Notes: generated by a model not told the origin, from the letters alone. 64,000 nt of DNA from an uncultured virus (IMG/VR IMGVR_UViG_3300030060_005326) (IMGVR_UViG_3300030060_005326), one strand, 5' to 3'; numbered from the stretch's first letter, positions 1-64,000 are shown. Made by a program: numbers and translations.

Positions 1-55
1 CCTAAGCTACGTGTCGGACATCTCAAATCTTTTTTCGTTTAAAAACCTTGAAAAA
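1..55. repeat. 55-bp exact repeat of 60918-60972 (circular junction / assembly branch point)
   Basis: CCTAAGCTAC...CCTTGAAAAA is identical at 1-55 and 60918-60972; first mismatch at base 56 (a vs c). Confidence 0.95.
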
Positions 56-76
56 ATAAGCATACCCTCGTATTTT
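48..76 (+). promoter_or_regulatory. sigma70-type promoter TTGAAA-17-TATTTT
   Basis: Same hexamers and 17-nt spacing in the other allele (60965-60993) although the spacer diverged; ATG at 86. Confidence 0.7.
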
Positions 77-85
77 TCCTAACAT

Positions 86-283
86 ATGAAAAGCATTGAA
101 TTAGATAACAACGAAATATCAGCGACTATCCAGCTCATCGACATTGCCATTAAACATCCTCAACTGGGTGGGGGAAAAGTCGCGGGAGCAGGAAGTTTTC
201 TTCTTGGAAAATTTACTGCGGCTCTAAATGAGGGAGCTGAAGAACCACAAGAGGTGGAACAAATAGAAGAAGTTGAAGAGTAA
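86..283 (+). CDS. small acidic protein, possible tail-fibre assembly factor (allele A)
   Basis: Homologous to 61002..61190; TAATG stop/start overlap with next gene. Confidence 0.75.
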   Translation: MKSIELDNNEISATIQLIDIAIKHPQLGGGKVAGAGSFLLGKFTAALNEGAEEPQEVEQIEEVEE

Positions 284-1542
284 TGGCTGTTCAACGGAAT
301 CAACCCAGCCCTCAAAGGCAAACTGTTCTATCATTCGTATCACCGAATGTTCAGGACTTATTGTTCTTTGAAACAGTAGATGCCCAGAGGGTAGGGAAGA
401 CTCCTCCAGCATACGGAACGGCACACCCTGACACTACAAATTTTCCTGACCATACATTAGCATATGTCAAACAAGCTGACCCTAATGGTCAGTTGTATTA
501 TTACTATTATGCTAATACGAGAACATCTCAAGATGAATACAACTTTGAATATTCACAAGCTAGTTTAGGGCAAACGAAGTTTGATACTGTTGTCAGAACT
601 TATGTAAGTCTCCGTTCCTCTTTTACAGAGGATGATAGCTCTGTTACTGCTGGATCGGCTATGCCGACAGCTCCAACTGCTGCCAATTTTTCTGGCAAAG
701 GTTATGCTTTGATGAGCAGACAACAGAAGAGAATAGGGGATCGAGAGCTTGATGGTATATTTGTTGTTGAGCAGAGAACTTATTTTGTTCGTGAAGATAT
801 TGAAAATCTAAAGTGGGATGATTTATCTCACAGAAACTTAAAGAGCACGGTAAGTTATTACTTTAAAGGAGAAACTCCTTCAGGAGCAGGAGCTACTATC
901 GAAGCTCTTGTAGTAGATTCCGATAATGCGTGGTGGCAAACTACAACAACTGATGACGGCAGTTTCAAAATAGGTTCCTATAGGGAAGGAAGACAGATAT
1001 CTTCTGATTGGTTTGAGGTGGTTCAGAAAGAAGTTATAGCGGGAACAGCAGATGGGGATAACATATTAGTGGATGAGTATTTTACTAGTATGGATCACAC
1101 GTTTCCTCCTGTTTTAGAATCAATAGGTATAGCAGCGTGGGAAAGACATGATGGTCAGCTATTAGCTTTTCCTGAATACCATATGAACCCCGAAGCTTAT
1201 CGAGGTCCTTGCAAAGTTAAAGTTACTGTCAAATGGTCCGCTAACAAATTTTCTGACACTAACGGCAGCGAACCAGCAGCTAAAGCTATGATGCCTCAAT
1301 CATTCACTTTCGGAACTCCATATGTGAGATTAACTGTTCCGCCTTGTTTGATGAATGGGGGATCTTTGTCAGCGACAACAGGAACGGTAGACCCAGTATA
1401 TAAATATTCTGTTTATCAGAAAAAACTTCCAAAAACAGACCCACCAACTTGGCCTGATACAATTGTTGTCCGAGATAAACAAGAACCTGCTAGAGGAGGT
1501 TATGTTAGAACTACTTGGACAGTATACAAACCAGAGTTTTAG
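283..1542 (+). CDS. putative tail/virion structural protein (allele A)
   Basis: 419 aa; clear homologue at 61190..62491; lies in tail module. Confidence 0.7.
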   Translation: MAVQRNQPSPQRQTVLSFVSPNVQDLLFFETVDAQRVGKTPPAYGTAHPDTTNFPDHTLAYVKQADPNGQLYYYYYANTRTSQDEYNFEYSQASLGQTKFDTVVRTYVSLRSSFTEDDSSVTAGSAMPTAPTAANFSGKGYALMSRQQKRIGDRELDGIFVVEQRTYFVREDIENLKWDDLSHRNLKSTVSYYFKGETPSGAGATIEALVVDSDNAWWQTTTTDDGSFKIGSYREGRQISSDWFEVVQKEVIAGTADGDNILVDEYFTSMDHTFPPVLESIGIAAWERHDGQLLAFPEYHMNPEAYRGPCKVKVTVKWSANKFSDTNGSEPAAKAMMPQSFTFGTPYVRLTVPPCLMNGGSLSATTGTVDPVYKYSVYQKKLPKTDPPTWPDTIVVRDKQEPARGGYVRTTWTVYKPEF

Positions 1543-1544
1543 AG

Positions 1545-3215
1545 ATGTCAAAGCGTGAGGGTTTTTTCCAGAGAATAAAAAATTTTCTTTCTGAAGGAGT
1601 AGAGGAATCAGTTTCTGAAGTAGTAGAAGAAATAGATACTTCTATAGAAGATCCTGAAGTGTCATCACTTCCTTCTATTAGGTATACACCCAACACAAGT
1701 GAGGCAGAAGTAGAGGGAACAGATTCTTTTTATCAAGCAAGGCCCTTTAGTGCAGATGCGGGAAAGGAAGTCCCTCACCAAGATGTAAGATATCGTCAAG
1801 AGCATGAACCATACAGGTATGAGCCAGAGGGAGATGGTAATGTTTGTGTGACTCGTGCGCGTTTGTATGAAGTTCACCCCCTTACGAATAACATAAATAT
1901 ACACGAGTTATCCCCACTTAAAATTAAAGTCACTCGTGATTGTGTTGTTTACTCTGAGTTTTTTACGAACGATCAAGGAGCAATTATCGATGGAGCAGAC
2001 CCCGATGATGGTAAGTATAGATTAAAGGTTGCCAAAACTTTACCTGCGGGGACTCACTTTCAATTGCCTGATGAAGATGGGGCTAATGGAGTAGATGGAA
2101 AGTATTACATCCCTTTGTTTTACATAAAAGGTGGGCAGCTAGACAGAGACCACTGGAATAATGTCGGTTTAGATCCAACCGATAACAATAACCCTAGAAC
2201 CGTTCAATTATTCGGAGGTCTGAGGGGACATAGGGGACCTCTCTGGTGGCATAGAGGATACAACAAATTGGTAAACCTAGGTGACGGGAAGAACGTCTAT
2301 AAGAGGTATGTTCTTTTCAACGACGAGAAAGAATTACGATCTATAGATACAAGACCTCAACCAGAAGATTCCTCTACGGGATTTACTTTTGGTCCCTTCT
2401 CAGCGGCGAATCAAATAAATGTAGATTATAGCGACGATAATAACGAGATCCATGTCTATGGAAACCGCTACAACAAACACTGGAAGATAGGTGGAGTAGG
2501 GGTAGCTGTTGTTCAGGATGGTTTAGTTTCATGTATTAGTGATCTCAATTGCAAAGATTTAACGACTAGAGCACTTAACACTACTACAGTTCTTACTGGA
2601 TCTGGGACAACAACCGTATTGACTGGCTCCTCTTCTATTTCCGTCCTAACAGGAGGCAGCACAACTGCTGTTGTAAATAGTGTTGGAAACACTAATGTAG
2701 CTATAGCCCCAGAGTCTTCAGACATGGTTAATGTATGGAGTGGTGGGACAGCTACGAATGTTTGGTCAGGAGGGACTGCTAATGCTGGAGGAGGTTTGAC
2801 TGCATTTAAAGTGAGTAAATGTGGTTCTACGACCGATTGTGTTTGGGTTTTGGGTATTGACGCTTCAGGATCGTATGAGTCTTCTGCTCCTACTTTTCCT
2901 GCATTTATCACTGGTGCAACATCTGTGGCAGGAATTACGGGAGCTAGCTTCACTAGCGTTGTAAAAACATTGAGCACTACTAGTGTTTTAAATTCTTCAA
3001 CTACAACAAATGTTCTTATTGGCACGACCACCGCGAGTGCTATTTCCGCAGCATCAACTACTACAGTTTTAACTGCGGGTAGCACTACTAGTGTTTATGC
3101 AGCTCATGCTTCAGGCACACACAAATTCTTGGAAGCTCCTAGTGGAAGTTCTGATTCTAGCGTAGTTAAGGTAGTAGAATGCCCTACTGGTTCTGACCTT
3201 TGCCCAGCTACTTAG
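1545..3215 (+). CDS. putative tail spike/needle protein with Thr/Ser-rich 9-aa repeats (allele A)
   Basis: Start moved to ATG 1545 (MSKREGFFQ) by comparison with allele B (MAKEGFFQ at 62491); TTTVLTGSG-type repeats in C-terminal half. Confidence 0.65.
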   Translation: MSKREGFFQRIKNFLSEGVEESVSEVVEEIDTSIEDPEVSSLPSIRYTPNTSEAEVEGTDSFYQARPFSADAGKEVPHQDVRYRQEHEPYRYEPEGDGNVCVTRARLYEVHPLTNNINIHELSPLKIKVTRDCVVYSEFFTNDQGAIIDGADPDDGKYRLKVAKTLPAGTHFQLPDEDGANGVDGKYYIPLFYIKGGQLDRDHWNNVGLDPTDNNNPRTVQLFGGLRGHRGPLWWHRGYNKLVNLGDGKNVYKRYVLFNDEKELRSIDTRPQPEDSSTGFTFGPFSAANQINVDYSDDNNEIHVYGNRYNKHWKIGGVGVAVVQDGLVSCISDLNCKDLTTRALNTTTVLTGSGTTTVLTGSSSISVLTGGSTTAVVNSVGNTNVAIAPESSDMVNVWSGGTATNVWSGGTANAGGGLTAFKVSKCGSTTDCVWVLGIDASGSYESSAPTFPAFITGATSVAGITGASFTSVVKTLSTTSVLNSSTTTNVLIGTTTASAISAASTTTVLTAGSTTSVYAAHASGTHKFLEAPSGSSDSSVVKVVECPTGSDLCPAT

Positions 3216-3221
3216 CACACC

Positions 3222-3250
3222 TTGACTATTCAGTCTTTTTCCGTTAGGCT
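3222..3250 (+). promoter_or_regulatory. sigma70-type promoter TTGACT-17-TAGGCT (leaderless)
   Basis: Intergenic; ATG 3256 lies 5 nt after the -10 hexamer. Confidence 0.6.
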
Positions 3251-3255
3251 ATGGT

Positions 3256-4218
3256 ATGGCTACTCTTACCGTAGCGGGTGTCGAAGAGGCCCTGTCTAAA
3301 TTTAAATCAGTAGGTTCCTCCTTTACGCAGGAGCTTAATTTAGTGTTGCCCCGTCTTTATGCGATGGGTATGTGGAGAGATTTGTTGTATGAGACAACTA
3401 TATCTACAACAGATGGTAATTTTACTCTGCCAGATGACGCTGAATCTATTGTTTCTGCATTAATCGACAACGATCCTGCCCGTGCCAAGAGTCAGTTCCA
3501 TGACTACAGAATAACAGGAAGAAACAAGGATGGAACAACTCTAGATCAGTTTGGCTTAGTTGATGATGGGTTTGTCCCTGCTATCAACGAGTTAGATTCT
3601 TCGAAGAGTTACTCTATTCATGTAGAACCAATTAAGCCTGAAACAACAATCCCCAGAACAAGTAGTAATTTTATTACGGTAACAGGATTGAATAATAGCA
3701 CTACTCCTGAAACTATTGAGTATACTGCTAGTTTTGATACAGCTTCTTCTGGAGTATCCTCCAGCTCTCTTTTTACTAAGATCACAGAAATAAGGAATGG
3801 TGATTCCTCCCTCCCGAATCCTGTAAAAATATCTGCGGTTAATTCTACTGATGCCACGGATAAGCTAGAGCTAGCCACGGTTCAGGAAGCGAATAAGGTA
3901 AACTCCTACAGGAGGTATAGGATTGGTAATGATCCATCAAATACCATTAAGAAGACTATAAGGGTTCTGGTCAAACGTAAGTTTAAGACTCTAATAAATT
4001 CTTATGATGTGGTTAGACCTAGCAACTTGAATGCTATCAAACACGCACTCTTAGGAAGCGTTGCCGAAGAAAATGCAGATTTAGAAAGGGCAAACTATCA
4101 TTGGAATGTTTGCCGTCAACTTCTCGACGAAGAGCTAGATGCTTATCGAGGAGAAGCGAAACCCGTTTTAAGGTTCGATCCTTCGGGATCAGGATCAAGA
4201 ATACCTAACATTGTATAA
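3256..4218 (+). CDS. putative head-tail adaptor / tail tubular protein
   Basis: 320 aa; helical N- and C-termini around a beta-rich core, as in podovirus adaptor proteins; position in virion module. Confidence 0.5.
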   Translation: MATLTVAGVEEALSKFKSVGSSFTQELNLVLPRLYAMGMWRDLLYETTISTTDGNFTLPDDAESIVSALIDNDPARAKSQFHDYRITGRNKDGTTLDQFGLVDDGFVPAINELDSSKSYSIHVEPIKPETTIPRTSSNFITVTGLNNSTTPETIEYTASFDTASSGVSSSSLFTKITEIRNGDSSLPNPVKISAVNSTDATDKLELATVQEANKVNSYRRYRIGNDPSNTIKKTIRVLVKRKFKTLINSYDVVRPSNLNAIKHALLGSVAEENADLERANYHWNVCRQLLDEELDAYRGEAKPVLRFDPSGSGSRIPNIV

Positions 4219-4221
4219 ATT

Positions 4222-4410
4222 ATGACCGAACTAATTCAGTATCTTAGCGAAAATAAAGAAAGTATCCTTGCGACATTGACCGCAGTAGTTGCCGCAGCTT
4301 CTGCTCTATGCGCCTTAACTCCAACTCCTAAAGACGATAGCATCGTCCGCAAGCTATATCGGGTTGTTGAGTGGTTAGCTCTAAATGTAGGAAAGGCTAA
4401 GGATAAGTAA
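4222..4410 (+). CDS. holin-like small membrane protein
   Basis: 62 aa; hydrophobic ILATLTAVVAAASALCAL followed by TPTPKDD; starts lysis cassette. Confidence 0.6.
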   Translation: MTELIQYLSENKESILATLTAVVAAASALCALTPTPKDDSIVRKLYRVVEWLALNVGKAKDK

Positions 4411-4625
4411 TGCGCTTTATGCGTTTAGTAACTGCCGCATTAGAAGCTTTTGTGGCGTATATGAATTCAAAGAACAGACGATATATAGATGAGATCGAGG
4501 ATGAGATTGATGAGCTTGCCCGTATTGGGACTCCTTCTGCAAAGCTGCGGATTGAAAGATTGGGCAAACGACTCAGCCGTGAACGGCAGCGCACTCTACG
4601 ATCCTCCGACAGTAACGCTGATTGA
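4410..4625 (+). CDS. putative inner-membrane spanin-like protein
   Basis: N-terminal hydrophobic stretch, then charged helical region; overlapped by a lipoprotein ORF in another frame. Confidence 0.45.
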   Translation: MRFMRLVTAALEAFVAYMNSKNRRYIDEIEDEIDELARIGTPSAKLRIERLGKRLSRERQRTLRSSDSNAD

Positions 4626-4731
4626 AGGGCAGCAGTATGAGTTTGTGGAGGGGGTTTTGACAGGCAGGAAAAACCATAAGTTCCACAGCAACTACTCATA
4701 TTTAAGAGCAATTACTATTGGAAACAAATGA
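4501..4731 (+). CDS. lipoprotein, putative outer-membrane spanin (Rz1-like)
   Basis: MRLMSLPVLGLLLQSC: lipobox-like LQS-C; overlaps 4410..4625 in a different frame; exact start uncertain (4489/4501/4510). Confidence 0.55.
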   Translation: MRLMSLPVLGLLLQSCGLKDWANDSAVNGSALYDPPTVTLIEGQQYEFVEGVLTGRKNHKFHSNYSYLRAITIGNK

Positions 4732-4901
4732 ACTCTTCGAAGCTGCTAGATACCCTTTTAGGAACCTTAACCCCGACCATTGCTATCGCAGCTTCAATGC
4801 AGGAGCAGATAGAGTATTGGTTGAGAGTTATTTCTCTAGTCTTAGGAATCGCAGTAGCTGCGGTATCTCTATATCGATTAATTTTTAAATATAAGAAATG
4901 A
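4728..4901 (+). CDS. 57-aa membrane protein, holin-like (not in ORF track)
   Basis: MNSSKLLDTLLGTLTPTIAIAASMQEQIEYWLRVISLVLGIAVAAVSLYRLIFKYKK; ATGA overlaps at both ends; hydrophobic segments and basic C-terminus. Confidence 0.7.
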   Translation: MNSSKLLDTLLGTLTPTIAIAASMQEQIEYWLRVISLVLGIAVAAVSLYRLIFKYKK

Positions 4902-5446
4902 TAGGATTAGCTATTGGACATTCCAGAAGAGGAGACTCAGGCGCATACACTGTGGGAAATCCTAGTGTGAGCGAGAAGAAGTTTAACACTGGTTTGATTC
5001 CTCTAGTTACGCCTAAGTTAAAAGTCCCATATAAAGTTTATGATGATTATCATAACTCAAGTTATATAGGGGCTATGAATTATGTTTCCCGAAAAATGCG
5101 GGAAGATAAAGTAGATGCTTGCATAGAGTTCCATTTCAATGCCGCAGGGCCTTCTGCAACAGGGCATGAGTGGTTGCACTGGGAAACTAGCAGAGGGGGT
5201 AAAAGACTCGCTACCTCACTAAAGAACGCTATGGATGCGGCATACCCAGAGTTAGCTTCTCGCGGAGTAAAAGCGAGGGGCAAAGGAGAACGTGGAGCTA
5301 TGTTCCTTAGAAAGACTCCATGTTATGCCTGTATAGCCGAACCATTCTTCGGCTCAAATTTATCTGATGTGGTTTTAATACAGTCTGACCTAGATAAATT
5401 AGCAACAGTTTACGCCGAAGGAATCAATGAGTTTTATGGTAAATGA
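4898..5446 (+). CDS. N-acetylmuramoyl-L-alanine amidase (Amidase_3-type endolysin)
   Basis: AIGHS...SEKKFN...IEFHFNA...IAEPFF: Zn ligands H/E/H and catalytic E of the Amidase_3 family. Confidence 0.9.
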   Translation: MIGLAIGHSRRGDSGAYTVGNPSVSEKKFNTGLIPLVTPKLKVPYKVYDDYHNSSYIGAMNYVSRKMREDKVDACIEFHFNAAGPSATGHEWLHWETSRGGKRLATSLKNAMDAAYPELASRGVKARGKGERGAMFLRKTPCYACIAEPFFGSNLSDVVLIQSDLDKLATVYAEGINEFYGK

Positions 5447-5742
5447 TTATACCAAAATCAATACGCATCGCTGGACAGACGATTAAGATCCGAATAGCGG
5501 ACCTTAGCGATGAAGATTTGTATGGGTATTATAGCCATGAACGAAAAATGATTTTCATATCGGATCGTTTAGAAGGAAAAGAACTTCTAAACACGGTGCG
5601 CCATGAGTTAATGGAAGCCTCGCTATGCCTTTCTGGAGTAGGGTTTTGTGAAACCTTCGAACAGGAAGCTGTAGTGCGGTGTATGGATGAAGTGTTTTTC
5701 CCTGCCTACGAGCGTTTTTTAAAACGAGTAGGTGAAGGATGA
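5443..5742 (+). CDS. small zincin-like protein (HExxE variant)
   Basis: LYGYY...IFIS...NTVRHELMEA resembles minimal phage metallopeptidase domains. Confidence 0.55.
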   Translation: MIIPKSIRIAGQTIKIRIADLSDEDLYGYYSHERKMIFISDRLEGKELLNTVRHELMEASLCLSGVGFCETFEQEAVVRCMDEVFFPAYERFLKRVGEG

Positions 5743-6275
5743 GCAGGAAAAAACTACCCCCTAATTTTTCTAGAGCTAAAGGTATGTTAGTGTTCACTCC
5801 CACGAGTGATCATGTCAAAGAAGCTTTTGAAAGAAGCGAACAGTTAGGAGTCTTACCGAACTCATTTACGAGGGGTGCGGGTAGGATGACTGGGTTTTTA
5901 GGGGAAGTAGCTTTTGAATGTTTATACCCTCAAGCCTTATACAAAGGAGATGTAGAATTCACGCACGACTATGTCTTAGGTAACAAGACAATAGACATAA
6001 AATCTAAAAGTTGTGCAGGTGTCCCTCAACCTCACTATACCGCTTCGGTTAATTGTGCAGAAAACAAGAATCTGTCAGCTAAAGTTTATTTCTTTGTCCG
6101 TGTGAGAAAAGATTTTCAAAAGGCTTGGCTACTGGGTTGGGCTACAGCTACCAAAATTCAAAAGAGTGCCGAATATAAGCGTAGAGGAGAACCCGATGAT
6201 TATGGGTTCACATATAAAGTAGATGGGTATCATTTACCTATATCAGCCCTTAGAAGGGCTGGGTCTCTAAAGTAG
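5739..6275 (+). CDS. PD-(D/E)xK-like nuclease
   Basis: GFLGEVAF...HDYVLGNKTIDIKSK motif pattern. Confidence 0.55.
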   Translation: MSRKKLPPNFSRAKGMLVFTPTSDHVKEAFERSEQLGVLPNSFTRGAGRMTGFLGEVAFECLYPQALYKGDVEFTHDYVLGNKTIDIKSKSCAGVPQPHYTASVNCAENKNLSAKVYFFVRVRKDFQKAWLLGWATATKIQKSAEYKRRGEPDDYGFTYKVDGYHLPISALRRAGSLK

Positions 6276-8445
6276 ACTCCTCGTTCTCTACCTCCATGTC
6301 ACTATCGATATCGTAAGCAGAGGTAACGTCCATAACCCAAACCTTACCACTCCCTTTACCTATAGATCTGATAGGTCTAATACTTTTATTAGATTTCCCA
6401 ACATCCTCTAGGTGAGACAATCCATTCCTGACAAATTCTAGTTTGTTGGAAGCTCCCAAAGCTCGTCCGTTGTTGTATGTGTGAATGGCTACTTGGAACT
6501 CAGTTATTGTGCCTCTCCATTCTACCATCCTGTCATTCTGCTCTCTACAAGCTTTGGCAAAGAAGTCCACTAGCTCAGACACCTGAGATCTACTTGAGTT
6601 ATCATAAGCAGCGTAGGATATGCTCTTATCAATGAAGCTCTTCACACCGAACCTGTCATCGTCCAAAACTTCTACTGGGGGCTTCCAGTCCATAAGCCAC
6701 TTCGCAAAGTGAGGTAGCTCTTGTTCGATTAATGCTTCCAGTTCCGCTTTTGGGGGAAAGACGAAAGGCTCTGCACAAACTTTAAAAGCCATGAGTTTAT
6801 CCTTGTTGCTAGAGTCCATGGCAGGAAGAACACTCATAGAGTTAGGGTCATCGTTAAGGCTCAGTATAATTCTACCTGCCCATGGGAGGGTCACAGCATC
6901 TGCATACTTTGCCATAAATTGAATCTTGGGGTTGGCTACGCCACGCTTTATTAGCTCTGTAGCTTTCCTTTGATCCTGAAAAGATGCTGCTGATACGGTG
7001 TCATCAATAACCCAACACGCAGCTCTACCTAAATCTTTGTTGAACTTAGTTCCTCCAGATAAGTAATCACTAGCGTCTGCAAAACCCCCGACAAGAGCAG
7101 CGATAATCTTATTCGATAAAAGTGTTTTACCTCGTTTAGCGGGACCTACCAGAATACAAGCTTGTCCCTGATCTTCCTTATTGTTGTAAAATGCTTTGTA
7201 GTATCTTTGCAGCCAAGCAAAGAAAAAGTATTTAGTTCTGACCTTCGTTGAGTCCACGAAGAACTGATCGAAGAACATATTAAGAAAAGGCCATTTGCTT
7301 GGGTCTCCATCATCTGCGGGTTCTATTGGGGTAACAGTAGCGGAGTTCAGAATCTGCATTCCGTTAAAAGAAACGATCCTTTGATTTCTTCTGAATACAA
7401 CAGGAGCAATCTCATCTATCCTGTTCTGGTTGCTGATCAGAACAATCGCTGCCTCTACTTCTGTAATATTCTCCCCCTTCTTGGGTCTACCCCCTTTGAA
7501 GCCACGTTGCTTCAATTCTAGAACTAGCTGATCTCTAGGGATAACTTTAGCTGTTCCATGTAAGAGCTTAAAAAACTGTTTCCCATTGAACCAATACTCA
7601 TCGAGTAAGTCCCCCATCTTCTGCTCCTCGAAGTCTTTTACAAAGTCAGGGCCGAATATATCTCTCCAAGTCTTCCATGGGAAATCACGGTCAGAGTAAA
7701 CTACCATCCCGTCTTCAAAGACCTGACAACCCTCTCTTTCGATACCATCGTCTATCCAGAACAACGGTCCTCTAGACCCCACTTCGAAATCCCCTATCCA
7801 CCTGTTAGGAAACTTCTTCTCTACTTCTTGTGCTATTTTTTCTATGGGGATCGAAGTGTCTGTAGACTCTGGTGGTTTTTCTTTGGCAGCTTTGAACAAA
7901 GCTGTTTGCACTATAGTGGTTGAAATTTTACCACCCATGCTTACCCAATTAGTTCCTATCTCCATTAACTGAGATGGGGATTCTGATTTAGAATCATACC
8001 CTGCAAATATTTTGTGATATTGCAGAGACTGTTTTAAGTATTTGAAGAACCCTGCGACTAGGGAGTGATGGATAGATAGTGTTTCTTCTAACTCAAAATA
8101 TAGTCGGATATAACCACTAAAGGTTCTGCAATACCATGCGGGTAAAGCCTTCGGGCATTTAGCTGTGATAATATCCTTAATGTTTGCCCAGTCAGGTGGA
8201 GCATCGAAGTCCACAGGGATACAGTTAATTTTGCATATCTTATTCTCCCCTTCAATTCTGGCGTTGGGATTGATGCCCTCGAATCCTGTCAGAAACGCAT
8301 GGTCCGTTTCGCTGCTGGCACACCACTCTCTGTATAAAGCTTTTGATTTAAACTCAGGTATAGGGTTTACTTTTATTTCTGTGGGATCATCAACAGCTAT
8401 TAGAGCTTGTTTGGATTTTAAGTTTTTAAGGTATTTAATTTTCAT
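6250..8445 (-). CDS. primase-helicase (C-terminal SF3-type P-loop ATPase)
   Basis: Walker A GPAKRGKT, Walker B WVIDD, IILSLN motif C; N-terminal VDFD...RTFSGYIRL prim-pol-like region; ATGA overlap with polymerase. Confidence 0.75.
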   Translation of the reverse strand: MKIKYLKNLKSKQALIAVDDPTEIKVNPIPEFKSKALYREWCASSETDHAFLTGFEGINPNARIEGENKICKINCIPVDFDAPPDWANIKDIITAKCPKALPAWYCRTFSGYIRLYFELEETLSIHHSLVAGFFKYLKQSLQYHKIFAGYDSKSESPSQLMEIGTNWVSMGGKISTTIVQTALFKAAKEKPPESTDTSIPIEKIAQEVEKKFPNRWIGDFEVGSRGPLFWIDDGIEREGCQVFEDGMVVYSDRDFPWKTWRDIFGPDFVKDFEEQKMGDLLDEYWFNGKQFFKLLHGTAKVIPRDQLVLELKQRGFKGGRPKKGENITEVEAAIVLISNQNRIDEIAPVVFRRNQRIVSFNGMQILNSATVTPIEPADDGDPSKWPFLNMFFDQFFVDSTKVRTKYFFFAWLQRYYKAFYNNKEDQGQACILVGPAKRGKTLLSNKIIAALVGGFADASDYLSGGTKFNKDLGRAACWVIDDTVSAASFQDQRKATELIKRGVANPKIQFMAKYADAVTLPWAGRIILSLNDDPNSMSVLPAMDSSNKDKLMAFKVCAEPFVFPPKAELEALIEQELPHFAKWLMDWKPPVEVLDDDRFGVKSFIDKSISYAAYDNSSRSQVSELVDFFAKACREQNDRMVEWRGTITEFQVAIHTYNNGRALGASNKLEFVRNGLSHLEDVGKSNKSIRPIRSIGKGSGKVWVMDVTSAYDIDSDMEVENEESTLETQPF

Positions 8446-10238
8446 TTTTCGTATCTTGTTTGAATAGCTCCTTCCGCTTCTACGGGAATATCAGGAATCC
8501 ATGTTGGGGGTTGAGACATTATCTTGATAATATCTGAAAGTGTTTCTTCTGCTTCGTCTGCCTTGGCTTCCACGACTAATTCATCGTGAACGTGCATGAT
8601 CACCTTATGACCTGCTTCTTCTACTCTAAGAAGCATATCAGAGAAAATATCTCTGGCGAGAGCTTGCGAAGCATTCTCTGCGACTAATCCTCCCCATAAC
8701 CTTACGGTTGCTGATCTACCATGGCGAGGAACTTGAGCAGTAAATTGTGTGGTAGCTCCTTCTCCATGTTTCCCTAGAACTCCATAATCTAGAACTCTCC
8801 CGCTAGGAAGTTCTACTGTGAACTTTGTGAAGATCTCCTTGCCTTCAATATCACGCCCCCCTTTACACGCTTGATTCGATCCCGCTATGTCTTCGTTGTA
8901 ATCATACCAAAGATTTTTAATCTTCTTCATTTTATTCCTGTATGTGTCCACCCGCTTCTGAGCTTCCTTCTCGGAGATGTTTGACATACTCGCAAACCTT
9001 TTAGCTCCCGCCCCATAACCACACCCCAACACCATTGTTTTTACAGCATACCTTTTGTTAACATCTTCCTTTTTAAGGACCCCATCTTTCTTGTCCCACA
9101 TATTGAATCGAATAGCAAAAGCCTCATAAATGTCATCTGTGTTTCGGATCTCCTCCATCATTTCGCGATCCTTAGCTAACCAACAAAGTGTCCTAACTTC
9201 AATCTGAGAAAGGTCCACCACGATTAATTTTTTGTCAGGTTCGGGACAGATTAAGTGGCGTAGGTTCACACCGAACATCTCATCCCTAGGCAAGTTCTGT
9301 AAGTTGAGGTTGCCCCCAGATCCACTAAACCTTCCTGTATGAGCACCAAAATACATACACCCACCATAATATCTACCGTCAGGCATAGTGGCGTAGTCGA
9401 AGCTCTCTAGCTTCTTCTTTAGTGAGTTAATCCGTCTCCAACTTTTTACAGCACCTATCCACTTATGTTCCTCACTATGTTTGGCTATCCATTTTTGAGC
9501 ATCCTCATCAGACTCTGCAAGACTAGCTGGCGGGTCTATGCCTAGAAGTAAACACTGCTGATCAAAGGCAGCTTTGCTAAGAAGAGGTTTATCATCGAGC
9601 CAAGGAATATCTTGTTCTGCTTCAAATAGCTTTTGATTAATTATTTCTAATTGCTTCTTTAAAAGTTCAGTATCTATAGGAATCCCTCTTTGGACTACGG
9701 TTCTATTTACTCTACTTATGTCCCGCTCAAACTGAGGCCATCTATCTTTCAGTGATTCCCATAGCCTGAGACATAACTCACTATCCTTGATAGCATATTC
9801 ACAAACCTCTTCCCTAAACTCAGGAGTCATTTTCTCCCACCTCTTCCCTGACATATTGTCTCGTGTGGATTTATCCACGGTGAGATTAAACATCTCTGCT
9901 GTAGACCCTTTCAGGGATCGGGGTAATCTACAGTATGCTGCTAGATCTGCGGTGCAGTGCCATTCTTCTGGATCACAATCACCCCACCAGTTTTGGGATA
10001 CACCATACAGGAATAGGGTTTCATCAAAGCTAGCGTTGTGAGATAGAACTCTCTGTCCATTGAGTTGCTCCCATACAAAGTCTTTGGGATGCCCCACAAA
10101 TTTAGTTCCATCATCTCCTACAACAGATACCAAATAGGCATCAAAAGCAGGGTGACTAAAATAACCCAGAGGTCCTAATGTTCGTATTGAACATTCCTTG
10201 TCGTAATATGTCTCAAAGTCTACTGCGTAAGTATTCAT
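8442..10238 (-). CDS. polA: family A DNA polymerase with 3'-5' exonuclease
   Basis: DFETY (Exo I), HNASFD (Exo II), HTGRFSG, NLQNLP, DLSQIE (motif A), KTMVLGCGYG (motif B), HVHDE (motif C). Confidence 0.95.
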   Translation of the reverse strand: MNTYAVDFETYYDKECSIRTLGPLGYFSHPAFDAYLVSVVGDDGTKFVGHPKDFVWEQLNGQRVLSHNASFDETLFLYGVSQNWWGDCDPEEWHCTADLAAYCRLPRSLKGSTAEMFNLTVDKSTRDNMSGKRWEKMTPEFREEVCEYAIKDSELCLRLWESLKDRWPQFERDISRVNRTVVQRGIPIDTELLKKQLEIINQKLFEAEQDIPWLDDKPLLSKAAFDQQCLLLGIDPPASLAESDEDAQKWIAKHSEEHKWIGAVKSWRRINSLKKKLESFDYATMPDGRYYGGCMYFGAHTGRFSGSGGNLNLQNLPRDEMFGVNLRHLICPEPDKKLIVVDLSQIEVRTLCWLAKDREMMEEIRNTDDIYEAFAIRFNMWDKKDGVLKKEDVNKRYAVKTMVLGCGYGAGAKRFASMSNISEKEAQKRVDTYRNKMKKIKNLWYDYNEDIAGSNQACKGGRDIEGKEIFTKFTVELPSGRVLDYGVLGKHGEGATTQFTAQVPRHGRSATVRLWGGLVAENASQALARDIFSDMLLRVEEAGHKVIMHVHDELVVEAKADEAEETLSDIIKIMSQPPTWIPDIPVEAEGAIQTRYEK

Positions 10239-10249
10239 AATTTTATAGA

Positions 10250-10285
10250 AGCCCCACCCCTGAAAACTACAAAAGGGGTGGGGCT
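10250..10285 (-). terminator. strong 12-bp hairpin just upstream of polA (terminator/attenuator-like)
   Basis: AGCCCCACCCCT (10250-61) / AGGGGTGGGGCT (10274-85); only a short U-tract (TTCTA) on minus strand. Confidence 0.5.
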
Positions 10286-10369
10286 AATTGTTTGGGCTTT
10301 TATGCGGTTACCCAATTAGGCGATGAATTAACCAGCGGGTAATGGTAGCAAATCCCGCCGCCGCATTAC

Positions 10370-10567
10370 CTAATCTGTGACAACGTGACTTATCTCAGTT
10401 CCCTCTTTTGAGGCTTTCAAATTACATTCAAGACCCAACAAAAGGATCTTATTAGCGGCAATTGCTACTTCTATCTTAGCTTTAGAATCCTCTAACTCTT
10501 TGATAGTGTTTTGCATCGCTGCTAATTCCGTTTCAAAAACCTCTGTATGTGTAAGCAGCTTACTCAT
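10370..10567 (-). CDS. hypothetical coiled-coil protein
   Basis: 65 aa; TAATG coupling with upstream gene. Confidence 0.65.
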   Translation of the reverse strand: MSKLLTHTEVFETELAAMQNTIKELEDSKAKIEVAIAANKILLLGLECNLKASKEGTEISHVVTD

Positions 10568-11229
10568 TATGGTAACAAGTAGCCCTCCACAAAAGATTCA
10601 ACTTCTTCAGAGGGTTCCAAGTCCTTTGTGATAGCGAGCAAAGGGCAATACCATGAATACTTACCTCTTGTAAGAAGAGTGCTCTTCAGATTCCACAGTC
10701 TTTTGTGAACTGGGGTTTTCTTGTTATAGAGGCCGAACGTAGTCAGACGTTTGAATACCTGACGGTATGCATCTTTCTGAACTCGCAGTTTCCCGATAGC
10801 GTAGTTCTTTTTCCCTAGTGGAAGTGGGAATGCTTCAACGTCATCGTTTCCTTCAAAGAGGAAAGTGATTTCAGCAAACTCCATAATAGGAAACTTACTA
10901 TTAAGCTTCAGTTGGTTCTTCTCTTCGATAGTCCCGACAACCCTAGGAATATCCTTGTCGTTATCGTATGGAATATCTTCCGTCCAATATTTGACCGCAT
11001 TTACAGGCGTGACCAAAATATTCTCTTCTGGTTCTGCTAAGATAAAAGTCTTATCAAGAACCAATGCTCCAAGCGGAGCGTCTTCCCCATCACGACAAGT
11101 AAAGTCACTTGTCTTCTGGACTACATTTACGCGAGGGATATCAATATCACTTGCTTCAATTGTATCTGGCAGAGCAGATACGGCTAATGCGTTAGTTGCA
11201 TTACTTTCTATTACTTCGGTTTTACTCAT
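10567..11229 (-). CDS. putative single-stranded DNA-binding / recombination protein
   Basis: Likely start MSKTEV at 11229; DIDIPRVNVVQKTS N-terminal motif; lies between exonuclease and polA, as in exonuclease-SSB-PolA modules. Confidence 0.55.
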   Translation of the reverse strand: MSKTEVIESNATNALAVSALPDTIEASDIDIPRVNVVQKTSDFTCRDGEDAPLGALVLDKTFILAEPEENILVTPVNAVKYWTEDIPYDNDKDIPRVVGTIEEKNQLKLNSKFPIMEFAEITFLFEGNDDVEAFPLPLGKKNYAIGKLRVQKDAYRQVFKRLTTFGLYNKKTPVHKRLWNLKSTLLTRGKYSWYCPLLAITKDLEPSEEVESFVEGYLLP

Positions 11230-11260
11230 ATGTATTCTAGTTTCTTTTTTCGTGTTGTCC

Positions 11261-12376
11261 TCAAGACAAGGTGTGCCTTGAAGGAGATTGTTCGATGATT
11301 CCTTGGTCAGTGCATTCATCCATAAATTCCGAGGACCTTTGTTTCTTCTGCCCTCTATCAGCTTTGTCTCCGATAACCTTAGCTACTTTAGCGAGCGGAA
11401 TGGATACCTGCTCTAAAACTTCATCACTACTCATGCCATAGTCGGCAGCAATTTCCATAAATTTCTTTGAGTCAGTAATGTTTCTCCTACCTCCCATTGT
11501 CTTTAGGCGAAGAGTAGGCAGCTCAAGACCATCCTGAGCAAGCTTGATCGCTCTCTTTTTAAATCCTTCAGCCCAGTTCGTTACAATTTTCTGAATAACC
11601 CATAGCTGCTCGATCACATCTGGATCTTCGGTAGAATCAATATCTACATCAGGAAGCTGCGGGTTTAGCTTTTTAGCTACCTCAACAACCAATCCCCCCA
11701 AAGCTGGGCAGATATCTTCATACTTACAAAACCTACAGTCAACTGTTGGAGTCAGCTCATCGATATCAGGAGCACCTGTTTTCCATTTTGGTCTGGTTCT
11801 TTCTGCGGCTAAAATAACAGAGGACAGTTCCACAATTAAATCCTCAAGGTCTTCCCGCATAAATGTATCTTTTAAGATCTCATTTCTCTGCGGTATAAAA
11901 AATACAAACTCTATTTGCTCTAGCTTAGGAAAGCGTTGGAAGCAACCAACTGTATATGCCTTCGCTTGAAAATTGTCTTTAGGGGTATCAATTTTACTTA
12001 TACCTGTTTTGTAGTCTATGAGCACACCTTGTGTTTCCTCATATATACTAAGGTGATCACAGGTTCCGTATGTGGATGTCCCTCTCAGCTCGATGTCTAA
12101 TAGAATTTCTGGATGCGTTTCCGTGAGTTCTTTATCTTCGAAGTTCTTTAAGAACTCTGTTTGATCCGAGATGATCTCTTCGTAGATTGAAACTTCTTCC
12201 TCACTTTGTAAATTCGATGGGTCTCTGACTTCGATTGCTTCGTGGATTCGAGTCCCCATTTCTGCCGCTGCATTAGTTCCTTCGCGACCGTGATACCCAG
12301 AACATCCCGCTACATATTTAAGGCTACTAGGAGAGAACTCTGCGTGCCCTCTATCTGAGTGAGCTTGTTGAATCAT
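11261..12376 (-). CDS. Cas4-like PD-(D/E)xK exonuclease (DUF2800-like)
   Basis: FSPSSL..C, EMGTRIHE, GTCD, LIDYKTG, QAKAY, C-terminal CRFCKYEDIC cysteine cluster. Confidence 0.85.
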   Translation of the reverse strand: MIQQAHSDRGHAEFSPSSLKYVAGCSGYHGREGTNAAAEMGTRIHEAIEVRDPSNLQSEEEVSIYEEIISDQTEFLKNFEDKELTETHPEILLDIELRGTSTYGTCDHLSIYEETQGVLIDYKTGISKIDTPKDNFQAKAYTVGCFQRFPKLEQIEFVFFIPQRNEILKDTFMREDLEDLIVELSSVILAAERTRPKWKTGAPDIDELTPTVDCRFCKYEDICPALGGLVVEVAKKLNPQLPDVDIDSTEDPDVIEQLWVIQKIVTNWAEGFKKRAIKLAQDGLELPTLRLKTMGGRRNITDSKKFMEIAADYGMSSDEVLEQVSIPLAKVAKVIGDKADRGQKKQRSSEFMDECTDQGIIEQSPSRHTLS

Positions 12377-12382
12377 GGACGC

Positions 12383-12411
12383 ACCATGGACTAAGCTCTT
12401 AATAGGGTCAA
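12383..12411 (-). promoter_or_regulatory. possible leaderless promoter TTGACC-17-CATGGT
   Basis: ATG 12376 is 6 nt after the -10 hexamer. Confidence 0.4.
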
Positions 12412-12412
12412 C

Positions 12413-12904
12413 CTATTTTTCAAGATTTTCTGATTCCCACAGATAACGCGCTATTAAAAAGGCATCTACCATTCCATCGTGAGCTTTGCGACATCTCTTA
12501 TTCTTAACCCAACACTCTTCGGGCGCGATAGCTTGAGCGGTAGATAAAGCCACTTGCTTTGTTCTCCCTTTCGGCCTGAAACCTAAGATTTGTTTCTGCC
12601 ACTTGTGAACGGATATGCGTTGCACATCATAGCCATTTGTCTCCGCCATTCCAAGAAGCTTACCAAAACTTAGCGCCATAGAGCGGACAGCTTGTGAACT
12701 CTTAGCGTGGGCCAAAGGTTCTTCGATAGCTAAGACAAAAGGAGTGTTAAGATACAGCAACCAAGATTTAATCTTAACGGTATCAATCTCTCTTTTCTTA
12801 TGAACCCATTTTGTAGGCATCACTTGTTTGTCTATGACAGTGCCACCAAAACGAGAGATGGCGCACAAACCTCCATCTAGTCCATTATCAATACCTACGA
12901 TCAA
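12413..12904 (-). CDS. RuvC-like Holliday junction resolvase
   Basis: IVGIDNGLDGGLC, LAIEEP, SFGKLLG, HKWQK, HDGMVDAFLIA. Confidence 0.85.
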   Translation of the reverse strand: MIVGIDNGLDGGLCAISRFGGTVIDKQVMPTKWVHKKREIDTVKIKSWLLYLNTPFVLAIEEPLAHAKSSQAVRSMALSFGKLLGMAETNGYDVQRISVHKWQKQILGFRPKGRTKQVALSTAQAIAPEECWVKNKRCRKAHDGMVDAFLIARYLWESENLEK

Positions 12905-13134
12905 AATAAATTTAGAGTAATTATTAACCCATCCCCTTCGGCTGGAGCATATATAAATATGTTCTTAGGGAGAGCTTGTAAAAAGAAAACTTCTTTAGCT
13001 GTTGATGGCACTACTCTGTAGAAAGCTCCTTCGAGTTGTTTGATAGAAAAAGAAAAGTCATCCTTAGAGTTATCATTTTTTCTTATGATGACTTTAGGAT
13101 TATGGACTAATTCTTTTTCTTTAAACAACTTCAT
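12901..13134 (-). CDS. hypothetical protein
   Basis: 77 aa; tightly packed in operon (ATGA overlap). Confidence 0.65.
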   Translation of the reverse strand: MKLFKEKELVHNPKVIIRKNDNSKDDFSFSIKQLEGAFYRVVPSTAKEVFFLQALPKNIFIYAPAEGDGLIITLNLF

Positions 13135-13485
13135 CTATTTTTCTACAATACTTGTATCGAGAAAGCACGGGGCTTGGGGGCCTAGGTCTGCATCCATAAG
13201 TTGCGCTAGCGCAAACTGAGCATCTTGTGGCGACAAGCCGTGTTCTTCTTGAAGTAAGGCTTTAGCTATAGAGCTACTATAACAAGCTATTGGAGGACCA
13301 TTAGCTAACTCAACTATTCCGACTAATGCGTCTTCGAGTTGATGAAAGAAAATGACTTCTGCATAACAAGCATCTTCTGTGTTTGCGTTAGAGACCTCTA
13401 TATCTACAGGAGTTTGAGTCCTCTTAGCGTAAGGATCTTTTTTGGGATTGTAGTCCCAAGAGAAGTTATCAAAATTATTTATCAT
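13135..13485 (-). CDS. hypothetical protein
   Basis: 116 aa; abuts neighbours. Confidence 0.65.
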   Translation of the reverse strand: MINNFDNFSWDYNPKKDPYAKRTQTPVDIEVSNANTEDACYAEVIFFHQLEDALVGIVELANGPPIACYSSSIAKALLQEEHGLSPQDAQFALAQLMDADLGPQAPCFLDTSIVEK

Positions 13486-14068
13486 TGGATTCTATATCTA
13501 TTACAGTTCCATTTCCTCTGTCGGCTTTCTTATTGTTTAGAATGGAGATATCAATCTGCATCTTACTTGAAGCCCCACCTCCCGTCTTAGCATTCAGACC
13601 TAAGTTTCTTCGAATAAGCTGATCTAGCTCAGATAGTTCCCGAACATTCTTGGGTCCTTTTAAATTATTCATACTGTCCCTAAGCAGCTTGATACCTGCC
13701 GCCGCTACATAGTGTTGATACTTATCCGCAGGACTACTTTGATTCTCAGCGATCTCCATCATCGTTTCGTCCTCTTCTAATCGAGCATCATGTTTGGCGC
13801 GAAGAACAGCTTCGTCCGTCATGTTTTCTAAATTCTGCTCGATCTTATCTGCCAGCTCATCGACAGGTTTTTCAGTCTTGTCGAGATCCTCCGTCTTAAC
13901 GGGCATGACTAATCCATTTTTTCTTGCTGGGATTCCTCTCTTCTTAAACCATCTCCTAACAGTCCCAGCATGAACGCCCAACTCTTTTGCGATAGAGCTA
14001 GTCTTCCAGTCTAAATTGTATAATTCGACTGCACGTTCTTGAATTTCTTGTTTGGAATTGAAAGCCAT
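13475..14068 (-). CDS. HTH protein, putative terminase small subunit
   Basis: N-terminal HTH (TSSIAKELGVHAGTVRRWF), helical middle, C-terminal MQIDISIL/TVIDIE strands; adjacent and divergent to terL. Confidence 0.55.
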   Translation of the reverse strand: MAFNSKQEIQERAVELYNLDWKTSSIAKELGVHAGTVRRWFKKRGIPARKNGLVMPVKTEDLDKTEKPVDELADKIEQNLENMTDEAVLRAKHDARLEEDETMMEIAENQSSPADKYQHYVAAAGIKLLRDSMNNLKGPKNVRELSELDQLIRRNLGLNAKTGGGASSKMQIDISILNNKKADRGNGTVIDIESNDK

Positions 14069-14086
14069 TTTTTTCTGTCGTATGGT
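14058..14086 (+). promoter_or_regulatory. sigma70-type promoter TTGAAA-17-TATGGT for terL
   Basis: -35 lies inside the first codons of the divergent HTH gene; terL ATG at 14098. Confidence 0.5.
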
Positions 14087-14097
14087 TTTTAATAATT

Positions 14098-15885
14098 ATG
14101 GCGTTAAATGAACAAAGGAGCAAGCAGTTACTAGAACCAACCATCGATCCTAAAACTAAAAGGATGGATGTGGGTGGTTTTAAAATACCTCCTACTAGTT
14201 TAATAACGGCTCTTCTATACGGGTTCGCCAACCATGAAGTTATTGCTGCCAGAGAATATTATTTCTGGAGGATTTGTGATGAGCTTTGGAATAGGGAAGA
14301 CCTACCTGAAAAATTAATGGTCAAACATCCGTGGGCTACCTTGATGATTCGAGCAGCTCTTGAAAACAAATACCTTGCTGTTGGGGGAAGTGCTTCATCA
14401 GGAAAGAGTCACACTATGGCGGCTTGGGGTATCATTAACTGGTTATGTCAACCACAAGACACTCTGGTTCTAATGACCTCTACCACGCTTCGTGAAGCCC
14501 GAAAGCGAATCTGGGGAAGTGTAATGTCTTTGCTATCCGTGATTGACGATGCGCCGATCAAGATTCGGGATTCAATCGGTAACGCTGCTTACATTAACGA
14601 GAAAGATATTCTTATTGAGAGAGCAGGTCTTTCATTGATTTCTGCTGAGAAAAGTAAGACTAAAGAAGCTGTAGGTAAATTTATCGGTATCAAGCAGAAG
14701 CGCGTGATCCTGATCGGAGACGAGCTTTCAGAACTTTCTGAAGCTATCCTAAATGCTGGACTTACAAACCTGTCTAAAAACCCCTCATTTCAAATGATTG
14801 GGATGAGCAACCCCAACAGTAGGTTTGATGCTTTTGGTGTTTGGTCTACCCCCAAAGATGGATGGGATAGTGTGGACACAAACCTAGATGATAAGTGGGA
14901 GACTAAATGGAATGGTAAGTATATCAGACTAGACGGAGAAAAGTCTCCTAACATTATGGCAGGGGAAACCATTTACCCTTGGCTTCCTACAGAGGAAAAA
15001 CTTGCAGAAGATAAAGCTCTCTTAGGTGTAGAGAGCAGGGGTTATATGCGAATGGTTCGTGCAGTCTTCTTCGATAGCGACGAGACCACAGGCATATACA
15101 CAGAGAATGAGATCACTTCTAGCGGGGCTATGAAGAAGGTAGACTGGCAAGGGTCACCAATAAATTTGTGTGGGATCGACCCTGCTTTCACTAATGGTGG
15201 GGACAGGACGATTATGTATACAGCTAAATGTGGCTATGACTCTACTGGTCAGTATGTTATAGAGTTTGGTGACGCTATCCATCTCAACGATGACGCAACC
15301 AACAAAGCAGTTCCTCGAACTTATCAGATTGTTCAGCAAATTAAGGAGAAATGCGAAAAGCTTAAAATCCCTCCTGAGAATGTAAGTGTCGATGCTACAG
15401 GTGCTGGTGCTCCCTTTTGTGACGTATTAGCGGGGGAATGGTCTGGTAAATTTATGAGAATTTCTTTTGGTGGGAAGGCTAGCGAGAAGAGAGTTAGCGC
15501 CAACAGTCCAAAGATTGGATTAGATTTATATGTTAACAGAGTTTCAGAACTCTGGTTTGTGGGGAAAGAGCTTATGAGAACCCGTCAAATTTTTGGAGTA
15601 ACCTCTGATTTAGCTCAAGAAATAACTGAAAGAAACTACGATATGGTAAAAGGTGGGGGTTTACGGATGAAGATAGAGTCCAAACCTGAGTTCAAATCCC
15701 GCTTTGGAAAGTCTCCAGACTTAGCAGATGCTGCCTTCTTAGCGTTAGATTGCGCTAGACAGAGGTTAGGTTTGGTAGCTGTAGACCCGCCAGATAACAA
15801 TGATTCATCTACTCCTTATAGAAGGACCACTATAAAAACTTTATCTAATGCTTTACAAAACTCCGAAGCTACCCTCATCGATTGA
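14098..15885 (+). CDS. terL: terminase large subunit
   Basis: Walker A GSASSGKS, Walker B LIGDE, MSNP coupling motif, RNase H-like nuclease GIDPA..GGD, VDATG, SPDLADA. Confidence 0.92.
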   Translation: MALNEQRSKQLLEPTIDPKTKRMDVGGFKIPPTSLITALLYGFANHEVIAAREYYFWRICDELWNREDLPEKLMVKHPWATLMIRAALENKYLAVGGSASSGKSHTMAAWGIINWLCQPQDTLVLMTSTTLREARKRIWGSVMSLLSVIDDAPIKIRDSIGNAAYINEKDILIERAGLSLISAEKSKTKEAVGKFIGIKQKRVILIGDELSELSEAILNAGLTNLSKNPSFQMIGMSNPNSRFDAFGVWSTPKDGWDSVDTNLDDKWETKWNGKYIRLDGEKSPNIMAGETIYPWLPTEEKLAEDKALLGVESRGYMRMVRAVFFDSDETTGIYTENEITSSGAMKKVDWQGSPINLCGIDPAFTNGGDRTIMYTAKCGYDSTGQYVIEFGDAIHLNDDATNKAVPRTYQIVQQIKEKCEKLKIPPENVSVDATGAGAPFCDVLAGEWSGKFMRISFGGKASEKRVSANSPKIGLDLYVNRVSELWFVGKELMRTRQIFGVTSDLAQEITERNYDMVKGGGLRMKIESKPEFKSRFGKSPDLADAAFLALDCARQRLGLVAVDPPDNNDSSTPYRRTTIKTLSNALQNSEATLID

Positions 15886-15910
15886 CTTTTTCTTGAAAAT
15901 CAATTACATT
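15882..15910 (+). promoter_or_regulatory. sigma70-type promoter TTGACT-17-TACATT (leaderless)
   Basis: ATG 15918 is 7 nt after the -10 hexamer. Confidence 0.65.
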
Positions 15911-15917
15911 TCAAGCT

Positions 15918-16685
15918 ATGGCAAATCCACTTTTAGGCTTCATTAACAGGAGTAGAGACGTTCTTACTGCGGCGTATGGTGCGGGTAAGAAAAAATTTGA
16001 GGAAGGTGCCCCAGAAGAACCTGAAGTTGACGCGATTACTGCGAGCTACATGGATCTAGAGCAGAACCAAGCAGAGATCGACCGCAATTTGGAGCAAGAA
16101 GGGTTTGAATCAAATCCTCAAAGGGAAGCTAGATTGGCTAAAGCAGAAAATCTAGCGCAAAGGCAAATGCTCAGAGGCAGGATTACTGAAGCTTTTGGTA
16201 GAGGGCTTTCTAAAGAAGATTTAGACAAAGAAATAGGTATCCTCAGAGGAGAATCAGCTAACCTAGATATTGATCCTACTGCTTTCGGTAGGGAAGTAGA
16301 AAAAGATCAAACCGCTTTAAGGGAGAGACAGAGGCAAGCTAGGAGAAGGGCAGCTTTCGTTAGGAGGGCAAACGATCCAAACAGAACTCTTGGCGTAGGT
16401 CAAAAGAGAAGGGTCTACACAAGAAAAGATAGGCTGAAGCTTGCCAAACAATTACGAAAAGATGGATTCAGTAAGGCCGCAGAACAAGTCGCTTTAGATT
16501 ACGCAAGATCTCCCGAAGCTAGTGCCCCAGCTATTTCAACTCCTGCTATGAGACAAAGGCGTATGGCTGATCGTGCGGAAGCTGATGAAGTAAGACAGAT
16601 GAATCAAGGTCTTACTAGGCTATTGATACAGAAAACTGAGCAACAACTCAGAGACCCTGACTTTAAGCTTAATTTGAATATTTAA
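15918..16685 (+). CDS. putative internal virion (ejection) protein
   Basis: Helical, Arg/Glu-rich; first of three increasing-size genes, as with podovirus ejection proteins. Confidence 0.5.
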   Translation: MANPLLGFINRSRDVLTAAYGAGKKKFEEGAPEEPEVDAITASYMDLEQNQAEIDRNLEQEGFESNPQREARLAKAENLAQRQMLRGRITEAFGRGLSKEDLDKEIGILRGESANLDIDPTAFGREVEKDQTALRERQRQARRRAAFVRRANDPNRTLGVGQKRRVYTRKDRLKLAKQLRKDGFSKAAEQVALDYARSPEASAPAISTPAMRQRRMADRAEADEVRQMNQGLTRLLIQKTEQQLRDPDFKLNLNI

Positions 16686-16697
16686 TTCGTCTGAATA

Positions 16698-17804
16698 ATG
16701 GCTGAACTATTTGATTACAACAGGGACATTGCTCCCGCAAAAAATACATTCCAGTTCACTGGTCCCGAATCTACTTTTCTAAATAGGAAAGCGGATCAGG
16801 AAATGATGCCTCAGTTAGATCTTATGATGAAGCTGCGGGGGCAGATTCAAAAAGAAAGAGCTGCGGACTTTGCATTCGAGACTGGGATGTTTGAGTTTAA
16901 ACAAAGGAAGAAAGGTATCCGTCAGCAAAAGGAATATGATGAACAGGCTGAAAATTTATTAGCCCCTTTAGGAGCGATAGTCGATAACCCAGAGCTTTCA
17001 CCCCTTGAAAAAATTCAAGAGATCGGGGCAATACAACTCCAGAACTCAAGGACTTTTGCTAGCAGTCCGATTGCTCAAGCATCGGCAGATGCTGCGTTGA
17101 GAACTCTGTCAGCTCAGGTTCAAGAGCAGACCAAGAAGGATACTAAGAAGGCTAGGAAGAGAGCAGAGCAAAAAGGGGTGGAACAAGCTGTTACAAACAG
17201 AGAATATAATCGTATCCAGCGGTTCCAGACACCAGAAGAAGTTGCTCAATATAAAGAATCGCTTGGTCCTAATCCTACTCTAATGCAGCAGGAAAATATT
17301 AAGCTTGCGGAACAAACTGTAGCGAGATTTGAAGAGAGCCAAGAAGCAAAGAAAAAATTGGCCGAAGCTCAGACTATTGAGGATCAAGCAAAGGCACGAG
17401 AAGATATAGGTAAGATTCTACTTGATGCTTCGAATGATGATCTGAAACAGCTCGAAAAGGATCAAGAGGCGCACACAGAAGCGAAGGAAAGTGCTGTAGA
17501 AGATCAAGACGGAAACAAAACCTATTCAGGACCTACTCCAGCTTCAATACTTAACCGCTACAGAGGAAGGACATTTAATGATGGTAGTCAGATTATTGAG
17601 CATCCTTCAAAGATCGGTAAGCTACAGTTTGTGGATGAAGAAGGAAATATCATTGAAGATACGGTTGCGTTAAACTTTGAAACGCTCAGACGTTTGATCC
17701 AAAACAGAAAAGCCAAGCACAGATCCGCAGCTTTAGAACGACCTCAATCTCTTTTAACACCTAAAGGTGTAAATCCAAATCTCGGAGGAGAAGGCAACGA
17801 ATAA
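16698..17804 (+). CDS. putative internal virion (ejection) protein
   Basis: 368 aa; Gln/Glu/Lys-rich coiled-coil. Confidence 0.5.
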   Translation: MAELFDYNRDIAPAKNTFQFTGPESTFLNRKADQEMMPQLDLMMKLRGQIQKERAADFAFETGMFEFKQRKKGIRQQKEYDEQAENLLAPLGAIVDNPELSPLEKIQEIGAIQLQNSRTFASSPIAQASADAALRTLSAQVQEQTKKDTKKARKRAEQKGVEQAVTNREYNRIQRFQTPEEVAQYKESLGPNPTLMQQENIKLAEQTVARFEESQEAKKKLAEAQTIEDQAKAREDIGKILLDASNDDLKQLEKDQEAHTEAKESAVEDQDGNKTYSGPTPASILNRYRGRTFNDGSQIIEHPSKIGKLQFVDEEGNIIEDTVALNFETLRRLIQNRKAKHRSAALERPQSLLTPKGVNPNLGGEGNE

Positions 17805-17835
17805 TAATTTATAATCATACATATCTGCTTCTGCT

Positions 17836-20800
17836 ATGTCAGACCCAAGCGAAACAATCACAACACCTCAGTTCAAAGGAACTCCATATTCTGTATGGTC
17901 TTCTCAAAATGTATTTGAAGACCCAATTGAAAGTTACTCAAAGTATTATGATAATCTTAGATTAGAATATATTGCTGCGGGTAAGTATGACGAGAACACA
18001 GAAAAAAGTTTCCAGTTTAACTTTCGTAACATCCTTACCGAAAAAGAACTCGTTAACGAAGAGAATCAAGAGGATGTAATTGCTAAACTTGAATCTCCGT
18101 TCAAACGAAATCCTGTTGAGGAAGCGTTGTTCATTAGAGATGCGGTAACCAAAGAAGATGGGTCCATCAATGAGTCAGTTGAGGATCTGATGGAGTTCGA
18201 TGAAGGGGAGCTACAGCAAGTTGTAAACTATGCAGATGCTCTACAAACTGGAGGGGATATACCTGAAGGTATCGACGTTGAGAAAGTTGATGAAATTGTA
18301 AGGGAGAAAAAAGAAAACTATCTCAAAGGTCTGCACCGACAAAACGAGTTATCCGCTGGTATTTATTATACCAAAGAAGGACAAAGAAGATTTATAGGGG
18401 GAACCTTACGTGAAGGTCAAACTGAAGCAGACGCTCTCAAAGAGGGTGAAAAGTTTGGTGTTAAACCAACAGATGTATTTAGCTTCCGAGCATACAGAAA
18501 ACCTTTAGATGCAACTAGCAAGCTCAAAGCTTTTGAAGTTGAGCAACGGCAACAAGTCGAACAAGAGGTATCAGTCTTCCTAGATAAGCAAGACACATTG
18601 TTTAGTAGAGAGATCGAAACGTATTTCCACGCACTAGCTAGAGTTTACGGCAGTAAAAAAACTTGGGGAGTTGGAGACAAAACTTGGGATAATGTGGGGG
18701 AAGCTGCGAATTGGTTCGGGAGATCTGTCAATTATTATTGGCAAAATGCTTTTGGTAACGAAGACGCGAAGCGGGAGGTCGGCAAAGACTTGTATTACGC
18801 CGATATCCAAGAGGACTTTGAAAGTGATATTGAAATAGCTAGAGAAGAACTCTTAGCAAAACTTTCTGAGAAGACAGGTCTATCCGTAGAGAAAAATGGG
18901 GTCTTGGACGATGTTATCAATGACATGGTTATCAAGTTAGCTGCGTATGGAGACGGAGGTAATTTCAAACCAACGCTAAACTACTCCGAGGATATAGAAG
19001 ATATGGTCCAGAATGTCTCCAAGACAAAATATTCTGGGGCCATTGTTCAAGAAGAACTTAACGCGAAGCCTGAGCTTTTCAGACTAGCTTTAGAAAAAGC
19101 AGGAGCTTCAGCTAAAGAGATAGAAATAGCGGACGCTAAAAGGCAGATCCAAAACGAAACCTTATTCAGTTCGTATAGTGATACTCTCATGCAAGATGAC
19201 AAGTATTCCGATAATTGGCAGAACGCTCTGATCAGCGGAAAGCAGGAAGGAATAAGTAATAACGAGGTCTTAGAAAGGTTTGTAAAGCGGTATGACCCAA
19301 GCACTAATTGGAACGGGATGTGGCAAAGCGTAGGTCACGGATTTAGTGATGTAGCATTCGGCGTTGGCAATCTCCTAGGATATGAATGGGGCAAGGAAGG
19401 ACTTTTAGAGAACGCAAAAAACAAAGCTCATCTCCAGCAGATGAGAACAATCTTTGGTCAGGACTACACATTTGGACAAAAAGCTCTTGAGCAAGTTGCC
19501 CCACTTATCATTGATGGTGTGATTGCTGTAGGGGGAGCGTTACTGACACCATTCAGTGCAGGTGGTTCTGCGCTTGCAGCAGGTGGTTATTTTGCGGCTA
19601 AACAATCAGCAACCACAACAGCTAGAGTTTTACTAAAAGGTTTATTTACCAGCACGCTAAAAGCGAAAGCGAAGAAAGATGCGAGTGGAAAAGTTATTAC
19701 AGAAACTTCAGAAGAGATTGCTAAGAGGATTCAAAAAGCTGGAACTCTTAAAGGTCTTACAGAGGGACAACTTGTAAACGCAGCTAAAGCTTACAATAAA
19801 AAGTTGGCGAGCGTCTTAGATATTAAGACCCCACTATTTGTTAGTGCGGCAACGAGATCGGGTTCCATGAACTACGCTCCGATCTACACTACTGTTTACG
19901 ACGAGCTGGAGAGAAAACACAAGGACGCAGAGGGAGAGTGGACTAACGGTTATAGTGAGGAGAGAGCTAAACAAGAAGCACACGAAGCTGGATACACGGG
20001 GATGCTAAGTGCTGGAGCATTTACAGGTATCCTTACAGTTGCTTTCGGAAGTATAGGAGACTTCGCAACTCGTGGCACAAAATTAGGCACAAGACTCAAA
20101 GCACTCGGTGGATTAGAGAATGCTTACCTGAAAGGCATGAGCTTTAAAGGTATTAAAAGAGTGGGGGATAGACTTGCAGGACAAGTAAGTAGCAACGAGA
20201 CATTTGCTAAGATGGTGAAAAACTTAGTTAGTGACACTATCAAAAGTGCAGCAGGTGGGGGAGGACTTAATTTATTACTGAGCGCAGTGGGTGAGGCGGC
20301 AGAAGAAGGTATTGATGAATTTGCTCAGAGTTTAATCCAGTCAGCAATCACAGGTGAAGAAGTTTCATTTAGATCAAGAGTGGAAGGTGCGCTGCAAGGT
20401 GCCGCAATGGGAGCGTTTTTAGGCGGAGCTTCTCCAGCTATAGGGCAAGTGACAAGAAACGTGTTGCCTAGCGTATTCGAAGACAAAGCTGCAATGCTAG
20501 AAACAGAGGTGGCGATGACTCAAAGGTTTGTCAAAGAAGCTACTGCGACTCCTGAATTGGCCGCAGATTTTGAGAAACTCAAAGAGGTTGCCCCACAAGT
20601 AGCTTCAGAATTCGAAAGAATCATAAATGAGAATACTCCGTCAGGTAGTGATGATACGGCTAGAGAAGAAGAAGAAGACGAAGAAGCACCTGCTACCGAC
20701 CCAGTAAAGTTGGAAGAAGAGGCTAGAGCACTTGAAGACAAAATAGCTCAAGGTGCGGCGAGTGAAGAAAGAGGTTCAGAAAATGCTACTCAACAAGAAG

Positions 20801-23800
20801 AAGCAGATGCAGGGAAATCATCTAGGGTGAACCCAAGGGTAGACGCAAGTCCTGCTGTTAATACAGTTGTAGAAGGTGACCTGAACCCATCAGATGCAAA
20901 ACAATCTGTAACAAGTAACATTCCATCCGACAGAGCACCCTTAACGCCAGACCAAGAATTCAAGGCATCTGTTGCTGAAATCAATAGGAGGTTTCAACTC
21001 TGGAAAACTAAAACAAAAGCTCTGAAAGAGATGCCTTCGGAGTTATCTGAGCAGAGGGATCTACTGGAAAAAGAGATTGCTCAAGAAGTTTTAAGAGGAG
21101 ACATACTAGATCCAAATGCCCATGCAGTAGCACTGCGAGATGCTAGAGAGTACAGGAGCGAGCAAATCAAAGAAGCTAATAAGCCGATAGAACTGACCGA
21201 AGAGGATAAAGAGACTCTAAAAGAATTTATTAATAAAGGCTTTCCTGTTCACCTGATCGCAGACCAGCTCCAACAATTAGGTTTAGACCTGTCCCGAACA
21301 GATACTGCCTACTTAAATGCAGCGACAAGGTATCTTAAAAAACAGATTAGAGAAATCTATCCTACCCTTAAAGCACAGAGTGGAGGAGTTAAGTTACCTA
21401 GGTCATTAGACCCAGAGGGAACGGTTCAGTTAGACGAGTTTGGAAATGGTGTTTTTAACAATGATCCGTCAGGCATGGCTACGTTGTTGCTTAATAACAT
21501 CTCTGTCGAATTAACTCAGGAACAAGTAGAAAGTCCTGCTTTCAACCAAGCTTTCAGACACGAGGAAAAAGACGGAAGATACTTTCTGACAGATGTAATG
21601 ATTCCCGTCAGGGGTGGTCTTATTTCAGTGAAGACTGCACCAACTGAGGTTCCTGTTCACGAAACAGATTACAGTCAGATAAAGGAAAAAATACAGAGAG
21701 TAAATGTCCTGAAGGAAACTACTACAGTTCCAGATGGCAACGAAATTCGTGTTGAAAGTCCTATTCCCGCCAGAGATGGTAAGCGTAGACTGGTCGGTTT
21801 CAAGACTCTCCTCAAGGAGGCAACAGATCTTACGTTACTCAAAAAGTTTATTGTAGATACAGCAGAAGGTTCTCTCGATAAAGATTATGTTGATGCCGCA
21901 GCAATCTCTATGAGCCTCGATCTTCAGGAGGCTATATATAACTACATAGATGCTGTCGAAAATGGAACCGATCTCCCTCAATTAGGTTTTGAAAGATCAG
22001 CTAGGCGAAGCGTTAAGTTTTTCCGCGAGATGCAGGGAAACAGGAAAGCGCAAGCTATTCGAAACCTAGCTAGTGTTATTGACCCTGAGTCTAACATACA
22101 TAGGAGACCTGATCTTTTTGATGCGGAGGAACAAGCAGAGGATCTGGTTCTTCATGCGTCTGCTACAAGCATTCCTCCTATTTCAGAAAGCAAACTCAAA
22201 GCATTCCTTGATGTTCAGTTCGCTAACATCGCAGCAGCGTTAGATGCTGATGAGAATTTGAAGAGGGCAGTAAAAGACCTTTTGAACAAAAAGGTGCATA
22301 AAGGGAGGAAAATTACAAAGCGTTATAATTCGATGGATACAGCAGTGGAACTGGTCCACTACTTAGCATCTAAAGCTGGAAGTGATCAAACCGCAGCAGA
22401 ACTAGAGCTTCGTCTTAGAGTTGGAACACTAGAAGCGCCAGCATTCAAACTAGGAAAAGAAGTTAAAGAAGCCCTCACTTTACTGGGTGTTACAAGTCCC
22501 GCCCTTACAAGAAGGATGGAAAATGATCCAGAATTGTATGCTTTAATAGAGATGCAATTGCAGGAGCTAAGTGGTTCTACCCAGTCTCTTACATTTGGAG
22601 ATGTAAAAACATTCTACACTCAACTGAGAAAAGGAGCTGCTCTTTATAAGAAGAGAGCTTTGAAGGATGGCAAGTCCATGGATCAGAATGCCAAAGAGAA
22701 CAGGGAACAACTGGAAGGTCTCGGCCTTGTAGATGGAGATCCTGAATCAGTAATTGCTGCTCTAGAAAACATCCTCAAAAAAGGTCCAAAGCAACTTCGT
22801 ATTCTTGCTAAACTTCTTCTCAATAATAAAGATTATATAAGGTCCATAGATTTCGTCATAGACGAAAGCCATATGAATTTTGCGGGGGGCCAACTGATAA
22901 ATATTTTCGGTGATCACTCGGTCATAATTAATATTGCAAGGAGTCATGCAAGAGGTGTGCAAGACACTCTTGTCCATGAGTATATCCATGCGTTTACTAG
23001 AGACATTTTAACCAAACCAGCGGAAGCTAGGACTGAATCTCAAAACGAAGCTGTCAGAACTCTAGAGTTGCTGATGGATATAGCTAAAACAGAAGCGGTC
23101 AAACAAGACAGAGGAGAGTTTTCTGAAGCAACTTCAGATGTCGTAGAGTTTCTAGCTTACTTTTTAACTGATCCAGAATTTCAAAAATTCGTAACTAGCA
23201 TTGTCCCTGAATCTGAAGGGGACTTCAACTTATTTCAATGGATTATTAAAACTGTATCTAAACTTCTTGGTAAGGAAAACCAACCTACTTTTGAAGATGC
23301 AATGGAGGGAGCTTTGTCCCTCCTTAATAGAACAGGAGTCCCGAATCCTGTATCAAAATCAGGATACACGGGTCAGGTTGCACGAAGCATTAATCAATCT
23401 CAGAAAGAACTATTCGAAATCTCTGAGTCTTTGGGGATGAAAGAACGTGCGGAGATTGACGAAAAGCTACAGCAACGTGCTGCTGAAGTTGTTGAGTTTG
23501 CTGCATCTTACATTCCAAGAGAACTCAACATAACCATCGACACTGAGAGTGATGCTTTAGCAGAGCTTGATTCCGAGACTGGAATGATTGCCCTCAACCC
23601 TAAAAGGATTGCGGCAAAGTTAGCTACGATGGGAGCGAATGATACAGATCCTCAACGGAGGAAACACATCCTAGCTGTCATACTAAACAAGGCAATGGGA
23701 GAGGCAGCGGCAGACGCAATGACTACTGATCAACAGTATGCTGCTGTCACTAGCGCCATGACAGAGACGGAGTTTGTCAGAGAGGTACTTGAAACTTATC

Positions 23801-26800
23801 CAGTTGATGAACAAGAAGCTATCTTCGCTATCCTACGAGGAGAGGGAGGACCTGAAGCTCAAGCTGCGGAGCAATTCAAGCTGACCAAAAAAGCTATGGC
23901 TCGCCACGCAGAAATGGCGACGAGAGGTATGTCATCCGCAGAACAGATTGCATTCCTCCAGCTCAATCCAAATCTGCTTACTACCTTTGCTCAGTATCTC
24001 AAAGCTTATCTTAGCAAGATGTTCTACCACAGGAGCATGAAAGATGTGTCCCCTGAGATGAGGAAGGCAGTTAATAATATGGTGATCGAAATCAGAGCGA
24101 TGGAGTTGGGATACAGACCTGCTCCTAGTGTGATGACTCACAACCCTCGAAACCCATATGCAGTGGTGGAGCAGTTGATGCAACAAGCTGTTAATACAAA
24201 CAGGTTTGTCCCAGAAGAATCTATGCTGGATTTCCCTGATGATCCAGAGAATGGATTCTACAAGGGATACGCTTACGGGACAGAATCCCCTGACCTAGAG
24301 TCTGCCGAGAACAGCAATAGCTCTCGTAACCGTGGGTTAGGTTTAGGTCTTTACTTTACTAAATCCCAAATGACTTCGAGTGGTCGAGTCGAGGGAGTAA
24401 AATATGAAGTGCCCACAGATAGAACTACAAGTGAAGGGAATACTCCTGAGTATGTATACACTGCGGACATACGTCTGCAAAATCCTTTGGTCGTAGATAG
24501 TTTGTTTGGTGGCGCTAAAAGCACGGAGCTAAACACTATGCTCTTGAAAGGGATCGCTGATAGGTATGGGTTGACTCCAAAAGAATACACTGCGTTCAAA
24601 GCAGCGATGGATCAAGACGGTTTCTCTGACCAGAACTTCATTAAACTCCCTAACGAATTAATCTCTAGTATTCGTAACTTAGATAAGAATGCATCTTACT
24701 ATGGAAAGATAACTCAGTTCATAGAGATAGTTAATAAGTTTAGTGAAGCCGATCCGAATAAGCCAGCAACAGGGGCTGATCCGACAGACTCTATGCTGCG
24801 TTTGTTTTCCGAGATAACGGGATACGATGGGGTTTACTCCCGCAGAGAACAGATGCTAGCTGTCTGGGACAAGAGTGCCGTAACACTTAAATCTCGCACA
24901 CGCTCGCAGGGAGGGTCAATGCAGACAGAAAGGATTGCCTCAGAACCTCCTATCGTTTTGCGGAAGGCGGATGACAATGAGCTGTTCGATCTAGGGTTCA
25001 GAGACGATCTCCGTGTAGGAACTGCGAAGTTAGGAACAGATGCCGTGCCTAAAGAAACTCCACAGAATAGTAATATCGGTGGCGTTCTTGCCGAGGGCAA
25101 TGACGATCCTAAAGCTTTGGAGTATCTTCGGACTAAGACTATTCCCAAACAGATAGCTCAGATAACTAAAGCACTTAAAGCTAGTTCTCCAAATGGCCGA
25201 TACATCGTGCCTAAAGAATTTACACGAGCTAGAAATCCAGAAAAGAAACTCCAAATCCTAAAAGATTTCTTAGCCGATAACCTCGTAGCACTTCACAACG
25301 CAGTTGACCCAGCGATCAGAGAAAGATCCAAGCGGTGGTATCAAGGCGCAAACAGAATAGCAAACGGGTTAGCGGATAAATATAATGTTACCACACAGCA
25401 AGTTGCTGGTGTGATGGCAACCCTTAGCCCACAAAAAGATTGGTTCTTAAACTTAGCTCAAGCAGAACAGACTCTGGAAGTTTTCTCTAACTACCAAGAG
25501 TATGTAATGGGTAACGAGGAATTCAGCAAAGTTGTAGAGGAGGCCGTAGCACTAGCTAAGGCTACTGACACAAATAAGAAGGGCAAAACCAAAGCTCAAA
25601 AAGATAAGCTAGACGAAGAAGCTCGTAACCAGCGAGCAGAAATGATAGCTCCTCTTAGCGGTAAGTCCCTTGCTGAGATAATCGAAGAGGGAAACCCTGA
25701 TCTTATGGGGTGGGCTATAAGACTTATTTCCGAAACAGAATTTGGAAAAGGTGTTACCAACGTAACCCCAGAAGGAGAACCTAACGGTCCTTACATGAAG
25801 GACGATGGTTCACCTGTCTTGAATGGGTGGGGTAGTGCAGGAGAATCTTTTAGAGCTGTTTCTATTTTGCTGGATGGTTCAGCTAAGAACATCAGTGAGA
25901 GACTAGGTAAATACCACAAGGTAAGAAACTTTTACAACAACATCGCAACTCCATTCAGCAATGAAGGCGATGTTACAATTGATACTCATGCGGTAGCTGC
26001 TGCTTTCCTGATGCCTTATGCCCAGAAAGCTGTTCCAGTATCCCATAACTTTGGGGGTGCATCTTCGACTGAAAAGTTCGGGATGCAGGGTACATATCAC
26101 ATTTACGCTGATGCTTACAGACAAGCAGCGAACACTCTAGGTATTCCACCTTATCAACTTCAATCAATAACTTGGGAGGCAATTCGAGAAATCTATCCTG
26201 CTAACAGCAGAAAGAACTTGAAGTATGTCGCAGAACGTGAGACTATATTTAAAGAAAATGACCCAGAAGCAGCAAGAAATGAAATCCTTGGACGAGCAAT
26301 TCCAAAACCGTTATGGTTTGGAACCCCAGACAGTGGACTTCTTGATAGAGCGGAGACCCTCATTGGAAGCGAAGTTCAAAAAGAAGCTATCGCTCGAAGA
26401 GGTTTACTCTTTAGTGGGAGGAGATCTCCTGACGGAGGAGGAGTAACAGAGCTAGGTGTCCCACCTATCCCAATCGAAGCTCCTGTAGTTAACAGGAAAA
26501 CATCTGATGATGAAGACATTCAATCTCAGTTTGGGCAAGACTCTAGACTACCTGAGTCCCTTGATCCTGTCCTCATGGCAGAACAAGAGATCGGCAATTG
26601 GTTAGAGCTATTAGATGTCCCACTGTTTGAGTTGGGTGAGTATGAGTTTGAGAACAAAGGGGCGATCAAAAAGTTCCTATACAAAACTTTTGTCCGAAGA
26701 GCTGATAAGCGAGTCGTAGAATTCCACGACATAAACCAAGGCTTTACGAGAGAGGCACGAGTTATCGTATCTAAATTCCAAGAGGAAGCTGACAGAGTCA

Positions 26801-29800
26801 TAGCTGAAGAAGATAAAAGACTCAGCAAGGTAACTGGCAGAGAGGAAGGTAACATACCTGCTATTCTAGTATCCAGAGCATCTGGTGCTACCGAGGGGAC
26901 ACAGCTTACGGACGAACAACAAGATCTTGTTCAGGACGAATATCAAGAGGATGTAAGAGCTGCCAGAAGGACAAAGAAATTGGAAGACGAAACTGGTGTG
27001 CAATACACTGAGAGGGTATCGGGTTTATACGAACTCGCTAAAGCAAAGAAACAAGAAAGGATCACGGAGCTTCGTGAGCAAAACAGAGCGGAGCAACTAG
27101 CAGACAGGGATAAAGCTCTTAGTGATCTGCTCACACTGTCTCCTAAAATGTATGGAGTAGTTTTAAAACTCCGACAGATTCAAGATCAGTTATCTAAGAA
27201 AGCGGTTGAGGTCTTCGGTCCATCTATGGATTCGACTGATCTCAACCTGTTCTTTGATTTCAACAGGGGCATCTACATGACTCGGAGATACCGAATGTTT
27301 GAGGACGTAACCTTTGCAAAAGATGTAAAAGAATCTGATGAGTACGCTGACGTTAGAGAGCAGGCTATTACTTATTTTGCTAAGAAGTTATCTGAAGAAC
27401 ACATCGACGAGAAGATGGAGGAAACGGGAATGAGCTACAGACAAGCAAGGCAAGCACTTGAAGAAGAAGCTGTAGCAAAAGATTCACGATTTAGGTCTGA
27501 TGCCACAGTAATGGTAGGAGAATTTATTGATGCTTACTCCAAAGCAGACACTAAAAAGAGATTCCAGATTCAACAGAGAGAGGCTGGTCAGCAAGAAGTA
27601 ATCTTGAAAGACGCAGGTTTCCCTCCCAATAGTCCGCTACAAAAGATTGTTAACGATATTAACGATAAGCAGAATATCCCTGAACCTATCCGTCAACTAC
27701 TTGGGGAGTATGGGCAAGAAGAAGGAATAAGTAATCTTGCTTACACTCTAAGTCACACTGCGAGTATGGTTTCAAACCAAGCGTTCTTCAATAAGCTGAA
27801 GAGATTAGGAACCAAAAACAAAGATAAAGATGGGAAAGACGCACCATGGATGGTTACCGCAGCAGTAAGAGATGCAAACCCACAGGATTATCCTAACTGG
27901 GTTCAGATTGAGGCGGAAGGAAATGCAGACGTTAATCCTGTTAATGGGATGTATGTCCCCAAAGAAGTTGAATCAAACCTCAGAGATTTGTTTGGTAATA
28001 AAAAGGATGATCCTCTTGATCCTTTCAACCAAAGAGCACAAGTAGCGGGATACGTTAAAGATGCAGCTCGCTGGGCTACAGGTATGACTCTAGCTTTGAG
28101 AACACTAGGTGGAATTGGTTTCTATATGAGGAACGTGCTTGGCAATGGATTGTTCTTTGGTCCTATGCAAGGATACTATGGTGGTATTCCACTTATGTTT
28201 AAAGAAGGGACTGGAACCTTTTTCCAAGGAGGACAAGCAGCAGTAAATAAAGTATTTGGGACCGAATATAACGCTGAGTTTGGAAAGGATTCATTGATCG
28301 TAAAAGCATTCAAGGGATCAAGAGAGGACATAGACTTTGCTTTAGTCGAGTTGAAATCTAGAAACGTGTTTGGTGATGAGCTTGAAGTGACTGACATCCA
28401 AGACCTATTAACAGGTAACACAAAGTATAGTGACCTGATGAAGAAGCTGAAGCAGACGGGTCTCGCAAGTAATTGGTTACAGAGCATCAAACAAAAGACA
28501 GGGTCCGTTAAAGTTCCTGATCAATACATTCCGCTCTTCAAGGAAATAGGTATTCCTCTTGGGAAAGCTGGGATGCTTCCTATTAAAGGACTCAAAAAGG
28601 CGCACGACCTTATGCTAAAAACAGGTGGTCGTGTTGCTTCGGCAGCAGACGGTTACTTCAAGGTAGGTCTATATAACTTTGAGCTTGAGACATTGATCGA
28701 CGCTGCAAAGCACGACATAGAAAACGGGAACCCTCAAGGAAGGTATGGAAGACTTCTAGATAAGAACGGAGAACCAACCACAGCTATGAAAAACAAAGCT
28801 GCTGACATCGTCAAAGATACAGCTCAAGCTTATAGCCGTGCAGTTCCTGCTATCAAACAGTTAACCAGAAATAGTATATCATTGGCGCTAGCCCCTTATG
28901 TCCGATTCGCTGCTGATATTCCAAGGGTATACGCTAACGGAGTCATAAGAACTGCTCAAGAAATTAAAGATCCTAACCCTGTCATAAGGAGGAGAGGTTT
29001 TAGACGAGCAGCGGGAGCGATTACAACTACGACAATCAGTGTTGGACTGACTAAAGGATCTCAAATGCTTCTGTTCGGACTTGATGACGAAGAAGCTGAC
29101 AAGGCAATCCGATCCATGATCCCTGTCTGGATGCGGGATTCAGGAATCTTGTTTTACAAAACAGATGATGGTCTCTACTCCATAGACTTACAATACCTCA
29201 ACCCCTTTGCCATCGTTCAAGACCCTGTTGTTCGTTCAATTGAAGCAATAGTAAGGGGCAAACGAATAGACAAAGCTATCCTCAATGACCTCATAGGTTT
29301 GGGAGGAGAAGATGGGATAGGTAAGAAAGGTCTAATAAAACCTTACTTCCAAGAGCAAATCCTCGCAGGTGCTGTTTTGGATGCCATCTTTAAAGACCAA
29401 GATCAATACGACAATGAGCTAATTCTGAAGGGTGAGTCTAATGTTCTTCTTAAAAAGGCTAGTTACATCTACGACAGAGCATTCGAGCCTAACACAGTTA
29501 AGGCCCTCGATGATTCATTTGATGCGTTCATGTCGAAAGACAGATCAGATGATTTCTTTAAACGCCCCATAGGTAGACTCCTTAAAGAAGTTCTCCCGAT
29601 CAAACCTTACAAGGTAGATGTAAACAACGGATACAGGAGATTTATCCGTAACCACATGGAGGAATACAATGCTAACAAATCTAGGTTCGCCATGAAGATG
29701 CTCTCGCCAAACGAGATGACCTACGGGGATATCCAAAGAGCATACGATGACTTCGCTCACGTTCAGGTATACCAGAACAACGAGTTCTATCAGATCCTAA

Positions 29801-30036
29801 AAGGGTTCAGACAACTAGGATTAACACCGAAGCAAATCCGAGATGACGCTAAGAGCAGAGGCGTAAGTCTAGAAAGACTCGATCAGAATAAGGGAGGGTT
29901 TATGAACCGTCCTTTCCCAACACTTCCGTTGCAGGATAAGATGAAGAAAACCACTGACGGAAAACGGAGGCTGAATACTCTGAAGAAAGTCATCAATGAT
30001 AAATACCCAAGGAAGAAACTAACTATAGACCCATGA
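17836..30036 (+). CDS. giant (4,066 aa) polyvalent internal virion/ejection protein
   Basis: Gly/Ala-rich hydrophobic N-terminal region with EAAEEGIDE motif; zincin HEYIH (22975-22989); ART-like GLGLYFT...GYDGV; HhH-GPD-like VTIDTHAV; helical C-terminal region. Confidence 0.8.
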   Translation: MSDPSETITTPQFKGTPYSVWSSQNVFEDPIESYSKYYDNLRLEYIAAGKYDENTEKSFQFNFRNILTEKELVNEENQEDVIAKLESPFKRNPVEEALFIRDAVTKEDGSINESVEDLMEFDEGELQQVVNYADALQTGGDIPEGIDVEKVDEIVREKKENYLKGLHRQNELSAGIYYTKEGQRRFIGGTLREGQTEADALKEGEKFGVKPTDVFSFRAYRKPLDATSKLKAFEVEQRQQVEQEVSVFLDKQDTLFSREIETYFHALARVYGSKKTWGVGDKTWDNVGEAANWFGRSVNYYWQNAFGNEDAKREVGKDLYYADIQEDFESDIEIAREELLAKLSEKTGLSVEKNGVLDDVINDMVIKLAAYGDGGNFKPTLNYSEDIEDMVQNVSKTKYSGAIVQEELNAKPELFRLALEKAGASAKEIEIADAKRQIQNETLFSSYSDTLMQDDKYSDNWQNALISGKQEGISNNEVLERFVKRYDPSTNWNGMWQSVGHGFSDVAFGVGNLLGYEWGKEGLLENAKNKAHLQQMRTIFGQDYTFGQKALEQVAPLIIDGVIAVGGALLTPFSAGGSALAAGGYFAAKQSATTTARVLLKGLFTSTLKAKAKKDASGKVITETSEEIAKRIQKAGTLKGLTEGQLVNAAKAYNKKLASVLDIKTPLFVSAATRSGSMNYAPIYTTVYDELERKHKDAEGEWTNGYSEERAKQEAHEAGYTGMLSAGAFTGILTVAFGSIGDFATRGTKLGTRLKALGGLENAYLKGMSFKGIKRVGDRLAGQVSSNETFAKMVKNLVSDTIKSAAGGGGLNLLLSAVGEAAEEGIDEFAQSLIQSAITGEEVSFRSRVEGALQGAAMGAFLGGASPAIGQVTRNVLPSVFEDKAAMLETEVAMTQRFVKEATATPELAADFEKLKEVAPQVASEFERIINENTPSGSDDTAREEEEDEEAPATDPVKLEEEARALEDKIAQGAASEERGSENATQQEEADAGKSSRVNPRVDASPAVNTVVEGDLNPSDAKQSVTSNIPSDRAPLTPDQEFKASVAEINRRFQLWKTKTKALKEMPSELSEQRDLLEKEIAQEVLRGDILDPNAHAVALRDAREYRSEQIKEANKPIELTEEDKETLKEFINKGFPVHLIADQLQQLGLDLSRTDTAYLNAATRYLKKQIREIYPTLKAQSGGVKLPRSLDPEGTVQLDEFGNGVFNNDPSGMATLLLNNISVELTQEQVESPAFNQAFRHEEKDGRYFLTDVMIPVRGGLISVKTAPTEVPVHETDYSQIKEKIQRVNVLKETTTVPDGNEIRVESPIPARDGKRRLVGFKTLLKEATDLTLLKKFIVDTAEGSLDKDYVDAAAISMSLDLQEAIYNYIDAVENGTDLPQLGFERSARRSVKFFREMQGNRKAQAIRNLASVIDPESNIHRRPDLFDAEEQAEDLVLHASATSIPPISESKLKAFLDVQFANIAAALDADENLKRAVKDLLNKKVHKGRKITKRYNSMDTAVELVHYLASKAGSDQTAAELELRLRVGTLEAPAFKLGKEVKEALTLLGVTSPALTRRMENDPELYALIEMQLQELSGSTQSLTFGDVKTFYTQLRKGAALYKKRALKDGKSMDQNAKENREQLEGLGLVDGDPESVIAALENILKKGPKQLRILAKLLLNNKDYIRSIDFVIDESHMNFAGGQLINIFGDHSVIINIARSHARGVQDTLVHEYIHAFTRDILTKPAEARTESQNEAVRTLELLMDIAKTEAVKQDRGEFSEATSDVVEFLAYFLTDPEFQKFVTSIVPESEGDFNLFQWIIKTVSKLLGKENQPTFEDAMEGALSLLNRTGVPNPVSKSGYTGQVARSINQSQKELFEISESLGMKERAEIDEKLQQRAAEVVEFAASYIPRELNITIDTESDALAELDSETGMIALNPKRIAAKLATMGANDTDPQRRKHILAVILNKAMGEAAADAMTTDQQYAAVTSAMTETEFVREVLETYPVDEQEAIFAILRGEGGPEAQAAEQFKLTKKAMARHAEMATRGMSSAEQIAFLQLNPNLLTTFAQYLKAYLSKMFYHRSMKDVSPEMRKAVNNMVIEIRAMELGYRPAPSVMTHNPRNPYAVVEQLMQQAVNTNRFVPEESMLDFPDDPENGFYKGYAYGTESPDLESAENSNSSRNRGLGLGLYFTKSQMTSSGRVEGVKYEVPTDRTTSEGNTPEYVYTADIRLQNPLVVDSLFGGAKSTELNTMLLKGIADRYGLTPKEYTAFKAAMDQDGFSDQNFIKLPNELISSIRNLDKNASYYGKITQFIEIVNKFSEADPNKPATGADPTDSMLRLFSEITGYDGVYSRREQMLAVWDKSAVTLKSRTRSQGGSMQTERIASEPPIVLRKADDNELFDLGFRDDLRVGTAKLGTDAVPKETPQNSNIGGVLAEGNDDPKALEYLRTKTIPKQIAQITKALKASSPNGRYIVPKEFTRARNPEKKLQILKDFLADNLVALHNAVDPAIRERSKRWYQGANRIANGLADKYNVTTQQVAGVMATLSPQKDWFLNLAQAEQTLEVFSNYQEYVMGNEEFSKVVEEAVALAKATDTNKKGKTKAQKDKLDEEARNQRAEMIAPLSGKSLAEIIEEGNPDLMGWAIRLISETEFGKGVTNVTPEGEPNGPYMKDDGSPVLNGWGSAGESFRAVSILLDGSAKNISERLGKYHKVRNFYNNIATPFSNEGDVTIDTHAVAAAFLMPYAQKAVPVSHNFGGASSTEKFGMQGTYHIYADAYRQAANTLGIPPYQLQSITWEAIREIYPANSRKNLKYVAERETIFKENDPEAARNEILGRAIPKPLWFGTPDSGLLDRAETLIGSEVQKEAIARRGLLFSGRRSPDGGGVTELGVPPIPIEAPVVNRKTSDDEDIQSQFGQDSRLPESLDPVLMAEQEIGNWLELLDVPLFELGEYEFENKGAIKKFLYKTFVRRADKRVVEFHDINQGFTREARVIVSKFQEEADRVIAEEDKRLSKVTGREEGNIPAILVSRASGATEGTQLTDEQQDLVQDEYQEDVRAARRTKKLEDETGVQYTERVSGLYELAKAKKQERITELREQNRAEQLADRDKALSDLLTLSPKMYGVVLKLRQIQDQLSKKAVEVFGPSMDSTDLNLFFDFNRGIYMTRRYRMFEDVTFAKDVKESDEYADVREQAITYFAKKLSEEHIDEKMEETGMSYRQARQALEEEAVAKDSRFRSDATVMVGEFIDAYSKADTKKRFQIQQREAGQQEVILKDAGFPPNSPLQKIVNDINDKQNIPEPIRQLLGEYGQEEGISNLAYTLSHTASMVSNQAFFNKLKRLGTKNKDKDGKDAPWMVTAAVRDANPQDYPNWVQIEAEGNADVNPVNGMYVPKEVESNLRDLFGNKKDDPLDPFNQRAQVAGYVKDAARWATGMTLALRTLGGIGFYMRNVLGNGLFFGPMQGYYGGIPLMFKEGTGTFFQGGQAAVNKVFGTEYNAEFGKDSLIVKAFKGSREDIDFALVELKSRNVFGDELEVTDIQDLLTGNTKYSDLMKKLKQTGLASNWLQSIKQKTGSVKVPDQYIPLFKEIGIPLGKAGMLPIKGLKKAHDLMLKTGGRVASAADGYFKVGLYNFELETLIDAAKHDIENGNPQGRYGRLLDKNGEPTTAMKNKAADIVKDTAQAYSRAVPAIKQLTRNSISLALAPYVRFAADIPRVYANGVIRTAQEIKDPNPVIRRRGFRRAAGAITTTTISVGLTKGSQMLLFGLDDEEADKAIRSMIPVWMRDSGILFYKTDDGLYSIDLQYLNPFAIVQDPVVRSIEAIVRGKRIDKAILNDLIGLGGEDGIGKKGLIKPYFQEQILAGAVLDAIFKDQDQYDNELILKGESNVLLKKASYIYDRAFEPNTVKALDDSFDAFMSKDRSDDFFKRPIGRLLKEVLPIKPYKVDVNNGYRRFIRNHMEEYNANKSRFAMKMLSPNEMTYGDIQRAYDDFAHVQVYQNNEFYQILKGFRQLGLTPKQIRDDAKSRGVSLERLDQNKGGFMNRPFPTLPLQDKMKKTTDGKRRLNTLKKVINDKYPRKKLTIDP

Positions 30037-30254
30037 AGAAAGAAGATTTCAAACCACACGTAATGTATAACCCTAAGACGGGGGAAGGAACTAAAGCGTC
30101 AACATACAAACAACACCTAAAATTAAAAGAGATGGGATACGTACACAGCAAACCAGCGAAGAAGACAGCTAAGAAGACAGCTAAGAAGGCAGCTAAGAAG
30201 AAAAGCAAAACCTCTTATCAAGATGCCGTTAACAAAAGGATGTCAGACTACTAA
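30033..30254 (+). CDS. small basic protein with AKK repeats
   Basis: FKPHVMYNPKTG...HLKLKEMGYVH followed by AKKTAKKTAKKAAKKK; ATGA overlap. Confidence 0.7.
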   Translation: MKKEDFKPHVMYNPKTGEGTKASTYKQHLKLKEMGYVHSKPAKKTAKKTAKKAAKKKSKTSYQDAVNKRMSDY

Positions 30255-30331
30255 AGAGGTAGTTGATATGCGGAAGTATCTTCCTTGGATGAGGAAGGTG
30301 TGTCCTTTTCTGCTAGCCTTCCATCAACTCG

Positions 30332-30589
30332 ATGGACTCAGCAAAAAGAAAGGCATCTCGAAAGAGATACAGGAAATCAAAAGCACACTGGCGCTTATTG
30401 CAGAGAGGAAGTATTGAGGTGAAACCAGCAGCATCATTACTAGAAACCATGATAGTGGTTCTGGTTACGATGATGTTGAGCACCCTCTTAATACAGTCTG
30501 CCTTCTATGTTTACGAAGCATTCATAGAAATGAAAGCAATCGATTCTACCTCAGACTATTCTGGGGGCGTTAAGAAAGTGTTACGCTAA
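30332..30589 (+). CDS. membrane protein with prepilin-like N-terminal motif
   Basis: Basic leader then AASLLETMIVVLVTMMLS; stop overlaps convergent gene by 4 nt. Confidence 0.5.
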   Translation: MDSAKRKASRKRYRKSKAHWRLLQRGSIEVKPAASLLETMIVVLVTMMLSTLLIQSAFYVYEAFIEMKAIDSTSDYSGGVKKVLR

Positions 30590-31008
30590 AGTATCTTCTC
30601 TTTAATTGACTCAGCGAAAGTATCTTTCAAAGCATTGTAGTCTTCTTCGGAGCAGCTAGTTTTTTCTGTTAAAGAATATGGTTGCCTGTTTGCTTCTCGC
30701 TCTTGCTTCAACATAGCCTTCGCCAGTATTGCGTAGTTGATGATGTCCTCACAAGCATCATCGACTGTCTCCCCTTTCACTGATAGTTGCCCATCGTTCG
30801 TGAAGGTCTTGATCCGTTGGATCTTATCCATCACACGCATCAGGATTCCCGTTACAGGATGCACCCCAAGGATGGTAGCAGAACGAAAGTTAGCAAAGGG
30901 ATCATCAGACCCCTTGCCCCCAGTATAATCATTATTCTTTACCTCCATTATCTTGCGACATTTATTTGTGGTCTCGTCGTGGAGTTCTAATAGTTCGGTT
31001 ACATTCAT
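30586..31008 (-). CDS. nucleotide-modification-associated / all-alpha NTP pyrophosphatase-like protein (DUF1599-like)
   Basis: KNNDY...DPFANF...RVMDKIQRI...DACEDIINYA pattern. Confidence 0.7.
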   Translation of the reverse strand: MNVTELLELHDETTNKCRKIMEVKNNDYTGGKGSDDPFANFRSATILGVHPVTGILMRVMDKIQRIKTFTNDGQLSVKGETVDDACEDIINYAILAKAMLKQEREANRQPYSLTEKTSCSEEDYNALKDTFAESIKEKIL

Positions 31009-31065
31009 AATTCGTATTTGATTAAAGTTAGCAGCAAGACGAACAAAGCTATTAGTAAAAATACA

Positions 31066-31350
31066 CTAGCTTGAATCTCTCGGTCGTTGATTAGGTCTGT
31101 CATCTTGGGTTTCTCTGAATAGTTTTGTCAGACTTACGGCAGCTCTCAACCTCAGTTTATCTTCTTGTCCTGACGAAGTAGGGCTAGTTATTTCAGGACC
31201 TATTCTCTGCTGCCCTTTGTAATTCTTCCATAAGGTATACACCTTCACTGTCTCTGGACACACGTAGTCATTGTCAATTATCTCTCCTTGAAAAAGGAAC
31301 TTTATATAGTCTGGCTGATTAGTTTCTACTACTTGTCTGATTAGATTCAT
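31066..31350 (-). CDS. hypothetical protein
   Basis: Likely start MNLIRQ at 31350 (ATGA overlap with upstream stop). Confidence 0.6.
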   Translation of the reverse strand: MNLIRQVVETNQPDYIKFLFQGEIIDNDYVCPETVKVYTLWKNYKGQQRIGPEITSPTSSGQEDKLRLRAAVSLTKLFRETQDDRPNQRPRDSS

Positions 31351-31625
31351 CTGAATGCCCCCGCCGTTACGTTGTGTGTCACCTCTTCGATCTCTCGGTA
31401 GAGTTCTTCTGAAGTGGATTCCCCTAGTGCCATCACAGATTTGATAAAGAGATCTAAGTGCTTTGGCTGATGTGCTCGAACACATCTGATACTGGCGGAA
31501 GGGGCGAAAGCAATGATGCTCCACCCAGATGGGTTGTTATCTGAATCGTCGGGCCTAGCTTTGATAGCTATCTTGGACCCATTCAAAGTCAGGATTTCTG
31601 CGGTTGTGTTAGTAGGTTCTCTCAT
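31347..31625 (-). CDS. hypothetical protein
   Basis: 92 aa; overlaps helicase end. Confidence 0.6.
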   Translation of the reverse strand: MREPTNTTAEILTLNGSKIAIKARPDDSDNNPSGWSIIAFAPSASIRCVRAHQPKHLDLFIKSVMALGESTSEELYREIEEVTHNVTAGAFR

Positions 31626-33045
31626 TTACGTAATAGGATGAGTTCATCTCACAGATTTGTGAGTGATGTATCATGTTCATGTTGTCCATTTTTCTGGATA
31701 TAGCTTTCATCACATACTCCTCAATGGAACCAGAGGAGAGCATGATCTTTTGAAGTGCATCAGACTTAGCACCATTACGGTGGATACGTCCTAACACTTG
31801 GCTGAATTCTTTAGCGTTGAAGCTAGGGCTAATGAGTGACAGACGGGGTCTGTTTCCATGTGTGTCATGTAGAGAGATACCCGTTCCTCCTGTAGCTGCA
31901 TTGATTACAAGACAGTTAATCTCGTCCGCTTGGAACCTCTCGATGATATCATTCCTATCCCTTTGAGGGACAGTGCCGTCGATAAACTCACACCCGATAC
32001 CCCTGCTCTTCAGCATTTCCGTTGCTGCATCCAGACTCTTCTTGAAGTTCAGGAATACAACCACGTTATATCCTTCGTCGTGTGCGTCCTCCGCCATGGT
32101 TACAATGTCCTTCACCTTATACTCTTCAGTCTCCATCCGTGCGTTTAAGATTCTGGTGATGATAGGAATCTCCTCCTCATCTTCCCCCATGTAATCCGTG
32201 TAATCTGTAGGAGCTATCCCCTTCTCAATATAATCACGGACCTGAGAAGCAGTGAGCTTCAGCTTGTCGTAGCTCTTGATGATCTGCTTGTTGTTGCTGA
32301 ACTCAATGGGGTCCACGATTACACGGTTCGCTCTGAAGGATTCAGGAAAGTCTTCGACTGTTAACCCATGGGTGTTGATGCCATACATAGCTTTGCGTAG
32401 TTGAGTAAGAGCAAAGGGAACATCCCTCATCTCATACCCACCATGGAACCCCGCCTTAACTCTGTGTTTGATGAGCCACCTGAACCAACTGTTCTTTCCG
32501 TTGCGGCACTTGTCATTGCTATGCAGTCCAAGCATATATCCAAGAGGTCTCATCTCGATAGGGTTCTCACAAGGAGTTCCACTCATGCCGTGTATCTTGT
32601 AACCGAACCGTGTTGCTGCAATAAGTAGGTTAGCATTCTGGGTCCAAGGACCTTTGGCCTTATGGATTTCGTCAAAGAGAATCAGTGTGCCTTCAGGTAG
32701 CAACCACTTGAAAGTCTTCTTTCCATACTTACTCACATATCCAGTCTTGCCTGTTCTCAACTTCTCAAGGTTCAGGATGAAGATGGGATCGACTCCACAC
32801 TCTTTCAGCTCCGCTTCCCAAGAAGGAAAGACTGCCTTCGGACAAATCACTGCGACTCCAGTAATCTCTCCTAAATCTAAAAGAGTCTTAGCTAGCCGTG
32901 CCCCAACAACTGTCTTGCCTGTTCCCATCTGGGATGAGTCCAGAGAGTTGCCCCCATTGATGAGACGTTGAACGAAGAAGTCGTGCGCTATCTCTTGTTT
33001 AGGAAATAACTTTTTCATCGTCCTAACTGTGAAGCTGCTGCCCAA
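31609..33045 (-). CDS. SF2 (SNF2-like) DNA helicase
   Basis: MGTGKT, LFDEIH, MSGTP, GGTGISL, QVLGRIHRNG; true start may be MKKLFP at 33018. Confidence 0.9.
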   Translation of the reverse strand: MGSSFTVRTMKKLFPKQEIAHDFFVQRLINGGNSLDSSQMGTGKTVVGARLAKTLLDLGEITGVAVICPKAVFPSWEAELKECGVDPIFILNLEKLRTGKTGYVSKYGKKTFKWLLPEGTLILFDEIHKAKGPWTQNANLLIAATRFGYKIHGMSGTPCENPIEMRPLGYMLGLHSNDKCRNGKNSWFRWLIKHRVKAGFHGGYEMRDVPFALTQLRKAMYGINTHGLTVEDFPESFRANRVIVDPIEFSNNKQIIKSYDKLKLTASQVRDYIEKGIAPTDYTDYMGEDEEEIPIITRILNARMETEEYKVKDIVTMAEDAHDEGYNVVVFLNFKKSLDAATEMLKSRGIGCEFIDGTVPQRDRNDIIERFQADEINCLVINAATGGTGISLHDTHGNRPRLSLISPSFNAKEFSQVLGRIHRNGAKSDALQKIMLSSGSIEEYVMKAISRKMDNMNMIHHSQICEMNSSYYVNERTY

Positions 33046-33278
33046 GTTTCAATAACTCCCAAAGACTCAGTAAGAGTATCGTTCCCGTCGAGGTAAACCC
33101 ACTCTCCTTCTGACTGCTCGAAGACACACCATCGTCCAGTGTTCCTCATTGAGGGAACAGGGCAGACTAACTTGTGTATCCTCTTGTTGTCTACTCGACT
33201 GCGATCCTCTACCCTGTAGTTATTGCTCTGGTCATCGAGCACTTCATACAATCCCTTCTCTAATTTTCTTACCAACAT
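33015..33278 (-). CDS. hypothetical protein
   Basis: 87 aa; in operon. Confidence 0.6.
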   Translation of the reverse strand: MLVRKLEKGLYEVLDDQSNNYRVEDRSRVDNKRIHKLVCPVPSMRNTGRWCVFEQSEGEWVYLDGNDTLTESLGVIETWAAASQLGR

Positions 33279-33280
33279 GA

Positions 33281-33673
33281 TTACAGATTCATGGTTCGGG
33301 ATTCATCTATCTCTCTATCGATAGCAAGGAGATCATCAACCGCTTTTAGGACTTCGGCTTTCAGCTTGTAGTCGATGTCAGAAATAGCGAGCTTCGCTTT
33401 GATTTCTCCTGCTGTCCAAGCAGGATCAGTTGCCATGACTCTAGCGTGAGTAGTTCGACGAACTCCTTTCGGAGCAACAGTGACGGTGTCAGGTTTGAAC
33501 TCAGGCTCAGGTGCTGCGTCTAGTTCTTCTATCAGGCTCGCCATGTCTTGTCGGTAGGCTGCCTTGTGCCGCTTCTTTCGGAGGGTAAACTCCAGAGCAG
33601 GATCGAGAGAAGCAATGTATTCTTCTCCGTTGATGGTCACCTCTCGGTGAACTGGCTTAGTTAGTTTTGTCAT
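33281..33673 (-). CDS. hypothetical protein
   Basis: 130 aa; first gene after promoter at 33745. Confidence 0.7.
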   Translation of the reverse strand: MTKLTKPVHREVTINGEEYIASLDPALEFTLRKKRHKAAYRQDMASLIEELDAAPEPEFKPDTVTVAPKGVRRTTHARVMATDPAWTAGEIKAKLAISDIDYKLKAEVLKAVDDLLAIDREIDESRTMNL

Positions 33674-33717
33674 ATTCAGTTATTTGGGTATTGGATATTT
33701 TGGTATTCAGTAAAGGC

Positions 33718-33745
33718 ATTATAAATTATTGACACAGTTAGTCAA
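33718..33745 (-). promoter_or_regulatory. sigma70-type promoter TTGACT-16-TATAAT
   Basis: Perfect -10 hexamer, near-consensus -35, in an AT-rich gap upstream of 33673. Confidence 0.75.
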
Positions 33746-33966
33746 GTCTTTGGTTCTATGGATTGCTGTAGTTGTTGTGGTGAAGTGCTCGGAAGTTGGA
33801 CACAAGCAGATCCGAATTGAAACATACTATTATCGATTAACTCTTCGTCATCACAGTGTATGCGAGAAGGGTTCTCTTTAGTCACAAAACCTCCACGCCA
33901 CTCAATGTGTTCCCAAGGGTTTGCGTAGCGTACGTCAGCAACAATTACTACGTGTTTAGTATCCAT
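33742..33966 (-). CDS. hypothetical protein
   Basis: Likely start MDTKHV at 33966, overlapping end of upstream gene. Confidence 0.5.
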   Translation of the reverse strand: MDTKHVVIVADVRYANPWEHIEWRGGFVTKENPSRIHCDDEELIDNSMFQFGSACVQLPSTSPQQLQQSIEPKT

Positions 33967-34309
33967 GGGGTAAATATGAGTGAGGGTTCTGTTGCATATC
34001 GTCGAGGTCCGTGAGATAGGGTTGTCCGTTCTTTCCTTTATCGTAGAAACAACGCTCACAAAATATAGCGTCCTCCCATTCGTGAATGTATCCTTCATCG
34101 AACCAAGAAGAAGCATCGGGGGATAGAACATTCTCTTTACCACAGCGGTGACACTCTTCTACTTCCCAATCCAAGTAGTCTTCTTCATCTTCTTGTTCTT
34201 CAAGTAACAGGTCGAATGGATTGTCATGTGGTTTACAACAAACGGCAAAGAAACGGAGCACTAGCACCATAGCTATGACCCAAGATAAGATTACCACTGC
34301 CCAAATCAT
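33956..34309 (-). CDS. membrane-anchored Zn-finger-like protein
   Basis: N-terminal TM segment, CHRC and CERC pairs. Confidence 0.6.
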   Translation of the reverse strand: MIWAVVILSWVIAMVLVLRFFAVCCKPHDNPFDLLLEEQEDEEDYLDWEVEECHRCGKENVLSPDASSWFDEGYIHEWEDAIFCERCFYDKGKNGQPYLTDLDDMQQNPHSYLPHGY

Positions 34310-34497
34310 TAGTCGTATGGGGATATATGTTTAAGGATGTCTTGCTTCAGCTCATCAAGACCCTCCGCAACGTCTTCCCGAAGTTCCTTTAGTCCTCTCT
34401 GCTCATGGGGGGAACGGTGCAGTGGTTGTTCAGCATCGAATAAAGCTAAGATGATGTCTCGGTAATCCGCCAGTATCTCTTCGATGTCCTCTCTCAT
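34309..34497 (-). CDS. hypothetical protein
   Basis: 62 aa; coupled stops and starts. Confidence 0.6.
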   Translation of the reverse strand: MREDIEEILADYRDIILALFDAEQPLHRSPHEQRGLKELREDVAEGLDELKQDILKHISPYD

Positions 34498-34667
34498 TTG
34501 TCGTATTGTTTTTGATATTCCTCGTCCTCATCCATAGCTTGTTGGGCTTCCAGTGCTCGTTCATCAAGCCACTCGTTGTATCCCTCCAGCTCTAGTTCCA
34601 ACTCGGTTTGGGTCCAGTTTGCGTAAGCTCGTTTGCCATCCGAAAGGCTAGCTTCAATATGATTCAT
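34494..34667 (-). CDS. hypothetical acidic protein
   Basis: Likely start MNHIEA at 34667 (ATGA overlap). Confidence 0.55.
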   Translation of the reverse strand: MNHIEASLSDGKRAYANWTQTELELELEGYNEWLDERALEAQQAMDEDEEYQKQYDK

Positions 34668-34870
34668 TTCCTCAAAGCTCCCTTCCGCATTGTAATTAAT
34701 ATCGCCTTGGCATCTGCTCTCGAAACATCGACGCATTTGAAATGAGCGTGAGCTACACGGATCGTTGCGAAGGCTTTACTCTTATCACGGTAGATCAACA
34801 GCCCGACATTCTCATTGTCGTATTGATTAGCGTGATCGTATCTTGTTGTTCGTATTGGTTCTGTATTCAT
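34664..34870 (-). CDS. hypothetical protein
   Basis: Likely start MNTEPI at 34870, just after a long hairpin. Confidence 0.55.
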   Translation of the reverse strand: MNTEPIRTTRYDHANQYDNENVGLLIYRDKSKAFATIRVAHAHFKCVDVSRADAKAILITMRKGALRK

Positions 34871-34951
34871 TTTTGAAAAGGGTGACTCTGCCCCAAGATG
34901 TCCTAACCCCACTGAAAGGACACCCCCTCCACGAGGCAGAGTCGAATTGGT

Positions 34952-35266
34952 TTATAGTTTGATGTCACGGAGGGGCTTGCCTGTCGCAGTTTTGTATTCT
35001 CTGCGTGGTCTGTTTACCCAATCAACTACACACCCAATCGGCGCTAGAATCATGGCAGGTAGGTAGGTCATCGCTAGGAAGTGCAGGAGGTTAAACTCGT
35101 GCCACAATACTTCGCTTCCTTTTATCTCATGCCACCCACTGATATTGGTGAGGGCTTGTTCCAGTCCTGAAAAATACCACATGATGGCGAAGAAGCTCAA
35201 CGCTGCTATGTGAGTCACAAGGACGATGGTGATGAAGTGTGTCAGGTATCTATTCATTGTATTCAT
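34952..35266 (-). CDS. membrane protein (2 TM)
   Basis: Two hydrophobic segments. Confidence 0.65.
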   Translation of the reverse strand: MNTMNRYLTHFITIVLVTHIAALSFFAIMWYFSGLEQALTNISGWHEIKGSEVLWHEFNLLHFLAMTYLPAMILAPIGCVVDWVNRPRREYKTATGKPLRDIKL

Positions 35267-35288
35267 ATTAGGTTATTATTCTATTCAG

Positions 35289-35501
35289 TTATTTCTTCTT
35301 TTCAAGTTCTTTATCTACAGCCATTGCCTGTATTACACTGGCGAGTTGGCTTCCGTGTTTCATTCCAAGTAGGTATAGTTCTTCCACACCCTTGAGGAGC
35401 TGCTCCTTCGTCCACAATCTTTTGGATACGTGCTTCAAGATATGTTGCTCCAGTTCATCAAGCTCTTCTGCTTGTCGTTCGGTTAATGGTTTAGGGGACA
35501 T
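35289..35501 (-). CDS. hypothetical protein
   Basis: 70 aa; ELYLLG resembles LVYQLG in neighbour 35512..35706 (possible paralogues). Confidence 0.6.
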   Translation of the reverse strand: MSPKPLTERQAEELDELEQHILKHVSKRLWTKEQLLKGVEELYLLGMKHGSQLASVIQAMAVDKELEKKK

Positions 35502-35511
35502 GGTTCAGGGT

Positions 35512-35706
35512 TCAGGTTGTTGGTCCATTGTTCTTCCTCCACTGATGGAGTTTACCTAGCTGATAGACGAGAGAGATCTCATCCTCGAACCATTGTCGTT
35601 TCTCTGCCATCTCTTCTTCCGTCCAGTGTCTTCTGTTGAAAGGAATCTTCGAGACTATCTCTTTGATCATGTCTGTCCTTTGTTGATGTTGTTCTGCTAT
35701 GTTCAT
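35512..35706 (-). CDS. hypothetical protein
   Basis: 64 aa; ATGA overlap. Confidence 0.6.
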   Translation of the reverse strand: MNIAEQHQQRTDMIKEIVSKIPFNRRHWTEEEMAEKRQWFEDEISLVYQLGKLHQWRKNNGPTT

Positions 35707-36023
35707 TGTTCTTCAGGTGGAGGGGACGGGGCAACAACTTGCCCAATTAATTCACCTTTGGGCAGAGATGAATCTGCAATCCCCAGTTGTTCTTTGATGT
35801 CCTCGTGGGCTTCGGTGATGTAGTCCGAGATAAGTCCTAGGTCGTAATCGTCGGGGGTTCCAAGGAACTCTCTGACGATTGGTTCTACTTGTGTCGGACT
35901 CACTTGGACTCCTTTGACCTCTGCTCGGAGGGCTACCGCCCAACAGGTGAGTGTTATTAGATTTACTTTCTGCGGTTTCCCATGGAAATCACAGACTTGG
36001 ACTGTCGTGGTTGGTGTAATCAT
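35703..36023 (-). CDS. hypothetical protein
   Basis: 106 aa; ATGA overlaps. Confidence 0.65.
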   Translation of the reverse strand: MITPTTTVQVCDFHGKPQKVNLITLTCWAVALRAEVKGVQVSPTQVEPIVREFLGTPDDYDLGLISDYITEAHEDIKEQLGIADSSLPKGELIGQVVAPSPPPEEQ

Positions 36024-36814
36024 GTTGTTGATACGATGTGGGTTTCGTTAATGGTGAGTCCCTCGGATTTAGCCCATGGGAATGCGGTGTAATTCCTCAA
36101 CATTTCGGCTGGGATATTAGCGACTGTCATTTCGTCGAGCCACTTCTCGTCCCTCTGTTGGATCGCCTTGAATGTAAGGGATAGGAACTTGTCGATGACG
36201 AAGTAGCATAGATCGTCTTGCTCTTTCTTCACACGATCCCATCGCTCATCTTCTGTTCGTTCGTCCTGCCATTCGTTGGGGAGCTTTAGTGTTTTGAAAC
36301 TCACCACTCCTGCACATTTCGCAATGATCTCGAAGACTCCCTCGTCAGGTTCATGTGTCTGGAACTGCACCAAGTTGGCGTGGTTGGTTCGCATTGTGTT
36401 GATGAATACAGCTCGTAATTCTGCACGATCTGCTGCGTGGTAATTCAGGCAATGAAGGAGTGACTTCAGATTGTCGTAAGAGAACCATGTAACGTGCTCT
36501 CCTCCACCGAATGCGTATCCATGAAAGAATCTGTTCGGGTATTTCTTCCGCTGATAATAAGCCCACTTGAACCAATCAGGGTTGTCATCTTCTGTGACGG
36601 CGCTGTAATATGGTTCGGGGCGCATTCCCCTCTGGTCGTTATACCATCTCATCTTGGACCTGAGCGCATACCATTCTTTGCGTTCGGGGTCATATGATTC
36701 TGCCCATTCTCCTGTCGCCCTGATCTCTGAGATTTGGGATCGGTGCGGTGAGTCGATCTCGATTGAGGACCAACCCTCTTGTGTCTGGTGCTTTCTCCAA
36801 ATTCCGTAGCTCAT
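36020..36814 (-). CDS. hypothetical early protein
   Basis: 264 aa; aromatic-rich. Confidence 0.7.
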   Translation of the reverse strand: MSYGIWRKHQTQEGWSSIEIDSPHRSQISEIRATGEWAESYDPERKEWYALRSKMRWYNDQRGMRPEPYYSAVTEDDNPDWFKWAYYQRKKYPNRFFHGYAFGGGEHVTWFSYDNLKSLLHCLNYHAADRAELRAVFINTMRTNHANLVQFQTHEPDEGVFEIIAKCAGVVSFKTLKLPNEWQDERTEDERWDRVKKEQDDLCYFVIDKFLSLTFKAIQQRDEKWLDEMTVANIPAEMLRNYTAFPWAKSEGLTINETHIVSTT

Positions 36815-36825
36815 TTTTCTGTAGG

Positions 36826-37113
36826 TTATTTGTTAGAATAGTTTGCTTCGTAAAGCTCGACGGTGGCACGAGCAATGGCTTCGATCAGCTCACCTCGTTT
36901 TTGCAGGTCATCTCGGATCTTGTCCGCTTCCCATGTGTCTACGCAGCAGTCACCAAGTACCTCATCTGCTAGGTTGTAGAGATTTTGTCTCTCTTGTCCT
37001 TCTCGCACTACCAGCCTACCAGCGGTGGCTAATTCTCTGACAGTAAGTCCTGTCCATGTCTTGTGGTCGAGGCAAAGATCGACCTGTTCTGATTGTGTCA
37101 TTTCTGTATTCAT
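36826..37113 (-). CDS. hypothetical early protein
   Basis: 95 aa; A-rich leader. Confidence 0.65.
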   Translation of the reverse strand: MNTEMTQSEQVDLCLDHKTWTGLTVRELATAGRLVVREGQERQNLYNLADEVLGDCCVDTWEADKIRDDLQKRGELIEAIARATVELYEANYSNK

Positions 37114-37179
37114 TTTTTCGGTTCAGGTTTGTTGACTCCTGATTCCTGACCTCAAGGGGTAGGACCATTGAGATCAGAG

Positions 37180-37207
37180 TCAAGGTTCAAGGTTCAGGAT
37201 TCAGATT
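37180..37207. repeat. heptamer tandem array TCAAGGT TCAAGGT TCAGGAT TCAGATT
   Basis: Four 7-bp units read directly; same TCnnGnn register as the 39421-39597 arrays. Confidence 0.6.
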
Positions 37208-37422
37208 TCGTTTGCTCTGGCTTCGCTCTTTTCGAAAAGCTCCCACTCTTTGAGCTTCTTCTGTAGGTCATCCACCAGCTTGCCCATCTTGACAAGCTCC
37301 TCTGTAGCTTCACGTTTACCCTCATCTGTCCCATTAATCATTGCCATGGTATAAATTCGGGCGGCGTATTCCCAAGTCGGGGTCAGGTCAACGGTTTCGA
37401 TTTCGATTGTTTCTTTATTCAT
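37201..37422 (-). CDS. hypothetical early protein
   Basis: 73 aa; VDLTPTWE motif. Confidence 0.65.
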   Translation of the reverse strand: MNKETIEIETVDLTPTWEYAARIYTMAMINGTDEGKREATEELVKMGKLVDDLQKKLKEWELFEKSEARANEI

Positions 37423-37449
37423 CGGTTCTGTATTGTTCGGGTTGGTTGA

Positions 37450-37602
37450 TTAGTAGCCTCCTGTCAGGACTACGCAGATGTCGGGGCCATTCTGTGAGAG
37501 TGAAAAGGTGAGTCCATTTTCTGTCAGGTTCAGCAGGTAATTAGCTAGAGCCATAGCTTCGGAGGGTGTGCAAAGGTCAAACTTGAGTGATTTATTATCC
37601 AT
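37450..37602 (-). CDS. 50-aa hypothetical early protein (not in ORF track)
   Basis: MDNKSLKFDLCTPSEAMALANYLL...VVLTGGY; preceded by TAAATATC-ATG leader like its neighbours. Confidence 0.6.
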   Translation of the reverse strand: MDNKSLKFDLCTPSEAMALANYLLNLTENGLTFSLSQNGPDICVVLTGGY

Positions 37603-37621
37603 GATATTTAAGGGTCTGTAA

Positions 37622-37849
37622 TTAAAGCTCAGAAATCATTTCGTCGAGGGCAGGGATGTCCAAGTCCTTGTCTTCCCAAGCCGCACCGTCTGGTGTTTTT
37701 GGGATCTCAAACTCTGTCATAATATTAACGAAATCAGAGTAAGTCGGGGTTTCTTTGGCTGCCGTATAAAGGCTCTCGTCGTTTTGAATCCAGAGGGCGA
37801 CATTCCAAGTTGCCCAGTTTTTCCATCCATTGTAGGTAGTAGTTTGCAT
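37622..37849 (-). CDS. conserved small phage protein (YNGWKNWATWNVALW family)
   Basis: YNGW.N..TW...LWI.NDE motif familiar from small early phage proteins. Confidence 0.75.
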   Translation of the reverse strand: MQTTTYNGWKNWATWNVALWIQNDESLYTAAKETPTYSDFVNIMTEFEIPKTPDGAAWEDKDLDIPALDEMISEL

Positions 37850-37892
37850 GATATTTAGGTATTCAGGTTTGTTAATGTTGGTTTAGTATTTC

Positions 37893-38147
37893 TTAGAATT
37901 CTACTGCTGTGTTGCACTCGTTATTGAGAGCGGTGCAAAGCTCGGTTTTATTGGCGAGTTTCACCCTTTCAAATCCTGCCGAATCCATCACGGCACGATA
38001 AGCTTTCTCTTCCTCTCCATGATCCGCTGCTCTGACTTCCCAGATGGCGGCTTTCTCAACTGCTGCGACTGCTGCTTTCATGGTCGGAAAATAGCAACCC
38101 CGCTCTTGTTCTTCTCTCGGTGTATATGTGGCGTATATGATTGTCAT
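37893..38147 (-). CDS. hypothetical early protein
   Basis: 84 aa; GATACC-ATG leader. Confidence 0.65.
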   Translation of the reverse strand: MTIIYATYTPREEQERGCYFPTMKAAVAAVEKAAIWEVRAADHGEEEKAYRAVMDSAGFERVKLANKTELCTALNNECNTAVEF

Positions 38148-38167
38148 GGTATCTTGATTTTCTACGT

Positions 38168-38362
38168 TTAGCTGTAAATTTCAGGGTCAGGTGGGGTCGT
38201 GGTCGGGGTCGAGGTGATCCGTATTTTGCGGTAGCCTTCGTCCTTCCAACATTCGCCCTCGATTCTTTTCTCGGATGTGCAATCGCTCTTTTCGTAGGAC
38301 CCGAAAAGGATTTCCTCCTCTCCGTCGATTGTGCCTCTGACTTCGTAATAGGTATATTTCAT
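38168..38362 (-). CDS. hypothetical early protein
   Basis: 64 aa; TAAATACCTAAATACC-ATG leader. Confidence 0.65.
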   Translation of the reverse strand: MKYTYYEVRGTIDGEEEILFGSYEKSDCTSEKRIEGECWKDEGYRKIRITSTPTTTPPDPEIYS

Positions 38363-38375
38363 GGTATTTAGGTAT

Positions 38376-38576
38376 TTAAGTTAAGTGATCGAAACCAAAA
38401 CTGGTATCTACGTCTGGATAACCTAGCTCTCCAAGGAGGTCGGAAAGCGCCTTTGCTGATGGCACAAAGGCCAATATTCTGTCCTCTCCTTTGTAGGTAA
38501 TGGCGGCATATACTCCCTTCCCAGTAGATTCGTTAGAAGACGAACGGGAGGCTAGATGAATGTCGAATGCTTTCAT
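38376..38576 (-). CDS. hypothetical early protein
   Basis: 66 aa; CTGAATACCTAAATACC-ATG leader. Confidence 0.65.
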   Translation of the reverse strand: MKAFDIHLASRSSSNESTGKGVYAAITYKGEDRILAFVPSAKALSDLLGELGYPDVDTSFGFDHLT

Positions 38577-38609
38577 GGTATTTAGGTATTCAGGTGGTGA
38601 TCGGTGTGA

Positions 38610-39056
38610 TTAGATGTGAACAATGTGAGGGTGCCCATTCTCGTGAGCTTCGAGGGCAAGGTCTCTGCTGCTTTCCTCAATGTCCTCGGCAGAGGATGGC
38701 TTCTCAACGTGCCACCATTGGTGCCCTTCGGCTGCTTCCATGTAATCATCAGCCCATTTACTAACGTGGGCAAAGGTGGCAGGAAGCAGGGTTACTCGGT
38801 TGTCCCACTGGGCCATGTCACAATCTCGCCCCCCGAAAACAACTGCAACCTTTCCATTCTCCGCTGATTCATGGATAGCTGAAACTATCGCTTCCTTCCG
38901 TTTGAAAGGGTCCGCTGTCCCCAGATTTTTTAACATCATTGTACCGATACGGTGGAGATGTGTTTTTACTTCGGATTCTGACAGCAGCGCCTTCTCTCTG
39001 AGATTGGTTGCCAAACCATGAATCTCGGCGGTCGATAGAGCAAATTTGATTTTCAT
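38610..39056 (-). CDS. first early protein, hypothetical
   Basis: 148 aa; downstream of promoter 39128-39101. Confidence 0.7.
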   Translation of the reverse strand: MKIKFALSTAEIHGLATNLREKALLSESEVKTHLHRIGTMMLKNLGTADPFKRKEAIVSAIHESAENGKVAVVFGGRDCDMAQWDNRVTLLPATFAHVSKWADDYMEAAEGHQWWHVEKPSSAEDIEESSRDLALEAHENGHPHIVHI

Positions 39057-39100
39057 TTTCAGGTATTCAGTTGTGAGCGGCAGCGCCGCCCGATGAAAAG

Positions 39101-39128
39101 AACATAGAGAGGTGGTTCTGTTTTACAA
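39101..39128 (-). promoter_or_regulatory. early promoter TTGTAA-16-TATGTT
   Basis: Heads the minus-strand early operon; followed by 7-bp hairpin GGGCGGC-GCT-GCCGCTC; same hexamers recur at 48645-48673. Confidence 0.6.
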
Positions 39129-39306
39129 GCATTTTGTGATAAATAATCAGAGAAATGTTCGATTCTTTTTGAGACAAGAAATCGTGCATATTTCAGGAAT
39201 TTGGCCGTAATCGCTCCAGAATCGATTCTGAGAGGGTCGGGGTCGTTTGCTTGTCTGTATTCAAGAATTTGATTGAGGCAGAGCCTGAGAGATCCTGAAG
39301 CTTAGG

Positions 39307-39331
39307 TAACTCCTTGATCCTCAATCATTTA
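39307..39331. promoter_or_regulatory. dyad TAA-N4-TTGA-N3-TCAA-N4-TTA (IHF-like half sites)
   Basis: TAACTCCTTGATCCTCAATCATTTA; each half resembles WATCAANNNNTTR. Confidence 0.4.
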
Positions 39332-39380
39332 TGAAGTAGGCACAAAGTGCATACCGTCTGGGGTTCTGGTCCGCCCCAAC

Positions 39381-39396
39381 TGTTCCACATGGAACA
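39381..39396. promoter_or_regulatory. parS-like palindrome
   Basis: TGTTCCACATGGAACA; one mismatch to the parS variant TGTTCCACGTGGAACA. Confidence 0.65.
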
Positions 39397-39420
39397 CTGA
39401 CCCCGAATCTCTTTTCCTGC

Positions 39421-39597
39421 TCAGGGAGTCAGGATTCAGGAAGCAGGGTTCGGGATGGGTTGAGAAGGGGAGCAGGTAACGACCCTCGGCCCCTCCAAAT
39501 CTCGTGGGGTCCGCCGTGCATTCTGCCTCGGATCGTGCATCTTGAATCGTGGTTCCTGATTCGGGGTTCGGGTCTCAGGGTTCGGGGGTCGGGCTTC
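39421..39597. repeat. degenerate 7-bp arrays (candidate terminus/pac repeats)
   Basis: 39528-39597: ten consecutive nnGnnTC units; 39421-39456: TCAGGGAG TCAGGAT TCAGGAA GCAGGGT TCGGGAT. Confidence 0.7.
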
Positions 39598-39749
39598 TCC
39601 AAATCGACCGCAGGTCGCTAGATTTCTGGTTCGTGATACAGGCTGCACAATATATACAGTGTATACGCCACGGGGGGGTGGTCACTTTTTGTGGACGGAT
39701 GCACCTATAGTAGTATGTGTTTGGGAAAAAACTTGACTAAAATACCGAA

Positions 39750-40016
39750 GTGCATGAAATGTCTATGTATATGGACAAGGAATTAGATTATTACGCAAGG
39801 AATAGACAGGCGCGTAAGGACTATCAAAAAGACTACTACGCTAAGAACAAAGAAAGGATTCAGCGGAAAAGGAAGCTAGATGAAATCGCTGACCCAGAGA
39901 AGTTTCAAGCACGGAAAGATTACAACAAGTCTTACTACGAGAAGAACAAAGAGAAGATCCTCAAGAGGAGAGCGGAAGCCTATGCCGCAAAGAAGGCGCT
40001 CAAAAATAAATCCTAA
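39750..40016 (+). CDS. small basic protein with YYxKNKExI repeats
   Basis: YYARNRQ / YYAKNKERI / YYEKNKEKI repeats; start uncertain. Confidence 0.7.
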   Translation: MHEMSMYMDKELDYYARNRQARKDYQKDYYAKNKERIQRKRKLDEIADPEKFQARKDYNKSYYEKNKEKILKRRAEAYAAKKALKNKS

Positions 40017-40037
40017 AGTTTTCTTATATTAGACCTC

Positions 40038-40071
40038 TCTAGTTGTAATTTACAATAAGAGATATACATTA
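40038..40071 (+). promoter_or_regulatory. 34-bp repeat copy 1: dyad TTGTAA-T-TTACAA overlapping promoter TTGTAA-16-TACATT
   Basis: TCTAGTTGTAATTTACAATAAGAGATATACATTA; 33/34 identical to 41192-41225. Confidence 0.7.
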
Positions 40072-40115
40072 CAGAAAAACTTCCAGTCTGCTTTTATGAC
40101 CCTCTCTTCGGTGAA

Positions 40116-40143
40116 TTGACTATTACTCTGCTTATGGTAGTGT
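40116..40143 (+). promoter_or_regulatory. promoter TTGACT-16-TAGTGT with TG extension (leaderless)
   Basis: ATG 40151 is 7 nt after the -10 hexamer. Confidence 0.5.
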
Positions 40144-40150
40144 TTTAGCT

Positions 40151-40423
40151 ATGTCAGATAAGGCTAGTCTTCGAAAACGTCTGCTTAAACAAGCTGGAGT
40201 TTCTGGTATGGGCAAAGCAAAGAGGACACCCAATCATAAAACGAAGTCTCACGTAGTAGTAGCCAACTGCAATGGCAAGCCGAAGTTGATACGGTTCGGG
40301 GAGCAGGGGGCGAAGACGAATCAAAACGCTAAACAACGGAAAGCTTTTAAAAGCAGACACCGTAAAAACATCGCCAAAGGACCATGCTCCGCTGCGTATT
40401 GGGCTAATAAAGTTAAGTGGTGA
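40151..40423 (+). CDS. small basic conserved phage protein
   Basis: KRTPNHKTKSHVV...KLIRFGEQGA...FKSRH...SAAYWANKVKW. Confidence 0.8.
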   Translation: MSDKASLRKRLLKQAGVSGMGKAKRTPNHKTKSHVVVANCNGKPKLIRFGEQGAKTNQNAKQRKAFKSRHRKNIAKGPCSAAYWANKVKW

Positions 40424-40608
40424 TGAAGAAAAAGAAATCTAAGTCTAGGGTTAACGAAGCAGGGAACTACACCAAGCCCACTATGCGTAAACGATTATTT
40501 GAGCGCATCAAGGCTGGATCAAAAGGGGGACCAAGTGGAGTGTGGTCAGCGAGAAAAGCGCAGATGCTTGCGCGTGAATATAAAGCAAAGGGGGGAGGAT
40601 ACAGGTAA
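40423..40608 (+). CDS. small basic conserved phage protein
   Basis: SRVNEAGNYTKPTMRKRLFERIKAG...WSARKAQMLA; TGATG coupling. Confidence 0.8.
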   Translation: MKKKKSKSRVNEAGNYTKPTMRKRLFERIKAGSKGGPSGVWSARKAQMLAREYKAKGGGYR

Positions 40609-40886
40609 TGGCTCTCAAGAAATCACAGAAGTCTCTCAAAAACTGGACTAAGCAGAAGTGGAGGACGAAAAGCGGGAAGAAGTCTTCAGAAACTGGAGAG
40701 CGTTATTTGCCCGAAAAAGCCATAAAATCTTTATCCGCTTCAGAATATGCTGCGGGAACCAGAAGAAAACGAAAAGCTATGAAGCAAGGGAAAACAAAAG
40801 CCAAATATACAGAAGCAGAAGCAAAAGCCTTTTTGAGGGCTACTAACAAGAAGCGTAAAAAGAAAACTAAGAAGAAGGGTGGCTGA
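40608..40886 (+). CDS. small basic conserved phage protein (DUF5872-like)
   Basis: SLKNWTKQKWRTKSGK...GERYLPEKAIKSLS; TAATG coupling. Confidence 0.8.
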   Translation: MALKKSQKSLKNWTKQKWRTKSGKKSSETGERYLPEKAIKSLSASEYAAGTRRKRKAMKQGKTKAKYTEAEAKAFLRATNKKRKKKTKKKGG

Positions 40887-41181
40887 AAATAACCAGACAA
40901 AGAACATAGGTCTTTATGTTGGGTTAGCAGCTCAGGCTGCGGGAATCGTGTGGTGGGCTTCAAACTTGAACTCACAAGTGCAGCACAACGACTTTCAGAT
41001 ACAGATGGTGCTGAAAGACGTAAACAAGAATTCAGATTTTGTGGAACTGTGGCCTGCTGGTAAATGGGGCAGTGGGGAGCTTCCGTCTGACACGGAGCAG
41101 GATTTATACATCTCAGAATTACAGAAGAAAGTAGATAAGCTGTATGACGAGATCTACCAGATCAAGGTAAACCCTCAGTAA
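40879..41181 (+). CDS. membrane-anchored coiled-coil protein
   Basis: IGLYVGLAAQAAGIVWWAS TM segment; GTG start. Confidence 0.65.
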   Translation: MAENNQTKNIGLYVGLAAQAAGIVWWASNLNSQVQHNDFQIQMVLKDVNKNSDFVELWPAGKWGSGELPSDTEQDLYISELQKKVDKLYDEIYQIKVNPQ

Positions 41182-41191
41182 TTATTCAATA

Positions 41192-41225
41192 TCTAGTTGT
41201 AATTTACAATTAGAGATATACATTA
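41192..41225 (+). promoter_or_regulatory. 34-bp repeat copy 2: dyad overlapping leaderless promoter TTGTAA-16-TACATT
   Basis: TCTAGTTGTAATTTACAATTAGAGATATACATTA; ATG 41231 is 6 nt after the -10 hexamer. Confidence 0.7.
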
Positions 41226-41230
41226 GGGGA

Positions 41231-41719
41231 ATGGATAGAGAAAACATTGTCCCCAAAGGATTCAAAAGAATACCCAGAGCTGCTGACAATTACGTGGTCT
41301 CAGGCTCAGGGTTCGTGTTTAATTTAAAAACAGGCAATCTGCTAAAACAGCATTGGAATGGTTACAGCACATACACCGTAATCCGTGACAAAGAAGGAAA
41401 GCAGTTTCGTTTTTGTTACGAGAAGATGGATCGACAGAACTACAAACCTTTAACGAAGGAGTGGGTTTTGGAGAAAGACGGTGCTAAGGTTGTCCCTGAA
41501 TATCCCGACTATGCTGTTTCATCATACGGGGCGGTATACATTATTAACCCTCGTCGAACAGGACCCCGTGCTGGGGAAGTCCACATGATAAGTGAGTTCG
41601 GGAAGCAGGGGCATCCTTATGTTAAGTTGGTAGACCCCAAAACCAAAAAACCCAGAGAAGTAAGGTTAGATAAACTAACCGAACAACTCTGGGGAGAAGA
41701 GAGCACGTATATGCCCTAA
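41231..41719 (+). CDS. protein with two NUMOD4-like repeats, no HNH motif
   Basis: FKRIPRAADNYVVSGSGFVFN and AKVVPEYPDYAVSSYGAVYI resemble NUMOD4 (W+.ipgyegYqVSn.GrV). Confidence 0.6.
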   Translation: MDRENIVPKGFKRIPRAADNYVVSGSGFVFNLKTGNLLKQHWNGYSTYTVIRDKEGKQFRFCYEKMDRQNYKPLTKEWVLEKDGAKVVPEYPDYAVSSYGAVYIINPRRTGPRAGEVHMISEFGKQGHPYVKLVDPKTKKPREVRLDKLTEQLWGEESTYMP

Positions 41720-41919
41720 CCTTTTGGAGCAGGTCGTGGAATCATTTCTAATCCAACACCTGCCTTGAATGGCATCGGCTGCACCTTAATCGTTCCTTCA
41801 AGATTTGAAGCAGGATTAGTGAATGGGATAGGCACGTTCCCTGACAAGTTAGTCGAGGAGCATGAAGCACCAAACAGGATGCAGGATACCGCTGCTGCGA
41901 TAATGGCAATATGTTTCAT
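41716..41919 (-). CDS. lipoprotein, possible superinfection-exclusion protein
   Basis: MKHIAIIAAAVSCILFGAS-C lipoprotein signal; lone antisense gene with candidate promoter TTGACA-16-TAGGCT (41956-41929). Confidence 0.7.
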   Translation of the reverse strand: MKHIAIIAAAVSCILFGASCSSTNLSGNVPIPFTNPASNLEGTIKVQPMPFKAGVGLEMIPRPAPKG

Positions 41920-41967
41920 AACCTAATCAGCCTAAAGAGCCGTTAGTCAATGTCAACTTCTAAACCG

Positions 41968-41996
41968 TTGACTAAAATGAAATTGACAAGTATTGT
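41968..41996 (+). promoter_or_regulatory. promoter TTGACT-17-TATTGT for head operon
   Basis: ATG 42006 is 9 nt after the -10 hexamer. Confidence 0.6.
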
Positions 41997-42005
41997 ATTT
42001 CGATA

Positions 42006-44231
42006 ATGAACCGTGATCACCCTTTAGAAATTGATGGTTTAGAATTAGATGCTCTCAATGAGAAGGGTAAACCTGTGGAAACCCGCCTTAAAGATGTAAA
42101 AAGTGCGGTATCTATTTTCAAAACTCTATTCAAAGCAGATGAGAAATCAGCAGTCAACCGAGCAAGAATCGACGCGATGTTTGACGGCGCGGCCCCTTAT
42201 AATCAGGGAAACCTCGTTACGAGCGGTCAACCGCTCAAAACAAACCTCAACTTCGGGGAAGCTCAAAGACTACTCGATATATCTCTATCTTCTTATGTGG
42301 ATCTTTACTCTAGTCTTGAGCGTCTTGTTGATGTAACGGGAACTATGGGGGAGAAGAGTGAGATAGCTCCCCTCGAAGATATTGTTGGTGATGAGTTAAC
42401 GCACTTGATGCGTTCTTGGCCTGAGTTCCATAGTGCATATCTTAGACTATGCACCACGTTCATTAAGCATGGAGTATCTATCGCTTACTTCGATACACCC
42501 GACGATTGGAAGTTTCGGGTTGGGGGATTCACTGACATTCTGATCCCAAGACAAACTCCAGCTAACGAAGACTGCATAGATGTTGCTATTGGTCGGCGGG
42601 AGTATTTGTTACACGAGCTATATGGTTTTATTAAGAACGAAGAAGCTGCTTCGAAGATAGGGTGGAACATTGAGGAAGTTAAAAGAGTCATAAGTAAGAA
42701 TGCTTCGACAAAGGGTCGTGGTCAGTCTAATGCGGGGATAACAGAGTTTGAAGCCCTACAGTCTGAGTTCAAGAACAACGACATCTATTCAGGAATCCAG
42801 AACCCTACAGTATCGGTTCTTCACTACTGGGTAAAAGAGATGGATGGATCTATAAGTCATTACATCTCCTGTGAGAATAATCCCAAAGACTTTCTGTATA
42901 AGAAAGTTTCTAGGTATCAGAATGCTGAACAGGCTTATATAATGTTCACCTATGGTGTAGGTTCTAATGGGACTTATCACTCTATCCGTGGATTAGGGCA
43001 GCGCATCTTCTCTCACATTCAAACTAGCAACCGTTTACGTTGTCAGCAGATTGATGGAGCTATGCTTTCTTCTGCTATTATGATTCAGCCAGAGAACCAG
43101 CGTTCTTTGGATGAGCTACAATTTACATATTATGGGGCATACGCAGTTATGTCTCCGAATGTTAAGATCGTTGAGAAAGCGATCCCGAATCTTGGAACTG
43201 CGGTTCAACCAGCGTTACAAGACATCACGAATCAGTTGCAACTAAACACTGATACCGTGAGCACCTATGGACCTAATCAGAGTTCACCATACAGGAACCA
43301 GATGCAGGTTACTTCTGATATTGATGTTACTAGTAGGTTGTCAGGTGCATCCCTAAACCTGTTTTATGCATCATGGACAAGGCTTCTTAGAGAAGTGGTT
43401 CGTCGTGTTGTGACAACTAAGAAGAGAGACAAATCGGTAAAAGATTTTTTCGAGCGTTGTGCGAAGCGTGGGGTTCCAGAACAATTCATTACATCTCTAG
43501 ATGTTGATCGGACTAAGGCGGTGAGATCTATTGGAAATGGTTCGATGGCAAATAGGATGGTAGCACTTCGCGAGTTGCAGGGTATCAGCGGACAGTTTGA
43601 CGATGTTGGTAGGCGCAACCTTACGAGAGACATTGTATCTACCAGAGTGGGCCATGATTTAGCTGATCGTTACGCCCCTGCTGAAACTGAGAAGCGACCA
43701 TCTATTGATGTTAAGATTGCATTCTTTGAGAATCAGCAATTGCAGCAAGGGCAGAATGTTCCTGTTGTTAGTAACGAGTTGCATGGAACTCATTTGGAGA
43801 TTCACGTTCCTGTTCTTAATCAATTGATCGAAGCGTTGAACACAGGCGAAGCAGATCCAATGCAGGTGTTGCCTATGTTGCAGAGTTTCTATCAGCACAT
43901 TAGCGACACTGCACAAGCCGCAGCGGGAGATCCTGCGTTGGAAGGATTGGTTTCCCAGACTAAGCAAGTTCTCCAGTTTGCTGAAGAAGCGATTAACAAC
44001 ACAATGAAAGCGGTGCAGAAAATGCAGCGTGAGCAAATGGAGCAAGAAGGTGTTGAGGGAGAACAAGCTGAAATGATGCAGCAAGATTCAAAGATGCAGG
44101 AGCATCAGGTAAAAATGCAGATCGCTCAGGAAAAAGCCGAGTTGGACATGGCTATTAAGCAGAAAAAACATGAACAAGAAATGGCTATACGAGACGCTAA
44201 AGCTGCCCTAGAGTTCAGAGAGAATTCTTAA
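42006..44231 (+). CDS. portal protein
   Basis: 741 aa; first gene of head operon; helical, with Gln/Glu-rich C-terminal tail like P22-type portals. Confidence 0.75.
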   Translation: MNRDHPLEIDGLELDALNEKGKPVETRLKDVKSAVSIFKTLFKADEKSAVNRARIDAMFDGAAPYNQGNLVTSGQPLKTNLNFGEAQRLLDISLSSYVDLYSSLERLVDVTGTMGEKSEIAPLEDIVGDELTHLMRSWPEFHSAYLRLCTTFIKHGVSIAYFDTPDDWKFRVGGFTDILIPRQTPANEDCIDVAIGRREYLLHELYGFIKNEEAASKIGWNIEEVKRVISKNASTKGRGQSNAGITEFEALQSEFKNNDIYSGIQNPTVSVLHYWVKEMDGSISHYISCENNPKDFLYKKVSRYQNAEQAYIMFTYGVGSNGTYHSIRGLGQRIFSHIQTSNRLRCQQIDGAMLSSAIMIQPENQRSLDELQFTYYGAYAVMSPNVKIVEKAIPNLGTAVQPALQDITNQLQLNTDTVSTYGPNQSSPYRNQMQVTSDIDVTSRLSGASLNLFYASWTRLLREVVRRVVTTKKRDKSVKDFFERCAKRGVPEQFITSLDVDRTKAVRSIGNGSMANRMVALRELQGISGQFDDVGRRNLTRDIVSTRVGHDLADRYAPAETEKRPSIDVKIAFFENQQLQQGQNVPVVSNELHGTHLEIHVPVLNQLIEALNTGEADPMQVLPMLQSFYQHISDTAQAAAGDPALEGLVSQTKQVLQFAEEAINNTMKAVQKMQREQMEQEGVEGEQAEMMQQDSKMQEHQVKMQIAQEKAELDMAIKQKKHEQEMAIRDAKAALEFRENS

Positions 44232-44234
44232 TTA

Positions 44235-44531
44235 ATGCCAAAACATCCTACTCCACCAGTATCACTAGCTAGATGGTTCGAAGACTTGAGTTCAGTTGAA
44301 GATCTCCGAACTATCCTTTCTAATCCTCACTTCAAGCAAGCTGTCGCTATTCTTAAAGAAGTAGCGGGGCCATCTTTTGGAAGTCTTCAACAGACTGAGC
44401 AAAACTCTCAAAGACTAGCATGGTATGCTGGATATAGAGATGCATTTAATGATCTTGAAAAATTGACAAAATTGCCTGAAGATAAGAGAAGTAATACAAC
44501 AACTCTTAACGAGTGGACCCATATAGAATAA
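44235..44531 (+). CDS. small head-module protein
   Basis: 98 aa between portal and scaffold. Confidence 0.65.
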   Translation: MPKHPTPPVSLARWFEDLSSVEDLRTILSNPHFKQAVAILKEVAGPSFGSLQQTEQNSQRLAWYAGYRDAFNDLEKLTKLPEDKRSNTTTLNEWTHIE

Positions 44532-44532
44532 A

Positions 44533-45714
44533 ATGAGTGAAGAAACTGCTGTAGAAGCAACCGACCCTGTAGATTCTCTGCCAGAGGAGCAGATGGATTT
44601 TAGCACGGCACTAGATGCCGCATTTGCCCAACTAGATAATCCTGACCCAGAACCAGAGCCAGAGGCGGAGCCAGAACAAGAGGCAGAAGAGACCCCTGAA
44701 GTAGAAGAGTCTAGTGAAGAGGAAGCAACGGAAGAAGTTGAAGAGACTACAGATGCTAAGGAGGAAGATAAGTCCTTTGACCCGACAGATGATCTTGATT
44801 CCGAAGTCGGGGATGACTGGACCCCGAAAGCTGCATCCCGATTCAAGAAGCTCAAAGCTGAGTTGAAAGCATCTACAGAGGAACTTGAGTCGCTGCGTCA
44901 GAAAATGGCGGAGAACGAGAGCAAAGTAAAAGAGCTAAGTGGGGAGGTAGAGTCTACTGATATTGAGAGTTTGCAGAAAAAGTTGGCTGAGTATGAGCAG
45001 GAGAAAATGTTCACGGACCTTGAGGCTACAGAAGCTTACAAGGTAGCTGTTACTGAGCCATTGGATAATCTTATCGATACTACTCGTCAGATTGCGGAGA
45101 AGTATGGGGTTGATGCAGATGATTTGGTGGATGCTCTAGCTATTCAAGAACCTACTGAACAGGACGAGAAAATCTCTGATCTTTTGATTGAAGCTACTGA
45201 TAGGGATAAAGCTAGAATTTACAGAGTCATTGAAGACGTAGTCCCGATTCTTGAGAAAAGGGCCGCGATGATGGAGAACTCTTCGGAAGCTTTGAATGAA
45301 GCAAAAGCTGCTAAGGAGAGAGAAGTGGAGGTTCAAGCTGCTGAAAGAGCTAAGGAAAGACAAAATGCTGCACGGAATGTGGTATCTAGAGTTCAAAAGA
45401 AGCTACCTTTCCTTAGCGGGATAGACGGATTAGATATGGGAGCTATTGAGAAAAAAGCTGCGGAAGTAGACCCGTCAGTTATCCATCCTGTTGATTACAC
45501 TTATAATTCTGTTAGTGCCCAACTTTTACCTGCTATCATAAAAGAATATGTAGGCATGAGAAAAGAGAACGAGGTCCTTACAGATAGACTAGCTGAATAC
45601 GAAGGTGCAGAACCTAATATGTCTGGGTCTACCCCCAACACGACCCCAGCAGAGGATAAGAGGTCGTTTGAGGAGCGTATTGAGGCAGCATTTGCGACCG
45701 CTGCTAGCGGATAG
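44533..45714 (+). CDS. capsid scaffolding protein
   Basis: Very acidic N-terminus (EPEPEAEPEQ), coiled-coil body, immediately before major capsid gene. Confidence 0.75.
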   Translation: MSEETAVEATDPVDSLPEEQMDFSTALDAAFAQLDNPDPEPEPEAEPEQEAEETPEVEESSEEEATEEVEETTDAKEEDKSFDPTDDLDSEVGDDWTPKAASRFKKLKAELKASTEELESLRQKMAENESKVKELSGEVESTDIESLQKKLAEYEQEKMFTDLEATEAYKVAVTEPLDNLIDTTRQIAEKYGVDADDLVDALAIQEPTEQDEKISDLLIEATDRDKARIYRVIEDVVPILEKRAAMMENSSEALNEAKAAKEREVEVQAAERAKERQNAARNVVSRVQKKLPFLSGIDGLDMGAIEKKAAEVDPSVIHPVDYTYNSVSAQLLPAIIKEYVGMRKENEVLTDRLAEYEGAEPNMSGSTPNTTPAEDKRSFEERIEAAFATAASG

Positions 45715-45723
45715 AATGTTGCA

Positions 45724-45752
45724 TTGACAACTAGCTATAATTAAATTACTCT
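45724..45752 (+). promoter_or_regulatory. promoter TTGACA-17-TACTCT for major capsid gene
   Basis: Consensus -35; predicts a ~195-nt 5' leader before ATG 45955. Confidence 0.7.
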
Positions 45753-45755
45753 AAG

Positions 45756-45923
45756 TTTATAGATCCAGTTTGGTTGCTCTAGCCACAAATAGTTCTACAG
45801 AACTTGGTCTATAAAGACAGAGCTGTGTCTCGTCGAACAGTCCGTTAGGTTGCTCTAACCTTTAACTAGTTCTATCGCGGTCTGCATCAGATAATTTCGC
45901 AAGTCCCACTTTTTCGGGGGCTT
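45756..45923 (+). ncRNA. candidate structured cis-regulatory RNA (tandem motif plus downstream hairpin) in capsid leader
   Basis: Two units of outer stem + hairpin with GCUCU loop + UAGUUCUA, with compensatory changes (UGGUU/AGCCA vs AGGUU/AACCU). Confidence 0.6.
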
Positions 45924-45954
45924 ATTTCAATTAACACAATTACTATTATTTATT

Positions 45955-47277
45955 ATGGCTAGAGATATGGGAGCAAGTGACTTCACTACAGGAAGCACCA
46001 CTGCAATTAATACAATCCTCGCAGAGGAAGCAAACCGCATTGGAGCTGATGTTCATCAGCGCATGATGCATACTTCCCCTTGGATTGACCTTGTTAAAAA
46101 ATCCGCCTTCCCTGAAGGAATGGGTTATCAACTAAACACACTCATTTATGACCGCAGTCTTCCGACTTCGGACGTTAATGGTGATAATGTCGGACTTAGC
46201 TGGAATAGCGTAGCCGCACTACAGACAGGTTCTAATACCTTCAGCACTTCTGCGTTGGATCAGCCTTTGGTTGATACTGCTGACAATGTGCAGGGAGCTA
46301 ACGGATCTGGAAGTGACGCACGTAACTACGTTAACTTCGGTAAGCAGATCAAGAAATACAGCATTGAGCGTGCGATCATTGAGTCTCCACGCATCAATGT
46401 TGATGACTTGCGTTATGCAGCTCATCGTCAGGAGCAGCTTCGTGCTGTCCTTGATGCACTCGCAGAATCTACCCGCCACTCATGGGCTGAGAGATACCGC
46501 GACGAGTATGACCGTCTTGTAGACAACACTGTTATTTGTCGTGCTGACGCGACTAAGACACAGTTCCTTACTGATAACGAGGGAGTAACTACTGATGCAC
46601 TTGGTGCAGCAGGTGGTGATCTTGATGGTGGTTCCGCCACCAAAGTTAAGAACCAGATTTCAAATGCTGTTCTTGATAAGATCTACTTCCAGATGATTCG
46701 TAAGGGAGCATCTAACGATGCTTATGGTCGTGAGAATGGTCGCCCAGTGTTCGCACTTGTTTGCTCTTCTGAGGCATCCAACACTATCATCAAAGAGTCT
46801 GGGTTCCGTGATGACATTCGTTACAACAACGCAATGGTCGGAGAGCTTGTTAAGCCACTTGGTGTTGAGCGTTCGTTCCGTGGGTTCTACCACTTGATCG
46901 ACGATCTTGCACCTCGTTACACTGACGGTTCTGACGGAGCTATTACTCGTGTTGAGCCTTACACTGTTACTAACGGAATCGCTTCTGTTAACAGTTCTTA
47001 TGACAGTGCTGAGTATGAGGTCGCTTACGTTCTTCACCCATCCGTGTATGAGTCCCAGATTCCTGCACCGTTCGGTGGTTCTAACGGATTGACCTTCAAC
47101 CCAGTCGATTATTCTGGCGAGTTCAAATGGACGAACATCTTATCTGAATCAACGAATCCAGATGGGACAATCGGTTTCTTCCGTGGAATCCTCGCTGCTG
47201 CTTCCAAGCCAATTAAGACGGATCTTGGATACGCAGTTATCTTCAAGCGTGATGACACTACTGCGTCTCTCGTTTAA
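45955..47277 (+). CDS. major capsid protein
   Basis: 440 aa after scaffold; strongly biased codons (CGT, GGT, TTC); own promoter and terminator. Confidence 0.8.
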   Translation: MARDMGASDFTTGSTTAINTILAEEANRIGADVHQRMMHTSPWIDLVKKSAFPEGMGYQLNTLIYDRSLPTSDVNGDNVGLSWNSVAALQTGSNTFSTSALDQPLVDTADNVQGANGSGSDARNYVNFGKQIKKYSIERAIIESPRINVDDLRYAAHRQEQLRAVLDALAESTRHSWAERYRDEYDRLVDNTVICRADATKTQFLTDNEGVTTDALGAAGGDLDGGSATKVKNQISNAVLDKIYFQMIRKGASNDAYGRENGRPVFALVCSSEASNTIIKESGFRDDIRYNNAMVGELVKPLGVERSFRGFYHLIDDLAPRYTDGSDGAITRVEPYTVTNGIASVNSSYDSAEYEVAYVLHPSVYESQIPAPFGGSNGLTFNPVDYSGEFKWTNILSESTNPDGTIGFFRGILAAASKPIKTDLGYAVIFKRDDTTASLV

Positions 47278-47299
47278 TTAATCACACAGGCAACCAATT

Positions 47300-47341
47300 A
47301 GCGGGGGTAGCGGTCTACGGATCTCTGCCCCCGCTTTACTT
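47300..47341 (+). terminator. intrinsic terminator after capsid gene
   Basis: AGCGGGGGTAG.GGTC-TACG-GATC.CTGCCCCCGCT then TTACTT; C(UACG)G tetraloop. Confidence 0.8.
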
Positions 47342-47350
47342 ACTGAAAAA

Positions 47351-47815
47351 ATGGCTAATATAGATGAGCTTGAAGCACAAGTGGATGAGGCAAAAAAGCG
47401 TCTTGCAGAGATGGAAGGCGAACTACAAAGCGCCAAAGATGGCGAAGAAACAGTTATGGAAGATCAAGAACAAGATGCTCCAAGAGAAGAAGAAGTTCCT
47501 GATGCCCCCGAAGAACAATCGTTTGCAGACAGAGTAGAGGAAAGAATGAGTCCTGCGGAGGAAGTAAGAGAAGAAGAAGTTACTCCGCAAATGGACCGAG
47601 CAATGGCTGATGAATCAGATGAAGCACCTCGTATTAATTTCGATAAACTATACAGTCTTGTATACGACGAAGTTTATGACGCTTCAGATGCTAAAGCAGA
47701 AGGAAGAATGCGAATGATAAAGGAAGCCGTGAACGACCCTCAAGTCAGGGAAATGGCAGAAAACGAACCAGAGAAGTTCGCTTTGTTTATGTATGGCAAA
47801 ACCTCTGTCTCTTAG
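47351..47815 (+). CDS. acidic hypothetical protein
   Basis: 154 aa; Glu-rich. Confidence 0.7.
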   Translation: MANIDELEAQVDEAKKRLAEMEGELQSAKDGEETVMEDQEQDAPREEEVPDAPEEQSFADRVEERMSPAEEVREEEVTPQMDRAMADESDEAPRINFDKLYSLVYDEVYDASDAKAEGRMRMIKEAVNDPQVREMAENEPEKFALFMYGKTSVS

Positions 47816-48573
47816 AGAGAAAGATTTAACTGCTTTTCACCATTTTCATCCAAGCCAGCTACGCCCTGTTGAATAGAATGGGCTAGCTGTCCTTGGAAAC
47901 TGTGTATTCCAAAGTGGGTTAATGCTGCGTAAGCATCGCAGTAAATATCCCCACCTATATTCGTCCACCTTTTGCAGAACGATATATCTTCACCTAAAGC
48001 CCCTTGTTCTGGGTCTGTAATACAGTCGAAGTAAGTAGTGTAGTTGTCAGTTTTTTGTGCTTCACCATTTTGTAAGTGAAACATCTTGGTTGTGCATTCT
48101 GGGTATGCTTCTCCCATTTTTGAAAACAAAGATCTGTCGAGCATCATAAATCCTGCTGGTCCTGATTCGACTTTCAGAAAACCATCTTCATCGACTTTTT
48201 GATCTGTTTCCTGAAAAGATAAAATAAATTTGGATTCATTAACATTATTTAAACTTTTGGTGACGTATGGAGCTAAAGCAAACTCCACATCTTTTCTAAG
48301 AAGTCTCCATACATTCTCTGCATTAAAGCCGATATCGGCATCAATAAACAAAAGTTTAGTGCAATCAGAGTCTAGAAATTTTCGCACACATTCGTTCCTA
48401 GCGTAGCTAATCAAAGCTCCCCCTGCATGGATGTGAAAGTTAAGTGAATAGCTTAAATCTTCGGGGGCTTTAGCTCCAATAAACGATAGAAGACCGTTCA
48501 CATAATTAATGTAGGTTTGATACCCAAACGCTGGGGTAGCAATAAATATCTTGTGGTGTTTTATCTCTTCCAT
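47812..48573 (-). CDS. glycosyltransferase-like protein (GT-A fold)
   Basis: IFIATP, ISYARN, LLFIDADIGF (DxD), GPAGFMML, GEDISFC, LTHFG; start MEEIK at 48573 probable (48612 alternative). Confidence 0.8.
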   Translation of the reverse strand: MEEIKHHKIFIATPAFGYQTYINYVNGLLSFIGAKAPEDLSYSLNFHIHAGGALISYARNECVRKFLDSDCTKLLFIDADIGFNAENVWRLLRKDVEFALAPYVTKSLNNVNESKFILSFQETDQKVDEDGFLKVESGPAGFMMLDRSLFSKMGEAYPECTTKMFHLQNGEAQKTDNYTTYFDCITDPEQGALGEDISFCKRWTNIGGDIYCDAYAALTHFGIHSFQGQLAHSIQQGVAGLDENGEKQLNLSL

Positions 48574-48644
48574 TGAAAGACAGTCTGCTACTTTTTTCTT
48601 CAAGTCAAACAAAACAGGACTCCTTTTACCTTCCTTACCTAGGC

Positions 48645-48673
48645 TTGTAATTTGGTTGACATAAGGGTATGTT
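48645..48673 (+). promoter_or_regulatory. promoter TTGTAA-17-TATGTT (leaderless)
   Basis: ATG 48679 is 5 nt after the -10 hexamer. Confidence 0.55.
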
Positions 48674-48678
48674 TAGTA

Positions 48679-49311
48679 ATGCCTACTTCTGTAAATGGGA
48701 CTATTCGTCTCTCCTATGGGAATCATGTTCACAACGAAACATTCGATTCTACAACAAACGCATACACCTTTACTAATCAGACCCAGCAGTATTCAGCGGG
48801 GGGTTCTCGTGCCGTTTATAGTGCCTCCACTGGAGTGACTATAGATGCAGGGACAATAGATTCAGCCGAGGGGTTACTTCTGATTAAAAATGTAAATACT
48901 GACGGACCACTACTCGTGAGTATGGACGCAGGGTCTAATTGGGACATAAAGATCCCAGCAGGGTTTGCGAACCTTATTTCTGTAGGTCCAGATCATGCTG
49001 TTCACGTTAAAACTGATGTAGCTAATGCTGATGTAGGAGTAGCTTCTGTAGCTACTAGTGGAGCTATAGTATTTGATACAAACATTTCTTTTGCTGGGAC
49101 TTACTTAATGAATGCTAAAACCAGCCCTGACCACACAAGCGGACCCGCCTACATTTTAAAAGTATCTGCAAATACTACCACAAACGGGACTGTCTATGAA
49201 TTAGACGGGACAACTACAAAAGATTTATCTACTGGGTCAGTTTACACTGGGAGCACGACTGTGACGATCCAGAACATTGCTGACTACAGATTCACATTAA
49301 CCGAGGCATAA
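48679..49311 (+). CDS. putative virion structural protein
   Basis: Thr/Ser/Gly-rich and beta-rich; start MPTSVN at 48679. Confidence 0.65.
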   Translation: MPTSVNGTIRLSYGNHVHNETFDSTTNAYTFTNQTQQYSAGGSRAVYSASTGVTIDAGTIDSAEGLLLIKNVNTDGPLLVSMDAGSNWDIKIPAGFANLISVGPDHAVHVKTDVANADVGVASVATSGAIVFDTNISFAGTYLMNAKTSPDHTSGPAYILKVSANTTTNGTVYELDGTTTKDLSTGSVYTGSTTVTIQNIADYRFTLTEA

Positions 49312-49312
49312 G

Positions 49313-49750
49313 ATGGCGAATATTCAACTACAACGAGGACAACAACAGGCAATTGAAGTTACGTTCAAATTGGCGAATGGCAATATTCCTAACTTCAATT
49401 CTGTAGATAATAATAACAACAGTGCGGGAACTTTTGATGCCGAGTTAGTTCTAAGGAAGAAGAGAGGAGATAATTTTCAAGGACAGATTATTGATATTCT
49501 TAGACATGGAGCAACAGCAGGGACACCAGTTTCTGAAGCAGATGGTCGCATAGATTTTATTGGGACTGGCGGATCAGCTTCCCAATCAGTTAGTGGACAT
49601 AACATTGTTCTTAACTGGAACACTGCTCAAGCAACTCTCTTACCTAACGAAGCTGTAACTGTTTTTGGAGATCTCAAAGTGACAAAGTCATCTGAAGTTG
49701 TGCATCACATACGACTAGCATTTGATATTTTACCCGAAATTACAGCATAA
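49313..49750 (+). CDS. putative fibre-attachment protein (BppU N-terminal-like)
   Basis: IQLQRGQ..IEVTFK...AELVLRK...GRIDF...IVLNWNTAQAT...FGDLKV; TAATG-coupled to the fibre gene. Confidence 0.5.
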   Translation: MANIQLQRGQQQAIEVTFKLANGNIPNFNSVDNNNNSAGTFDAELVLRKKRGDNFQGQIIDILRHGATAGTPVSEADGRIDFIGTGGSASQSVSGHNIVLNWNTAQATLLPNEAVTVFGDLKVTKSSEVVHHIRLAFDILPEITA

Positions 49751-52700
49751 TGGCTAACGAAACAGTAACAGTAAATCAGTCCACTAACTCTGTAACAGTA
49801 ACCCAATCGACAAATAACGCTTCGGTTGTTGCTGTTAACCCAAGAGCTGGACTGGGGTCAGGTGGAACTGTCCAAGGAAACTTAGACATAACACAAAATC
49901 TAGACGTTGACGGAACTCTAGAAACTGATGCCTTAACCATTAATGGTGTTTCCATTACGGAAACAATTCAAGATGTCGTAGGTGCGATGGTCGGTAGTAA
50001 TACCGAAACAGGAATAGCTGTATCTTACGATGATTCTGATGGGACGTTAGATTTTGTAGTTTCCTCGCAGACAGATAACAATTTCACAAACGCATTAAAA
50101 TCTAAGCTAGATGCCTTAGACGCAAATGCGGCCGATGATCAAACCGCAGCAGAAATCAGAGCACTTGTAGAGTCCGCGACTGATTCGAATGTCTTTACAG
50201 ACGCAGATCATTCAAAACTTAACGCAATCGAAGCTAGTGCTGATGTAACCGATACAACAAATGTTGTAGCTGCCCTTACTGCGGGGACAAACATTTCAAT
50301 TGCTGCTGACGGAACTATCACCGCTACAGATACGAACACACAGCTTTCGAGCGAGCAAGTTCAAGACATTATTGGGGCAATGCTTTCAGGTAATACTGTA
50401 AGCGGGATTACAGTTACTTATCAAGATGCTGACGGGACAATTGATTTTGCTGTATCTTCTCAGACTGAAAATGATTTTACCACTACACTTAAAAACAAGT
50501 TAGATGGAATAGAAGCGGGTGCTACTGCTGATCAAACAGCATCTGAGATTAGAACTCTTGTAGAGTCCGCAACTGATTCGAATGTTTTTACAGATGCAGA
50601 TCACTCGAAACTAAACGCGATTGAAGCTAGTGCGGATGTTACCGACACGGCAAATGTTGTAGCGGCGCTTACTGCGGGGACGAATATTTCGATAGCTGCT
50701 GACGGAACTATCACTTCCACAGATACGAACACGCAACTTTCTAGCGAGCAAGTTCAAGACATTGTGGGCGCGATGGTTGCAAGTAATACCGAGAGTGGGA
50801 TTACTGTAGAGTATCAAGACAATGATGGGACTCTTGATTTCACTGTAGCTTCTCAAACGGATGAAAATTTTACAACTGCCGATCACTCCAAACTAGATGG
50901 GATATCCGCTGGTGCAGATGTAACTCCTTCTTGGGTACCTAGCTCAGATCCTAGTTATGCTACTCAGAGTTACGTAACTACTCAAATAGCTAATATAGTT
51001 GACTCTGCCCCCGCAGCTTTAGACACGCTAAACGAATTAGCTGCTGCGTTAGGTGATGATGCAAACTTTTCTACAACAGTAACTAATAGTATTGCAACTA
51101 AACTCCCTCTATCGGGGGGAACGATGACTGGCAATATTGTTATGTCAGGCACGGAGACTGTCGATGGTAGGGATCTTTCTGTAGATGGGGCTAAATTAGA
51201 TGGGATAGAAGCTAGTGCTACAGCAGACCAAACTGCTGCTGAGATTCGCACACTTGTTGAATCTGCTTCTGATTCAAACGTATTTACAGACGCTGATCAC
51301 TCTAAGCTAAACGCGATTGAAGCTAGTGCAGATGTAACCGATACAACAAATGTTGTAGCTGCACTTAGTGCGGGAACGAATATTTCAATCTCTGCTGGTG
51401 GAACTATTTCATCTACAGATACGAATACCCAACTTTCGGACGAGCAAGTTCAAGACATCGTAGGCGCGATGGTCGCAAGTAATACCGAGAGTGGTATTAC
51501 AGTTACCTACCAAGATGCTGACGGGACTCTCGACTTCAGTGTTGCTTCTCAAACAGATGAAAACTTTACAACTGCTGACCACGATAAGTTAGATGGCATA
51601 GAAGCGGGTGCTACAGCAGACCAAACTGCTGCTGAGATTCGCACACTTGTTGAATCTGCTTCTGATTCAAACGNNNNNNNNNNATGTAACCGACACAACA
51701 AATGTTGTAGCTGCACTTAGTGCGGGAACGAATATCTCAATCTCTGCTGGTGGAACTATTTCATCTACAGATACGAACACTCAGCTTTCAGACGAGCAAG
51801 TTCAAGACATCGTAGGTGCGATGGTCGCAAGTAATACCGAGAGTGGGATTACTGTTTCTTACGATGACACGGATGGGACGCTCGACTTTACTGTCGCTTC
51901 TCAAACGGATGAAAACTTTACAACTGCTGATCATAACAAACTAGATGCTATTGAGGCTGGGGCTACAGCAGATCAAACCGCAGCAGAGATAAGAACCCTT
52001 ATTGGGGACGCAACCGATTCGAATGTATTTACAGATGCCGACCACTCTAAGCTAGATGGCATAGCTGCTAACGCAGATGTTACTCTCAGTAAAATTTCTG
52101 CTGGGTCAAATATATCTATTTCCGCTGGTGGAACTATTTCTGCCACAGATACGAACACTCAGCTTTCAGACGAGCAAGTCCAAGACATCGTGGGCGCGAT
52201 GGTCGCAAGTAATACCGAGAGTGGGATTACTGTTTCTTACGATGACTCTGATGGGACTCTCGACTTCAGTGTTGCTTCTCAAACAGATGAAAACTTTACA
52301 ACTGCTGATCACGATAAGTTAGATGGCATAGAAGCTAATGCTACAGCAGACCAAACTGCTTCTGAGATTAGAACGCTCGTAGAATCTGCTTCCGACTCAA
52401 ATGTCTTTACAGATGCAGATCACTCGAAACTAAACGCGATTGAAGCTAGTGCTGATGTAACCGACACAACAAATGTTGTAGCTGCACTTAGTGCGGGAAC
52501 GAATATTTCAATCTCCGCAGGTGGAACTATATCCGCTACAGACACGAACACTCAGCTTTCTAGCGAGCAAGTTCAAGACATTGTGGGCGCGATGGTTGCA
52601 AGTAATACCGAGAGTGGAATTACTGTTTCTTACGATGACACTGACGGGACTCTCGACTTTAGTGTTGCTTCTCAAACAGATGAAAACTTTACAACTGCCG

Positions 52701-55700
52701 ATCACTCTAAGTTGGATGGCATTTCTGCGGGAGCAGATGTTACACCGTCTTGGGTTCCTAGTTCTGATCCTAGTTATGCAACTCAAAGTTATGTAACTAC
52801 CCAGATAGCTAATGTGGTTGATTCAGCACCCGCCGCACTAGATACGCTAAATGAATTAGCGGCAGCTTTAGGGGATGACGCAAACTTTTCTACCACTGTA
52901 ACAAACAGTATAGCAGCAAAGCTACCTTTGTCTGGTGGCACGATGACTGGCAACATTGTAATGTCAGGCACGGAGACAGTTGACGGAAGAGATCTTTCTG
53001 TCGATGGAGCGAAGCTCGACGGAATCGAAGCTAGTGCTGATGTAACCGATACAACAAATGTTGTAGCTGCACTTAGTGCGGGAACGAATATCTCAATCTC
53101 CGCAGGTGGAACTATCTCCGCTACAGACACGAACACTCAGCTTTCGGACGAGCAGGTCCAAGACATCGTAGGTGCGATGGTAGCTAGTAACTCCGAGAGT
53201 GGTATTACAGTTACTTACCAAGATGGCGATGGGACTCTCGACTTTACTGTCGCTTCTCAAACGGATGAAAACTTTACAACTGCTGATCATTCTAAACTAG
53301 ACGGTATAGAAGCTGGAGCTACTGCTGATCAAACTGCTTCTGAGATTAGAACTCTCGTAGAATCTGCTTCTGACTCGAATGTCTTTACCGATGCTGATCA
53401 CTCGAAACTAAACGCGATTGAAGCTAGTGCTGATGTAACTGATACGACAAATGTTGTAGCAGCACTTAGTGCGGGAACGAATATCTCAATCTCTGCTGGT
53501 GGAACTATTTCATCTACAGATACGAACACACAGCTTTCAGACGAGCAAGTTCAAGACATCGTAGGTGCGATGGTAGCTAGTAACTCTGAGAGTGGGATTA
53601 CAGTTACTTACCAAGATGCTGACGGGACTCTCGACTTCAGTGTCGCTTCTCAAACAGATGAAAACTTTACAACTGCTGATCATTCTAAACTAGACGGTAT
53701 AGAAGCTGGAGCTACCGCAGACCAATCAGCTAGTGAGATTCGCACACTTGTTGAATCTGCTTCTGATTCGAATGTCTTTACCGATGCTGATCACTCTAAG
53801 CTAAACGCGATTGAAGCTAGTGCTGATGTAACTGATACGACAAATGTTGTAGCTGCCCTTACTGCGGGAACGAATATCTCAATATCCGCAGGAGGAACTA
53901 TCACCGCTACTGATACGAATACCCAACTTTCGGACGAGCAGGTTCAAGACATCGTAGGTGCGATGGTAGCTAGTAACTCTGAGAGTGGGATTACCGTTAC
54001 TTACCAAGATGGAGATGGGACTCTCGATTTCAGTGTTGCTTCGCAGACTGACAATAACTTTACCAATGCTGACCACTCTAAGTTAGACGGTATAGAAGCT
54101 AGTGCCGATGTTACTGACGCTACCAACGTAGCTGCCGCTGGAGCGTTGATGCTAAATACTGGTGGGGACATTGTCGGAGATGTGGACATAGATGGAGAGT
54201 TCTCTATTGATGGGACTCACAAAGCTACGTTCGGTCAGGGGCATAGTATTGCGGCAAATGGTAGTCAGCTAAACATTATCGGATTTGATAATAGCACTAA
54301 AATAAACCTGATTACTCAGGGGAGTGCGGGAGGAAAAGCAGTAAACTTTCAGACGGGATCTCACTCTAGTAGTTTCGCCACCGTTGCCTCAATAGACGAT
54401 TCTGGAAACTTTACGTTAGACGGAACTGTAGATGGCAGGGACGTAGCCGCTGACGGAACTAAACTCGACGGTATCGAAGCTAGTGCTGATGTAACCGACA
54501 CAACAAATGTTGTAGCTGCACTTAGTGCGGGAACGAATATCTCAATCTCCGCAGGGGGAACCATATCCGCTACAGATACGAACACACAGCTTTCAGACGA
54601 GCAAGTTCAAGACATCGTAGGCGCGATGGTAGCTAGTAACTCTGAGAGTGGGATTACAGTTACTTACCAAGATGGAGACGGGACTCTCGACTTCAGTGTT
54701 GCTTCCCAGACTGACAACAATTTTACAAATGCCGATCACTCTAAGTTGGATGGCATTTCCGCTGGTGCAGATGTAACTCCTTCTTGGGTTCCGTCCAGCG
54801 ATCCTAGCTACGCTACTCAATCATACGTTGGGACGCAAATTAGCAACTTAGTTGATTCTGCTCCTGCTGCTCTTGATACACTCAATGAGTTAGCAGCAGC
54901 TTTGGGAGATGACGCTAACTTCTCAACTACAATCACCAACAGCATTGCTACCAAGCTGCCTCTGGCTGGTGGAACCATGTCAGGAAACCTTGATATGGAC
55001 GGCAACTGGGTAACAAATGTCGCTCGTCTTCAAGGAAACGAGAATCTATTCATAAACGCAGGTAACGGGGAGATTGGGATCTATATCGATCAAGATGAGC
55101 AAGTAGCTCTATACTATAATGGAGTGAAGAAATTCGAGACCGCTTCAAACGGAATCGATGTAGCGGGTTCTATAACTATTTCTGGAACCGTTGACGGCAG
55201 GGACGTAGCCACTGACGGAACCAAACTAGACGGCATTGAATCTAGTGCTGATGTAACTGACACGACAAATGTTGTAGCTGCCCTAACTGCTGGCACGAAT
55301 ATCTCAATCTCTGCGGGTGGAACTATTTCAGCTACAGATACGAATACACAGCTTTCTAACGAGCAAGTCCAAGACATCGTAGGTGCGATGGTAGCTAGTA
55401 ACTCCGAGAGTGGAATTACTGTTACTTACCAAGATGGAGATGGGACTCTCGACTTCAGTGTCGCTTCTCAAACAGATGAAAACTTTACAACTGCTGATCA
55501 CTCTAAGCTAGATGGTATTGAAGCCAGTGCTGATGTAACTGATACGGCAAATGTTGTAGCTGCACTTAGTGCGGGGTCGAATATCTCAATCTCTGCTGGT
55601 GGAACTATATCCGCTACAGATACGAACACTCAACTTTCGAACGAGCAAGTCCAAGATATCGTGGGTAACATGGTATCGAGTAACTCTGAGAGTGGAATTA

Positions 55701-58700
55701 CAGTTACTTATCAAGATGGAGATGGGACTCTCGACTTCAGTGTCGCTTCCCAGACTGACAACAATTTTACAAATGCTGATCACTCTAAGTTGGACGGTAT
55801 TGAAAGTGGAGCTACCGCAGACCAATCAGCTTCTGAGATTAGAACTCTCGTAGAATCCGCTTCTGACTCCAATGTATTCACTGACGCTGACCATTCTAAG
55901 CTGAACGCGATTGAAGCTAGTGCAGATGTAACAGATACGACAAATGTTGTAGCTGCCCTAACTGCGGGAACGAATATCTCAATCTCTGCGGGTGGAACTA
56001 TTTCATCTACAGATACGAATACACAGCTTTCAGACGAGCAAGTTCAAGACATCGTAGGCGCGATGGTAGCTAGTAACTCCGAAAGTGGGATTACAGTTAC
56101 TTACCAAGATGGAGACGGGACTCTCGACTTCAGTGTTGCTTCGCAGACAGATAATAATTTTACAAATGCCGATCACTCTAAGCTAGATGGTATTGAAAGC
56201 GGAGCTACCGCAGACCAATCAGCTTCTGAGATTAGAACTCTCGTAGAATCTGCTTCTGATTCAAACGTATTTACAGACGCTGATCACTCTAAGCTAAACG
56301 CGATTGAAGCTAGTGCTGATGTAACGGATACAACAAATGTTGTAGCTGCCCTTACTGCGGGAACGAATATCTCAATCTCTGCTGGTGGAACTATATCCGC
56401 TACAGATACGAACACAACCTACTCTGCTGGATCAGGATTAGATTTATCTAGCACTACGTTTAGTCACACTGATACATCTTCACAGTCATCTGTTAACAAC
56501 AGTAATGGCTCGGTCATTCAAGATGTTACTCTTGATACTTATGGTCACGTAACTGGGTTAAGTAGCTATAACTTAGACGGGCGTTATTACACAGAGAGTG
56601 AGATCCAGACGTTTATGGATCACTCTTACATCTCTAGCGAAGGTGCGAGTGATCTTGCTGTTGGTTGGTATACCATTGCGACTAATACGGGTAATAGAGC
56701 TTCAGCTAGATTTGGTATTTGGGATACAGATAGTAGTCGCCACCAAAGTGTAACTTTTTATGCAGCACATAAATATGGAACTGCCGCAGCCGATACGATT
56801 ACTGTTATTGATGAATCCCACTACAATCTTAGTGTTTTCCGTTACATAAGAATTAAAGCGCATGGAACTTATGATGGTGCTGCCCTTCAGGTATATATCG
56901 ATGATTCCTCCAATTCTGTTAATGTAGCTATTCTTGGGGATAATTTCCAATCTGATAGTTGGGTTATACAAGATTGGGTTCCAGACGCTACCACCCCAGA
57001 CAATGTAGATAACTACGGATCTTTCACTGAAAGTTCTAGGATTGATTTAGATCAGATTGCACAAGGTGGTTTTGCAACGACTGGTCCAATCTACGCTGAC
57101 GGTGACACAACCCAATACAAAGTTCTTACTACTAATGATAATGTAAACGCAGACACCGTTGACGGACACCACGCATCTGCTTTCCAGTCTGTCCTTACTG
57201 CTGGATCTAACATATCAATTTCTGGGAGCACTATCTCCGCTACAGATACGAATACTCAGCTTTCTAACGAGCAAGTCCAAGACATCGTAGGTGGGATGGT
57301 TTCAAGTAATACTGAAAGTGGTATTACTGTTACTTATCAAGACGGAGATGGAACTCTTGACTTCAGCGTTGCTTCGCAGACAGATAACAATTTTACAGAT
57401 GCCGATCACTCTAAGTTGGATGGCATTTCCTCTGGTGCAGACGTTACACCTTCTTGGGTTCCATCTAGTGATCCTAGTTATGCAACTCAGAGCTATGTTA
57501 ATACTCAAGTCTCAAACCTAGTTGATTCAGCACCCGCTGCACTAGACACACTGAATGAGTTAGCTGCTGCGATTAATGATGATGCGAGTTTCTCTACTAC
57601 AATCACCAATAGCATTGCAGCCAAGCAAGACACTCTAAGTGGTTCAAATAGATTGAACGCTCAGTTTGTTGGAGACGGCAGCGTATCAAACACAGAGCTT
57701 GATTACCTCGACGGAGCTACTTCAAACATCCAGAACCAGCTCAACCTCAAGCTTGGTCTGTCGGGTGGAACGATGACGGGCGACATAGCGATGGGCAGTA
57801 ACGATATTACTAGCTCTGGCAATATTACTTGCACGGATCTAAAGCCCACTGGGGATATAGATTTGAACAATGGTAACTTTATTACTTTCTATGGGGACGA
57901 TTCAGATTATCACGGGATAGGCGCGATACCCCCTACTGGGGGAACTGGGACAAATGATGACATACGGATAAACAGTTACGCTAGTGTTTGCATAAACCTA
58001 GACTCCAACAGTAATAATTCTTCGGGCGCTGATTTCATTATTGGTAGGCATGGAGCAGCAACTGGTAATGCTACTAGCAGCACTTTATTTAAAGTTGATG
58101 GGGAGACCGCAGAAGTAACTCTGGGTGGTTCTCTTAACGCTGGTAGTTATGCTATAACTAATGTTGGGAATGTAGATGGCCGTGATGTCTCTGCTGACGG
58201 GACAAAGCTCGACGGAATCGAAGCAAGTGCGGATGTAACGGATACAACAAATGTTGTAGCTGCCCTTACTGCGGGAACGAATATCTCAATCTCTGCTGGT
58301 GGAACTATATCCGCTACTGATACGAACACTCAGCTTTCGGACGAGCAAGTTCAAGACATCGTAGGCGCGATGGTTGCGAGTAACTCTGAGAGTGGGATTA
58401 CAGTTACTTACCAAGATGGGGATGGGACTCTCGACTTCAGTGTCGCTTCCCAGACTGACAACAATTTTACAAATGCCGATCACTCTAAGTTGGACGGTAT
58501 TGAAAGCGGAGCTACAGCAGATCAAACAGCTAGTGAGATTCGCACACTTGTTGAATCTGCTTCTGACTCGAATGTCTTTACCGATGCTGATCACTCTAAG
58601 CTAAACGCGATTGAAGCTAGTGCTGATGTAACTGACACAACAAATGTCGTAGCTGCACTTACTGCTGGAAGTAATATTGCAATAGCTGGTGATGGAACTA

Positions 58701-60280
58701 TATCCGCTACAAATACGAACACTCAGCTTTCGAACGAGCAAGTCCAAGATATCGTGGGCAACATGGTATCGAGTAACTCTGAGAGTGGGATTACCGTTAC
58801 TTACCAAGATGGAGATGGGACTCTCGATTTCAGTGTTGCTTCGCAGACTGACAATAACTTTACCAATGCTGACCACTCTAAGTTAGATGGTATTGAAAGT
58901 GGAGCTACCGCAGATCAGTCCGCTAGTGAGATAAGAACTCTTGTTGGATCTGCGTCCGACTCAAATGTTTTCACCGATGCAGACCATTCTAAATTAGATG
59001 GGATTGAAGCAAGTGCTGATGTAACTGACACAACAAATGTCGTAGCTGCACTTACTGCTGGAAGTAATATTGCAATAGCTGGTGATGGAACTATATCCGC
59101 TACCGATACGAACACTCAGCTTTCTAGCGAGCAAGTTCAAGACATCGTAGGCGCGATGGTAGCTAGTAACTCTGAGAGTGGGATTACAGTTACTTACCAA
59201 GATGGGGATGGGACTCTCGATTTCAGTGTTGCTTCGCAGACTGACAATAACTTTACCGATTCTGACCACTCTAAGTTAGACGGCATTGAAAGCGGAGCGA
59301 CAGCAGATCAAACAGCTAGTGAGATTCTTACCGCGATCAAGACCGTTGACGGCAGTAGCTCTGGATTAGATGCAGATAAACTAGATGGGTATCATGCTTC
59401 TACATTTTATAAATCAGGGAGCAACGCTTCTTTAGCTGATGTCAGTATCACTGACGCGAACAGTAAGATTGATGTCGATGGCACTTATGGCGGGGACTAT
59501 GGATCATTTGGAATCGGGACAACAAACTTAACAAATGGTCATCACAGAATCTTCGCCAAAGCTGCTGACCATATGTATTTTGCTGCTGCCTCTAGCAAAG
59601 GATTCAGGTTTAGACCTAACGGTGGCAGTAACAGTAGTGGCGTAGAAAGTTGTATAACTAGCGGGGGTAATTTCGCAATAGGAACCACAACTACTTCAAG
59701 TAAACTTGGGGTTAACGGAGGAGTGGCTATTGGTGCTAGTTACACTGGGTCAACCGCTCCTACGAATGGAATGCTTATCCAAGGCAATGTAGGTATAGGA
59801 ACCAGTTCTGTATCAGGTTACTACGCACTACAAGTTAATGGTAACATTCAAGGAACATATAAGAGTTTTGTAATTGATCACCCGACCAAAGAGAACAAGC
59901 AGCTTGTCCATGCTTCTCTTGAGGGGCCAGAGATCGGAGTATATTTCCGAGGCAAGAGTAATGTTGACACAATCACAATGCCTGATTACTGGGATGGATT
60001 AGTGGACAAAGATAGCATGACTGTAGAACTTACTGCAATTGGTTCTAATCAGTGCTTATTCGTATCTAGTATGGAATCTGATGGAACCGTAGTTGTAGGT
60101 TCGAATACTGATGAGCCTTTGAATTATTACTACGTTGTCTACGGAGAAAGAAAAGATGTTGATAAACTTGTCATAGAGGTTGATGTTGAAGAAGATGAAG
60201 AGGAAGAGTCCATAGCAGATAGCCCTGCTGAAGTGGACACTGATTCAGTTGAATACATCGATTCTTTAGCTAATGCTTAA
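49750..60280 (+). CDS. giant repeat-built tail fibre (~3,500 aa), interrupted by assembly gap
   Basis: ORFs 49750..51720 and 51608..60280 carry the same repeats either side of N10 (51674-51683); LDTLNELAAALGDD and KLDGIE fibre motifs; C-terminal KSFVIDHP...HASLEGPE chaperone-like domain. Confidence 0.85.
51674..51683. other. scaffold gap (10 N)
   Basis: Ns inside a repeat module. Confidence 1.
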
Positions 60281-60959
60281 CACAGTATTCTTAATCCCGA
60301 TAGACCACCGAGGTATACATGGTAAGTTGTTTAAACAATACCTAGAGCTTCAATCTTGGTGCGAGAAAAACAATTCGCAGATATTTACCTGTAGTGGCCT
60401 TTTTCTTAATTTCGCTAGGAACTTCTTAGCTACAGGGGGTAGAGGAAACTACGACACAAGACCTGTAGAAGCTGAATGGCTTTTTTGGATTGATTCAGAT
60501 ATTCAATTCACCATTGAACAAATAGAATATTTGCACCGTATAGACCCCAAACATAAATTTGTGACTGGGTGGTATAAGTCTGATGGATCGGATACAGCTA
60601 TGGTAGGTAAGTGGAATGAAGATTACTTCCGTGAACATTTGCATATGCCCTTTTTATCTGGGGATTTTATGGAGAAGAAAGCAGAAGAGTCTCCATCGAA
60701 ATTAATTAAAGTAGATTGGTGTGGTTTTGGTTTCACCAAAGTCCACAGATCTATTTATGAACAGATGGAATACCCTTATTACCCGCTCAATCCTGTAGAA
60801 ATCAAAGGGTGCAAGGGCAAAAATGGGGTCAAAATTGATGTAAGAGATATGTCATTTGAGGATGTAAGTTTCTGCAATAACTGTTATGCTACGACAGGGA
60901 TCAAACCTCTTGTAGTGCCTAAGCTACGTGTCGGACATCTCAAATCTTTTTTCGTTTAA
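60273..60959 (+). CDS. glycosyltransferase-like protein (GT-A fold)
   Basis: LNFARN, LFWIDSDIQF (DxD), WCGFGF, FEDVSFC, VGHLK. Confidence 0.8.
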   Translation: MLNTVFLIPIDHRGIHGKLFKQYLELQSWCEKNNSQIFTCSGLFLNFARNFLATGGRGNYDTRPVEAEWLFWIDSDIQFTIEQIEYLHRIDPKHKFVTGWYKSDGSDTAMVGKWNEDYFREHLHMPFLSGDFMEKKAEESPSKLIKVDWCGFGFTKVHRSIYEQMEYPYYPLNPVEIKGCKGKNGVKIDVRDMSFEDVSFCNNCYATTGIKPLVVPKLRVGHLKSFFV

Positions 60960-60964
60960 AAACC

Positions 60965-60993
60965 TTGAAAAACAAAAGCATCAACTCTATTTT
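60965..60993 (+). promoter_or_regulatory. promoter TTGAAA-17-TATTTT (allele B)
   Basis: Conserved with 48-76; ATG 61002 is 8 nt downstream. Confidence 0.7.
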
Positions 60994-61001
60994 GAACTTA
61001 T

Positions 61002-61190
61002 ATGAAAACAATTGAATTCACCAACGAAGAGAGAACTGCTATTATCCAACTGCTAGATCTTGCTGTGAAGAACCCTGTTTCAGGGGGGCTAAAGGTATCA
61101 AAAGCTGCAAGTTTTCTTGCCAGTAAGTTTGCTGACCCTGCCCCTCCAGAAGAGGAGCAAGAGGATGAAGTTGAAGAAGTAGAAGTATAA
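61002..61190 (+). CDS. small acidic protein (allele B)
   Basis: Homologue of 86..283. Confidence 0.75.
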   Translation: MKTIEFTNEERTAIIQLLDLAVKNPVSGGLKVSKAASFLASKFADPAPPEEEQEDEVEEVEV

Positions 61191-62491
61191 TGCCTGTCCA
61201 GAGGAATCAACCCAGCCCTCAACGGCAAACGGTTTTAACATTCGTTTCTCCGAATGTTCAGGACTTATTGTTCTTTGAAACAGTTGATGCCCAGAGGGTT
61301 GGAAAGAATCCTCCTGCATACGGAACCGCGCATCCTGACACTGTAAACTTTCCCGACCATACTCTAGCGTATGTGAAGCAAGCTGACCCTAATGGTCAGT
61401 TTTATTATTACTACTACGCTAATACAAGGACTTCTCAGGATGATTATAACTTTGAGTATTCCCAATCTAGTCTGGGTCAGACTAAATTTAATACGGTAGT
61501 CAGGACTTACATAAGTTTACGATCTTCCTTCACAGAAGATGACAGCACTGTGACAGCGGGTTCCGCTATGCCTACAGCACCTGCTGCTGCCAACTTTACA
61601 GGCAAAGGCTATGTCTTGATGGGTCGCCAACAAAAAAGAATTGGTGACCGAGAGCTTGATGGAATCTTTGTGGTAGAGCAAAGAACTTATTTTGTTCGTG
61701 AAGATATAGAGACTTTGAAGTGGGATGACCTGTCTCACAGGAACTTAAAGAGCACTCTTAGTTACTACTATACTGGAGAAACACCTTCGGGAGCAGGAGC
61801 AACGATTGATGCTCTTGTTGTAGATTCAGATAATGCTTGGTGGCAAACTACAATAACCACGGATACAGATCCAGATCCTGATGTTAGCATAGCTGCTTAC
61901 AGGGAAGGCAGACAAATTTCTGCTGATTGGTTTGAGATTATACATAAGGAAACAATAGCTGGGGAAAAAGAGGGCAACAACATTAAGGTGACTGAGTATT
62001 TCACCACGATGGATCATACGTTTCCCCCAGTATTGGAGAGTGTAAATGTTGTTGGTTTTGAGAGGCATGATGGTCAGGTGTTAGCTTTTCCTGAGTATCA
62101 CATGAACCCCGAAGGGTATCGTGGGCCGTGCAAAACTAAAGTTACTGTCAGGTATTCTACTAATGAATTTACTTCTGCTAATGGAGGCCAACCAGAAGCT
62201 AAGGCAATGATCCCTCAATCATTTACTTTTGGAACTCCTTACGTTCGTATTTCTGTCCCCGCCTGTCTCATGAATGGTGGCTTTGTTCGTTGTTCAACAG
62301 GAACTGTAGATCCTGTATTCAAATACACTATATATGAGAAACAGTTGCCTGTAACTAATCCACCTAATTTAGATGGCATAGTAGAGCAACCTGATGGGAG
62401 TGGAGGGCTTGTTGTCCGCGACAAACAGGAACCTACTAGAGGTGGATATGTGAGGACAACTTGGACTGTGTTTGCCCCAAAGTTTGACTAA
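61190..62491 (+). CDS. putative tail/virion protein (allele B)
   Basis: Homologue of 283..1542; N-terminal half nearly identical, C-terminal half more diverged. Confidence 0.75.
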   Translation: MPVQRNQPSPQRQTVLTFVSPNVQDLLFFETVDAQRVGKNPPAYGTAHPDTVNFPDHTLAYVKQADPNGQFYYYYYANTRTSQDDYNFEYSQSSLGQTKFNTVVRTYISLRSSFTEDDSTVTAGSAMPTAPAAANFTGKGYVLMGRQQKRIGDRELDGIFVVEQRTYFVREDIETLKWDDLSHRNLKSTLSYYYTGETPSGAGATIDALVVDSDNAWWQTTITTDTDPDPDVSIAAYREGRQISADWFEIIHKETIAGEKEGNNIKVTEYFTTMDHTFPPVLESVNVVGFERHDGQVLAFPEYHMNPEGYRGPCKTKVTVRYSTNEFTSANGGQPEAKAMIPQSFTFGTPYVRISVPACLMNGGFVRCSTGTVDPVFKYTIYEKQLPVTNPPNLDGIVEQPDGSGGLVVRDKQEPTRGGYVRTTWTVFAPKFD

Positions 62492-64000
62492 TGGCTAAAG
62501 AAGGTTTCTTCCAAAAAATTAAGAACTTCCTTTCAGGAGGAAGCGAAGAAGAGATTACTGAATTCTCTGAACCTGAAGAAGCAGATGTATCTATCCAAGA
62601 TGCTGAAGATTCCGATTTCCCTACGTTTAAGTTCTCCCCTGTTGTTGAAGGTATAGCGGAAGCTACCGCTGAACTTTTTGATGCCCAAGCGGATGTTGGC
62701 CGAGAAACTCCAGATTTATTTGAGCAGTATCGCCAAGAACATGAACCATACAGGTATGAGCCTGATGGGGATCAGATTGTTTGTATAACAAAAGCACACC
62801 TCTACGAAGTCCATCCCAAAATAGAGGGGGTAAAAATGCACGCTTTAACACCGCTACAAATAAAAGCGGACGCTGAGTGTGTTATATATACAGAGTTCGA
62901 CACCGATGAGCAGGGTCATGTAGTTAAAGACCCCGACCATCCTCAAATTGATAATCCAAACTTTGATGCAGATGACCCATTTAGTGGCCCCAAACTAATT
63001 GATGATCCTGATCATGGGGTATATAGACTAAAGAAAGCTGGGGCTTTACCTGAATCAACTCATTTTGAATTACCCGACGAAAGTAATGCTAATGGAAAAG
63101 TCGGCAAATACAGGTTTCCTATCGTCTGGGTTAAGGACAGAAAGCTTTATCGTCATCAGTGGAACGAAGAAGTAAGCGGAAGAGAAGCTAGATTATATGG
63201 AAGCCTAGAAGGAATCAGAGGCCCTCTGCATTGGAATTGTGGTTACAACAAACTACTAAATTTAGGGACTGGGAAAAACATTTATAGGAAGTATGTCCGC
63301 GAAAAAGTCGTGGGAGGGGGGCAACCAAATGTTGCTAAAGACGAGAAAGAATTACGAAGTATTGATCAACGACCCCCATCACTTGGTCAGTCCGATGAAG
63401 ATGGCAACCCTATTGCTACGGATAGAGTAGACGCAGATGGTAACGCCATTGCTAATCCTCCTTTTAGTGGGGAGGCCCAAGTCAAAGTAAAGTATAACGA
63501 TGCTAACCAAGCCGATGCGACTGAGATCCATATAACTGGAAACGATTATAATAAGTATTGGAAAATAGGGGGCAAGGGAGTTGGTATTGTAGAAGACGGT
63601 CTTGTTACTTGTTTAACAGATCTTACCTGCAAAGACTTCACACCTTTAACTTTAAACACAACATCTGTTCTTACTTCTTCGGGGACTACTACAGTTTTAA
63701 GTGCTGGGTCTACAACTAGTGTGGCTCAAATGCCTGACTCGTCACAAGTAGCATCAGTGGTGTCGGGTTCTGCTGTAACAACTGTCGCAGCTCCCACTAC
63801 ATCTGGAGATACCGTTGAAGTATGGAACAGTGGGACAACTACGAATGTTTGGTCAGGAGGGACTGCTACTGCTGGAGGAGGGTTGACTGCAGTTAAAGTG
63901 AGTAAATGTGGCTCTACGGACGATTGTGTTTGGGTTTTGGGTATTGACGCTTCAGGATCGTATGAGTCTTCTGCTCCTACTTTTCCTGCTTTTATCACTG
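62491..64000 (+). CDS. putative tail spike/needle protein (allele B, truncated by window end; not in ORF track)
   Basis: MAKEGFFQKIKNFLSGG...YRQEHEPYRYEPDGD...CVWVLGIDASGSYESSAPTFPAFIT; homologue of 1545..3215. Confidence 0.8.
   Translation, partial: MAKEGFFQKIKNFLSGGSEEEITEFSEPEEADVSIQDAEDSDFPTFKFSPVVEGIAEATAELFDAQADVGRETPDLFEQYRQEHEPYRYEPDGDQIVCITKAHLYEVHPKIEGVKMHALTPLQIKADAECVIYTEFDTDEQGHVVKDPDHPQIDNPNFDADDPFSGPKLIDDPDHGVYRLKKAGALPESTHFELPDESNANGKVGKYRFPIVWVKDRKLYRHQWNEEVSGREARLYGSLEGIRGPLHWNCGYNKLLNLGTGKNIYRKYVREKVVGGGQPNVAKDEKELRSIDQRPPSLGQSDEDGNPIATDRVDADGNAIANPPFSGEAQVKVKYNDANQADATEIHITGNDYNKYWKIGGKGVGIVEDGLVTCLTDLTCKDFTPLTLNTTSVLTSSGTTTVLSAGSTTSVAQMPDSSQVASVVSGSAVTTVAAPTTSGDTVEVWNSGTTTNVWSGGTATAGGGLTAVKVSKCGSTDDCVWVLGIDASGSYESSAPTFPAFIT

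Follow-up and report, generated by a model that had tools for sequence, protein, structure and literature searches.

Comparison of capsid-gene leaders from an uncultured virus (IMGVR_UViG_3300030060_005326) and its relatives has shown a predicted RNA unit in which a variable clamp stem, P1, encloses an H-type pseudoknot, with two tandem copies of this unit in the first ~130 nt of the capsid mRNA. The window referred to throughout is the whole stretch of viral DNA that was analyzed, 64,000 nt in length. The element is a real and well-supported RNA motif that is apparently undescribed; its general kind, the structured cis-acting leader, is known, and its tandem clamped-pseudoknot form is unusual. 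The reading that we favor, tentatively and with a probability of about 0.4, is that the element serves the capsid gene as a specific post-transcriptional operator, with a conserved factor docking on it, and is built like the leader of T4 gene 32. In this candidate role it would probably set the amount of capsid protein that is made.

Promoters and terminators are the usual explanation of how tailed phages make so much more capsid protein than other head proteins, and control of a capsid gene at the RNA level is, to our knowledge, hardly documented in a DNA phage. The strong features of the present case are found together: a compact covarying fold, near-invariant loop letters, specificity for one gene and presence in a large group of uncultured phages. 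The unit is a defined RNA of about 55 nt that can be synthesized and used in binding, probing and nuclease assays without a cultured host. If the partner of the RNA is a head protein, the element would provide autogenous control of capsid synthesis; should the RNA act without a partner, its fold would be a new one among RNA stabilizers.

The initial annotation of this region did not recognize the element as a described Rfam family, and searches of Rfam 15 agree: the whole window gave no match at the gathering thresholds, and positions 45600-46100 searched at E-values up to 10 gave only a chance match to Xist_exon1 inside the upstream ORF. Searches of the literature found no description of the element. 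A catalogue from 2023 contains 8,495 unnamed candidate structured RNAs from IMG/VR, and its text describes five candidates that are typically located upstream of a major capsid protein domain (PMC10690425). The capsid-leader motif may be among the unnamed entries.

The two pseudoknotted units of the capsid leader

Unit 1 (45756-45815, + strand) is composed of P1 (45756-70/45801-15), S1 (45771-74/45782-85), L1 (UGCU, 45775-78), S2 (45779-81/45790-92), an A-rich L3 (45786-89) and the tail UUCUA (45793-97), and scores 52.5 bits with the covariance model of the unit. Unit 2 (45838-45884, + strand) has the same parts, namely P1 (45838-45/45877-84, with one U.U mismatch), S1 (45847-50/45858-61), L1 (45851-54), S2 (45855-57/45867-69), L3 (45862-66) and the tail UUCUA (45870-74), and scores 40.8 bits. 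The initial annotation had described tandem units of one architecture, and every coordinate that it gave for them was confirmed in the sequence. The units share a conserved 13-mer (45772-84 in unit 1 and 45848-60 in unit 2) and a conserved 8-mer (45790-97 and 45867-74, respectively); the exact 13-mer occurs at only those two places in the 64 kb window, and the covariance model also matches the window only there.

Among relatives the pseudoknot is made of an S1 of 3-5 bp, an L1 that ends in an invariant GCU, an S2 of 3-4 bp and a near-invariant UUCUA after L3. The third loop is A-rich except in a sister clade, where it instead contains an inserted hairpin, often with a GAAA loop. The UUCUA tail is replaced by UUCAG in some first units and by UUCCA, UUCGA or UUUUA in single lineages. 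This picture modifies the proposal of an inner hairpin followed by a free 8-mer: the inner hairpin has S1 in common with the pseudoknot and differs from it by one pair, but the 8-mer is not free, as its first three letters pair with the 3' half of the loop to form S2. The loop and the 8-mer had also been called invariant, which is accurate for the GCU; the tail is only near-invariant and the start of the 8-mer covaries as part of S2.

The whole leader has an unremarkable MFE z-score of -1.69, and the case therefore rests on comparison with relatives. The flanks of 128 distinct relatives' units are unrelated to each other in sequence, yet each flank pairs with its own partner. Cognate P1 duplexes have an energy of -9.3 kcal/mol compared with -4.9 kcal/mol for swapped partners (Mann-Whitney p 1.7e-41, a value that is not exact as the units are related), and five or more flank pairs are formed in 120 of the 128 units compared with 51% of 631 swapped controls. 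In a covariance model (R1) built on a MAFFT alignment the outer stems were out of register, with 43% of the cells paired, as the distance from core to stem is not constant (spacers of 0-2 nt on the 5' side and 0-6 nt on the 3' side), and swapped-partner controls and a register-matched subset were therefore used. In this subset of 14 units compensatory changes were found at seven of seven P1 pairs and 97% of the cells were paired, compared with 15-53% when the partner was slid; the subset was selected for register by a rule that requires pairing, so the percentage paired is partly a result of construction and the compensatory changes are not. RNAalifold applied to eight full leaders recovered only the invariant hairpins. 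The swapped-partner, flank-pair and register-matched tests show that the outer stems, described at first as sharing no sequence, covary.

The second stem of the pseudoknot is supported by the 3-4 nt that follow the invariant GCU, which pair across clades with the 3-4 nt that precede UUCUA. The covarying variants of S2 include CUA/UAG (the type in the window), CCGU/ACGG, UCG/CGA, CGGA/UCCG and UUGC/GCAA. In 26 representative units S2 was 100% paired with compensatory changes at three of three pairs and S1 was 95% paired, compared with 23-47% in slid controls; the coordinates of these units were computed by a rule that requires pairing and were not hand-picked, and the percentages are again partly set by construction. 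The same rule applied to anchor pairs was passed by 106 of 370 pairs in leaders and by 3 of 601 in the coding sequence of the capsid gene, a control which, like the compensatory changes, is not set by construction. Of 81 leaders, 74 contained one or more fitting units, and the seven in which none was found are L039, L040 (truncated), L063, L066-L068 and L076. The first letter of L1 tracks the adjacent S2 pair, being U with A-U in 15 units and C with G-C in seven, with four exceptions, a pattern that fits either a major-groove base triple or an alternative pair closing the hairpin.

The strand of the folded molecule can be read from wobble pairs. In 80 distinct helices, chosen as strand-symmetric Watson-Crick helices, the enclosed mismatches were G.T in 25 cases and A.C in five, and the U.G pair of S1 was retained in 59 of 65 distinct rows. 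Therefore, the folded molecule is the + strand, which is the sense strand of the capsid gene. A comparison of the strands by duplex energy was uninformative, with 58 units better on the + strand, 67 better on the - strand and three ties. Taken with the stem tests, these results bear out the central proposal of a structured + strand RNA in the capsid leader that is tandem, has covarying stems and presents near-invariant unpaired letters.

Two further hairpins are present in the leader. The middle hairpin (45815-45830, + strand) has a 5-bp stem and a 6-nt loop that holds GAGC, and it is clade-specific. The motif G(A/G)GC occurs in 16 of 34 distinct inter-unit spacers, compared with 5.6 in shuffles, and the hairpin is missing from lineages with spacers of 25-30 nt. 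A kissing loop between this hairpin and the GCUCU loops of the units had been suggested; as a general feature it was rejected, since the hairpin is not general among relatives, and part of its target letters are used by S2. The terminal GC-rich hairpin (45901-45923, + strand, stem 45901-07/45917-23) is located 31 nt before the start codon, has an energy of -8.6 kcal/mol and is followed by 8 nt that include four U residues. The relatives with tandem units also have a stable hairpin, placed 15-45 nt upstream of the start codon, but five or more U residues in the 8 nt after the strongest hairpin were found in only 8 of 50 distinct leaders, so that of the hairpin with a weak U-tract seen at first the hairpin is conserved and the U-tract is not. 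A terminator scan did not call the hairpin at 45901-23. A conserved attenuator based on an intrinsic terminator, another early suggestion, is therefore not supported. In the clade with single units (L006, L010, L017 and related loci), ~60-130 nt before the capsid start, the loop of the last hairpin (GCUUC) could pair with a conserved GAAGC, and this complementarity suggests a further pseudoknot or two mutually exclusive folds near the initiation region.

Two other interpretations were rejected. A leader peptide encoded by a 14-codon frame through unit 1 was dismissed because the linker between the conserved blocks (3-9 nt) varies by non-multiples of three. Likenesses to segments of rRNA, tRNA or boxA were set aside as they extend over only 4-6 letters.

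The capsid gene, its promoter and its relatives

The gene downstream of the leader (45955-47277, + strand) encodes a 440-aa protein that gave no sequence match in Pfam, PHROG or the PDB, the last of which was searched with a capsid profile. Its identification as the major capsid protein gene, already made in the initial annotation, is confirmed by an AlphaFold model of moderate confidence (pLDDT 66.6, pTM 0.69), which shows an HK97 fold when compared by Foldseek. The best matches were the capsid proteins of N4, Moo19 and B2 (E about 1e-10, probability 1.00); at least 291 PDB matches had E <= 0.001, and among the matches listed 36 of 36 were HK97-fold phage capsids or encapsulin shells. On the predicted structure, the nearest solved relatives of the protein are the capsids of the N4 family. 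The transcription unit is short, consisting of the capsid gene, a strong hairpin and an ORF of 154 aa, after which come a minus-strand ORF and a new promoter-like site at 48657. The hairpin after the capsid stop codon (47300-47335, + strand), read from the sequence, has an 8-bp G/C-rich stem and a long loop and is followed by the next gene at 47351. It lacks a U-tract, was not called by a terminator scan, and could be a 3' stabilizer or a partial stop before the 154-aa ORF.

Several other features of the window were recorded. The 4066-aa ORF at 17836-30036 (+) has DUF7178 as its sole family match and gave no match in a PDB sequence search; from its size and context and the N4-like capsid fold, our guess is that it may correspond to the N4 virion RNA polymerase. 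A 393-nt (131-aa) repeat forms arrays with 82-89% identity over 50136-59325 (+) in tail-fiber-like ORFs (49750-51720 and 51608-60280, the latter of 2890 aa). A 162-aa ORF with a NUMOD4 motif (41231-41719, +), just before an ORF of portal size, is probably a homing-endonuclease-like gene.

The whole element lies in the 240-nt gap between the capsid gene and a 393-aa ORF (44533-45714, + strand). This upstream ORF gave no PHROG match and only sub-threshold Pfam matches of the coiled-coil type, and it is putatively assigned as a scaffolding protein gene from its position and these weak hits. A low-complexity repeat within it (44641-44690, +) draws matches from numerous sequencing-run contigs that are unrelated to each other and have loose ends on either side.

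Transcription of the capsid gene is predicted to begin at a sigma-70-type promoter (45724-45752, + strand) with a perfect -35 hexamer at 45724-29, a spacer of 17 nt and a TAnnnT -10 hexamer (TACTCT) at 45747-52. The coordinates of this promoter, TTGACA-17-TACTCT, were as first annotated, and the arrangement is kept in relatives, with the strict pattern in 24 of 41 distinct leaders and near variants in most of the others. A consensus scan of the window did not call this promoter because the -10 hexamer matches TATAAT at only three of six positions. The predicted transcript start is near 45759, which gives a leader of ~195 nt, and no second promoter for the capsid gene was found between 45753 and 45955. 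In the leaders of relatives the end of the -10 hexamer lies 14-23 nt before the core of unit 1, which puts unit 1 right at the 5' end of the transcript; wherever a promoter can be recognized, the unit starts 7-16 nt from the predicted transcript start. In a clade with single units (L006, L008, L012 and their relatives) the TTGACA of the capsid promoter is flanked on either side by the arms of a 14-nt inverted repeat, which could be an upstream terminator or an operator.

The length of this leader sets it apart from the other promoters, which had been described as near-leaderless. Promoter-like sites of the form TTGAC(A/T)-16/17-TAnnnT were indeed located at 3222-3256, 15882-15918, 40116-40151 and 41968-42006 (+) and at 41956-41920 (-), each with the ATG start codon 6-10 nt after the -10 hexamer. 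Shine-Dalgarno motifs are generally missing from the genes of the window, and it seems that the mRNAs of this phage are mostly leaderless or near-leaderless. In front of the capsid start codon there is an A/U-rich stretch of 31 nt without a Shine-Dalgarno motif (45924-45954, + strand), which is unpaired in the centroid fold and is separated from unit 2 by the hairpin at 45901-23 and ~25 nt. The words UUAAC or CUUAA are frequent in this unstructured stretch in the window (45924-45954) and in seven relatives' leaders (L001, L005, L006, L010, L032, L045 and L047), with five consecutive CUUAA before the capsid ATG in L032; we take these words to resemble the UUAAA repeats of the T4 gene 32 leader and of the T7 gene 10 enhancer.

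In IMG/VR 80 loci with a capsid homolog (33-78% identity) were collected. The conserved block and the 8-mer lie 100-250 nt before the capsid start, mostly twice, in loci with 49-78% capsid identity; a single diverged unit is present in a sister clade (capsid ~55% identical) and in more distant clades (33-44%). According to the initial annotation, leaders that kept the 8-mers without covariation of the stems would point to a DNA-binding site; most of the collected leaders instead contain the motif with covarying stems. Over the range in which capsid identity drops to 33-50% and the stems drift, the GCU is unchanged and the UUCUA nearly so. A loose pattern scan of IMG/VR returned at least 118 loci, and the proportions that follow hold among the matches listed: the full block was present in 60 of 118 loci, with a capsid homolog just downstream in 56 of the 60 (the other four being loci of only 448-627 nt), and none of the 58 partial, chance-level matches had a capsid gene downstream.

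A search of representative genomes of 185,579 prokaryote species found the exact motif on five contigs only, all five tandem and capsid-linked, in MAGs of four unrelated lineages, and these look like binned phage contigs. In all five relatives that are 98-100% complete exactly two model matches per genome were found, both in the capsid leader, and the element is always downstream of the promoter and on the sense strand of the capsid gene. Within the genomes compared, the element is specific to the capsid gene and present as a tandem set once per genome. Searches of INPHARED with the region (blastn) and the capsid protein (tblastn) returned no match in cultured phages, and near-identical DNA is present in public marine metagenomes of several studies. 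The carriers are a large uncultured group of marine and freshwater phages with a capsid fold related to that of N4. Contigs from RNA-labeled libraries run from the leader's 3' half on into the capsid ORF, which is weak evidence of expression because DNA carry-over is possible and transcript ends cannot be read from contigs; long stretches of the upstream gene and unit 1 have no cover in these contigs, and no evidential weight is given to those gaps.

Candidate roles of the element

In the proposed operator, both units would present identical unpaired letters to a conserved trans-acting factor. The fixed GCU, UUCUA and A-rich loop, in the face of divergence of the capsid, call for an equally conserved recognizer or for tertiary contacts within the fold. 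The factor would most plausibly be a dimeric or multimeric protein, which is suggested by the two like units; the thrS operator is a parallel for like units with a dimeric or multimeric partner. The factor could be one of the phage head proteins, of which the capsid protein is the best-conserved candidate, or else a host factor that is conserved universally. Once bound, it would control how the mRNA is translated from its start codon, which lacks a Shine-Dalgarno motif and lies 80 nt downstream, how long the mRNA lasts, or both, and the operator would act without a conserved intrinsic terminator. On the other side, invariant unpaired letters can also serve the tertiary contacts of a fold that needs no factor, and a direct steric effect on initiation is not obvious because the units are 80-190 nt from the start codon with a stable hairpin between. 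The spacers between the units vary (25 to ~50 nt), and therefore a rigid dimer site is not suggested.

A different possibility, which we consider somewhat unlikely, is that the clamped pseudoknots are a factor-free 5' stabilizer that protects the late capsid mRNA from 5'-end-dependent decay by RNase E/RppH or an RNase J-type exonuclease, with the hairpin after the capsid stop codon protecting the 3' end. Stabilizing 5' leaders are known for the mRNAs of T4 gene 32 and ompA. The start of the units 7-16 nt from the predicted transcript start, the structure that brackets the capsid mRNA at both ends and the restriction of the units to the capsid gene are all consistent with such a role. However, a simple stabilizer has no need of invariant letters, and the GCU and UUCUA are fixed at 33-50% capsid identity. 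The strongest form of this idea involves exonuclease-resistant folds like the tandem xrRNAs of flaviviruses, and such tandem xrRNAs, which contain pseudoknots, are reported to stop bacterial RNase J1 in vitro, acting as a general mechanical obstacle (PMC5760640). The units would then be protein-independent, exonuclease-resistant pseudoknots, the phage counterpart of the flavivirus tandem xrRNAs acting against a host 5'-3' exoribonuclease, which by analogy is conceivable and which we rate as unlikely. If true, it would explain the tandem copies, the invariant letters (as tertiary contacts) and the restriction to the most-needed mRNA, and an xrRNA-like device would be on record for the first time from a virus that infects prokaryotes. 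Against it, P1 encloses the knot, so that a ring with the 5' end passing through it, as in xrRNAs, is not obvious, and the Rfam xrRNA families gave no matches.

Size and topology (~45-50 nt, H-type, A-rich L3 and an optional hairpin in L3) also bring to mind small pseudoknot aptamers such as those of preQ1-I/II and SAM-II/V, and each unit could be an aptamer whose small-molecule ligand signals the condition of the infected cell, with two units sharpening the capsid response. The conserved letters are in loops and junctions while the stems covary, and one position fits two alternative pairings, both in keeping with a tandem riboswitch. Riboswitch classes normally also precede cellular genes, whereas the exact motif was found in the 185,579 species' representative genomes only on five capsid-linked, phage-like contigs. 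There is no evident expression platform, as there is no conserved terminator, no Shine-Dalgarno sequence to sequester and the start codon is 80 nt away, and the Rfam riboswitch models gave no match at E-values up to 10. With neither a match to the preQ1-I/II or SAM-II/V models nor a Shine-Dalgarno or terminator platform over the 3' strand of the knot, a riboswitch is quite improbable.

Antitermination, in which the nascent units would bind RNA polymerase in the manner of HK022 put, or Nus-type factors in the manner of nut and rrn boxA, and so cause read-through, would account for tandem structured units directly after the promoter and for hairpins before the start codon and past the capsid gene. 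A conserved partner (RNA polymerase or NusB/S10) would explain the invariant letters, and the G(C/U)UCU of the units resembles the core of boxA, a likeness of just five letters. HK022 put, lambda nut and rrn boxA-boxB are cis-acting RNA signals just downstream of the promoter that serve long operons with terminators and are present at each operon. Here, the transcription unit is short (the capsid gene and the 154-aa ORF, then a minus-strand ORF and the promoter-like site at 48657), only 8 of 50 leaders have a terminator-like tail after their hairpin and the element is missing at the other late promoters of the window, so antitermination is very unlikely.

It is more improbable still that the leader is a separate small RNA of ~165 nt that ends at the 45901-23 hairpin and works as a trans-acting decoy whose two sites would bind a host RNA-binding protein. 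Decoys with repeated sites are known (CsrB/RsmZ), and the leader would suit one in its strong promoter, its final hairpin and the identical letters that its repeated units expose, but the capsid gene has no other promoter between 45753 and 45955, the contigs from RNA-labeled libraries continue from the leader into the ORF and the hairpin is not a terminator in most relatives. A role at the DNA level, as operator boxes, origin iterons or a packaging signal, would draw on the invariant 13-mer and 8-mer direct repeats and is the least likely reading of all, as the flanking and internal stems show compensatory changes, the wobble pairs are strand-specific (G.T 25, A.C 5) and the repeats are always downstream of the promoter on the capsid sense strand.

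Comparison with known systems

The antitermination signals HK022 put, lambda nut and rrn boxA-boxB have in common with the capsid-leader element that a structured RNA is located just downstream of a promoter, but the element serves a short capsid unit, occurs once per genome and is not accompanied by a conserved terminator. The preQ1-I, preQ1-II, SAM-II and SAM-V riboswitches are alike in size, in H-type topology, in their A-rich third loop and in their conserved loops and covarying stems, and preQ1-II also has a hairpin embedded in the third loop as is found in the sister clade here. In contrast to these small pseudoknot riboswitches, the element is found only before phage capsid genes and has no Shine-Dalgarno or terminator platform.

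The flavivirus xrRNA1 and xrRNA2 are likewise two tandem compact pseudoknotted units with conserved letters, and the fold alone blocks 5'-3' exonucleases including bacterial RNase J1 (PMC5760640). The xrRNAs come from RNA viruses, where these three-way junctions of ~70 nt lie in the 3' UTR and pass their 5' end through a ring; the units described here belong to a DNA phage, are ~50-60 nt in length and lie in a 5' leader, each with a clamp stem that closes it.

The operator of gene 32 in T4 and RB69 is the system that the favored reading takes as its model. There is no sequence likeness between T4 gene 32 and the capsid-leader element, and gene 32 encodes a single-strand binding protein where the gene here encodes a capsid protein. 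The T4 operator has one pseudoknot of ~28 nt that abuts the initiation region, whereas the capsid leader has two, each of them clamped, and then another hairpin, with the start codon 80 nt away. In the T4 leader, a 5' pseudoknot nucleates repressor binding that then spreads over an unstructured, A/U-rich initiation region (PMC535899). The gene 32 operators of T4 and RB69 combine an H-type pseudoknot at the 5' end of the leader with a less structured, A/U-rich initiation stretch after it. The capsid leader also has an A/U-rich stretch before its start codon, but with a stable hairpin and ~25 nt between this stretch and unit 2. Like the capsid-leader element, the gene 32 operators are specific to one gene. 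An H-type pseudoknot at the 5' end of the leader is what was found here, with compensatory changes in S1 and S2 and units that begin 7-16 nt from the predicted transcript start.
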